Below, piece by piece: positions 1 through 59,124 of a stretch of 59,124 nucleotides of DNA (positions are counted from its first letter, which is position 1; every line of letters starts with the position of its first letter). A program made the position numbers and the translations under genes. The DNA comes from Octopus bimaculoides (Eukaryota). Where the stretch lies: assembly GCF_001194135.2 (NCBI RefSeq), contig NC_068988.1, positions 15,065,488 through 15,124,611 of the forward strand. The letters run 5' to 3'. Below the pieces are notes generated by a model. It was not told the DNA's origin and made no database searches. It saw only the letters and a list, made by a program, of their open reading frames with translations.

Positions 1-1395
1 GAGGAGGATGACTGAAGAACTTAGTCATAGAGGCCTTAGCATCAATAGTTCCAAATAAGAGCTCTGGCTCCTCAACCATCCAGCTTCACAATCCTTCCCC
101 CTCTATCACAGATAGATTACAGGTCCCCCCCCCCCACCTCGATCACAATTCCTCCTTCATCAGCATGGTGTTCTCATGGAGCTCCAGTTACTGAACAAGC
201 TTTCGAGTGCATCTTTCAATCTCAGATGGCTAACCTTGAGCAACTTTTAAAAACCTTGAGGTAATTGAACCCCACCAAGGTATTTTGATACTTAGGAATT
301 ACTTGTCAATTCCTAAGTTATTGTATTTTTTTTAGAGTTAGTCCCTCTTACAGATTCTTGTAGTCTCTCCATTGTTTCAACAACCTCAAATGCTTGATCA
401 ATGTCAACCTCTCTCCAGAGTCCTGTGACCAAGCTGCATCGCCAAGCGGTTTGGGGGTCTGGGTTTGCATAAGGGCTCATCTCTCTCTTCCGTTTTCATT
501 CCTCCATCCACACTTTGGTAGGCAACATCCTCTCCTTTTCAACATGGACTGGTTCCAACAGGGAGATGGATGAAGCTCTGTTACAGTGGAGAGAGCTGGG
601 TTAATCAGTTCCTGACACAGCTGAGGATAGACAGAAGCAGAGTATGGGACAAACTGTACTTAGGCACCGTTTTTTCAATTCTCTCTTTGATCAACCTGAT
701 CAATTTTCAAGGTGTTGCCTACTTTCTGCAGATGCAAAATTCTCAGGGAACTGGATTGATGCCCTGCCTGTGACCAACATTGGAAGTCTACTCAGTCTAA
801 ATGAACTCCGCATCTCCTTTGCAATCAGAGTAGGAGCTGAGGTCTGGTGGGGGACTGAGATGTCACCGTGGTAGGCCTTAATAGTGTGTCTTTCCACCTA
901 AATGCTGGTCATTTTGCTCATCACATTGAGCTAAACTTAATCATAAAGCAGGCCCTAGCTCAGGTTAATATCCTCTCAGTTCTGGATCCAACAGGCTTAT
1001 CAAGAAGTAATGGGAAGAGACCAGATGGTCTTACCCTTTATCCCTGGGTAAGAGGTAGATGTTTCATCTGGGACACCTCAGTCGGTGACTGTTTTGCTCT
1101 CTCCCACATCCTGGATGTTGCGGTAAATGGGAGGTTCACATCTCTCGTAGCCGAACAGAAAAAAATCTTTAAATATCAGGACCTGGTAGTGAACCATTTC
1201 TTCTGGCCTGTGGCACCTGAGACGTTTAGAGGGGCTGGGCCGCTAACGGCGAAGTTCTTGTCATCGTTGCCGGCTCGCTTTACCCAGGTGTCAGGTGACA
1301 TTCGTGAGGGTACTTGGCTGTTCCAACGCCTTAGCCTCACCACCGCCCGCGGTAATGCCGCGAGCGTGTTGGCTTGCTTCAGTAGGTTCCGTTGA
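1..1395 (+). mobile_element. Degenerate CRE-clade-like non-LTR retrotransposon (RT C-terminus plus restriction-like endonuclease), frameshifted
   Basis: Fragments translate to NYLSIPKLLY, GGLG and SGNWIDALP...LRISFAIRVGA. ORF 868-1395 has RPDGLTLYPW..G..IWD, AEQKKIFKY and LFQRLSL..RGNAASV, the RLE-domain ending typical of CRE-type elements. Confidence 0.8.
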
Positions 1396-2139
1396 ACGTT
1401 GTGGTGTGCGACCAATTGAGGAACTTGTGATGAATTGATGGTTTTTTTTCTTCTTGTTCTTTGTCCCCCTTTTCCTTTTTCTCTCTCCCTGTTTTGGATT
1501 TGTTATGTTTCATGTGGTTTTGTATATATATATACGTATCATTTTTACATAAGTGTTACATTCCAATTAATCAAGATAGTTTTTTTCGGTGAAAAATAAA
1601 TAAAATAATAAAAAGTAATTTCCGCACAATTTTGAAATAGATTTGATTACAATATTTGGGATCGAGTTAGAAAAATGATTGACTTGATATAAAAATAACT
1701 TCGATAAGCATTGAAAACTAATAGCGAATTCTTAAACTACGTTTCCATTTAAAAGTGTTACTAGCTACGGAGTTTGAATAATGATATCTATTATAAGATA
1801 TTCCCTTTTCGATCATTTCGGATCGAAATAGATTTTTAGATTTAAACGTTTACGATCGAACCATGAATGATCGTTATTGTTATTATTATAATTATTAAAA
1901 TCTGCTCATAATATCTTTTAACGTGTTTACCATTATATTGATCATAATGTAAAGATCTTTAAAATATATTCATATCTTTTAATGTGTTTACCTTTATAGT
2001 TTTCATAACCTATTTTATTATCCTTTACATAACTAGGAAAGAAAAGAAAAAGAAACGTTGACGGGTTAAAGTGATGGTAATTATAAAGATTGTGTGTCCA
2101 CAAAATAACGTTATTTGTGTTATTCAATTGACAACTTAC

Positions 2140-2193
2140 CACTAAAGAACAATCTCGCTTGTAGTGTGAACAGTCAAGTGCAACGCTAGCCAT
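2140..2193 (-). CDS. RCHY1: Putative first coding exon of a RING/CHY zinc-finger protein (RCHY1/Pirh2-like); the rest of the gene lies left of the window
   Basis: CAAGATGGCT start context. Encodes MASVALDCSHYKRDCSLV, matching the CHY N-terminal C-x-H-Y-x-R-x-C-x-L-x motif. Followed directly by a GTAAGT donor in phase 0 (minus strand, 2139-2134). Confidence 0.65.
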
Positions 2194-4004
2194 CTTGACA
2201 ATAACAGACCATGGAGAAAAAACACCTGATAATAAAAAGTTGAGATTTACATTTAAATAAAAAAAAAATTTAATCAATTAAAAAATTTTTTGAGGTATGG
2301 ATTTAACTATTATGATTAATAATTCTTTTTTAAAAGAAGTATTCTATTTTTAAATATTTATTTATTGCAAAGTAAAAAAAAAAAATTTGTCCGTAACACA
2401 AAACCATATGATGTCATTTCCTGTCAATACTTCTTTTCTTTAACTCTTGTCATGTATCTCTTTTGTAATTGTTGAATAACTCGGTCGTTGAACTCACAAC
2501 TACAAAGACATGGGTGTGATTCTTGGTTCAGGTCATGCGTCGTGTCCTTGAGCAAGAATGAAAATAAATACCGATAGCAGCGGACACATCCAGCAGGAAA
2601 TGGTCTGTATACCTCGGAACCATTCGAGATACGCTCTAGCGGAATCATCCTGTATGTTCGGGAGATGCTTTGACTTAATTTAGTGTGTTTGTGTTATATC
2701 CCAGGGACCAGTAGGCAGAAGACTATTAAGATGGATACAGAGACATAGAGATTACTTGAAGGTGACTGTAAATCAGAAAGTAATCCGTGTGGGGTAGCAC
2801 GAACTGGAGCTTGACAAAACCTTGCTGAATCGTCTAAGACAATGTAACAGATTGTCGAAAAATCATGACTGACAATTTCCCTAGATGCCTCCCAAAGATT
2901 GATTATGTGAAATCGACTGTGCTGAGAAGTTTGCTTCCCAACAACATTGTTCCGAGTTCAGTCCTACTATGTGACACCTTGGGTGTCTTCTGCTATAATC
3001 TTCGTGCCGACCAAAGCTTTGCGAATGGATTTGGTCGATGGAAACTGAACGAAACCCGTGTATGTATGTATGTATATATTATCGAGAATGTAGAGTATTA
3101 CATATCCATCACGGCTTATTTTACCAATCGGTTTCGCGCAAGGAATACAATGGAGTGTTAGGTAACAATACGATTATATAACCTTACGCTCATCAGAGTT
3201 AACTGATGTGGAAGGGAATATGGCGACTGTACTCTGTTGTGAGAAGTGGATTAACACAACCGATCTGCGACTGCTGTGAAAAAGATGAAACTGAAAAGGG
3301 CCAGGGGGATTAGGTTAAGAGTTATGTCCCTTCGTTAGGTATTCTGTGAAGCCTGTAAGAGTTATCTTGAAGTGCTTGTGGGGAAAGTGTGTATTATTAA
3401 GAGTGGTGCTCCTGTGGGGATGGGGTTTGTGATATACGTAGCGGTGTCATATGCATCATTTTTTATGGGGGTGTAGGAATATATAGTTGTGTTCATTGGT
3501 CTGTTTTCTTTAAGGTCGCGGGGGGGGGGGCTTTACGTTAGCATGCTGTGTGTGGGGAGTACAATGTGTATGAAGGCGTATATGTTGGGGATGGTGGGAG
3601 ACAGTTTACTTTGTTAGGTGTCCACCTTATAGGGGTGTGTGTGTAAATGACTTCAAGAATGTGATTCAAATGAAAAGGCTATTGAACTTTCTTCTAATCT
3701 TAATTCTATCATCTATGTATCTATATCTTATTTTATCTCTTATTTTCAGAATTAATTATAAAGACAAGTAAGATCTTTAAAATTAGAGAGGTGAAGACCT
3801 TCATTCACAACGGTCAAGGACCTGGTTTAGATTTGACACCAGCATCCCAAAGACTGAACTTTGATGAGTGCATGTGTATGTGGCTGAACTGGTGTATATG
3901 TATATGAGTATGTATACACAGACACACACTTACTGCATGTATGAGGCTGAAAAGTTCATAGGCTAACCAAGATATCCTCATTGAATGTGACCAAATGAGG
4001 TTTA

Positions 4005-4264
4005 TGTGGTATGACGTCAGCGACTAGGGAGCTGACCGCTGACTGGAAGAGGAAGCCTCGATTGGGATTTCGTACCCTTCTCGAGGGGGGTTGTTGCGAT
4101 ACGAAGACGTGCGAGGTAATCGTCCAGGTAAGGGAGAGGCAGCTGCTATTTCTAGCGTTCTTCGGGTCGGGCCAGGCACGAGGACAGGATACCACAGGAC
4201 AGACTCGTGCGGTGGAAGGAAGATGAGGTAAGCCGTTTACTACTAATCACTCGCATACACCACA
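4005..4264. mobile_element. Solo LTR inserted in the mariner remnant
   Basis: TGTGGT...ACCACA termini and a 5-bp target duplication GTTTA (4000-4004 and 4265-4269). GC-rich interior. Mariner sequence rejoins across it. Confidence 0.8.
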
Positions 4265-4441
4265 GTTTATCTTTCAACATAGTCCTCCTTGCAGTCCACA
4301 CATTTCTTCCTTTGGTATTGCAGTGCTTGGATCTCGTTGGTCAAAAAACTCATCAACAGCAGATATGACGTCATCATCACTGTGGTACTGGTTCCCAGTC
4401 AAGTGTTTTTTCATGTTGGGGAACAGGTGATAGTCAGATGG

Positions 4442-4692
4442 GGTAATCTTCAAGTTTAGGGGATAAAAAAATAAATAAAAATATTCAAGGGAAATAACTG
4501 AACGACTTACCAGTATTATCCGTTTTCTTCTAGCTGTTTATAAATAAATCACACCCTAACCCTAACGTCAATCAAATCACGTGTGTGATTTATTTATAAA
4601 CAGAGATGTACGGAGAATACTGGTAAGACGTTCAGTTACTTCCCTTGAATATTTTTATTTATTTTTTTATGCCCCTAAACTTGAAGATTACC
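4442..4692. mobile_element. Palindromic MITE with GGTAAT termini, 9-bp TSD and CCCTAA-type core
   Basis: Long inverted arms (GGTAATCTTCAAGTTTAGGGG.../...CCCCTAAACTTGAAGATTACC). TSD GTCAGATGG at 4433-4441 and 4693-4701. Central CCCTAACCCTAAC. Confidence 0.85.
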
Positions 4693-5818
4693 GTCAGATG
4701 GTACCCAATCAGGAGACTAGTGAGGATAATCACTACTCCAAAGCCACAGTCATGAACAACAGCCATCAGAACCACAGACTTGTGTGCTGGAACTTTGTTC
4801 TGATGAAACAAGCCCCCTTTTTTGCCAGTTTCCTTGACAGTCTGGTATCGATAGCCTTTTGTGACAGCCTCAACAAATTGGCATAGTACTCTCCATTGAT
4901 GGTATGGCCCTTTTGAATATAGTCAATAAACAATGCCTTTTGCATCCAAAAAATCTGAGACTATCACCTTCTCTGCAGATGAAATTGCCTTGGCCTTCTT
5001 TGCGGCAGATGAGGAGTATTTCCACTGCATGGATTGTCTCTTTCTCTCTGGCTCAAAGTGATGATGCCAACACTCATCTTGGGTTAGGAAACCAGCTGCA
5101 TCTGCCTCAAACAAGGTGAGATTTTCTTGTGATACACAATTTTCTCAAAAACGCCAAGAGTAAATGATATTTTATGTGACACATTCAACCAGTATACGAA
5201 TTTTGAAAGTGTTCAGTTACGAAAAATTATTTTTTAAATGTGCCGGCCAAAAGGTAAAGATCCCCAGTTTTATGTATACACAAGCATAACGCATTCGTTA
5301 AAAATGCCGGCAGTTTTATTATGATAGTAAATGGCACATCAACTTCTTGTTACAGCACCTCAACCACCGTGTACCTTGAATACGAACTGGTATTTTATCA
5401 TACTTGTGTCTGGACATTCTTCTAAACTTCGTTATAGACTCTTTTCTGTGCTCTGTACTTATCGCACACGCATACATCCATGTTTGTATACACATACACT
5501 TTGTTTACATGACGGCCTGTCTATTATTGTTTATATGTCTCTGTTTTGGGGGAAAATTTTCTTTGTTTTGTTATTTCTCGTTTACTCATTTTTCATGTAA
5601 CCCCACACTATCACCTCGTACCATCCTCAATTTTTTTTGTCAACCTTTTGTGGTTAATAAAGAATATCATTACTATTATTTTGCCTCCGAGACCACTTTG
5701 CTTTCATCCTTTCGAGGTCCATAAAGCAAATATCCACTGAGCACTAAAGTCGATATGTAATTGACTAACCCCTATCCCACAAAATTTCAGGCCTTGTACC
5801 TGTAGTAGAAAAAATTAT

Positions 5819-5927
5819 GGTAATTTTTCAGATTAACACCCGCACGATTACCTAAACCTAACCCTAATCCTAACACTGACCCTAACACCCTAGTGAAAAT
5901 CGTGCGGTGTTAATCTGAAAAATTACC
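5819..5927. mobile_element. Palindromic MITE with GGTAAT termini, 8-bp TSD and telomere-like core, inserted in a SINE tail
   Basis: GGTAATTTTTCAGATTAACACC.../...GGTGTTAATCTGAAAAATTACC. AAAATTAT on both sides. Core CCTAAACCTAACCCTAATCCTAAC. Confidence 0.8.
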
Positions 5928-6216
5928 AAAATTATTGTCACCACCTAAAATCAACGGCATTCATACCTGGAGAAAGGGGGGGGGGGCTTCACAAAGTTTA
6001 AAATGTCCAACACGATATTAGTCGTGGCAACGCCCTCGCATGTATGTATGTATGTGCCTATGTTTATGTTTCCCGTTAATATTGCTTTATTAATCATGAT
6101 GTAAGCGACCTTGATTCACAAGCAACGTGACATCTGAAATGACTGAGCGTGAGAGTTTACCGTTGTTGATTTTATTCTCTGAAGGTGTCTCTTTAAAAAG
6201 GTATATATATATATAT

Positions 6217-6741
6217 TGTGGGTTATGAGCCAGGCTTGGTTAACAAAAATTTAACTTTCATATAAAATTTACTGGTTTTTAGTTGATCTATTATACTTGC
6301 TGTTGATCCATGGCGAAGTAATTCACGAACAGTGCAGTGTTGTAACCAAGGTGAATTGCTTGTTGAGTTGTGTACGTAGAGAGATGTTTGGAGATGGAGG
6401 TCGCCGAATGCTGTTGGACGAAGTTGGTGAGTCTCCATGTGGCTGCTGTTGTGCTGTCGCTGGAACTGGCGGTGTCTTGTGTGGTCAGTGGCCAGACCTT
6501 AAAAGGTCAGAAACCAAAGACCTGGTGACCAGGAAAAGTTAGGTTTTTTATAAGGAGTCGTAGGCTCAGCTGAGGTAGGAAACAGGCTGTCACACGTCAC
6601 CTTATTTGAAGGCTGCACTTGGTTGGGTTGCATATTGGTGTGCGATAGAGCAAGTGACAATTTGTGCCAATACCAACCAATCAGAGTAGTGGACACAACA
6701 GGGTCCAAAATGCGACCAAAGGCTAGTTGTTATCTACTACG
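6217..6741 (-). mobile_element. LTR-like segment (possible solo LTR)
   Basis: GC-richer island starting TGTGGG and ending ACTACG. Minus strand has an ATTGG (reverse CCAAT) box and TATAAAAA. No TSD found. Confidence 0.35.
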
Positions 6742-8275
6742 TTTGTATGTATGTATATATAATAGAGAGAAGAATTTCACTCGAGTGTATGCTACAACCT
6801 TAACCCTAGACACTGGGTGTGCGTATTCTTTACTTTTGCCTGTCAGTGCTAGGGTTTTTCACAGTGATTTAAAAAAAAAAAAAAAAGAGAGTAAATATGT
6901 TTTTTCTCACACGCATGGCCTCATTTGGTTCGGGGCGTACAGGTGGGGGATTCTTAATTTAAATTACAATTTTTTTTGTATGCTTATATCCTAGCAATGG
7001 ACTATGCATGTGTTATTTAATCAAACCATAAAATGTGTTTATTAGGTAAAAAAAATATTGAAAATCATCAGTACATGTGAGTGACAAAGAAACAAAGGTG
7101 GTCATGCGATGTGCTAGAAACAACAGCCAAATGTCCCACAAAAAAAATTTGGATCCCACTTCCCATCACAATTTTTCCAAGCCCTATGTTGGGAATCACT
7201 GTTTCTACATGCAGTCTAGGATATTTGGTGAAGTGGGTGGCGACAGTACTCCATTATGCACTTTACCTATATTTTGTCGAGGCTCAGTAATTGATGAGAC
7301 ATGAAATATTTCCTGGCTCTGTAGAGAAGGGCCAATTTTTGAGATGTAACCCTAATTGTTAACCCTTTTGAGATACAGCGTTTTGGTATGTGCAGCCAAA
7401 AAGACCCAATTTTTTTTTCATGTTATGATTGAAATTGATGGGTGCATGTAGAAAACAAAGGATAAAGTACCTAAAACTATTTTATTAATATGTAAAACTA
7501 TATATTTAACAATATATGACAGCCAGCACTTGTGTTAGGGGAAACATGGTTCATGAAGGCAGGAAATATATGCAATGGGAGCGCCTTCTTTTGGTGGCAC
7601 TTCAAAATCAACCATTCACAATCGTTGTTTCATAGGGTTGATGGATCGGCCTCAAAGTCCTTTCAGATTGTATCACTTGGGTCGATCAATCTGCCTGGGT
7701 GTCCCAAGAGGGTTAAAGATATATGTGAATACACGTCCTTAGTGACAATAAGGCCTAGCATCCACAGTGATCGTGGGGGGAACACACATCCTTAGTGATA
7801 ATAAGGTCTAGCATCCAGAGTGACCGTGGGGCTCTAGATATTGCATGGCATGCGAAGCTGAAAATGGCTTCCATTTAAGCAATGTCATTTTTCATATGTA
7901 ATGTAATGGTGTTGCAAAATTTGACTTGTGCATATTAATTTCCATTATGTCCTTTATATTGTATCAAAATTTCATGCATTTATTTGTAAAGTTAAGGAAG
8001 TTTTTAAAAACTGAAACCCATCAGTGACTTGTGGGACGCCCTGTATATCCTCTGAAGGTTTAAGTCTTCAGAGATTTAAATTTTTGCACTAGTTTCAACA
8101 CCTTTAAGTCTTGCTGAATTAAAGGTACTTTTTTTTTCAAATAATGAAGCATTAAAATTTAATTTACGTTTGATAGAATAAGTAATCCAACTCCATTTTA
8201 TCTAATTTAACCTCTTTATTATTTTTAATTATTTTGGTTCACTGTCAGAATATCCCTAATATCTTACAATTGCTA

Positions 8276-8286
8276 TATATTTCAGG
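8276..8286 (+). other. Splice acceptor of the ZNF-1 coding exon (exon starts 8286)
   Basis: TATATTTCAG|GGTGTCTGATGATATT, paralogous to acceptors ending at 16860, 28917, 38133, 46032 and 54912. Confidence 0.75.
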
Positions 8287-8604
8287 GTGTCTGATGATAT
8301 TGAACCCACAGACTAAAGATTGAAGACTGGCATTACCAAGGACTCTGAGAATCTTGTTTATACAACTTAAGTTCTACCACTGAAATATTTCCTTTGAATT
8401 GCAAGTAATATTTGATAATGAATGCACACATGTAACTTTTAAATGGTCCCTGTGATGGTGTAACATCAAAATTTACTGAGATTTTCCTTTTGTCTTAAAG
8501 ACTTTGAAGAAAGTATATCTTTTTCATTGAAAATATTTAAAGAAATATTTACCTGATGCAAATTCCAGGAGCATTTTTTTTTAATTTTGTGAAGAAAATT
8601 TGTT

Positions 8605-9688
8605 ATGGAGGAGAAACTGAGTGAGAGTCAAGTTCATAATAATAATAATAATAATAATAATGGTGTTTCACATCAAACAAAGTAGACACCATACATGTGT
8701 GACATCTGTGGGGAGTCTTTTAAAATGCAAAAATGTTTAATTCAACATCAGTCTTTGCACACAGACTCTGAACTCTATGACTGATATTTGTGGCAAAAAG
8801 TTCTCCACAGATGAAAATTTATCGAACCACAAACATATTCACACAGAAATGAAACCATATTGCTGTGATATTTGTGGGAAGGTACTCTCTGAAAAAAATG
8901 GTTCATCTAACCACAAATGTATTCACACAGAAGAAAAACCGTACCGTTGTGATATTTGTGGTAAAAAATTCCTGAAAAATACTGCTTTGTTGAACCATAT
9001 ACGAATTCACACAGGAGGGAAACCATACGACTGCAGCATTTGTGGGAAAGCATTTTCTCAACATAGTAACTTGTTGAACCATAGAAGAATTCACACTGGT
9101 GAGAAACCACATTGTTGTGATATTTGTGGTAAATCATTCTCTCAAAACAGCAATCTGTTGGTTCATCGCCGTATTCACACAGGAGAAAAACCATTCCACT
9201 GTGATATATGTGGTAAAGCATTTTCTCAGAATGGTAATTTATTAATCCACAGGAAAACTCATGGAGGAGAGAAGCAATATCATTGTGAAATATGTGGTAA
9301 AACATTCTTTGTTAATTCTTCTTTAACTAGACACATACGAATTCACATAGGTGAAAAGCCGTACTCCTGTGATATCTGTGGAAAAACATTCACTGCTTCT
9401 AGTTCATTATCAATGCATAAACTTAACCATACAGGCAATAAGCCATACCACTGTGACATTTGTGATAAAGCTTTCCTTAACAATAACGCTTTGTTGAACC
9501 ACAAAAGAAGTCACACAGGTGAGAAACCATACCAGTGTGACATTTGCAAGAAATCATTCTCTCAGAATAGTAATTTATCGACACACAAACGTATTCACAC
9601 AGGTGAGAAACCGTATCAGTGTGATATCTGTGGTAAATCATTCTCTCAAAATATCAATTTAGTAAACCATAGATGTATTCATGTTTGA
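8605..9688 (+). pseudogene. ZNF-1: disrupted C2H2 zinc-finger paralog; residual open frame 8777-9688 with 10 intact fingers
   Basis: Paralogous ATG at 8605 (MEEKLSESQVHN8GVSHQTK*). In-frame TAG at 8683-8685 where paralogs have AAG. A 2-nt deletion near 8781 (GACTGATATT versus GATTGTGATATT). Downstream frame has CxxC..HxxxH repeats with TGEKP linkers. Confidence 0.8.
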
Positions 9689-10177
9689 CAAAAGAGTTAT
9701 TTAGTCCTGTAAAGTTAATTGTACAGAAGGAAAAAAAAAAAATACCCATAGCACTGAGATATATGTGTGGTAAAAATTAATGAGGTACTTATGGTACAAT
9801 TGAAAACTATATTCATAACATACTAATGATGTAATTGGAGCCATGGACTCAGCTTGCAATTTATTTAATTAAAGAGCAGCAGAATCAGTAGCAGTATTAA
9901 GTCTGGTAATGTCAACCTGTACCTACATTCCTGTGAAAAACTATACCACCAAAGCTGTCTTTTAAACAAACATTTTAGGTGATAGTGTCTTACACACTGA
10001 TTTAAACTATTCATGTTATGTATTGAATATTCCTTACAGCTGTAAAAGTAAGAATCACACGAACTAACCTAAACGGACTTTTCCAAGCATGCATTATTTA
10101 TTGTCATATTTGGGGACGGTCGTCTTTTGCTAATTCAACACATGCACTATATATTTGATTTTCTCTTTAGCTTTAGG

Positions 10178-10380
10178 CAGAATTCTTTTATCACACATTC
10201 TGTGACCTCTTTAGCAGCTTTCTGTCCCTTGTGTCTCCTTTTGTCCTGTCTCTTCCATTCTGTCGCCTCTTATCCTGTCCATTTCATTTTATCTTTCAAA
10301 ATGGAATAGACAAGGCAAAAGGAGACATGTGGGACAGAAAGTCAGTGAAAAGGTTACAGAAGATGTGACAAAAGAACTCT
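10178..10380. repeat. Imperfect fold-back element (~70-bp arms)
   Basis: AGAATTCTTTTATCAC...CTTTTGTCCTGTCT versus AGACAAGGCAAAAGGAGAC...GTGACAAAAGAACTCT. Confidence 0.65.
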
Positions 10381-10439
10381 GACAAATAAACTAATACAAG
10401 TCCAAGTTCAGAAATTCACCATTCAAAATAGTTACAGCC

Positions 10440-10695
10440 TAAAGGGAGATAATTGAGAAAAATTTGAAAGTTAATGCTTGTAATCATGTAAAGTAAATAT
10501 AACAAAAAATAATCCAGAATCTTTGTCCGGTACGAGATTGATCTCAAAATCTAATCAGTTCATGCCAGTCATGAGGCCAAACATCCTGGAAAGTTTCATC
10601 TGAATCCATCCTGCGGTTCTTGAGATATTTTGTCCATGGACAAACAAACAAACACGACTGAAAACAATGCCTTCACTAAGGCGAAGGTAATAATA
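10440..10695 (+). mobile_element. Non-autonomous Helitron/Helentron-like element 3' end
   Basis: ACAAACAAACA microsatellite, then GAAAAC and a terminal hairpin CCTTC-ACTAAGGC-GAAGG-TAAT. Confidence 0.5.
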
Positions 10696-11000
10696 ATAAT
10701 TTATTCTTTATTAGCCACAAGAGCTTACACAAGACAACATGAAGTGACAAAGCAGGACGATACAATGGGTTTTAAAACGTGTAAACAGTGTAAAAAGCTG
10801 CCCAAGCTTCATGTCTATTTTGGCATGGTTTCTGTGGCTGTATGCCCTTCCTAATGCCAACCACTTTACAGAGTGTACTGTGTGCTTTTTATGTGGCACT
10901 TGCAAGACAAGGATCTCTTGGCTGAAAGAGAGTTGGAGTTGGGAGCATGACCATAAAGGACATACCTGTATGGATGGATGGCCATGGTTTTACTTACATT

Positions 11001-11213
11001 CTTTTCTACTCTAGGCACAAGGCCCGACATTTTGGCAGAGGGGGCCAGTTGATTAGATCAACACCAGTATGCAACTGGTACTTAATTTATCAACCCCGAT
11101 AGGATAAAAGGCAAAGTCAACCTCGGCGGAATTTGAACTCGGAACGTAAAGACATGAAACACTGTTAAGCATTTCGCCCAGCTTGCTAACGTTTCTGCCA
11201 GCTCACTGCCTTA
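11001..11213 (-). mobile_element. tRNA-derived SINE (family A) nested in another repeat
   Basis: Reverse complement of the 15118 SINE. 12-bp TSD TTTACTTACATT at 10989-11000 and 11214-11225. Confidence 0.8.
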
Positions 11214-11544
11214 TTTACTTACATTGACCTGACACAATTTTACTTACATTGATGTGTCTTCTCAAGCATAGCAAATCACTAGAAGTCTCAGTCCCTTGTC
11301 ATCTCAACGAACGTTAATTAATGATGATGATAAACTATTGTTTTTATATGATTTCCATTATTTTGAATAACTAACTATCCCTTTGTTTAGACCAGACAAG
11401 GTCTCCACACTACAGATGGAAAAAGTGAAAAATAAAGAAATATATATATACACCTATATAAATTACATTTTGTTGTAATCTCTACAGTAATTTGTTATTT
11501 TCTACAGTTCTCTACAAGCCAATATTTATATAATTGCAAATGTA

Positions 11545-12570
11545 CTCACACAGGTAATATCTGTGATGATGCATTCTCTCAATATAATAATTATTTACAC
11601 AAAAAAGAAACCATGCCATTGTGATATTTGTGGTAAAGTATTCTCTCTAATTTAAACACAAATATGTCCACAAAAGAGAAAAACCCTACCATTTTAGTAT
11701 TTGTAGCATTCTCTCTGAAGTTCTAATTTATTGATCCATAAAATCATAGAAAATAAATCAAATCACTGTAATATCTGTAACAAAACTCCTTGAAGGATAT
11801 CCAGATGACATTTGAGAGGGCCAGCCATTGGATATGGATGAAAAAGAATGATGAAACTTGGCTGGAGAGGTGATGATCCCAAGATGGACTTGAGTTTGAA
11901 TACTAGTCAGTTGAAACAATAAATGGGGCCTCACATCAGTGAGTGAGGCTGGTACACTGTAAAGTTATTGAGAGGAAGGCCCTGAAATGATGCACATTCT
12001 CTCATGATGACTCCTGAAACCTACTGGCATCTGGTACGTGAAGTTTTCAACTGACAGCATTTCTTTAATAAACTGTTTCTAACTCTCTAGAGGGTAAATC
12101 ATGCTATTGTGACATCTGTAACAAAATATTCTCGGTGCTGAAAAGTTCCTGGCTTTGCGTAAAAGAAAATACAGGAGGATCAATTATGATTTTATTCAAC
12201 ATATTCCCCTCTCAAATTTACATACTTATTGCAGCGGTCCTTCAGTTTTTCTAAGCCCTATAAAAGAACTCGGAAGGTTGGGCCTCCAACCAGGCCTTTC
12301 ACAATACCCTTAAAGCCAGGAACTTTACAGCACCCCCTCATAGCTGTACTCATACAGGAAAAAAACCCCAGTTATATCTCTGATAAAAGTAATTCAATAT
12401 CAATGCATAAGTACATTCTCATTGGGGAAAGGCCCCACCATTGGGATACCAATGGTACAACAGTCACTGCTAGTTATTCATTATCTATACATCAGTCATC
12501 ACACAGGAGAGAAACTATAGTATTGTGATATCTGTGCTATAACATTCTCACAGAATTGAAATTTACTGAT
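11545..12570 (+). pseudogene. Fossil C2H2 finger array interrupted by insertions
   Basis: AAACCATGCCATTGTGATATTTGTGGTAAAG ([10 protein letters not shown]). GERPHHWDTNGTTVTASYSLSIHQ matches ZNF-2 [24 protein letters not shown]. Many indels and stops. Confidence 0.75.
12134..12340. mobile_element. Mariner-type MITE within the fossil array
   Basis: GGTGCTGAAAAGTTCCTGGCTTT / AAAGCCAGGAACTTTACAGCACCCCCTCA followed by TA. Left TIR truncated. Confidence 0.75.
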
Positions 12571-15117
12571 CAGTGGCAGCTCGTGTACAGGCACTGCGGA
12601 ACTGCAGCATCCCCTATTTCCATTCAATATAATAAGTCCTTTTTTCCTTTACTTCTTTCTTTATACTTGTACATTAGATAATCCTTAAGCTTAATATCAG
12701 TAGCCATCCCCTAGTTTATGGAAAAAAAAATACAAAAATCCTTGTATAGAACTGTGTGCTTCACAGTTCCAGCGACGCAAGCGGCAAGCTGGCTGAAACG
12801 TTAGCACGCCGGGCGAAATGCTACAGCTTCAATGTAAGAAGCACCGTTAGCTCAGTTGAGCTGTTCGGCGACCTCTTCACAATCTGCTATACTGCAGTCC
12901 CGTGACTTCGCCGTATCCCTGGCAGGGTGGCTGAACAGAGTTCTATGCCATGTCGAAGGGCAGCCCGAAACTAATAAAAATCAATAAACAAATTACAAGC
13001 ATGCGTATCCCCCACGCCAGAGTAGGACACTAGCACTCCCCGTTAGAAGAAAGGGCTGGGACTTGAGAAGCACTTTTCGACCACGACCATCTCTTACCCC
13101 AATCACATCTCGATCTACCTAACCTCCATCCAACCTCTTCTCTCTGCCTATCTTCCCCCTCTCTCTTCTCTCTGCCTATTCATCTCATCCTACTCCTCAC
13201 TCTGTAATTCTCTATTCACTGCGAGATAATTTTATCTACTTCCTGTCTCTTTATTTCTACCGTTGTATTCCAAAAGTTTGTTGTCTTTCGCGGCAACCAA
13301 ATTTACTGATCCCTTCTTGACACTTTCTTCCTACATATATATAATATATATAGGCGGTGTGTGTGTGTATGTACGTATATATAGTACGGCTGTTCTACAT
13401 ATATAGTCTGTGGTAATCGAAAGAGAATTGTCACAATGAAGAGCTGTCAGAACCTACCTACTGGAGGTAAATAAAATAACTTTTTTAATGGTATTTGTCT
13501 AAAATCATTGTTAAATAGGAATTGTTTAGTGGTTTTTCATCAGGAATTACTACGATCTTTGGAGACATGAATTTATCAGTATGAATAATAGTAATACTTA
13601 AGAACAAGCACCCTGGTATCAGCAGTTTCATTCACAAAAGGACTTAGACTGAGTTTGATCTGTGTTTATTTCCCAGCCAATTAAAGCGACGCCAAAACAA
13701 CTCATTACATTCATAATTAACCCATTACCTCCCATAATTCTATTAACTGGAATTTCTTTTTAGGAAACTTTGATTTCTAGCATAAAACAGCATTAGAAAC
13801 ACGCTGGAATGATCAAAATAATATTTCAAAATAACATTTTAAATAGAAATAAGCGAGATATTGGGTGAAAAATTAGCAAACCTCATTTGAATATCAGAGA
13901 AATATACCTAGTAGATATAGCAAAAAGGTTAGATATGTGTAAATATTGACAGATAATTACGAAATTTGTAATTTTTAAGTGATCTCATATGAGATCACTG
14001 GTAGGTAATGGGTTAAATTTAATGAAATAAGCTTTTGATATATATTTAATGTCATATTTTACATCATAGATTTGACGTCAGTTTAGTTTTGTATCAACTA
14101 ACTACGAGAACAACAACATTCCCTTTGTTTATACTATACTGGTTTAAAGAATACTTTATACCCTGTCAGACGGAAGATCGTAATCAGAGGCTTTCCAGCC
14201 ATGCCCATCCTGTCAGTTTCAGACAATGTATTTAGAAATCAATATACAGTATTTTGTTTTCAGACTCTATGTAAAGTGCGTTTGATGGAAATTTGACTGC
14301 TGTTTCTAAAAGGCTTAACAAAGGTTCTGTTCGTTGGTTGGTAGTGTTGGAGTTTGTTTTTAATCAAGAGTTCTTTTATTAATGTAGTATGTGTGTTCTG
14401 TTAAGAAATATTCCCATATTTCACGGATAAAAGGATAATCCCCACCCCCTCAGTATTCCTGTGTTTCCTACAACGGAAATTACGATTCTGAAAAACTAAA
14501 AATTTCCCAAGCATTCTCAGTTTTTTTTTAAAGAAAAAAACTCACCCTATCTTTTTCGTACCCTTTTCCCATGAGGTATGGGGACTATTATTGAGGGACT
14601 ATTATTCGAACTCTTCGCCTAGTGGTGACCTGCCTGGTTCTTCATCATCTCCAGCTATCATTGTTTTGAATCATTGCTACAAGGACAGGATCAGCAAAAT
14701 GCCGCCTGTAACCCACACTGATCCACCTTTCCAGGTGCAATATTTTAGTATCGAGCCAGGAACTTAAAAACAAAACAAAAACAAAATGTAAATGTCTACA
14801 GTTCTATACGTACTGCTTCGAAGATGCTTACACATTACAGTGTCAAATATTCATGGTTACGTTGATGGCATGATACTTTAGATCCCTCCGATCTTCTGTA
14901 TTCGTGCACGTTTCTTTGATTTTATTTCCTTTTCCCCTCACAGAAGTGCTTAACCACTCTGCATCAACAGCTGCTTCAAGGACTGAGTTGCTCTTGAGAA
15001 AGGCAACTATAGAGGCATCGTTCACGAGACGCAGTTATAGTTTATGGCCAGAAAAGTTACCCTGATCATAGTGAGACAACTACGGGGATATTATTTAGCT
15101 AAAAATAACCCACTCTA

Positions 15118-15345
15118 GGCGAGCTGGCAGAAACGTTAGCGCTCCGGGCGAAATGCTTAGCGGTATTTCGTCTGTCTTTACGTTCTGAGTTCAAATTCCT
15201 CCGAGGTCGACTTTGCCTTTCATCCTTTCGGGGTCGATAAATTAAGTACCAGTTACACACTTGGGTCGATGCAATCGACTTAATCTCCTTGTCTGTCCTT
15301 GTTTGTCCCCTCTATGTTTAGCCCCTTGTGGGCAATAAAGAAATA
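15118..15345 (+). mobile_element. Full-length tRNA-derived SINE (family A)
   Basis: GGCGAGCTGGCAGAAACGTTAGC head and GAGTTCAAATTCC B-box-like motif. 11-bp TSD AACCCACTCTA at 15107-15117 and 15346-15356. Related copies near 19905, 24030-24340, 26060, 33420, 35220-35580 and 37445-37665. Confidence 0.85.
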
Positions 15346-15982
15346 AACCCACTCTACTTAGATTTTCTTGACCTTGAGGGCGTCCCACACTACCTGTAAA
15401 GTTTGGCTCCCGACCACGTTTCAGGATCAGTCCATTGTATGGCACCTTGGACAAATGTCTTCTACTATAGCCTCAAACTGACCAAGTTCCTGTGAGCAGA
15501 TTTGATAGACGGAAACTGAAGCCCATAGTGTATGTGTTTGTGCCTCCTTGTCTTGACATCACATGATTGTTGTAAATGTCATTTATTTCCAATATTCTGT
15601 GAAAGCATGTCTAGCCATGGGGGAAATCTTACCTTGCTTGGAAACCGGTAAGGATTAGTAACAAAAGGGGCATATGAATATAGAAAATCTGCTTCAGTAA
15701 GCTGTCTGATTCATGCAAGCATGGTAAAGTGGGTGTTAAAACAATGATGATGACATATAGATAGATAATGGAGCCTGGTGCAGCCTCTGGCCTAACTAGC
15801 TCAGCTCTGGTCAAACTGGCCAAAACATACCAGCATGGAAAACGGACATTAAATGATGATGATGATAAGTGTGTGTTCATGTTTAAATTCTGCACTTTGC
15901 ATGGAAAGACATTGAGATACAAACAGTGATGTTTGTTAACATTCCCTGTCAATGAATCATCTGTTAGTTCTTGCACCTCTAA

Positions 15983-16202
15983 CCCTTTAGTGTTCAGCTT
16001 ACTCAGTCAAAAGTAGTGCTTATTTATTCACATTGTTTTGAATTGATCATGCATTATATTGTAGCCTTGAGATTTCGGTGATGTGATTGTTTATGTTTAA
16101 AATGACATTTTAGTGTAGGTAGGAGAGGCCAGATCTGGCCAATTTGAACATATAACAAGTCGAATATTTTGGCTGGATATAGCCAGTTTAAATGCTAAAG
16201 GG
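15983..16202 (+). mobile_element. piggyBac-like MITE, copy 1
   Basis: CCCTTTAG...CTAAAGGG TIRs. TTAA on the right, CTAA on the left. Confidence 0.7.
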
Positions 16203-16319
16203 TTAAAGATGAACAGAAGTACCTTACTTGAAAAACTCATGGTTTAGCAACAGAAAGGACAATTTGCTATATTCTATTTTCTGTCCTGCTATTTTTTTTT
16301 TACTGTCTATAGCCTAGGC

Positions 16320-16641
16320 CAGTGGTTCTCAACCATTTTTCATCTATGAACTCCTTTTAATTAATATTCTTTTCTGGTGGACCCCCGTAGCCATTTGATG
16401 TTCCAAATCTATTTTTATAGATATTTCTTTCAAAATTCCTATTTTGCTTTACATACATTAACTTGTGTAGGTTGAACTATGTAATAAGTTTGAAAAATAA
16501 ATTTAGCTGTTTCTTGCAATAAATACATCTAAAGCTAACTTTTTTTTTATGGACCCTTAATATATACTGTGAATCCATGAATTACTATTTTGCTTGCATG
16601 AACCCCCAAAAATTTCATAGAGACCCCAGTTGAAAACACTG
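16320..16641. mobile_element. hAT (Charlie-like) MITE
   Basis: CAGTGGTTCTCAA...TTGAAAACACTG termini. Degenerate 8-bp flanks GCCTAGGC and ACCTAAAT. Confidence 0.6.
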
Positions 16642-17175
16642 ACCTAAATGACGTCACTTTAGTTTGCAATCTACCTGGCCATTTACACTTGAGTGGCAGT
16701 TTGATTCTTATTCAGATCAGATTCATTTGAAGGTTTTGGCTATGGATACTGCAGTAGACTGCATGCTAAAGTTGCACCAACTAGACTCTCCTCAGTTCTC
16801 TTTACTGTGTCAACATCGTAATATCTTTTATATATCTTGTGTTCTCTTCATATATTTCAGAGTATCTGATGATATTGAGATGACACCCTGAAGACTAAAG
16901 AATGATATTGCTAAGGATACAGGGGATTGTGTTTATATAACTTCAATTTTATCGCCATGAACTATTTCTTGTGAAATGCAATTAATTTCATAAAGACTGT
17001 ATTATTTCTGTGATGGTGTAACATCAAAATTTACCGAGACTTTTCAGTTGTCTTACATAATTTCTTCCATAACTGTTCATAAAAAAGTATTTTTTATTCA
17101 AAATATTGTAAGTGGTATTTCTCTTGAAAATTAAAAGAGGAAGATTTTTCTACTTTCTAAAGAACACTTGAAGCT

Positions 17176-19029
17176 ATGGAGGTAAAAGTGAGTCAGGTCC
17201 ATAATGAAACACAACCTGATAATAACAATGTTTCTCATCAAACGGAGAAGGCATCATACATGTGTGACATCTGTGGGGACTCTTTCAAAATACAAAAATG
17301 TTTAATTCAACATCAGTCTATGCACACAGATTCCGAACTCTATGATTGTGATATTTGTGGTGAAAAGTTTTCTACGAATGAAAATTTATCCAATCACAAA
17401 CAAATTCATGCAGAGATGAAACCATATTGCTGTGATATTTGTGGAAAGGCACTTTCTGAAAAGAATGGTTTATTTAATCACGAATGTATTCATGCAGAAG
17501 AAAAACCATACCACTGTGATATTTGTGGGAAAGAATTCTCTCAAAACAGTAAGCTATTAACCCATAGACGTATTCACACAGGAGAAAAACCATATCGTTG
17601 TGATATCTGTGGCCAAACTTTTTCTGTTAATGGTTCATTATCTACACACAAACGTAGTCACACAGGAGAAAAACCATATCGTTGTGATATCTGTGGGAAA
17701 ACGTTCTCAGCTAGTAGCACATTGTCTACACATAAACAAATGCATACTGGCGAAAAACCATACCATTGTGATATCTGTAGTAAGTCATTCTCTCTAAATA
17801 GTAATTTGTTGAAACATAGACGCATTCACACAGGAGAGAAACCATATCACTGTGATATTTGTGGTAAAACATTCTCTCATAGTAGTAATTTATTAACCCA
17901 TAGACGTATACATACTGGAGAAAAACCATACCATTGTGATATATGTGGTAAAAAATGCAATACTAAGGAACGTTTATTAAGCCACAAACGCATTCACACA
18001 GGAGAAAAACCATACAAATGTGGTACCTGTGGTAACACATTCTCTGATAAGGGGTATTTACAGTCCCATAAACTGATTCATACAGGAGAAAAACCATATC
18101 ACTGTGATGCATGTGGTAAAAAGTTCTCTACAAAACAATATCTATCTAACCATAAACGTACTCATGCAGGAATAAAACCATGCCACTGTGATATTTGTGG
18201 TAAAGCATTCTCTCGGAATAGTCACTTATTGACTCATAAACGTATTCACACAGGTGAGAAACCATATCACTGTGATATTTGTGGTAAATCGTTCACTCTA
18301 AATGGTCATTTAACTAAACACAAACGTATTCACACAGGCGAGAAACCATATCACTGTGATACCTGTGGTATGACGTTCTCTCAGAGCTCTAATTTACTGA
18401 CCCATAGACGTATTCATACAGGAAATAAACCATACCACTGTGATATCTGTGGTAAAACTTTTTCTGCCAATGATTCTTTATCCAGACACAAACGTATTCA
18501 CACAGGAGAAAAACCATATCATTGTGATATCTGTGGTAAGACATTCTCTGATAGTAGTTCTGTGTCATCTCATAAGCGAGTTCATACTGGTGAAAGGCCA
18601 TATCATTGTGATATCTGTGGTAAAACATTCACTGCTAGTAATTCATTATCTACACACCAAACTATTCACACAGGTGAGAAACCATATCATTGTGATGTTT
18701 GTGGTATAAAATTCTCTAAAAATTGTAATTTAATGAGGCATAAACGTCTTCACACGGGCGAGAAACCATATCACTGTGATTTCTGTGATAAAACATTCAC
18801 CTCAAGTTCTGATTTGAACACACACAAACGTGTTCATACAGGCGAGAAACCATATCACTGTGGTATCTGTGGTAAATCATTCTCTCAGAATAGTCACTTA
18901 TTGAACCATAGACGTATTCACACAGGCGATAAACCTTATCAATGTGATATTTGTAGTAAGGCATTTTCTAGAAAAGGTGACTTATTAAATCACAAACGTT
19001 TACACAGGAAAGAAACTACACCTCTATGA
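17176..19029 (+). CDS. ZNF-2: C2H2 zinc-finger protein, 617 aa, 21 fingers, no recognisable effector domain
   Basis: Uninterrupted ORF of CxxC-x12-HxxxH repeats with TGEKP linkers. Acceptor ends at 16860. Confidence 0.95.
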
Positions 19030-19057
19030 TATTTGTGATAGATCATTATCCTGTTAA

Positions 19058-19275
19058 CCCGTTAGCATTTAGACTGGCCTTATCCAGCCCAAATATTCTA
19101 CTTGTTTTATGTTCAAACTGACCAGGTCCAGCCTTTCACACCTACCCTATAATGTCATTCTAAAACTAAACAATTATGTCATTGAAATTTCAAGGCTACA
19201 AGATGATGCATGATTGATGCAAAACAATATGAATAAATAAGCATTACGTTTGACAATAATCTCAATGCTAAAGGG
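19058..19275 (-). mobile_element. piggyBac-like MITE, copy 2, inverted relative to copy 1
   Basis: TTAA|CCCGTTAG...CTAAAGGG|TTAA. Its reverse complement aligns with 15983-16202. Confidence 0.75.
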
Positions 19276-19799
19276 TTAATCAGTTAATATACAGAGAATG
19301 TATACTAATTCTGTTGAAATTCTTCAAAAGCTATTTATGTTAAGATAATTAAGTCGTGATAAGATTACAGGCATCCTAGACCAACCACATCCCAATAAAG
19401 ACATTCAAATGATTGGTAATATCTCATCAATACATTCTAACCTTTTTCTCACACACAATTTGTCTTGTATTGCTGTCTTTCCTACCCAAACAACACTTTC
19501 CTCTACTCTTCAGATTTGGCTGGTTTTGTGTAATTTCCCCTCAGGCCTTCCAATCGGATGAAATAAAGTGGGATTGCTTACTTTGAGTAGTCCTAGGTGC
19601 CCCGCGATGCAGTTAGCCATAACCCAGATTATAACAGTACTAGCACAGTATCCACCTGGATATTTCATCCCTATCCATTGTATATATATATATATCATCA
19701 TCATCATCGTTTAACGTCCGCTTTCCATGCTAGCATATATATATATATATATGTATAAATAAATGTAAATGTGTGTGTGTGTATATACATATATATATA

Positions 19800-19885
19800 G
19801 GCAAAAGTTAAAAATACGTACACCCAGTGTTTTAGGGTTTTTGTTATGCCGAAAACGGCTGGTGTACGTATTCTTTACCTCTGCC
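19800..19885. mobile_element. Short palindromic element with GGCA termini and a TTAGGG core; related copies at 22970-23060 and ~6790-6840
   Basis: GGCAAAAGTTAAAAATACGTACACC / GGTGTACGTATTCTTTACCTCTGCC, embedded in (TA)n. Confidence 0.65.
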
Positions 19886-20916
19886 ATATATATATATTCA
19901 GGGCCAACAGTTCTCAACTGGTACTTATTTTATCAACCCCAAATGGGGTTCAAAGACAAAGTTGACTTTGGCAGAATTTGAACTGAGAACGTAAAGACAG
20001 ACAAAGTGCCTCTAAGCATTTTGCCTGGCATGCTAACATCTCTTGTTTCTCATATTGTATACCCATCCCACAACACCCACACTCACCACTTCTTTCAGTT
20101 CTAGAAAGAGGAAAAACTTCATTAATAAAACTTATGCAATATCTTTGGTAAATATATTTACACTGGGATTTTATGTCAGTGTCATGTAATGTTGGAATTG
20201 TTTTGAATATTTTCCTTTGTTGTAAAATGAAAATAATAAAATACGCAGCTATAATTGTAACCACACTTGACTTTATTAAGCTGTTTGCTATGCTGGATGT
20301 GCAATGTCAGTGTGCATGTTTCACACAGCACTGATGTATTGAGAGAGAAGTTGGGCATGAGAGGAATTGTATGCAGTGTGCAAGAGAGGAGACTATGCTG
20401 GCTTAATCATGTGAATTGGAGGGAAGTTGTGAAGGATGAAGGCCCAGGAAGATAGAGACAAAGTATTGAAGGCTGATCTCAAAATGCTGAACCCTACAAA
20501 AGAGATGTCAGAGGATTGAGACATGTGATACATTGTTGTTCTCACAACAGAATTGAGATTCTAAAAAAAAGCATTGGTGAGGGTACCAGTTCCCTGTAAA
20601 AAGCAGCCAGTACACTGTAAAGAGGTTGGTGTTAGGAAGGGCATTCAGACCAAAACTGACTATGGAACCTGGCGCAGCCCCTGGCCTTGCCAGTTCCTGT
20701 CAAGCTGTCCAACCCATGCCAACATGGAAAATGGCTGTTAAATGATGTTATTGTAACTTCAAATCAGCTCTACCCCAGCAATTGTATAGCACACAGAAAC
20801 TATGACCCATAAATCTATTGTAGAAGTTATACCATTACCTCAGCCTAGCTGAGAGAACTATATTGCACACTTTGACATACAGCAATGAATCTAATAGAAG
20901 GCTGCATAACAATCTA

Positions 20917-21125
20917 CAGGGTGTCCCCAAAGTCTGGGTACATGGGGATTAACACCTACTTTAAGAAATTATTTCTTTTATTTAATTGTTTATGTTATGA
21001 TTTTATTTACTCCATGTACCCACATGGGGATTAACACATACTTTAAGAAATTATTATTTCTTATATTTAATTGTTTATGTTATGATTTTATTTACTCCAT
21101 GTACCCAGACTTTGTGGACACCCTG
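20917..21125. mobile_element. Tc1/mariner MITE with an internal ~80-bp tandem duplication
   Basis: TA|CAGGGTGTCC...GGACACCCTG|TA. Internal CATGGGGATTAACAC...ACTCCATGTACC occurs twice. Confidence 0.8.
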
Positions 21126-22876
21126 TAGATATTTTGTGCTCTTTACATTATCTGGTCTATAATTGTATGCCTGTAGCTTCTGGTTGTTGCTGCAGCAGCG
21201 GTGAGTAATAAGGATTTGGTCAGAAGGCAAGAGAAACTGTTACCTCCTGAGGAACAGAAACTGTTCCTCTGCTCTTATACATAAGGTGCATACTTGCACA
21301 ATGTGTACCGGGGGGGGGGGGGTTAATGTAGCTATTGATGCTACTGCTATTTCTGTGTGTCGGCTAACTGAAAGAGGTGTTTTCAGATCAATGTTATTGT
21401 AAATGCAGTAGGATCTCACAAGGTTTGTAGAATGTCACAGGCAATTTTGCAAGTAAGAAGGCATTGTGGTAGACTACCATTGGCAAGTTTAGCAGAATTA
21501 TGGCAATACAACCAGAAAGCATTGTGGCAGTATATCACAGAATCACAAAAATTAATGCAAAGAATTATAGACAATACATCTTGGAAGATTTTTGGAGAGG
21601 AGGAAGAACAAGAAATCTAACTTATAAAATTTGCATAATTTAACAAAATAAGTATGCTTAATAGGATAAGGGATAACCTTTGCAACCTGCATCCAGGAGT
21701 TGAAAAATATTCTTTGCCAAATATTTGAGCCCACATAAACCCAGCTAAATTCTCCCTGCTATTTGCCCTCCAATTCTGTGTGGCCTTTTGCTCAAGACTG
21801 CATGGCTTCTTCATGATTTGTGCAAACCCTCTATAAGAGACATGTAATTAAATTCCACTCTGGTTGGTAGGCTATGAACAAAGGTGCTGCTACTCATTTT
21901 CGAAAGAGATGGTTTCTATCTAACAACATCTATAAAAAAGATATGTGATGTGGTGCTTACTTAATTACAGATCTCTTCCACGGAGGTGTCTGAGTTTACA
22001 TGGTAAATGTTAATGTAATATCTGGCTTGCCTATATCATGTTGTATTCAGTATTCTCCATAAGTAAAATTATGTATCTTTAAAAGTTCATGCAACACATA
22101 TAGGATGATGAAACTGCATGTAATTTAAAACTTGGTCTATACAAAGAAAACATATCGAATTGGCAACACAAGCAAGTTCCTCACATCTCATATATTTAAT
22201 TATATCTCATTTAGTTACCAATAATTGTACACAATGTCTGAAGATCACTTATTCATAATCCACTTAAGGCTAGGGTTTATAAAAATATATTTTGACCTAA
22301 TTAAAGGTCAGGTATTCTGAATTCAAACTTCAAACCAAGGATCTGCATATGGTTAACCTCATAGTGTTTATAGTCATATCAGGTTTCCAAATCTTCCTTT
22401 TACATTCTTGGCACTCAAAAACTATAGTAAGCCAACAAAATAATGCGAGCTAGTCCTACATACACTTAATTCACTTCAAACCATGGCAGTGGACAGACCT
22501 TGAATAAAGTTGCTAGACAAATAACCAGTCAAAAGTAACTGGATACAATTGGTATTCGTCTATGGAGCAGAAATGTGCATTGGACAAATTTAAACCAAAC
22601 ATGCTGTATAATTGATTGTAGAAATAAAAAAATAATATGCAGATGTACTGATCTCCGTATAATTATCTTGGATATACACTCAGTGAAAAATATTTAAAAT
22701 CCAGTGAAGCAAACCCAGGATTTACCAATTGGATGAAATACAGTGGGATTGCTTTCTTTGAGTAATCCTAAGTGCCCCTCGGTGCAGTTAGCCATGACCC
22801 AGATTATAACAGTACTAGCACAGTACCTGCCTCGATATTTTATCCCTATCCATTGTATATATATAAATATGTGTGA

Positions 22877-22971
<95 letters not shown>

Positions 22972-23058
22972 TGAAAGTAAAGAATATGTACACCTGGTGT
23001 TTAGGATTAGGATTTTTGTTATGCTGAAAACGGGTGGTGTACGTATTCTTTACCTCTG

Positions 23059-23089
<31 letters not shown>

Positions 23090-24736
23090 ATCATAAATAT
23101 ATAGGGATTAGCAGAATCCTGCTTCTCCAACATACTGAGAATTCAGAAATAGCAGCCAAAGAACTACTGATTCCAAAACTACAAACTTTTCTCTAAAATT
23201 GATAGCGATATTCATGATACACACAGAACAAAAAACAGAAGAGAAGAGTAAAAAAACAACTTGCCTTTAGTTACTAAAGGCAAGTTGTTTTTTTACTCTT
23301 CTCTTGTTTTTTGTTCTGTATGNNNNNNNNNNNNNNNNNNNNNNNNNNNNNNNNNNNNNNNNNNNNNNNNNNNNNNNNNNNNNNNNNNNNNNNNNNNNNN
23401 NNNNNNNNNNNNNNNNNNNNNNNNNNNNNNNNNNNNNNNNNNNNNNNNNNNNNNNNNNNNNNNNNNNNNNNNNNNNNNNNNNNNNNNNNNNNNNNNNNNN
23501 NNNNNNNNNNNNNNNNNNNNNNNNNNNNNNNNNNNNNNNNNNNNNNNNNNNNNNNNNNNNNNNNNNNNNNNNNNNNNNNNNNNNNNNNNNNNNNNNNNNN
23601 NNNNNNNNNNNNNNNNNNNNNNNNNNNNNNNNNNNNNNNNNNNNNNNNNNNNNNNNNNNNNNNNNNNNNNNNNNNNNNNNNNNNNNNNNNNNNNNNNNNN
23701 NNNNNACACACACACACACATATATATATATAATACAAAGAATATATATACATGTATACACACATATATGTACATACTTACATCTACATGTGTATATATA
23801 TGCATATCAGGGTACAGGACGTTAGAACAATAAACTACAGACAACGGAACGAACACACAGGAAAACGGAAAGCCACTTGGAATATCCTTTCATCAGCTGT
23901 CTCTATTCTATCTAGACGTTTCGAAGATAAGACAGAACGTACTCTAGAATAGTCTCTTCCTGAGTAGTGGATCAACCCACTACACAGAGGATTCCAAGGT
24001 GGCAAACACATATACACATACAAGGCCAATAGTTCTCAACTGGTACTTATTTTATTAACCCCAGAGTTCAAAGACAAAGTTGACTTGGCAGAATTTGAAC
24101 TGAGAACGTAAAGACAGACAAAATGCCTCTAAGCATTTTGCCTGGCGTCCTAGCAATTCTTTTCTACTCTAGGCACAAGGCCCAAAATTTTGGGGGAGAG
24201 GCTAGTCTATTAGATCAACTCCTGTATGCAGCTGGTACTTAATTTATCGACCCCGAAAGGATGAAAGGTCGACCTCGGTGGAATTTGAACTCAGAACGTA
24301 AAGACGGGCGAAGCACCGCTAAGCATTTCGCTCGCCGCCTTACTTCACACTCAGATAGTATCTTCCTCTATAGTTGCTGGCCGACGGAACGTTTGTGAGT
24401 GAATTTGGTAAGCGGAAACTGAAGGATGATAGTTGTATATGTGTATTATAACTATGTATGTATCATTGTTTTTGTATTTATCACCTACCATCGCTTGACA
24501 ACTGTTGGTGTGTTTACGTCCCCGTAACTTAGCGGTTCAGCAAAAAGAATATGACAGAATAAGTATCACCCTTAAAGTACTGGGGTCGATTTGTATGACT
24601 AAATGCTTTAAGGTGGTCCAATGACTAAAGCAAGTAGAAAATAAATTATATATTATTTCTAGGTGAGAATACAGATTTGAACGTAGTACATTTCACTTAA
24701 ACTTAGCCAATACTAATATATCTTGAAACAAAGAAG

Positions 24737-25109
24737 TTGGCACTACGTCGAGGGTTCCAGTTGATCCGATCAACGGAACAGCCTGCTCGTGAAATTAATA
24801 TGCAAGTGGTTGAGCACTCCACAGACACGTGTACCCTTAACGTAGTTCTCGGGGATATTCAGCGTGACACAGTGTGACAAGGCTGACCCTTTGAATTATA
24901 AGCACAACAGAAACAGGAAGTAAGAGTGAGAGAAAGTTGTGGTGAAAGAGTACAGCAGGGTTCGCTACCATCCCCCGCCGGAGCCTCGTGGAGCTTTAGG
25001 TGTTTTCGCTCAATAAACACTCACAACGCCCGATCTGGGAATCGAAACCGCCCGATCTGGGAATCGAACCGCGAGTACGTTGCCCTAACCACTGGGCCAT
25101 TGCGCCTCC
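24737..25109 (-). mobile_element. tRNA-derived SINE (family D) in the ZNF-3 intron; truncated copy at ~37110-37260
   Basis: Minus-strand head GGAGGCGCAATGGCCCAGTGGTTAGGGC and GGTTCGATTCCC. TSD TGAAACAA(A/C)GAAG at 24724-24736 and 25110-25122. Confidence 0.8.
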
Positions 25110-26973
25110 TGAAACAACGAAGATATAGCAAGGAAAACTTTATAGTTCGCTGTACCCAGGGACTATGATAACATAAACAAAAGAAAAGTCCCACCATTTT
25201 TAAATTACAGGAAGTCAAACATTAAGAGGAGAAGAGTGATTCCCCCTGTATATTTCATTATAATGATTGTGGAGTTGAACTGCAACGTACTTGTTAAGTA
25301 AACTGAGCTACATGTTTAAAGACGTGGAAAAAATAAGTTTAGACTACATGAAGACAAGGAAACGAGAATCATTATCCAAAGGCAGTAGATGCAATGGGAA
25401 GATTGATTTGAAATTGTGTTTATTTGTACCAGGCGTTAAAAGACAATCAATCATTTCGTGAAAGATCAAATAAAGATGTGAAGTTTTAGATTTACCACAA
25501 AACAATCTTGTAAGTGACAGATGCATTTCAAAAACTTCAGGTAAGTAAACATGGTAGGCATTTCAAATGACGTTTATAATGTTAGATTTTCTTATAAGCC
25601 TAATCTTTTTGTGTTTATCTCACTGTATCATTCCTGTAGGGTATCCCCAATGTTTCTTGCCTGGCGTTATCTTCATTAGTGTGAGACATTGAAACTTTTC
25701 CAATACCCACTATGTACGCATGTGGTTTTAAGTTCAGGCCCTCTGCACGATATATTGGACAAGTGTCTGCTACTATAACCCCGGGCTGTGAGTGAATTTG
25801 GTAGATGAAAACTGGATGGAAGTCCGTTGAGTATGTGTGTTTGTGTTTGTACCGCCACCGCATAACAACTGGTGTTGATTTGTTTACATTCCAGTAACTT
25901 AGCGGTTCGGCAGAAGACACCAATAGAATAAGTACCGCACTTAAAAAAAAGAATAAGCTATAGTATCGCGATTTGTTCCACTAAACTCTTCAAATCTGTG
26001 TCCGAACATGACCCTGAAAAGATATGAGATGGCCAGCACTAAAATAATATCAGAGTGTGAAGTAAGGCAGCGAGCGAAATGCTTAGCGGTATTTCGCCCG
26101 GTCTTTGAGGTCGACCTTTCATCCTTTCGAGATCGATAAATTAAGTACCAGTTGCGTACTGAGGTCGATCTAATCGACTGCCCCCCCCCNNNNNNNNNNN
26201 NNNNNNNNNNNNNNNNNNNNNNNNNNNNNNNNNNNNNNGCCCCCAAAATTTCGGGCCTTGTGCCTATAGTGGAAAAGAATATCTGAGTGTGAGGTGGCAT
26301 TAGAGACTTCTGTAGTAACTGGAAGAACTGTTGTTGTAGCATTGGCTTCATCAACATTTAACGTCCATTTTCCATGCTGGCATGAGTTGGACGCCTTGAC
26401 AGGAACTGGCATGGTTAGTGGCTGTACAGGTTCCATAGTCTGTTTTGGGTTGGTTTCTACAGCTGGATGCCCTTCCTAACGCTAACCACTTTGCAGACTG
26501 TACTGGGTGCTTTTTACATGGCACCGGCATCAGTGCTTTTTATGTGGCACTGAAATTGTTAAAGGCACATTTATCAGACAGAGGCACAGTATCGAGAATT
26601 CAGTGAGTTTTTGGAAGTCCTACATTTGGTTCTAGCTGGCGTTTTGTAGTTTCTATATGTAATACAACAACTACGGTATTCATCATCATCGTCATTTAAT
26701 GTCCATTGTCCATGCTGGCATGGGTTGGACGGTTTGACCAAGGCTGGTAAACTGAGGGACTGCACCAGATTCCAGTCTGATTTGGTACAGTTTCTACACG
26801 TCTTTTGTAGTTTTAAGCATTCAATATTTAATGCAATAAATGGCACATTACAAATGAAATATTTCTCAAAATAAGAGACTTATAGTACGAACTTCATAAG
26901 ACAAAATAGCACATTATAAATGAAATATTTTTAAAAAACAAATATTTTATTGACCAGTTCATTGAAAAGGAAA

Positions 26974-27480
26974 GGGATCTATTTTAAAACGGGGGCCACA
27001 TTTTTCATTAATGTTTTACGTAGTGTTTTTGGTACGGAAAGACTTTCAAACTTCGTATACTTATCTATTTTGTGTTATAGAACAGAAAAATATTTTTGTA
27101 TTCGAATTTATTTCATGTAAAAAATTGTCTTATTTCGATAATTTCAACCAATCACTGACAAGTATTCAGTTGTTTAGATTTACTCCTTTGGCTGATTAAG
27201 CGATGTAAAGCGTATTTAATCTCNNNNNNNNNNAGGGTTAATTGTTTCAGAATCGTTTGTTTATGTAGTCGGCACTTAATGTATATCGGCTGAATGGACG
27301 TCAGTGATTGGTTGAAATTACAGAAATACGACGACTTTAAGATGGAATAACTTATGGATTTCTTTTTTTTTTTAAGAAGACTAAGAGAAAAAGATGTTTT
27401 ATATGACACATTCTACCAGTGTTCCAAGTTTCAAAGTGTTTCGTTAATGAAAAATGTGGCCCCCGTTTTAAAAAAGATCC
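26974..27480. mobile_element. Palindromic non-autonomous DNA element (~510 bp)
   Basis: GGATCTATTTTAAAACGGGGGCCACATTTTTCATTAA / TTAATGAAAAATGTGGCCCCCGTTTTAAAAAAGATCC. Inner inverted AATTTCAACCAATCACTGAC pair. Confidence 0.7.
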
Positions 27481-27600
27481 GCATAATTTTCTTTTGGGTA
27501 TATCACCTTTTTCCTGTAGGTACGACACAGCATCCTCCTCTGTTGTCAGTGTCTCCATCATAAGCGCAAGGTTACCGGAGCTAGCTGCCATAATCAAACA
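27481..27600 (-). mobile_element. Probable Merlin/IS1595-like transposase N-terminal fragment
   Basis: MAASSGNLALMMETLTTEEDAVSYLQEKGDIPKRKLC resembles the EE-A(V/I)-x-(F/Y)LQ-E-x-G-(I/L) start of ISXO2/Merlin transposases. Recognised from memory. Confidence 0.5.
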
Positions 27601-27826
27601 GATTGGTAAAATTTTCAGGGGGATAAAACTGTAGAATACAGCGTTAACAAGTGGTTTCAATATATTTGTCAACACGTGCCTTCTCACTGGCAAAAGAGTT
27701 CCCGTGCATGGCTTGTTACTATGAAAACACGGATCAATGTGTCTAAAATTGGCTAAAATTACGATTGGCTAAAATTACTCCAAATTTTCAAACTTTAATT
27801 GCTAATAACTCTTTATTTATTGTGAA

Positions 27827-28166
27827 GGTGCATGGCTCAGTGGTTAGAACGTCGAGCTTACGATTGTGAGGTTGTGAGTTCGAATCCCGGACTGGGCTGC
27901 GTGTTGTGTTCTTGAGCAAGACACTTTATTTCACATTGCTCCAGTTCACTCAGCTGTAGAAATGAGATGCGGCGACATAGGTGCCAAGTTGTATCAGCCT
28001 TTGCCTTTCCCTTGGATAACACTGGTGGCATGGAGAGGGGAGGCCGGTATGCCTGGGCGACTGCTAGTCTTCCATAAAAAAAAAAAACAACCTTGCCCAG
28101 ACTTGTGCTTGGGAGGGTAACTTTCTAGGTGCAATCCCATGGTCAGTCATGACTGAAGGGGGTCTC
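27827..28166 (+). mobile_element. tRNA-derived SINE (family C); inverted degenerate copy at ~34842-35157
   Basis: A box TGGCTCAGTGG, B box GAGTTCGAATCC, followed by a non-tRNA body. Confidence 0.85.
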
Positions 28167-28672
28167 AGCATGGCAAAAATGATTTTCATGGCATTGATTA
28201 GCCTGTAAAAGTGTATCATTACATTGAATATGAAATCAATTCGAACAGAAATTGACCTTGTCAGCCAAACAGAAGAGATCTGGAGCTGCTAACAGAAAAT
28301 GAAATCATAGTTTTTGAAAAATTTTTCGGTAAAAATAATTGATGCAGATTGTTCTTCATTTAAATGATAAGGGATATGATGATACCTGCTGGTATTGCAA
28401 CAGTGTTTGGTCCATTATCTCCTCCATATCTGTGGTAACACCTAACAAACTATGATAGTATGTACCTTCACTATGTAAAATGATTTTTTTTCTCTTTGAA
28501 TAAACTATTGGCCTCTTTCGCAGATTCTTGTGTTTTACAAATGTAGTAATGACTGATTACATCAGTGAGTGATGTTGACATCACTCATCTCAGTCACATA
28601 TCCCCAGGTTGACATCACTCATTTCACTCACATATCTCCATACCATTGTATCTTTACTCTGCATATTATGTA

Positions 28673-28804
28673 CAGGGTGTCCACAAAGTCTGGGTACACG
28701 GGGATTAACACATACTTTAAGAAATTATTGTTTCTTATATTTAATTGTTTATGCTATGATTTTATGTACCGGACTCCATGTACCCAGACTTTGTGGACAC
28801 CCTG
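28673..28804. mobile_element. Tc1/mariner MITE in the ZNF-3 intron
   Basis: TA|CAGGGTGTCC...GGACACCCTG|TA. Absent at the paralogous position of ZNF-5 (~45925). Confidence 0.85.
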
Positions 28805-29099
28805 TATATCCTATGTCTGTCTTAACATTTGTTCTTAATGTTTATGGTTAGAAATCTCTTCCCTAAAGTGTCAGTATTGTATTGTTGCTTATATCATATT
28901 CTTTATATATATTTCAGGGTATTTGATAATATCAAGATTTTGAAGACTAAAGAAATGACATTACCAGTGATATAGGGAATCTTGTTTCACAAAGATCATA
29001 TTTGAAGAAACTGTACTCTTGAAAGTATCTAAAGAAATATTTATCGTGAAAATTTGAGAAGAAAAGTATTTTTCAATTTTGTGAAGAAAATTTGATGTT

Positions 29100-31193
29100 A
29101 TGGAGGAGGAACTAAATAAAAATCAGGTCCATAATGAAATACAACTTGATTATAATGATGTTTCTCATCAAACAGAGAAGACATCATTCATGTGTGACAT
29201 TTGTGGGGAGTCTTTTAAAATACAAAAATGTTTAATTCAACATCAATCCATTCATACAGATTCAGAGCTCTATAATTGTAAAATTTGTGGTGAAAAGCTC
29301 TCTACAAGTGAAAATTTAATTAACCATAAACATATTCACACAAAAGAAAATCCATACCAGTGTGATATTTGTGGTAAAACATACTCTGCTATTAGATTAG
29401 CAAGAAGACACAGACTTATTCACTCAAGCGGAAAGCCATACCAATGTAATATTTGTGGTAAATCGTATACTGTAAATAGTAGTTTAGCTAAACACAAACG
29501 TAGTCACACAGGAGAGAAGCCATTCAACTGTGATATCTGTGATAAAACTTTCACTGTTAAATTTTCTTTAACTGTACACAAACGTATTCACACTGGAGAA
29601 AAACCATACCACTGTGATATCTGTGGCAAAAAGTTTTCTGCTAGAGGTTTGGCAACAAGACATAAAATTATTCACACAGGCAACAAGCCATACCAGTGTG
29701 ACATTTGTGGTAAGGCGTTCTACCAAGAAAACCATTTATTGATACATAAACGTGTTCACACAGGAGAAAAACCATTTCATTGTGATATCTGTGGTAAAAC
29801 TTTCTCTGTTAAATGTTCTTTAACTATACACAGACGTAATCACACTGGAGAAAAACCATACCGGTGTGATATCTGTGGTAAAACATTCACTGGCAGTACT
29901 CTGGTATCAACACACAAACTTTCTCATACTGGCAAAAGGCCTTACAAATGTGATGTTTGTGGTAAAGGATTCAATATGAATTGTCACTTAACTAAACACA
30001 AACGTATTCACACAGGTGAGAAACCATATCAGTGTGATATCTGTGGTAAGTCATTCTCACAAACTTCAAATTTAACAACCCATAAACGCATTCATACAGG
30101 AGAAAAACCATATCACTGTGATATTTGTGGTAAAAAGTTCTCCACAAACGAACATTTATCTAACCACAAATATATACACACAGGGGTAAAACGATATCAC
30201 TGTGATATTTGTGGTAAAGCATTCTCCCAAAGAGGTAATTTAAAGCCCCATAAACTTCTTCACTCAGGAGAAAAACCATATCACTGTGATATATGTGGTA
30301 AAAATTTCTCTACCAAAGATTATTTATCTAATCACAAACGCATTCATGCAAAGGTTAAAACATGCCGTTGTGATATTTGTGGTAAAGCATTCTCTCGAAA
30401 TAGGGATTTATTGACACATAATCGCATTCACACAGGTGAGAAACCATATCATTGTGATGTTTGTGGTAAATCATTTACTATAAGTGGTCATCTAACTAAA
30501 CACAAACGTGTTCATACAGGAGAAAAACCTTACCATTGTAGCACCTGTGGTAGAATGTTCTCCAATAGTTCAATTTTATTGGCCCATAAACGTATTCACA
30601 CTGGAGAGAAACCATACCACTGTGATATCTGTGGTAAATCATTCACTATAAGTGGATCTTTAGCCAAACATAAGCGTATTCACACAGGAGAAAAACCATT
30701 CCATTGTAATATTTGTGGTAAAACTTTCTCTGAAAGTAGTTCTGTAATATCTCATAAGCGCGTTCACACTGGAGAAAAGCCATATCATTGTGATATCTGT
30801 GGAAAAACATTTACTGCTAGTGTTTCATTATCTACACATCAAACAATTCACACAGGAGAGAAACCATATGACTGTGATGTATGTGGTAAAGCATTCTCGC
30901 GATCTTGTAATTTATCAAGGCATAAGCGTCTTCACACAGGAGATAAACCGTATCATTGTGATTCATGTGAAAAAACGTTTACTTCTAATTCTGATTTAAA
31001 CACACACAAACGTATTCACACAGGAGAGAAACCATATCACTGTGACATCTGTGGTAAGTCATTCTCTCAAAATAGTCATTTATTGAACCATAAACGTATC
31101 CATACAGGTGACAAACCATATCACTGTGATATTTGTGGTAAGGCATTCTCTCAACAAAGTACTTTATCTGTCCACAAACGTATACACAGGTGA
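29100..31193 (+). CDS. ZNF-3: C2H2 zinc-finger protein, 697 aa, 24 fingers
   Basis: Uninterrupted finger array. Acceptor ends at 28917. Confidence 0.95.
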   Translation: MEEELNKNQVHNEIQLDYNDVSHQTEKTSFMCDICGESFKIQKCLIQHQSIHTDSELYNCKICGEKLSTSENLINHKHIHTKENPYQCDICGKTYSAIRLARRHRLIHSSGKPYQCNICGKSYTVNSSLAKHKRSHTGEKPFNCDICDKTFTVKFSLTVHKRIHTGEKPYHCDICGKKFSARGLATRHKIIHTGNKPYQCDICGKAFYQENHLLIHKRVHTGEKPFHCDICGKTFSVKCSLTIHRRNHTGEKPYRCDICGKTFTGSTLVSTHKLSHTGKRPYKCDVCGKGFNMNCHLTKHKRIHTGEKPYQCDICGKSFSQTSNLTTHKRIHTGEKPYHCDICGKKFSTNEHLSNHKYIHTGVKRYHCDICGKAFSQRGNLKPHKLLHSGEKPYHCDICGKNFSTKDYLSNHKRIHAKVKTCRCDICGKAFSRNRDLLTHNRIHTGEKPYHCDVCGKSFTISGHLTKHKRVHTGEKPYHCSTCGRMFSNSSILLAHKRIHTGEKPYHCDICGKSFTISGSLAKHKRIHTGEKPFHCNICGKTFSESSSVISHKRVHTGEKPYHCDICGKTFTASVSLSTHQTIHTGEKPYDCDVCGKAFSRSCNLSRHKRLHTGDKPYHCDSCEKTFTSNSDLNTHKRIHTGEKPYHCDICGKSFSQNSHLLNHKRIHTGDKPYHCDICGKAFSQQSTLSVHKRIHR

Positions 31194-32051
31194 AAATCTA
31201 CACCTCTGTATTTGATTTAGAACATTATCATATTAATATTTTAACTGTGAAATTGATTTTCATAATTATTACAGAAATGATGATGTGTATATATATGAAT
31301 CAAAAAGTAGAATTGTTTTTTTTTTCTGAAAATTACATTGCATCAGTAAATTTGACATATTTCAACAGAAACTCATTCCACTCATGACATTATTCCCCAA
31401 CAAAAGATAGATTGCAGTATAAAACTGCTTTTTGCAGTTAAGAGTATTGGAAATTTGAGTGGGTATTTCTGCTTTCTGCTTTGAAAGTGTAAAGTTTTTT
31501 TGTAGCAAATCAACCAAGCATTTTGTAGAGCCAACATGCAGAAAATAATTCGGTTGTGTTAGCTGTATCTATATATTTGTCATCAACAATTGAAAGAAGT
31601 AAAAGCGGGGTCCTTTCAGTTCATTAACTAAATTTCTCATAATAAATTTTCATCATTAAAGAACTTATTTTGTATATTGTGGCTGGTATTTGTTGAGCCA
31701 CCACTGATTAGTGTGATCTTTCATAAAATTCCACCAGAGTTGTCATCTGACATGTGACGAAATTGGAAACTCTGAGTAGCTACTCCGAGACTTCAGCTCT
31801 TAATAAATCTTATCCCATTCTACTTTACTCTTTTCAGTATTTGTTTTGCTTCATTGCATATATATATTCGTTATATATTAATGTACACACACATAAATCT
31901 AATGCATGTAAATTTTGTGTGTGTGTGTGTGTATGTATATATATACATATATATATTTTTATATAAATAAGGATAAGATTGTTATTTAAAATACCGATCT
32001 TATCAGGTGGCCAGCATGGGAATAAAAACCTAAGAAGGTAATAATTATTAT

Positions 32052-32422
32052 AAAAATTATAATTTAGGGTATCTAAATAGCAATCAAACCTTGACTCTAA
32101 AACCACATTAAATGTTCATACAGCACCAGGAGTGAAGACACTTTCGTATATGTAAGTATTCGTATGTTGTATATATATATATATATGTATATTTGTATTT
32201 ATGTTCAATCTGAGTATATTCCACTGATGAAGGCAGAGCATTTCTTATGCAGAGCCAGAAACCCGAGATCTGGAATTATCCAGTAATTTTTTTGCTAGTT
32301 TATTTTGTCTCTTTGTCTTCTCTCCTGGTGCGGTATGAACATTTAATGTGGTTTTAGAGTCAAGGTTTGACTGCTATTTCAAGCATGGTAGTATCTCTTA
32401 GATACCCTAAATTATAATTTTT
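32052..32422. mobile_element. Penelope-like terminal remnant: inverted ~90-bp arms around a hammerhead-like motif
   Basis: 32052-32140 is the inverse of 32314-32422 with a 19-nt indel. The spacer holds CTGATGA...GAAAC. Confidence 0.6.
32218..32276 (+). ncRNA. Degenerate type I hammerhead ribozyme motif
   Basis: Stem I ATTCCA/TGGAAT, core CTGATGA, stem II GGC-aga-GCAT..ATGC-aga-GCC, GAAA, then CCCGAGATC. Confidence 0.55.
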
Positions 32423-34173
32423 ACATATATATATATATAATTTATGGATGTGAAAAATCTCCATTTTCCTTATCATTATTAATGTTATTAATTACTCTAT
32501 GGAAGATATGCAGTCCTGAGCAAGACACAGAATTACCAATGAGAGAAGTTACGAGGGCCTAACAACTCATTGTTTGCTCGAGTGCTACATACAGACTGTT
32601 GTGGTTAGCCGGCATCTGAAACCAATTTGAAACTATTGACCCAATAAGGCACTCATTTTAGCTATGAAAATCTTAGGACTAACTAGAGGAGAAGTAGATG
32701 TTATCTTAGTGGCTAGAAAATCAATGATCAAATTTGAGGGAAAGCACCGGGGTCAGAAAATATAGAGTCTGTACAAGTAATGGACTTAGTAAGAATTTAT
32801 ATATTATTCAGTCTAAACAGGATTCCCTGAAATAAGAGGTGGTCTATACAGGGATGATGCACTTTTCACCCTGTTCAATTACTCAAACCTAGAGATAGAA
32901 AAATACAGGAGAATTTTTTTAAGAACATAAGACTTTCCATATCAATAGAAGAGGAACATAACTCAGTAAACACTTGGAAGATAACCGTAGAGTGCATAGC
33001 AAGAAAAAGGAGGGTAGGGATTTTATGTAAATCGTGCCCAATAAGGTATTAAAGTTATATAGCAATAGAAGCATTAATCGGCTGCACTTGGATAGGGGAG
33101 TTAACCACTACGGAAACTCATTCACAAGAACTACACAAATGACTAACGATTATAATAGCAAGTGAACCAAATACAGAATTAAAAACCAGGGAAATGGGCT
33201 AGGCTCTTTCACTATAAACTTAGCTAGAACTACAAGTAACTATACCAAAAATATCTCTAGCAATATGGAGTGGTATATAATTCTCTTCGGAAAGGAAATA
33301 CTCTCCAGCATTCCAAAATTGTTTTGTTTGGCATTGGAGAAACGTTTTCCAAAAATAGCAAACACTATAAAATGTTTAATAAACATGCTACTGAGCATTT
33401 TGTTTGATGTGCTAACAGTTCTGCTGTGCAGATTACATTGACCCAGTACTTTAACTGGTACTCTATTTTATCAATCCTGAAATGATCAGAAGTAAAATTG
33501 ATGTCACTTGAACAGAATTTGAACTCAGAAGAAATGCTGTTTAACATTTTTGTCCAATGTTCTAATGATTCTGTCAGCTAACCACTAAGGGTTCACAAAA
33601 ATGTTGGGGACAGTACAGAACAATATAATGTGGAATTTACATGAAAATGTGTGGAAAAAAAAAATGGTCTGTATTGTCATTTACCTTTTCAAGTGAAACT
33701 TGAAAAACTTGACGAGATCTTGGCCAAAGAGAAAAGGAGCTATTTTCTCCCCTTTCTGTCTGTTCCACAATGCAACCTCTTTCACTAAAGCCACCAAACA
33801 AATGAAGATAGCTTATCTTTTGATATATCTCTACAAATTAGCAATGCTCAAGTATTATTTATCAATCCTGAATGTAGAATAGTTTCATTGCTCTGTGCAC
33901 ACCTCAAACAGGCCTGGCTGATGGCACTTCCACATGTAGAGTTAAACTCAAACTGGCAATGCTCCCTTGTAGCTCTGCTAGACTAGAGACTTCTGGAAAT
34001 TGTCCATGGGTCATGGCCCAAAATCATCCAAAACAAACCAGCTGGTTGATTTCCAGCTATTCCCTTCAAACTTTACTTTTGTGACCTGGAGAGCAATGTT
34101 TTGAAACTGACCTATTTTCCATTACATGTCAGGCAGATTCAGTGCTGAGTTGCTGAAGCAGAAATATTGTTCT

Positions 34174-34314
34174 GGTGGCTGTGTGGTAACTTGTTACCAA
34201 CCACATGGTTCTGGGTTCAGTTCCACTGTGTGGCACCTTGGGCAGACTATTGCCTCGGGCCAACCAAAGCCTTGTGAGTGGATTTGGTAGATGGAAACTG
34301 AAAGAGGTCTGTCG

Positions 34315-34351
<37 letters not shown>

Positions 34352-34615
34352 GACTGTGGCCATCCTGGAGCACCACCTCTTTTGCCGATATATATATGTA
34401 TGTGTATGTGTATATGTTTGTGTGTCTGTGTTTGTCCCCCCCCATCACTTGACAACCGATGCTGGTGTTTACATCCCTGTAACTTAGCAGTTTGGCAAAA
34501 CAGACCGATATAATAAGTACTAGGCTTACAAAGAATAAGTCCTGGGGTCGATTTGCTTGACTAGAGGTGGTGCTCCAGTATGGCCGCAGTCAAATGACTG
34601 AAACAAATAAAAGAA
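34174..34615 (+). mobile_element. Near full-length tRNA-derived SINE (family B) with a central (TA)n/(TG)n tract; other copies at ~24370-24620, 25719-25950, 41781-41895, 43292-43527 and 48911-49200
   Basis: GGTGGCTGTGTGGTAA head, GGGTTCAGTTCC B-box-like motif, tail GCCGCAGTCAAATGACTGAAAC shared among copies. Confidence 0.85.
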
Positions 34616-36201
34616 AAAATTTGGCTCAACACCACAGATTTGCTTGACCTCAACCACTTTAGCATGTCCCTTAGTGGCTGACAATATGTGCATCTCTGAT
34701 CATGAGCAGGAGTAGTGAGGGAGCATTATAGCCATGTGTTGAGAGGGATTCTTTGGGGTTTGAATAAATACTACAAAACAAAAGTTTGAAGAAAATATTA
34801 GCAATTTTTCATACTTTCTAGGAGTAATAAATGGTACAAACACCCTTTAGTCATAAATGACCTTGGGATTGCACCTAGAAAGTTCCCTTCTGAGGCACAA
34901 GTCCAAGCAGGGTTGTTTGTGGAAGACCAGCAGTCACCTTTGCATACCAACATTCCCTCTCCACACCATCATTGTTATTCAAAGGAAAGGAAAATGCTAA
35001 TGCAGTTTGGCATCAGTGACATTGCAACTCATTTCTACAGTCAAGTGAACTGGAACAACGTGAAATAAAGCATCTTGCTCAAGAACACATCACAGCTTGG
35101 TCTGGAAATCAAACTCAATACCTTGTGATTGTGAGCCCAACGCTACAACCACTGGGCCCATCAATTTGCCACCCCCTTCTCCAAAATTTCAGGATTAGTG
35201 CTCATAGTAGAAAAGATTATTATTATTATGACTAAGGCAGTGAGATGGCACAATTGTTACTGTGCCAGAGAAAATGCTTAGCATAATTTCTTCAACTTTT
35301 CCAGGTTGATAAAATAATTATTAGTTAAGCACTGGGGTCAATATACTCGACTTAAATCTCTATTCAATATTGCTGGTGTTGTGCTAAAATTATCATTATT
35401 ATAATGATTATGATTAAGGCAGTCTTCCGTTCTGAGTTCAAATTCTGCCACGATCGACTTTGCCTTTCATTCATTCATTCGGGATCGATAAAAAAGAACC
35501 AGTTCAGTACTGGGGTCAATTTAACCGACTATTCCGCTTCCTCCAAATTTCAGGCCTTGTGCCTATAGTAGAAAGGATTATTATTATGACTGACCTATGT
35601 AAATGAGAGAAATAAAATTATATTTAAAACCGTGAAGGCTATGCATACAAGCCTTGTTTCAAACCAGCTGCATTAGGAATGATGCAACAAAGTTAAGCCT
35701 TTGTTTTTCAATGACTATTGTGTTCCATACTCTAATTGCCACACACACATATATATTCATATAATGAATTGTGAGTTATAAGTATACAGGAACCTCTTAA
35801 ATTCCACCACATTATTTTTCAAAATTATCGTGAAAATTTGAAAAGCTACAAATGGTTGGAGGAAATTTAACAAGATCCAAAATATATGTGGTCAACCGAA
35901 GATCCCAAATTCCACAACGTAAAACAAACATGGATAAACTTTTTCGAGAAGAAGGCCACATGAGACATGGTTCATTATTACGTGGGTGCACTTCTGAAAT
36001 AGAGTTCAGTCATTTTTCGCTAGGAAAGCCATTCAGAGAGACCTGTCTGACATAATCGACCTGTGACTGATATAGATATAGATATANNNNNNNNNNNNNN
36101 NNNNNNNNNNNNNNNNNNNNNNNNNNNNNNNNNNNNNNTATATATATGTATATATATATATATATATAATTACCCACAATTGTATTCACAAACTCTTGAA
36201 A

Positions 36202-36319
36202 ACATCCGGTTCCGGGATGCTATCGGCCTACTTCTGTTTCCCACCCAAACATTCACCATTCGTTTATTATTTGTGCAATTCTAACCACAGAACAGCTCTC
36301 CACACCCATCAGAAGGAAG
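36202..36319 (+). promoter_or_regulatory. ZNF-4 promoter motif and putative non-coding exon 1 (donor at 36320)
   Basis: ACATCCGGTTCCGG at 36202-36215, then GAAG|GTATGA. Same arrangement in ZNF-5 and ZNF-6. Confidence 0.6.
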
Positions 36320-38328
36320 GTATGAACACCACAACATTTCCTCTATATCTCTAAATATACACAGTATAATGTAATAATTTATCTGTCAAACTAGGCACCA
36401 ACGAATCGAGTTTCCAATTTCAGATTTCGTTTCTTTTCTCACTACACATTAGTATTAGATCATTTGTTTTTTCACATTCGTTTAGAGCAAGTTGCTTTAC
36501 ACCTATTACACTATTTTTCTTTTGTTTTTTGCTCGGGTCAAACGCTTTAGTTTAACCTTTTGGTCAAACTATGTTGGATCTTACTGAGAAATGCATAAAC
36601 CCCTCGACATAGTAGTATTCTGTCAGCCTTACAATTTTAGAGAAGACGCTTTCCTTCCCAATATTTCCCAGGTTTTAAACTGTTTACATTTTAACTGATA
36701 CTTTACGAATGTATTAAGTTAAATAAATACATTTCTGTGACTATTTGAGCACGTTACTTCCACGTGAGAACACCGATTTCAGTGTGAGCACATTTCACTT
36801 AAACCTGTTTTAATTAGTCAAGAAAAATGCATCTTGAAATAGAGAAGGTATAGCAGGGAAGACTGTCACTCTGAGTACTCGGTCCTCTGGTAATATAAAC
36901 GAAAGTAAAAACCCGCCAGTTTTCAATTTCAGGAAGTCAAACATTGATGACAAGAGTGATTTCCCCTTTATATCTCAGATATTCTACTGCTGGATGTTCT
37001 CTCTGTTCCCAAGCAAAGCAATATTCACCCATGGTTAGACATGATTTTTCAAAATATTGGGAATTAATGACAATGCTTATATGGCAACCGCACTTATTTA
37101 ACAACTGTCGTTGTTGTTGGCACTCCGTCGCTTACGACGTCGAGGGTTCCAGTTGATCCGATCAACGGAACAGTCTGCTCGTGAAATTAACGTGCAAGTG
37201 GCTGAGCACTCCGCATACACGTGTACTCTTAACGTAGTTCTCGGGGATATTCAGTGTGACAAGAAGTGAGAATATGATGAGGAAAAGAGGTAGAGGGGAG
37301 ATATATGGAAGAGCCAGTGATAGAAGGAATAATGAGAGACAGAGAGAGAGAAGAAATAGCAGTTTTATATTTGCTAGTAAAAGAGGAGAGAGCAAGTGAT
37401 GGACACTCACAGAAATGGTAAATGGTTAGCAGTACAGAAGCATAATATTGGTTTCAAATTTTGGCACAAGGCCAGTAAATTTGGGGGAAGGGGTGAAGTC
37501 GATTACATTGATTTGGAATATCAAATGGTACTTATTTTATCAATCCCAAAAGGATGAAAGGCAAAGTTGACCTCGGTGGAATTAGAACTCAGAATGTAAA
37601 GGCTGATGAGATGCTGGTATGCATTTTGCTCAGCGTGCTAACAATACTGCCAGCTCACCGCCTTACAGAAGGGTCATATTGACTAGTAAGAGAGTGAGGT
37701 CAGTGATCACTGTCAGTACATGTAAACTTGGATAACAGCACAGAAAGGTGGTGAAGTGTATCGTACGACAACAGATGAGATATAGTCCTTCATTATGTAG
37801 GGTCATGGTGGAAAAGAGAGGGAGAGGTAGAAATAAAGTGATACAGTTTGGTGGTAGAGTGGAGAGAATATGACCTAATTGATTACTTTTCTCTCTGAAT
37901 GACTCATTGTTATCATTGGACTCTGGTAATTTACTGATATAGTGATGTCTCCGTACATCAGTGGTTAACTGCATCCATTTCATCCACATACGGCTACCAT
38001 TCTCTGTTTTCTCTATATTCTCACTGTGTATTTTATCATTTTCTGTTTTTTCAATGTCTTTGATCAGAAATTTAATCTCTAATATGTTATCATTGTATTG
38101 TTACTTACATCGTACTCCCTTTACATATTTCAGGGTATCTGATGGTATTGAGATTTTGAAGATAAAAGAATGACTTGACCAAAGATATAGGGAACATTGT
38201 TTGAGAAAGTTCACTTTTGAAGAAACTATATTCATTATTGAAATTATCGAAAGAAATATCGCTCTGAAAAATTACAGAACTAAGGGTTTTTTAAAAATTT
38301 TATTTATTTGTTAGTAAATCTGAAAGTT

Positions 38329-40002
38329 ATGGAAGATGAACTGAATGAGAATCAGGTCCATAATGAAACACAGCCTGATGATAATGATGCTTCTCATCAA
38401 ACAGAGAAGGCATCATACATGTGTGACATCTGTGGAAAGTTTTTTAAATTTAGAAGACATTTAATTCGACATCAGTCTGTTCACAAAAGCCAGAAACCAT
38501 ACAAATGTAATGTTTGTGGTAAAACATACTCTTTAAATAGTAGTTTATATAAACACAAACTTTCTCACACAGGAGAGAAACCATACCATTGTGATATCTG
38601 TGGTCAAAATTTCTCTGTTAAATATTCTTTAACTTTACATAAACGTATTCACACAGGAGAAAAGCCATATCACTGTGATATCTGTGGTAAAAGGTTCTCT
38701 GTTAGTAGTTCAGTGGCAGTGCACAAAGTTATTCACACAGGCCAGAGACCATACAAGTGTGATTTTTGTGGTAAAGCATTCAGTTTCAGTTCCTATCTAT
38801 CTAAACATAAACGTCTTCATACAGGGGAGAAACCATGCTGCTGTGATATTTGTGGTAAGACATTCACACAAATTTCTCATTTAAAAACCCATACACGTGT
38901 TCACACAGGAGAAAAACCGTATCACTGTGATGTTTGTGGCAAAAAGTTCTCTACTAATGAACATTTATCTAGTCACAAATATGTTCACACAGGGGTAAAA
39001 CGATATCATTGTGATATTTGTGGTAAAGCATTCCCCCGAAGTGGTAATTTAAAGATCCATAAATTTCTTCATACAGGAGAAAAACCATATCACTGTGATA
39101 TATGTGGAAAAAACTTCTCTACAAATGATTATTTATCCAACCACAAACGCATTCATGCAAAGGTAAAAACATGCCGTTGTGATATTTGTGGTAAAGCATT
39201 CTCTCGAAATAGGGATTTATTGACACATAATCGCATTCACACAGGTGAGAAACCATATCATTGTGATGTTTGTGGTAAATCATTTACTATAAGTGGTCAT
39301 TTAACTAAACACAAACGTATTCACACAGGGGAGAAACCATTCCATTGCAGTATCTGTGGTAAAAATTTTGCTAGAAGTGGATATCTATCCCAACATAGAC
39401 GTATTCACACAGGAGAGAAACCATTTCACTGTGATATCTGTGGTAAAAATTTCGCTTTAAGTGGATCTTTAACCAAACATAAACGTATTCACACAGGTGA
39501 AAAACCATTTCATTGTGATATCTGTGGTAAAACTTTCTCTGAAAGTAGTTCTGTAATATCTCATAAACGTGTTCACACTGGAGAAAAGCCATATCATTGT
39601 GATATCTGTGGAAAAACATTCACTGCTAGTAATTCATTATCTGCACACCAAACTATTCATACAGAAGAGAAACCATATGGCTGTGATGTATGTGGTAAAG
39701 CATTCTCGCGATCTGGTAATTTATTGAGACATAAACATATTCACACAGGACATAAACCATATCAGTGTAGCATATGTGATAAAACATTCTCTTGCAGTTC
39801 TTATTTAGACAAGCACAAACGTGTTCACAATGGAGACAAGCCATACCCTTGTGATATCTGCGGTAAATCATTCTCTCAAAATAATCATTTATTGAATCAT
39901 AGACATATTCACACAGGTGACAAACCTTATCACTGTGATCTTTGTGGTAAAGCATTCTCTCAACAAAGTACTTTGTCTGTCCACAAACGTATACACAATT
40001 GA
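38329..40002 (+). CDS. ZNF-4: C2H2 zinc-finger protein, 557 aa from the ATG, 19 fingers
   Basis: ATG 38329 aligns with the paralog starts (the ORF track uses an upstream TTG). Acceptor ends at 38133. Confidence 0.95.
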   Translation: MEDELNENQVHNETQPDDNDASHQTEKASYMCDICGKFFKFRRHLIRHQSVHKSQKPYKCNVCGKTYSLNSSLYKHKLSHTGEKPYHCDICGQNFSVKYSLTLHKRIHTGEKPYHCDICGKRFSVSSSVAVHKVIHTGQRPYKCDFCGKAFSFSSYLSKHKRLHTGEKPCCCDICGKTFTQISHLKTHTRVHTGEKPYHCDVCGKKFSTNEHLSSHKYVHTGVKRYHCDICGKAFPRSGNLKIHKFLHTGEKPYHCDICGKNFSTNDYLSNHKRIHAKVKTCRCDICGKAFSRNRDLLTHNRIHTGEKPYHCDVCGKSFTISGHLTKHKRIHTGEKPFHCSICGKNFARSGYLSQHRRIHTGEKPFHCDICGKNFALSGSLTKHKRIHTGEKPFHCDICGKTFSESSSVISHKRVHTGEKPYHCDICGKTFTASNSLSAHQTIHTEEKPYGCDVCGKAFSRSGNLLRHKHIHTGHKPYQCSICDKTFSCSSYLDKHKRVHNGDKPYPCDICGKSFSQNNHLLNHRHIHTGDKPYHCDLCGKAFSQQSTLSVHKRIHN

Positions 40003-40433
40003 GAATCTATGTACCATTAATATTTCTGTTAGTAGATTGTCATACTAAGCTTTTTGCAATGAGTCGGCCTGTAACCATTCATATTTTTATTGAGAATATC
40101 AATGAAGCATTTTGTAGAGACTTCAATAAATTAAAATTTTTAGAAAACAATATAGTTTCAGTGAAAGGGAATTTCTGTTGCAGTTCGTAAATTTATATTT
40201 CAACTTTAAAACAGACACATCTGAAAATATTGATATGAAGCTACATGTTAATAATAATGTCCATTTAACTTTTCTTTGAATTTTTCAATAAAATATTTCT
40301 TTTTTATGGAACTTCTAGTGTCACAGTCTTTTTAAAAGTTCTTACATTACAGATATCCAGATGTTCACTTAATGGAATTTTGCTGTTCAAAATATAAGGG
40401 ACATCAGCATGTTTGACTTTAAAATTTATTGTC

Positions 40434-40740
40434 TGTGCTGGTGCCATGTAAAAAGCAGCTGTGACGATGCCATGAAAAAAGCACCAGTGACGGTACCCTG
40501 AAAAAAAAGGACTGGTGATAGTGTCACATAAACACTGGTGTTAGTACCACATGTAAAGTACTGATGCTGGTTCCATGTAAAAAGCACTCTTTATACATGG
40601 TATAAAGTGGTTGGTATTGAAAAGGGCATCCAGCCATAGAAACTATGCAAAAATAGACAATGGGGCCTGGTGCAGCCCTTGGCCTTACCAGCTCCCATCA
40701 AGCCCATGCTAGCATGGAAAATAGACATTAAATAATGATA
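40434..40740 (+). mobile_element. Retroposon-like repeat with internal ~24-bp tandem units and an (ATG)n-type tail; related pieces at ~10780, 15700-15865, 20590-20750, 26340-26800 and 41660
   Basis: GCTGGTGCCATGTAAAAAGCA-type units and a shared ending CCATGCTAGCATGGAAAATAGACATTAAAT. Confidence 0.65.
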
Positions 40741-41899
40741 ATTATGGAGGTGTGCTGTTACCTTTGTGCGTATGTATATACAAAAGTATGTGTTGTATTG
40801 TTATTTTTAGTATGTGCAATGTTCATCATGCAACCTCACTTGTAACAAATGTGATTACTACCACATAAAGACTGCTCTAACTAATGTGTTTATACTCCAA
40901 TGAATGATGACAAAGCTGCAGTCTCGTGCCAACAGCCCACCCCTGCCATGTATAGTACTCTATACAAAGAATTGATGTTGCTGAACATACTGTAATGCCA
41001 ACATCCTGCCTGTACACATGGACTTAAAAATTCAGAAGACAGCGTGTGTTGTTTCAGTAACATTAATACCACTTGACCAGAACTAACCAATAGAAGCCTA
41101 AACACCTAGAAGCCACCTTGAATTCCTGTCAAATCTCCCACTCTACTTCTAGCTTCTGATGAGATGGACATTTCTTGTGAGCCAATGACATTTTTAGTTG
41201 TGGAGCTGTCTCAAACTTTCGTACCTATATAAATATGCGCACGTGTATGTGTGTATATATATATATATATACACACACACACAAATACATATATACACAT
41301 ACACACAAACATACGTGTGTGTGTGTGTGCCAGTTATCAGTTTAAGACTTACATTCTAAGAAGGAAAAACTATAAGTCATGACGTCAACAAGGAGTCTTA
41401 ACTGTGCCTAATGAGCATAGCTCAGTCTAACACTGCTTGTCTTTATATGGAATTCTGTGGATGTGTGATGTATCTACATTATAACAGCACTTTTCAGTCA
41501 CAAGAAGGTAAGTATTATAGTTTAGAAACATTTTGCTTATCTTTAGATTTTGAGATTAAAAACTACTTGTTTCTGGGATGCAGAATATGTTATGAATTTA
41601 ATAAGAGTTTAGGACTTTTTGTACTTTATTTCTTATAAATAATGAATAGGTGTGGCTCACTGGATCCTGTCAAACTGTCCAACCCATGCCAGCATGGAAA
41701 ATGGACATATAATGAAAATGATGAGGTACCTAATCATGCTCTGTTTTACAGTTTCGTATTCAGTATTTTAATATAAAATAGGTGCGGTAAGAAATTTGCT
41801 TCACAACCACATGGTTCAAGGTTCAGTTTCACTGTGGAACCTTGAGCAAGTGTCTGCTATACTCCCCAGGCTGACCAAAGCCTTGCAAATGGATTGAAC

Positions 41900-42615
41900 C
41901 TTACAATATGTGGTGCATCGCTGTACTTGAGAAGACCCGCCAACCATAACAGAATTCAGATCCTAAAATCAAGGTACCACTGTCGCAGATGTGAAGCTGA
42001 AAGTCAGAGTGGTGGGGAGGGTTCCACGGTGCTATAAATGCAGCCTTTCAGGCCACAGATCAGATTGTCTTCCGCCCCTGTGAAGGCTAGGGAAAGGTAA
42101 AAAAGTGAGAAAGTAGTTGGTGCTCCACTGCCCAAGGAGGCTGAGGAAAAGCGCAAGAAGCGGCACCACAGACAAAGACCAGTACCAGCATCAAGGAAGA
42201 GGAGGGAAACACCAGCTGGGAAACAGCAGGAAAAAAAGAAGGAAGATGAGAAAGAGGACACGAATGACCCGAAACCCACACCCACTCTACCCCAACCACC
42301 CCCTACAGACACCAATTCTTCCCATACCCCACCTGACATAAACACAAGCACAAACACACAGGAGCCCCAAATTTTCCCACCCTGGCCCTTGGATAAATTT
42401 GTAATATTGTATAACAGGAAAAAGGAAGAACTTTGTTACGAGATAAAGACATGGGACAGAGCAATAGAAGTGGACATAACAGGGGGGGTTGGGTTGCCCG
42501 AGGATGTTTGCTGTACAGTGGCGGACCCGGAATCCCTCTTGAGATTAAGGAATTACAAGGAAGAAATTAACTTTGATTGGTGGGTTACGAAGATGAACAT
42601 CAGCAAAATACCTAA
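41900..42615 (+). mobile_element. Degenerate gag-like ORF1 of an L1/Tx1-type LINE
   Basis: KVRVVGRVPRCYKCSLSGHRSDC zinc knuckle at ~42000-42068, followed by a charged low-complexity stretch. Runs into a gap. Confidence 0.5.
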
Positions 42616-43295
42616 NNNNNNNNNNNNNNNNNNNNNNNNNNNNNNNNNNNNNNNNNNNNNNNNNNNNNNNNNNNNNNNNNNNNNNNNNNNNNNNNNNNNN
42701 NNNNNNNNNNNNNNNNNNNNNNNNNNNNNNNNNNNNNNNNNNNNNNNNNNNNNNNNNNNNNNNNNNNNNNNNNNNNNNNNNNNNNNNNNNNNNNNNNNNN
42801 NNNNNNNNNNNNNNNNNNNNNNNNNNNNNNNNNNNNNNNNNNNNNNNNNNNNNNNNNNNNNNNNNNNNNNNNNNNNNNNNNNNNNNNNNNNNNNNNNNNN
42901 NNNNNNNNNNNNNNNNNNNNNNNNNNNNNNNNNNNNNNNNNNNNNNNNNNNNNNNNNNNNNNNNNNNNNNNNNNNNNNNNNNNNNNNNNNNNNNNNNNNN
43001 NNNNNNNNNNNNNNNNNNNNNNNNNNNNNNNNNNNNNNNNNNNNNNNNNNNNNNNNNNNNNNNNNNNNNNNNNNNNNNNNNNNNNNNNNNNNNNNNNNNN
43101 NNNNNNNNNNNNNNNNNNNNNNNNNNNNNNNNNNNNNNNNNNNNNNNNNNNNNNNNNNNNNNNNNNNNNNNNNNNNNNNNNNNNNNNNNNNNNNNNNNNN
43201 NNNNNNNNNNNNNNNNNNNNNNNNNNNNNNNNNNNNNNNNNNNNNNNNNNNNNNNNNNNNNNNNNNNNNNNNNNNNNNNNNNNNNNNNNNNTGTG

Positions 43296-43328
<33 letters not shown>

Positions 43329-43720
43329 TTGTCTCCCCCTCACCATCGCTTGACAACCGATGTTAGTGTGTTAGCGTCCCCGTAACTTACACACACACAT
43401 CTAGAGGTCCGGCAAAATAAAGCGATAGAATAAGTACTACGATTACAAAGAATAAAGTCCTGAGGTCTATTTGTTCGACTAAAGGCGTTGCTCCAGCATG
43501 GCCGCAGTCAAATGACTGAAACAAAAAGAATATCTATAGATATATATAGAGAGAGAAAGAAAGAGAGGGATCCTTCTATTTATTAATATATGTATATGTG
43601 TATATAAATACGCATGTACGTGTGCGTGTACATAAATATATATATATACGAGGGACAGGATATTTCTTTCATACTGCTCACACACACATTCATGACCGTT
43701 CCATTCATACATCATTGTAA

Positions 43721-43804
43721 ACATCCGGTTCCGGCACGCCATCTTCCTATGTTTGTTTCTTATTATTTACAGAGCTCTGCATCTGAACACCCTCCCTGTA
43801 CAAG
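43721..43804 (+). promoter_or_regulatory. ZNF-5 promoter (tandem ETS-like plus YY1-like motif) and putative exon 1 (donor at 43805)
   Basis: ACATCCGGTTCCGG at 43721-43734, CGCCATCTT at 43737-43745, CAAG|GTATGG. Confidence 0.62.
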
Positions 43805-43944
43805 GTATGGGCATGACTTAAGTTTTATTTATCTATATACAATATGCAATATTTTGCTTTCCTGACTCAATTTCGTGTTTCGTTCCTTTTCTCCCAATAC
43901 GTTATTCATTCCGTCTCTCTGTTCCTTGCTCAGAAATGCATCGA

Positions 43945-44317
43945 CTCTTTTACTCTCTTATTCGTTTCATTTGACTACGACCATGCTGGAGCACTGCCTG
44001 CAGTCGAACAAATCGAGCCCAGGATTTATTATTTGTAAGCCTAGTACTTATTCTATCAGTCAGTTTTGCCGAACCGCGAGGGGGGACGTAAACACACCAC
44101 CATCGGTTGTCAAGCGATGGTGGGGGTACAAACGGCTATCTTTCGTTTTGATGTTAATAGCCTACGACGAGTTTCTTTCAGTTTCCACCTACCAAATCCA
44201 CTCATAAGGCTTTGGTCGGCCCGAAGCTATAGTAGAAAACACTTGCCCAAGTTGTCACGCAGTGGGACTGAACCCGGAACCATGAGGTTGGTAAGTAAGC
44301 TACTTAGCACACAGCCA
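43945..44317 (-). mobile_element. SINE family B, antisense, in ZNF-5 intron 1
   Basis: Reverse complement of the 34174 element. Confidence 0.85.
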
Positions 44318-46231
44318 TCATATTTTTCTGTCATTCCTGCCATCCATGGACGGAACAGAGTCTTTCTCTCCCGATCTCCCCTGATTTTAAATGGTTTATA
44401 GAAAAACAATTTTACTTCTATTCTACAAATGCAAAAACGACCACAATATTAGTAATTCTGAGTACGTTATTTTAAACTGGAGAATACTGACTCGAAAGTG
44501 AGTACATTTGAATATGTTTTAATTAGCCAATAATAATATATCTTCTAATCTAGGAGATATAACTGGAAAGACTTTATCGCACGGAGAATATAGTGTTTTA
44601 GTATTATAAACAAGAGAACAGACCCCCCACCATTTTTCATATACAATTAAACATTGAAAGACAGAGTGATTTCCCTTGTATATCTAATAGATTGTGGATT
44701 AAACCGCAAAGACCCTGCTCGATATAAATAAAGCTATGTACTTTTTCACAGCATACCTAATGACGAGCGTAATACAATATCTTAGTATTGTGTAGTCTTC
44801 ATTAAAAAATCCCCAATGGTCACGCTTTGGCCAATATACATAGATGAAATTACATGCATATGCAGTATCTAGTGTCCAATGATAGCATCATGCTCCACTA
44901 TATGCTTTGGTATGGTTTCTACAATTGGATGCTCTTTCCTAACATCACTATTTGAGGTTTTGCTGTACAGTTCACAAGACTGCTAAGGGAAGTGAGGGCT
45001 TTATGCTAGAGGACGAAGATGCAAAGTATGAGCGCTGGGGGACTAGGTTTTTGAAGTGGAGTTGCATGGTTAAAACCATAGAACATGTTATTGTTAATGA
45101 GATAAGCTTTTAAAAGAAAACGAAGGTCATAGTCTTTGAAAAATTCTTTGACAAAAAGAATCATTTCTGAAGGTTGCCACCATTATCCACATAACTGTGA
45201 ATCTCACATTGTGTTCATTTCCATAGTAATAAGCAAAGCTATAGTCTGCCCTGCTTCCATTGTAACAAAGACGCGTTGTACTTAGCACGACTGTGACACG
45301 TTCATCACCACAAGTTTTGATGAGCGATATCATTTTGTGCCTGGGCCATTTCTGTCAATTTCTAATAGACAGCTATCACACAGAAAATGCAAGCTTCCCA
45401 TTCCTGTTTTCTGATTGGACTAAAAATGATCAAACTTTGAAAACTCTGTAACATTTTTCTAAATTTTTCTATGAATAAATGAATCCCAAATTCGGATTCA
45501 GTGTGAAAAATTGCATCAATATTTCAAATTTGAAAAATTTCAATGGATTTGAAAATTTCCAAATCTGTGACAGTAGCTGTAAAAATTTGGCAAAAGTAAT
45601 TGATGCAGGGTCTGTTGTTCTTGATTTAATGATAAGGAATACTATGATACCTGCTGGTATTGCAACAGTGTTTGGTCCATTATCTCCTCCATATCTGTGG
45701 TAACACTCAACAAATTATGATAGTATGTACCATCACTAAGTAAAATGATTTGTTTTTTCTTTGAATAAATCATTGGCCTTAGTCACATCTGTGACTGAGG
45801 CCAATGATTTACAGATGGAGTAATGACTGATTACATCCGTGAGTGATGTTGATTACTCATGTGGTTGATATCACTCATTTCAGTCATCTTCATACCATTG
45901 TTTCTTTGCTCTGGGTGCTTATATATCCTTGTCTCTCTTAACATTTGTTTCCAATATTGATGGTCAGAAATCTCTTCTCTAAGTGTCAGCGTTATATTGT
46001 TGCTTATATCATATTCTCTTTATATATTTCAGGATATATGATGGCATCGAGACTTTGGAGACTAATGAATGACATTACCAAAGATATAGGGAATCATGTT
46101 TCACAAAAATCACATTGAAGAAACTATACCCTATTTTTGAAAATAAAGAAGAAAAAAAAAAAACAGAATTATTTCTCTGTTGAAAATTACAGGATAAGGT
46201 TTTCTACTTTTCTGAAGGAGATTTGAAAATT

Positions 46232-48160
46232 ATGGAGGAAAAACCGAGTGAGAATCAGATCCATACGAAAAAACAAAATGATAATGATGTTTCTCATCAA
46301 ACAGATAAGACATCATACATGTGTGACATCTGTGGGAAATCTTTTAAAGTTAGAAGGTATTTTGTTCGACATCAGTCTGTTCACAAAAGCCAGAAACCAT
46401 ACCACTGTGATATTTGTGGTAAAGCATATGCTTTAAAAAGTAGTTTATCTAAACATCAACGTAGTCACACTGGAGAGAAACCATACTGTTGTGATATTTG
46501 TGGTCACAGTTGCATTTTTAAATTTTCTTTAATTATACACAAACGTACTCACACAGGAGAAAAACCATATGATTGTGATATTTGTGGTAAGAAATTCTCT
46601 ACTAGCGGTGCTGTAACAACACATAAGATTATTCATACAGGCCACAAACGGAAACTGTACCAGTGTGACATTTGTGGTAAGGCATTCTCCCAAGATAACA
46701 ATTTAGTGATACATAAACGTGTTCACACAGGAGAGAAACCATATCATTGTGATATCTGTGGTAAAACTTTCTCTGTTAAATGTTCTTTAACTATACACAG
46801 ACGTAATCACACTGGAGAAAAACCATACCGGTGTGATATCTGTGGTAAAACATTCACTGGCAGTACTCTGGTATCAACGCACAAGCTTACTCACTCAGAC
46901 AAGAAACCGTACAAATGTGATGTTTGTGACAAAGCATTTCATCTGAATAGTCTTTTGAATAAACACAAACGTATTCACACAGGTGAGAAACCATACCACT
47001 GTGATATTTGTGGTAAGTCATTCTCACAAACTTCAAATTTAAAGGCACATAAGCGTATTCATACAGGAGAAAAACCATATCACTGTGATATTTGTGGTAA
47101 AAAGTTCTCTATAAATATACATTTATCTAATCACAAAAATAGTCACACTGGGGTAAAACGATATCACTGTGATATTTGTGGTAAAGCATTCTCTCAAAGA
47201 GGCAATTTAAAGATTCATCAACTTCTTCATACGGGAGAAAAACCATACCAGTGTGATATATGTGGTAAAAATTTCTCTACAAGTCAGTATTTATCAAATC
47301 ACAAACGTACTCATGCAGAGGTAAAAACCTGCCGCTGTGATATTTGTGGTAAAGCATTCTCTCGAAATAGGGAGTTATTGATCCATAATCGTATTCACAC
47401 AGGTGAGAAACCATACCATTGCAATATTTGTGGTAAATCTTTCACTACAAATGGTCATTTAACTAAACACAAACGTGTTCATACAGGAGAGAAACCGTAC
47501 CATTGTGATGTCTGTGGTAGAATGTTCTCTGGTAGTTCTAATTTATTGACCCATAAACGTATTCACTCAGGAGAAAAACCATTCCACTGTGATATTTGTG
47601 GTAAAAGTTTCACTGTAAGTGGAACTTTATCCAGACACAAACGTATTCACACAGGTGAAAAACCATTCCATTGTGATATTTGTGGTAAAACCTTCACTGA
47701 TCACAGTTCCCTACATTCTCATAAACGTGTTCATACTGGTGATCGGCCATATCGTTGTAATATTTGTGGTAAAACATTCACTGCCAGTGTTTCATTGTCT
47801 GCACACCGTATTGCTCATACAGGAGAAAAACCATATGGTTGTGATATCTGTGGTAAATCATTCTCACGATCTTGTAATTTATCGAGGCATAAACATCTTC
47901 ACACAGGAAAGAAGCCATATCATTGTGATTCATGTGAGAAAACTTTCACTTCTAATTATGATTTAGCCATACATAAACGTATTCACACAGGAGAGAGACC
48001 ATACCCCTGTGATATCTGTGGTAATGCATTTGCTCAGAAGAGTCATCTATTGAGGCATAAACGTATTCACACAGGTGATAAACCTTATTGCTGTGATATT
48101 TGTAATAAAGCATTCTCTCAACAAAGTACTTTGTCAACCCATAAACGCATACACAAATGA
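46232..48160 (+). CDS. ZNF-5: C2H2 zinc-finger protein, 642 aa from the ATG, 22 fingers
   Basis: ATG 46232 aligns with the paralog starts. Acceptor ends at 46032. Confidence 0.95.
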   Translation: MEEKPSENQIHTKKQNDNDVSHQTDKTSYMCDICGKSFKVRRYFVRHQSVHKSQKPYHCDICGKAYALKSSLSKHQRSHTGEKPYCCDICGHSCIFKFSLIIHKRTHTGEKPYDCDICGKKFSTSGAVTTHKIIHTGHKRKLYQCDICGKAFSQDNNLVIHKRVHTGEKPYHCDICGKTFSVKCSLTIHRRNHTGEKPYRCDICGKTFTGSTLVSTHKLTHSDKKPYKCDVCDKAFHLNSLLNKHKRIHTGEKPYHCDICGKSFSQTSNLKAHKRIHTGEKPYHCDICGKKFSINIHLSNHKNSHTGVKRYHCDICGKAFSQRGNLKIHQLLHTGEKPYQCDICGKNFSTSQYLSNHKRTHAEVKTCRCDICGKAFSRNRELLIHNRIHTGEKPYHCNICGKSFTTNGHLTKHKRVHTGEKPYHCDVCGRMFSGSSNLLTHKRIHSGEKPFHCDICGKSFTVSGTLSRHKRIHTGEKPFHCDICGKTFTDHSSLHSHKRVHTGDRPYRCNICGKTFTASVSLSAHRIAHTGEKPYGCDICGKSFSRSCNLSRHKHLHTGKKPYHCDSCEKTFTSNYDLAIHKRIHTGERPYPCDICGNAFAQKSHLLRHKRIHTGDKPYCCDICNKAFSQQSTLSTHKRIHK

Positions 48161-49559
48161 GAAACTGTAACTCTGATGTTTTTATTGTCCTTTTTGTGAT
48201 TAATCTACCTGTAATTTCAACAAGTATAGTGATCAAATATTTGTTGACCCAACAAACACAGAATAAGTTTTGTTACTGTTAGATGTACCTGTATATTCAT
48301 CATCATCTACAATTACAAAATATATTTGTGTTTCCTTCACTAAGTAACTCTCATAATAAAGTCAACCATTATAGAACAGAACTCATTTTGTATATTGTGT
48401 TTTCTGTATCTTTCTGTCCCAACTTAGTTGAGCCATTACAGACTCACCTTCCATGCAAATTTGTACAAATGTTATCAGCTGTCACCTGAGAAACTTGAAA
48501 CTGGAATCTCTTAGTTGTTACTCTGAGACATTAGCTCTTAATAGATCTTATTCCACTTTATTTTATTGAGTATTCCATTTGCTTAATTGCATACATATTC
48601 ATGTACTTAATCATTTAATGTGTATATATATTTACACACACACAAATCTATCTCAGAAGTCAATAGACTCATCATTATGCTATTTTATCCTTGCCTGCTG
48701 CTTCAAACTTCTTAATGTATTATGCACAAGGCATGTCTACTAAGCACAAGATTAAGTGTTTAAATGCATCAAATGATATTGTTTGTTTCTAGAAATAAAT
48801 CTTTCAGAAATGATAAGGCATCTCTACTTTTGAGACATCTGTGAACAGTTGAAAAAAAAATTTCTTTCTTTAAATCTTATTAATTATATGTGAAATCTTT
48901 TTAAAAAGATGCCGACTCAAAGCCTTGTGAGTGGATTGAGTAGACGGAAACTAGAAGAAGCCTGTTGTATGTATCTATATATATATATTTATATGTGTGT
49001 GTCTGTTTTCCATCCCCCACCATTGCTTGACAACCTATGTGGGTGTATTTGTGTCCCCGTAACTTAGCAGTTCGACAAAAGTGGCCAATAGAATAAATAC
49101 TAGGCTTATAAAGAATGTCTCAGGGGTGATTTCTTCCACTTAAACCCTTCAAGGTGGTGCTCCAGCATGGCCACAGTCAAATGACTGAAACAAGTACAAG
49201 AATAATACAGAGCTGATGGATGGAGATTTCCATGTAAGTCCTTTTTGCTGTTTCCACTTATTTTTTGAAATCTGAAAACAGCACAAAGCCCTTACACAAA
49301 AAGTTTCCTGCCATCAGGTATTTTGCCAGAATCAAGTATTGTATCATTAAAGATTTCTTTTAAACAATAATTTCAGAAAATCTATTTCCAAATATTGTGA
49401 CAGTATCAAAAAATTTGTCTGAAAACTTTTTTTGACATGTGTATTTGCTTGGAATAGTGACTGTATGTTTATTTATTCAGGCTGTGTCGACCAATTTGGC
49501 CCTGTTTCTAATAATATACGTCTATCTGGTACCAAAAATCAGGGATGATAATTATACCG

Positions 49560-49990
49560 TATCTTCTCTTAACATTAGTACTAATAGAATAGATCAGGCC
49601 TCATATGGCAGCATACCTAAAAGAATGTGCAACTGTGGGAACTATGTGAGAAGTAATATGTTATATAAGTGCTTAGTCAAAATACCTGAAAATGTCAACT
49701 ATTACATTGGAGCTACTGTTTTTAAACTGAAGATTAGATTACTTAACCATGTTTATTCTTTTAAATACAAAAACAGCACTTCACTGGTAAAGTTCATCTA
49801 CATTGTCATAGGGTGAAATACAGCTCATTCCATTTTGTTGTCTCTTGTAGGTAGTGTTCTTCGTTACAGAAAGCAGTGGTAACTATAATTTGTTCTCGAT
49901 AGAAGCACTGGAAATTCTCAGTTGTAGATCTAATTTAATTAATCAGCATTAGTTATTAATCCATTGTTCACACTTATTTAATAAAATGTT
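49560..49990 (+). mobile_element. Penelope-like element remnant (GIY-YIG endonuclease)
   Basis: CNC...NMLYKC...NYYIGAT..KLKIRLLNH..SF..KNSTSL, then LEIL..NLINQ. Confidence 0.75.
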
Positions 49991-51886
49991 CTTAAAGTTT
50001 CTATATAAAAATCTTACATAATCAACTTATCTAGATTCAATTAAGATGAATACTTATGTCCTGTTATAGATTCTCCCCACTGCTTGAATTATTTATGCAG
50101 CACACTAATTACTCATTTCTTAACTAATCTTTAATTTAGCTCTTAGATATTACTCCTAATTTAATTAAATTCAACTATAGTAAACCTAATATTATCAGGA
50201 GGCAGATGCAGTGAGCGATAAACAAAGATGGAGAGATGTAAGGTGAAAGACACAGAAGTCGCTCGGGCAGGATACATCAGAAGGTAGGGGGTGATGAATT
50301 GCAAGATGTAGGAGTGGTGAGGAGGGGGATGTTGGGGGTACATAAGGGTGGGTTTAGTAGTGCATGATGGCAGATATGAGAAGGTGCTGAGAAAGCAGAT
50401 ACGTTAGGTAATAACATGGAGTATGGTGGAGGAGAGAGGTAACTGAAAGCATTGAAAGGAGGTGATTGGTAAAAGGACATGTGGGCATGGGACATCATGA
50501 AACGTGAACAACAAAAAATACACAGTACAATTACATGGAATATGAACTATTTTTTCAAACAACGAAAGACACAAATGGAAAACAAGACAAGCAATATAAA
50601 GAACGACCCTTTATCAGTTGTTGGCTGTTTTTCTACTCTCGTATTTCGAGCATGTAACAACAATATACACTTTCGATAAAACAGTTGCCTCCGTAAAGCA
50701 AATTAAATAAAATTTGAGATCTTGCGGAGGGTCAAAATCGGTAACACAACCAGGACAGTGAAAACAAACAAGAAGAGCTGCTAAGTCTAAACGAGGTTGT
50801 GGCAAGCACATAAATCAAGCTTGAACAGGAGACAGACAAGAACACGTCTTCCTTGTTCCAGCTACAATGGAGAGAAAGAAAGAAGCACAAGCTAGAAGAA
50901 GAAAGAAAGATGCCCAATGCATATTATTGAAAGTTTATTAAAGTAATTATATTACACAATAAAAATAAAAAATTGCTTAATGAGCAATTTACATCTCGTG
51001 ATTCCCTGAGTTGAATTGAAATTATATAACAACTTTCTTTTTGCACAAGAATTGTAAATTTCGGTTTAAAAATAAACATCTCTCTCTTTTACTCACATAT
51101 ATACACATTAATATCTTTAAAAAAATCTCTCTCTATATATGTTTTATATATATATGTATTATGGCAAGACTTCCTTTTGTNNNNNNNNNNNNNNNNNNNN
51201 NNNNNNNNNNNNNNNNNNNNNNNNNNNNNNNNNNNNNNNNNNNNNNNNNNNNNNNNNNNNNNNNNNNNNNNNNNNNNNNNNNNNNNNNNNNNNNNNNNNN
51301 NNNNNNNNNNNNNNNNNNNNNNNNNNNNNNNNNNNNNNNNNNNNNNNNNNNNNNNNNNNNNNNNNNNNNNNNNNNNNNNNNNNNNNNNNNNNNNNNNNNN
51401 NNNNNNNNNNNNNNNNNNNNNNNNNNNNNNNNNNNNNNNNNNNNNNNNNNNNNNNNNNNNNNNNNNNNNNNNNNNNNNNNNNNNNNNNNNNNNNNNNNNN
51501 NNNNNNNNNNNNNNNNNNNNNNNNNNNNNNNNNNNNNNNNNNNNNNNNNNNNNNNNNNNNNNNNNNNNNNNNNNNNNNNNNNAGGAAATCTTTCCATGTT
51601 TTATATATATGTGTTATATTTATATATATATATTTATTACGGAGATGTACTTGCAAAGCAAGTGACCTGATCTGATATCGTGTGCTGTAACAAAAACAAT
51701 TGCAGCGTGGAAGGTGTTTATAAGCCATTTAAAAACACAAAAACCGTTAGATTCACTTCAACATTTAAATTTAGTTTCCCAAAATATTTTCGTTGCTTAG
51801 AGTCCGCGACATGTTCATTGACAAAATTCCGATATATATGTGTGTGTGTGTATCCATGTCCAGAATTCCCTTAATATATTCTGTAA

Positions 51887-52008
51887 ACATCCGGTTCCGG
51901 TAACCAAAGCTCGATTCCTGTTTCTGTCTGTTGAATTGTCTATTCTTCTCATTTGTTCAATTCTAATAAGATTAGCCCCTCGACACCGGGATACCCCTCT
52001 TAAGAAAG
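51887..52008 (+). promoter_or_regulatory. ZNF-6 promoter motif and putative exon 1 (donor at 52009)
   Basis: ACATCCGGTTCCGG at 51887-51900, GAAAG|GTACGA. Confidence 0.6.
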
Positions 52009-52566
52009 GTACGAGCAATACAGCATTTCGTTTATGTCTCCAATTATATAGTTTCATATAATATATTTCACCTTCCTTGCTACCCCAGGCCTCAGTGTTT
52101 TTTTTTTGTCTTAGATCTCTTCTCTTACACACATTCATACACGGATACACAATATATATACACAGCGCATATACATTGGCTGGGTTTTACGTAGAAATGC
52201 ATAAACGCCTCAACATACACTGTCACACTTGACAGACTTTGACAAGAGTCTTCCTCTGCGATTTTGTCCGATTTTAAACTGTTTACGTTTTACTGTTATT
52301 CTGTTTTATGTTCAATATACCACAGTGAAATAATTTTTAATTCCAAGACAGCACATGTTATTGCGATATGAAAATACCGATTTCAGTGGGGGCACTTTTC
52401 AGTTAAACATGTTTTAATTAGAAGAGAATAATGTGTCTTGAAATAGAGACGATGTCGCACGGAAGACTTTATAAGTCGGTGCTAAGATGGGTCAGTATAA
52501 AGACCTTCACCCGGGAACAAAAAAAGGTCCAGATGGACTATATGTGATCTGAACCTTTCCCCCCTT

Positions 52567-52875
52567 ATTTTTTTTTTTACGGAATCCCACGTTTTAAGCT
52601 ATGGAGATTCCGATTCTGAAAAAAATTTTTCAAAAATCTAATTTCAAAATTTCGATTCCCCCCCGCCTGGTTTTTATATAGATCCACAGGGTAAACCTAA
52701 CCCTAACTCAAACCCTAACCCTAACCCTAAACCTAACACTAGTTTTGTGAGATTTGGCTGTTATTTCTAGCATGTAAATAGCCTGCTTGGTGGGTGGGGG
52801 GAATTGAAATTTTTCAAACAATTTTTTTTCAGAATCGGAATCTCCATAGCCTAAAACGTGGGATTCCGTAAAAAA
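52567..52875. mobile_element. Palindromic MITE with a (CCCTAA)n core; its start recurs at 53295 after the gap
   Basis: TTACGGAATCCCACGTTTTAAGCTATGGAGATTCCGATTCTGAAAA and its inverse at 52825-52875. Core AACCTAACCCTAAC...CCCTAACCCTAACCCTAAACCTAAC. Confidence 0.75.
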
Positions 52876-53881
52876 NNNNNNNNNNNNNNNNNNNNNNNNN
52901 NNNNNNNNNNNNNNNNNNNNNNNNNNNNNNNNNNNNNNNNNNNNNNNNNNNNNNNNNNNNNNNNNNNNNNNNNNNNNNNNNNNNNNNNNNNNNNNNNNNN
53001 NNNNNNNNNNNNNNNNNNNNNNNNNNNNNNNNNNNNNNNNNNNNNNNNNNNNNNNNNNNNNNNNNNNNNNNNNNNNNNNNNNNNNNNNNNNNNNNNNNNN
53101 NNNNNNNNNNNNNNNNNNNNNNNNNNNNNNNNNNNNNNNNNNNNNNNNNNNNNNNNNNNNNNNNNNNNNNNNNNNNNNNNNNNNNNNNNNNNNNNNNNNN
53201 NNNNNNNNNNNNNNNNNNNNNNNNNNNNNNNNNNNNNNNNNNNNNNNNNNNNNNNNNNNNNNNNNNNNNNNNNNNNNNNNNNNNNNNNNNNNNNATTTTT
53301 TTTTTTACGGAATCCCACGTTTTAAGCTATGGAGATTCCGATTCTGAAAATTTTTTTTTTTTAAATCGCATTTTCAAAATTTCAGTCCACCCCCACTCCC
53401 CACCGTCTCTCCTCCTTCCATCTGACCGGTGCCCGGCCATCTATCATCCTTCTTTCTTGACCTGACTGCCAATCACCAACATCTCTTATGTCCATCTCCT
53501 ATGTTCCTGCTTTTAGGCTTTCACTTCATACACAGCAGCGCAATTTGATTTGTTTTCTGTCGAAAGACACCTGTTATATAATTGTTGGTTGTATTTGTAA
53601 TTGTGTTTCATGTTCTCTGTGTTTTTTTTTTTAATCTTTTCATGCCATACACATTCGCTAGCTTCTTAGAAAAAATCTAATTCTCAGTGCTTAGACTTTT
53701 TGGTGGACAACCAGATCGAACTGTCTCAAGTGTAACTGCCCGAAACAGTAAGAAAGAAGGCCACGAATTACTTGCCCTTCTTTTTCCCTGTCCTAATTGT
53801 TTCTCTTGTCCGCCTTTGTATCATCTATCTGTCCGAATGTTTTATTGTCCTCTATTGCGTTTTTGTTCCATTTTCATATAT

Positions 53882-53914
53882 ACGACGAAGGGAAATAACC
53901 CTGAAACTCGAGTC
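53882..53914 (+). ncRNA. Partial minimal hammerhead-like motif
   Basis: ACGACGA-AGGG-AAATAA-CCCT-GAAAC-TCGA-GTC. Stem II perfect, stem III palindromic, GUC site present. The CUGA core and stem I are eroded. Confidence 0.45.
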
Positions 53915-54206
53915 GCCTTTATATACTTATATTTATATATTTGGTCCTTTATATTGAACACTCAATATTTCATCTACATTCAATACTTTATTTCATGGTG
54001 CCATCCATTTTTATTTTATTTTATTTTATATTATATATTGTATATTATATTATATATTGTATATTCCATATTCTATACCCCACATTGGTTCTGCAGGAAT
54101 ATAAAACATAAAAAACAGACAGTATTGGAACTCTTTTAAACAAAATAATATATTCCTCTATACACAATCATACAACCCCCCCCCTTTTTTTGTATTTATT
54201 TTTACT

Positions 54207-54279
<73 letters not shown>

Positions 54280-55093
54280 TTGTCATAATGTATGGAGTCA
54301 AGACCTAGCTTAAATTCTGCATTATTTTGAATGATGTTTCGCATTAATGCAGGCATGTAAGTGATATATTTATTATTAAATATAATACTATAAATTATGT
54401 ACATGTTTTTAAGTTATGAAACAAATTGTTGGGATAGATATTTGAATTTTTTAATTGTTAATTAAAATTTCATCAAACTACTTCTCTGTCATTTATGACT
54501 TTATATATATGTCTATATACATATACACCCAGAGTCCTTGAATAATTTGGATGCGACAGGTGAGGAGAATTTTGTTCAGATAATTGATTTGGTCATTAAC
54601 AAATCAGACTAAACACAACCATCAAGTCTTTACATCATTCAGTCAATAAACTGTTGTACTTGGATACGATTCTTGTGTTTTAGAGGTGTAGAAATGTTTC
54701 CTTATCTTAGAGAGTGGTGTTAACCACTACCTGTTTCATTAACTGTACTTGTTTCTTTCACATATCCATAATATTCTGCCTTTCTTCTGGGTGTATATTT
54801 TTTATGTCTGATTTATTATTTTTTTTCTTTCAATGTCTGTGGTCGGAAATCTCATCTTTCATATGTTAGCATTGTATTGTTGCTTATACATTACTCTCTT
54901 TATATATTTCAGGGTATCTGATGACATTGAAGACTAAATAATGATATTACCAAGGATATAGGAAATATTATTTGACAAAGGTCACTTTTGAAGAACCTAT
55001 ATTTTGAAAGAAAAGATATTTGGGGAAATATTTATCTGTCGAAAATTCCAGAAGTAAAGTATTTTTCTATTTTGTGAAGTAAATCCAAAGATT

Positions 55094-57100
55094 ATGGAAA
55101 ATGAACTGAATGAGGGTCAGGTCTGTAATGAAAGGCATCCTGATAACAATGGTGTTTCTCATCAAACAGAAAAGACACCATTCATGTATGACACATGTGG
55201 TGAGTCTTTTAAAATGCAAAAATGTTTAAGTCAACATCAGTCTATTCATACAGATTCCAAATTCTATGATTGTGATATTTGTGATGAAAAGTTCTCTACA
55301 AATGAAAATTTAATTAACCATAAATGTATTCATACAAGAGAAAAACCATACCATTGTGATATTTGTGGTAAAACATTCATTCTAAAGAAGAGTTTATTGA
55401 GCCACAAACGTAGTCACACAGGAGAGAAGCCATACAGTTGTGATATATGTGGTCGGAAGTACAGTGTTAAATTTTCTTTGACTGTACACAAACGTATTCA
55501 TACAGGCGAAAAACCATATAAGTGTGATATTTGTGGTAAAGCATTCTCTGCCAGTAGTTCACTTATAACACATAAACTTATACACACTGGCCAAAAACCA
55601 TACCACTGTGATATTTGTGGTAAAGCATTCTCTAAAGATAACTATTTATTGATACATAAACGTGTTCACACAGGAGAAAAACCATATCATTGTGATATTT
55701 GTGGTAAAACTTTCTCTGTTAAAAGTTCCTTAACTGTACATAGACGCATTCATACAGGAGAAAAACCATACCGGTGTGATGCCTGTGATAAAACTTTCAC
55801 TTGTCGTAGTCTGTTATCAGTACATAAAGTTACTCATACAGATAAGAAACCATACAAGTGTGATGTTTGTGATAAAACATTCAGTATGAATTGTCATTTA
55901 TCTAAACACAAGTGTATTCACACAGGCGAGAAACCATGCCAGTGTGATATTTGTGGTAAGACGTTTTCACAGAATTCTAATTTAATGGCTCACAAGCGTA
56001 TTCATACAGGAGAAAAACCATATCACTGTGATATTTGTGGTAAAAAGTTCTTTACAAATGAAAATTTATCTAACCACAAATATATACACACAGGGGAAAA
56101 ACAATATCACTGTGATATTTGTGGTAAAGCATTCTCCCAAAGAGGTAATTTAAAGACCCATAAACTTCTTCATTCAGGAGAAAAACCTTATCACTGTCAT
56201 ACATGTGGTAAATATTTCTCTACCAAAGATTATTTATCTAATCACAAACGGACTCACACAGGTGTAAAAACCTGTCATTGCAATATTTGTGGTAAAGCAT
56301 TCTCTCACAGCAGTTATTTATCGATCCATAGTCGTATTCACACAGGTGAGAAACCATACCACTGTGACATTTGTGGTAAATCATTCACTGTAAGTGGTTA
56401 TTTAACTAAACACAAACGTGTTCATACAGGAGAGAAACCTTATCATTGCGATACCTGTGGTGGGACATACTCTAATACTTCAACTTTATTGGCCCATAAA
56501 CGCATTCACACAGGTGAAAAACCATACTGCTGTGATATCTGTGGTAAAAGTTTCACTGTGAGTGGATCTTTATCGAAACATAAACGTATTCATACAGGAG
56601 AAAAACCATATCATTGTGATATTTGTGGTAAAGCCTTCACTAATAATAGTTCTGTACATTCTCATAAACGTATTCACACTGGAGAGAAGCCATATCATTG
56701 TGATATTTGTGGTAAATCATTCGGTGCTAGCATTACATTAACTATGCATCAAACAATTCATACAGGAGAGAAACCATATAACTGTGATCTATGTGGTAAA
56801 GCATTCTCACGCTCTTGTAATTTATCGAGACATAAACGTCTTCACACAGGAGATAAACTGTATCATTGTGATTCATGTGAAAAAACATTCATTTCTAATT
56901 CTGATTTAAACATACATAAACGTGTTCATAGAGGAGGGAAACCATATCACTGTGACATCTGCAGTAAATCATTCTCTCAAAATAATCATTTATTGAATCA
57001 TAGACATATTCACACAGGTGACAAACCTTATCACTGTGATGTCTGTGGTAAAGCATTCTCTCAACAAAGTACTTTATCTGTCCACAAACGTTTACACTAG
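55094..57100 (+). CDS. ZNF-6: C2H2 zinc-finger protein, 668 aa, 23 finger units (first one lacks a Cys)
   Basis: Uninterrupted array. First finger MYDTC versus MCDIC in paralogs. Acceptor ends at 54912. Confidence 0.95.
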   Translation: MENELNEGQVCNERHPDNNGVSHQTEKTPFMYDTCGESFKMQKCLSQHQSIHTDSKFYDCDICDEKFSTNENLINHKCIHTREKPYHCDICGKTFILKKSLLSHKRSHTGEKPYSCDICGRKYSVKFSLTVHKRIHTGEKPYKCDICGKAFSASSSLITHKLIHTGQKPYHCDICGKAFSKDNYLLIHKRVHTGEKPYHCDICGKTFSVKSSLTVHRRIHTGEKPYRCDACDKTFTCRSLLSVHKVTHTDKKPYKCDVCDKTFSMNCHLSKHKCIHTGEKPCQCDICGKTFSQNSNLMAHKRIHTGEKPYHCDICGKKFFTNENLSNHKYIHTGEKQYHCDICGKAFSQRGNLKTHKLLHSGEKPYHCHTCGKYFSTKDYLSNHKRTHTGVKTCHCNICGKAFSHSSYLSIHSRIHTGEKPYHCDICGKSFTVSGYLTKHKRVHTGEKPYHCDTCGGTYSNTSTLLAHKRIHTGEKPYCCDICGKSFTVSGSLSKHKRIHTGEKPYHCDICGKAFTNNSSVHSHKRIHTGEKPYHCDICGKSFGASITLTMHQTIHTGEKPYNCDLCGKAFSRSCNLSRHKRLHTGDKLYHCDSCEKTFISNSDLNIHKRVHRGGKPYHCDICSKSFSQNNHLLNHRHIHTGDKPYHCDVCGKAFSQQSTLSVHKRLH

Positions 57101-58659
57101 TGAGAAACGCATACACAGGTGAGAAAATATACGTTTGTAATATTTGTGTTAGAACATTGTCATACTAATAAGTTATCTAGGTACGAACAAATAAACATCC
57201 GATGTAAATTGTAGCTCGGTTATAATTTTTTTTAAAGCTGCTGTTAGATAGGTCAGAATTGGATTTCAAACCTAGAATTTCTCCGATAGAAGGGAGATAA
57301 CTTCGCAACTGTATTCACTAATTTATATTAAAATTTCTTCCGACACCAATTCGTTTTATTGCACTTACCATTTCCTTAACCCCACGGTTTTAATCTGTTC
57401 ATCCGGTTGTTTGTCCATCTCTTATTTACTGGCTTATTTTTGTACTCTTTTCCATTAAGGCTCTGTTACTAAAATTATTTTAAAATTGTTAAAAAGAAAT
57501 GTAACAAACACTTTTAATAACCTTAACTACAGAACACAATTTTAAAAATAATGCATAATATTCTGTTATATTGTATGCTTACCATTATACCTATTATTTC
57601 GTTCCATAGTTATAGTCTTACATACACAGACGGTAACAGGTTAATATCATTGACTAGCAGTACTTGTTGAACATCCATAGTTATTTTGAAAACTGTTAGA
57701 TAGTTTAGAAGTTTAGAGAAAACAATGAAATACTGTTTTTTCTCTCTTTGGAAATGTTTCCCCCCCCCCCCCTTCCCTTACGAAAAAGACTTCTCAAATG
57801 ATTTTTAAGTGTGTAATGCAAAACAAAATTGGCCATTATCGGTATGAAAAAGAAAATCATAAATTAAAAAATTCTTTTCTGCGGACCACAGTTTGAAAAC
57901 CCCTGTTCTAGTGCATCTCCCTTGCCATCTTCCGGAGCAAGGCCTTTTTCATTTTGTCTGCTGGGGCTATGAGGCGGTCTGAATTACAGGAAATTGTACG
58001 TTCCACTCTCTAATGTGAAATTACCCCATATAAACCGCTCTGATTTCTTTTTCACTGAGCACAAAAAGAATTTTGCAAGGCCGGATCGATAACGACGAAG
58101 ATTTAGCTGTTCGAATACTTGAATTAACGTGTAAGTGGCTGAGTATTCTACGGCACGTGTGCCCTTAGTATAAATTTCTGACAGAATCAATGCGACACAA
58201 TGCATAACAAGGTTAAATTGCCGGTAAATTGTACTTTTTGAATCAGAGATACAACTCACTCTTCAGATTTCTATTCATTTTCCCGTTTATCTATTTCACT
58301 TACAATGTGTCGGCCAACTTGATGCTAAGGAGTTTACGTTACTTATCCAAGATACTATGCAACACGGATTTCATGGTTGCGAATTGTATTTCTTAACCTT
58401 TCAACCAAATTGCATCTATGGTTGGATATACAAGTATACAATACCTAACTAAAACAGCGAGTATTATATTGGTTATTAGTTTATCCCTTTATCGATATCA
58501 GGTGGATGAAAGACAATCTCTGTGCAGAATGTGATCACCGAAAGTAGATGTACAATCATACTCGTAAAAAGCCATTTATTGTGAGCAGAGAAAATACTAT
58601 TTTTATTAAATTCAAAGTTTGCTTTTTAGAAGCGTTGAGATGTCTTTTTAGAAAGTTAA

Positions 58660-58987
58660 AGTGATTTTAAATTCTCAATCGCAGAATAGTGCTAATAATA
58701 TAACCTGAGCAGGATAAACTATCCCTATTTTGCAGAGAAAAGTGTAGGTGGCTAGCTGTGGACTCGAACTCACATCCCCGTGAGATTTATATATCTTAAT
58801 TTGCAGAGGAATTTGTAGTGGGTAGCTTAGCTTAATCAGTCAAAGCATCGTGACATGTAATGACGGGGATGTGAGTTCGAGTCCACAGCTAGCCACCTAC
58901 ACTTTTCTCTGCAAAATAGGGATAGTTTATCCTGTTCAGGCTATATTATTAGCATTATTCTGCGATTGAGAATTTAAAATCACTTCT
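58660..58987. mobile_element. Fold-back element with ~122-bp arms, TTAA flanks and a tRNA-like sequence
   Basis: 58660-58781 is the inverse of 58863-58984 with 3 mismatches. TTAA at 58656-58659 and 58988-58991. tRNA-like segment at 58820-58895. Confidence 0.8.
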
Positions 58988-59124
58988 TTAACTATTTTTA
59001 TTATTTTCTTTTTGTTCGAGAGAATTTATAGTTAATTAAGTAGATCCAATATGTTACTGGTATTTATTTAAGGAATCCTTAGATCCTGGTGGGATCTGCA
59101 ATGAAAAAGTAGAAAAAGAATTCT

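Follow-up and report, generated by a model that had tools for sequence, protein, structure and literature searches.

Recurrent gene conversion as the probable source of sequence tracts shared among tandem poly-zinc-finger genes of Octopus bimaculoides

The stretch of Octopus bimaculoides DNA analyzed here, called the window throughout, is 59,124 nt long (approximately 15.065–15.125 Mb of chromosome CM046608.1 in assembly GCA_001194135.2) and carries six tandem, single-exon poly-C2H2 zinc-finger genes (Z1–Z6), all on the same (+) strand, with Z1 being a pseudogene. The intact members are Z2 (17176–19029; 617 aa, 21 fingers), the most divergent of them and used as the outgroup; Z3 (29100–31193; 697 aa, 24 fingers); Z4 (38329–40002; 557 aa, 19 fingers), lacking three fingers found in Z3, Z5, and Z6; Z5 (46232–48160; 642 aa, 22 fingers); and Z6 (55094–57100; 668 aa, 22 fingers). 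Z3, which proved to be the hub of the exchanges described below, is identified by its open reading frame, by Pfam (zf-C2H2 and zf-H2C2_2, 22 stretches each), by the bootscan, and as a called gene of GCA_001194135.2 at CM046608.1 15,094,587–15,096,680. In Pfam terms, the intact proteins consist of a 30-aa leader followed by fingers only, without KRAB, SCAN, or any other domain, and the alignment shows them to be colinear, finger position matching finger position. No further zinc-finger gene is found in the 10 kb downstream of the window.

The decayed paralog Z1 (about 8605–9688, +) was recognized by ORF analysis as a 303-aa frame with 10 fingers, truncated at the 3′ end relative to the other genes, and a look-up shows it to be absent among the called genes. 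Its leader and first finger contain an in-frame stop, a poly-Asn run, and a frameshift after ...SELYD; the first finger, broken by a stop codon, lies upstream of the 303-aa ORF and in another frame. The grouping of first fingers proposed by an earlier sequence-only reading of this DNA, namely Z1, Z2, Z3, and Z6 against Z4 and Z5, holds. Exact matches between Z1 and the other genes of the array all stay below 40 nt.

Two features of finger arrangement were also observed. The three-finger gap of Z4 (38671–38775, against alignment columns 171–257 of Z3, Z5, and Z6) has its junction inside a finger, as would be expected if recombination between fingers three units apart had deleted the segment in frame. 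In Z3, the finger starting at aa 144 (29517–29624) agrees with the one starting at aa 228 (29769–29876), three positions further on, at about 90% of its nucleotides, and the same relation holds across the paralogs (81–96 matches of 108); this suggests that either three fingers were duplicated within the gene long ago or an exchange took place out of register. Outside the genes, the window contains a dispersed intergenic repeat of about 130–200 nt, present in both orientations with 72–88% identity, which may be SINE-like (copies at 11000–11210, 15120–15280, 19885–20044, 24007–24331, 35425–35584, and 37442–37665, among others), long TA/TG dinucleotide microsatellites at 22850–22980 and 54190–54280, and a 175-aa ORF at 868–1395 without a Pfam match, which may be a mobile-element remnant.

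At the base level, the sequence derives from one assembly of short-read shotgun contigs dating from 2015, which we take to have been built with Meraculous from Illumina reads. These contigs were later rescaffolded with Hi-C (PMC9068888). The fragmentary short-read origin is marked by seven N gaps, all intergenic (23323–23705, 26190–26238, 27224–27233, 36087–36138, 42616–43291, 51181–51582, and 52876–53294); each gene lies in a gap-free block of 6–9 kb or more. Among the collections searched, exact-protein look-ups of Z3, Z4, Z5, and Z6 found them in GCA_001194135.2 only. A search with the full-length Z3 protein, in whose ranking long multi-finger proteins dominate, yielded no cephalopod relatives, all hits being distant zinc-finger proteins from vertebrates and invertebrates with at most 60% identity, and a search with a 42-aa family-specific leader profile gave a single match, an unrelated 69-aa fragment.

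Nucleotide identity is 82–85% among Z3–Z6 and 77–80% to Z2, with corresponding dS values of about 0.40–0.45 and 0.65–0.73; dN/dS among the paralogs is 0.22–0.40. The genes are thus under purifying selection and, apart from the tracts that they share, old. Dispersed repeats excepted, the intergenic DNA can be aligned only over about 300–800 nt beside the genes.

Against this background stand three stretches of perfect identity, all in the + orientation: tract 1 (Z3 29777–29911 = Z5 46744–46878; 135 nt), tract 2 (Z3 30357–30491 = Z4 39166–39300; 135 nt), and tract 3 (Z4 39863–39939 = Z6 56964–57040; 77 nt). All three had been pointed out by the sequence-only reading, and re-examination finds zero mismatches in each; apart from them, no exact repeat in the window exceeds 63 nt. 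Tract 1 covers a whole finger (VKCSLTIH helix), the linker, and most of the next finger (GSTLVSTH helix), and tract 2 contains the helices RNRDLLTH and ISGHLTKH, so that the helices previously assigned to them are all correct; each spans about 1.6 fingers. On both sides, the tracts give way to divergent sequence, with graded flanks (7–9 mismatches per 90 nt). A recount of Z3 against Z5 agrees with the numbers reported earlier: ahead of tract 1, 7 of the 83 nucleotides that can be aligned as far as a 6-nt indel are mismatched, and behind it 22 of 90. Over the columns of tract 1, Z6 and Z2 differ from the shared Z3/Z5 sequence at approximately 18–28 sites. The tract ends fall off the finger boundaries, the left one inside a linker codon and the right one inside a recognition helix, and cassette-precise boundaries are accordingly rejected. 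Tracts 1 and 2 agree in length to the nucleotide (135 nt), and they begin at almost matching phases of the 84-nt finger repeat, 8 nt apart. The equal length and similar phase may reflect mere coincidence, the placement of variable codons, or an assembler effect.

The tracts are far beyond chance expectation. In a GENECONV-style permutation of polymorphic sites, tracts 1 and 2 each have a global p value of ≤0.0005, and tract 3 has one of 0.0135. Variation in rate among sites, named by the sequence-only reading as something that could undo its case, was built into a second null model, in which a column's chance of a mismatch scales with how variable that column is in the other nine pairs. Over 100,000 simulations, taken family-wise, the longest run under this model was 120 nt, so that runs of 135 nt were never reached (p ≤ 1e-5), and the 77-nt run had a family-wise p value of about 0.0095. 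As had also been claimed, the identity extends to synonymous sites as well as to the recognition helices: over the tract columns, dS is 0 in the matching pair, across about 28–30 synonymous sites, and 0.31–0.9 in the other pairs. Since dS = 0 is confined to the matching pair, nucleotide-level constraint or selection is excluded as the cause of the identity. Selection on an embedded nucleotide element was considered and rejected on the same ground, the identity being pair-specific and not common to all paralogs.

Older patches were sought by maximal-scoring-segment tests. An imperfect Z3/Z6 segment (30090–30335 against 56000–56245, +) has 12 mismatches in 246 nt (p = 0.001; bootscan support of 99% for Z6), and an imperfect Z3/Z4 segment (30722–30904 against 39531–39713, +) has 11 mismatches in 183 nt (p = 0.011; bootscan support of 98–99%). 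Another Z3/Z4 segment (30150–30489, +; 340 nt, 20 mismatches) holds tract 2, a Z4/Z6 segment (39867–39990, +; 124 nt, 3 mismatches) overlaps tract 3, and the same test detected a Z2/Z4 segment at 18492–18665. Biallelic informative sites yield all ten possible splits at about equal frequencies, as a star-like and saturated history would produce; in place of split counts, the analysis relied on run-length tests, distance-based windows, and bootscan. When Z3 was bootscanned in 168-nt windows, the nearest paralog was, in order, Z4 (97%), Z5 (94–100%), Z6 (99%), and Z4 (100%), followed by an ambiguous stretch, Z4 again (98–99%), and finally Z6 (79–90%), so that it changes at least five times with 79–100% bootstrap support. 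By their flanking DNA, Z3 and Z5 belong together, whereas by the 5′ part of the coding sequence Z3 falls with Z2 and Z6 and Z5 joins Z4. From these switches and conflicting groupings, it follows that no single tree fits the genes, as the sequence-only reading had maintained. Beside Z3 and Z5, a 63-nt exact non-coding match lies upstream of both genes (28379–28441 = 45644–45706), and the two share extra flanking homology of 79–85% (28317–28661 against 45581–45913, as well as the downstream flanks), which the other genes do not have.

Exchange between the genes has recurred: three perfect tracts and several 90–97% identical patches of different ages are present, each patch bringing whole recognition helices from one paralog to the same finger position of another. 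The outcome is locally homogenized gene pairs, in which Z3 is matched to Z4, Z5, and Z6 over different segments. The exchange partners lie on the same strand, 9–17 kb apart, and are colinear; all detected exchanges are in register, with patch sizes of 77–340 nt. We consider recurrent germline interlocus (non-allelic) gene conversion between the tandem paralogs to be the best explanation of this sequence pattern, with a probability of roughly 0.8. Graded flanks and imperfect segments are what repeated conversion at different times would leave. Four features expected of interlocus conversion are found at the locus, namely homology for pairing, bounded tracts of high identity, pair-specific identity at synonymous sites, and incongruence of trees along the gene; the patch sizes lie within the reported range of interlocus conversion tracks, the human means being 167–585 bp (PMC3790853), and are counted in favor of conversion. 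In the predicted mechanism, repair of a double-strand break, probably in meiosis, would involve out-of-place pairing of a paralog with the colinear region of its neighbor, for which the conserved finger framework and the TGEKPY linkers would provide homology, and a patch of about 80–350 nt would be copied without crossover. That sequence passed one way only and in the germline is our inference from the pattern, as any direction of transfer would be. The sequence-only reading had likewise arrived at ectopic gene conversion, and the tracts far beyond chance and the pair-specific dS of 0 speak for that choice. Its description of Z3 as the mosaic is only one way to read the segments shared with Z4, Z5, and Z6; Z3 could equally have been the donor to all three.

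An origin of the identity in the assembly itself has to be weighed against gene conversion. A short-read assembler may have created or sharpened the identity by closing gaps with the wrong paralog or by merging stretches, in which case the true tracts would be less similar or not shared at all. The nature of the contigs, short-read shotgun products only rescaffolded with Hi-C, the seven N gaps in the window, the exact 135-nt length of the top two tracts, and the fact that, in the collections searched, one assembly only carries the genes all count in favor of such an artefact. However, the tracts adjoin no gap, the nearest N run being at least about 2.5 kb from any of them (closed gaps being invisible), and a k-mer graph assembler can be reasoned to keep stretches of 15% divergence apart rather than to invent identity. 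Moreover, similarity is unusually high already in the sequence flanking tracts 1 and 2 and changes there by degrees, and the imperfect mosaic segments, which cannot be collapses, give the same pattern of exchange. We therefore regard an artefact as unlikely, and at worst it would have rounded a true identity of 97–99% up to 100%.

Reciprocal non-allelic recombination is another process to be considered, in which unequal crossing-over during expansion and contraction of the array would have made chimeric genes. Finger numbers varying from 19 to 24 and the three-finger loss of Z4, with its junction inside a finger, are in its favor, as is the extra flanking homology of Z3 and Z5 despite the different grouping of their 5′ coding parts; this last conflict shows that larger-scale recombination has acted on the array. 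As a source of the perfect tracts, it appears very unlikely, because these are short internal patches, each needing two closely spaced crossovers, and because neither the order of the genes nor the unique intergenic DNA separating the participants has been disturbed, although a double unequal crossover and conversion would be indistinguishable by footprint. A dedicated or targeted system, possibly somatic (e.g., neuronal), which swaps helices between neighboring zinc-finger genes and thereby diversifies DNA-binding repertoires, is extremely improbable in our judgment, and nothing in the data calls for it. All that speaks for it is that the tracts hold recognition helices and extend over about 1.6 fingers. 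On the other side, the exchanges are same-position ones between intact, expressed-type paralogs under purifying selection, the sole pseudogene, Z1, donates nothing, arrays of donor cassettes are absent, and the tract ends miss the finger boundaries; somatic events would be invisible in a reference genome, and a known general process (PMC2604467) explains the pattern fully.

Gene conversion therefore accounts for the pattern without the novelty originally attached to it. Combinatorial shuffling of finger cassettes, as put forward in the sequence-only reading, does not agree with exchanges that take place at the same position in colinear paralogs and do not move fingers to new positions; since all of them are of this kind, existing variants are mixed and locally homogenized. 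The suggestion of an undescribed diversification system is likewise not supported, in view of the published conversion of poly-zinc-finger genes (PMC2604467) and of a locus without silent donors, a single acceptor, or any somatic or programmed sign. Because complete recognition helices have been moved between paralogs, binding specificity can change, or be equalized, faster than by point mutation. The practical consequences are modest. Unless converted segments are masked, as Emerson and Thomas did for vertebrates (PMC2604467), they will distort per-gene trees, the dating of duplications, and tests for positive selection on the approximately 1,800 C2H2 genes of the octopus.

The conversion at this locus is worth comparing with other systems that exchange short patches of sequence. 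Chicken and rabbit immunoglobulin V pseudogene conversion and the cassettes of antigenic variation resemble the octopus genes in the templated transfer of short patches from paralogous donors. In such programmed systems, arrays of silent donors feed a single expressed acceptor, and the events are somatic or clonal. None of these traits is seen at the octopus locus, where the exchange partners are all intact ORFs. The PRDM9-type minisatellite is likewise a C2H2 array in which recombination reshuffles recognition helices, and there the DNA of the fingers in an array is almost uniform, and recombination takes place both inside an allele and between alleles. Finger pairs within the octopus genes have a mean nucleotide identity of 67.4% (maximum, 90.5%), and, given this low within-gene identity and the exchange between separate genes, the array is not a PRDM9-like minisatellite. 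Human segmental duplications and tandem families (olfactory receptors, MHC, globins, and protocadherins) share with the octopus genes homology-driven, non-allelic patches of a few hundred nucleotides that result in mosaics and incongruent trees. The octopus array differs from them in that the 84-nt finger periodicity offers many out-of-register options, and the exchanges are nonetheless all in register. In poly-zinc-finger genes themselves (KRAB, SCAN, and other C2H2), Emerson and Thomas in 2009 applied GENECONV to lineage-specific expansions in many animals and described short conversion tracts (PMC2604467); the octopus genes are like these cases in the GENECONV-type short tracts, in the clustering of recent paralogs, and in the location within the finger-coding exon, and differ from them in the host, a cephalopod, and in having only a 30-aa leader without KRAB or SCAN. 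A 2025 paper on the cephalopod C2H2 expansion nowhere uses the words conversion and recombination (PMC12513265), and the paper on chromosome-scale cephalopod genomes calls on gene conversion in the case of protocadherin arrays (PMC9068888). With conversion already published for poly-zinc-finger genes and invoked for cephalopod protocadherins, the present case is a small addition, in which an ordinary process of tandem gene families, involving no new mechanism, acts on the zinc-finger genes of an octopus.
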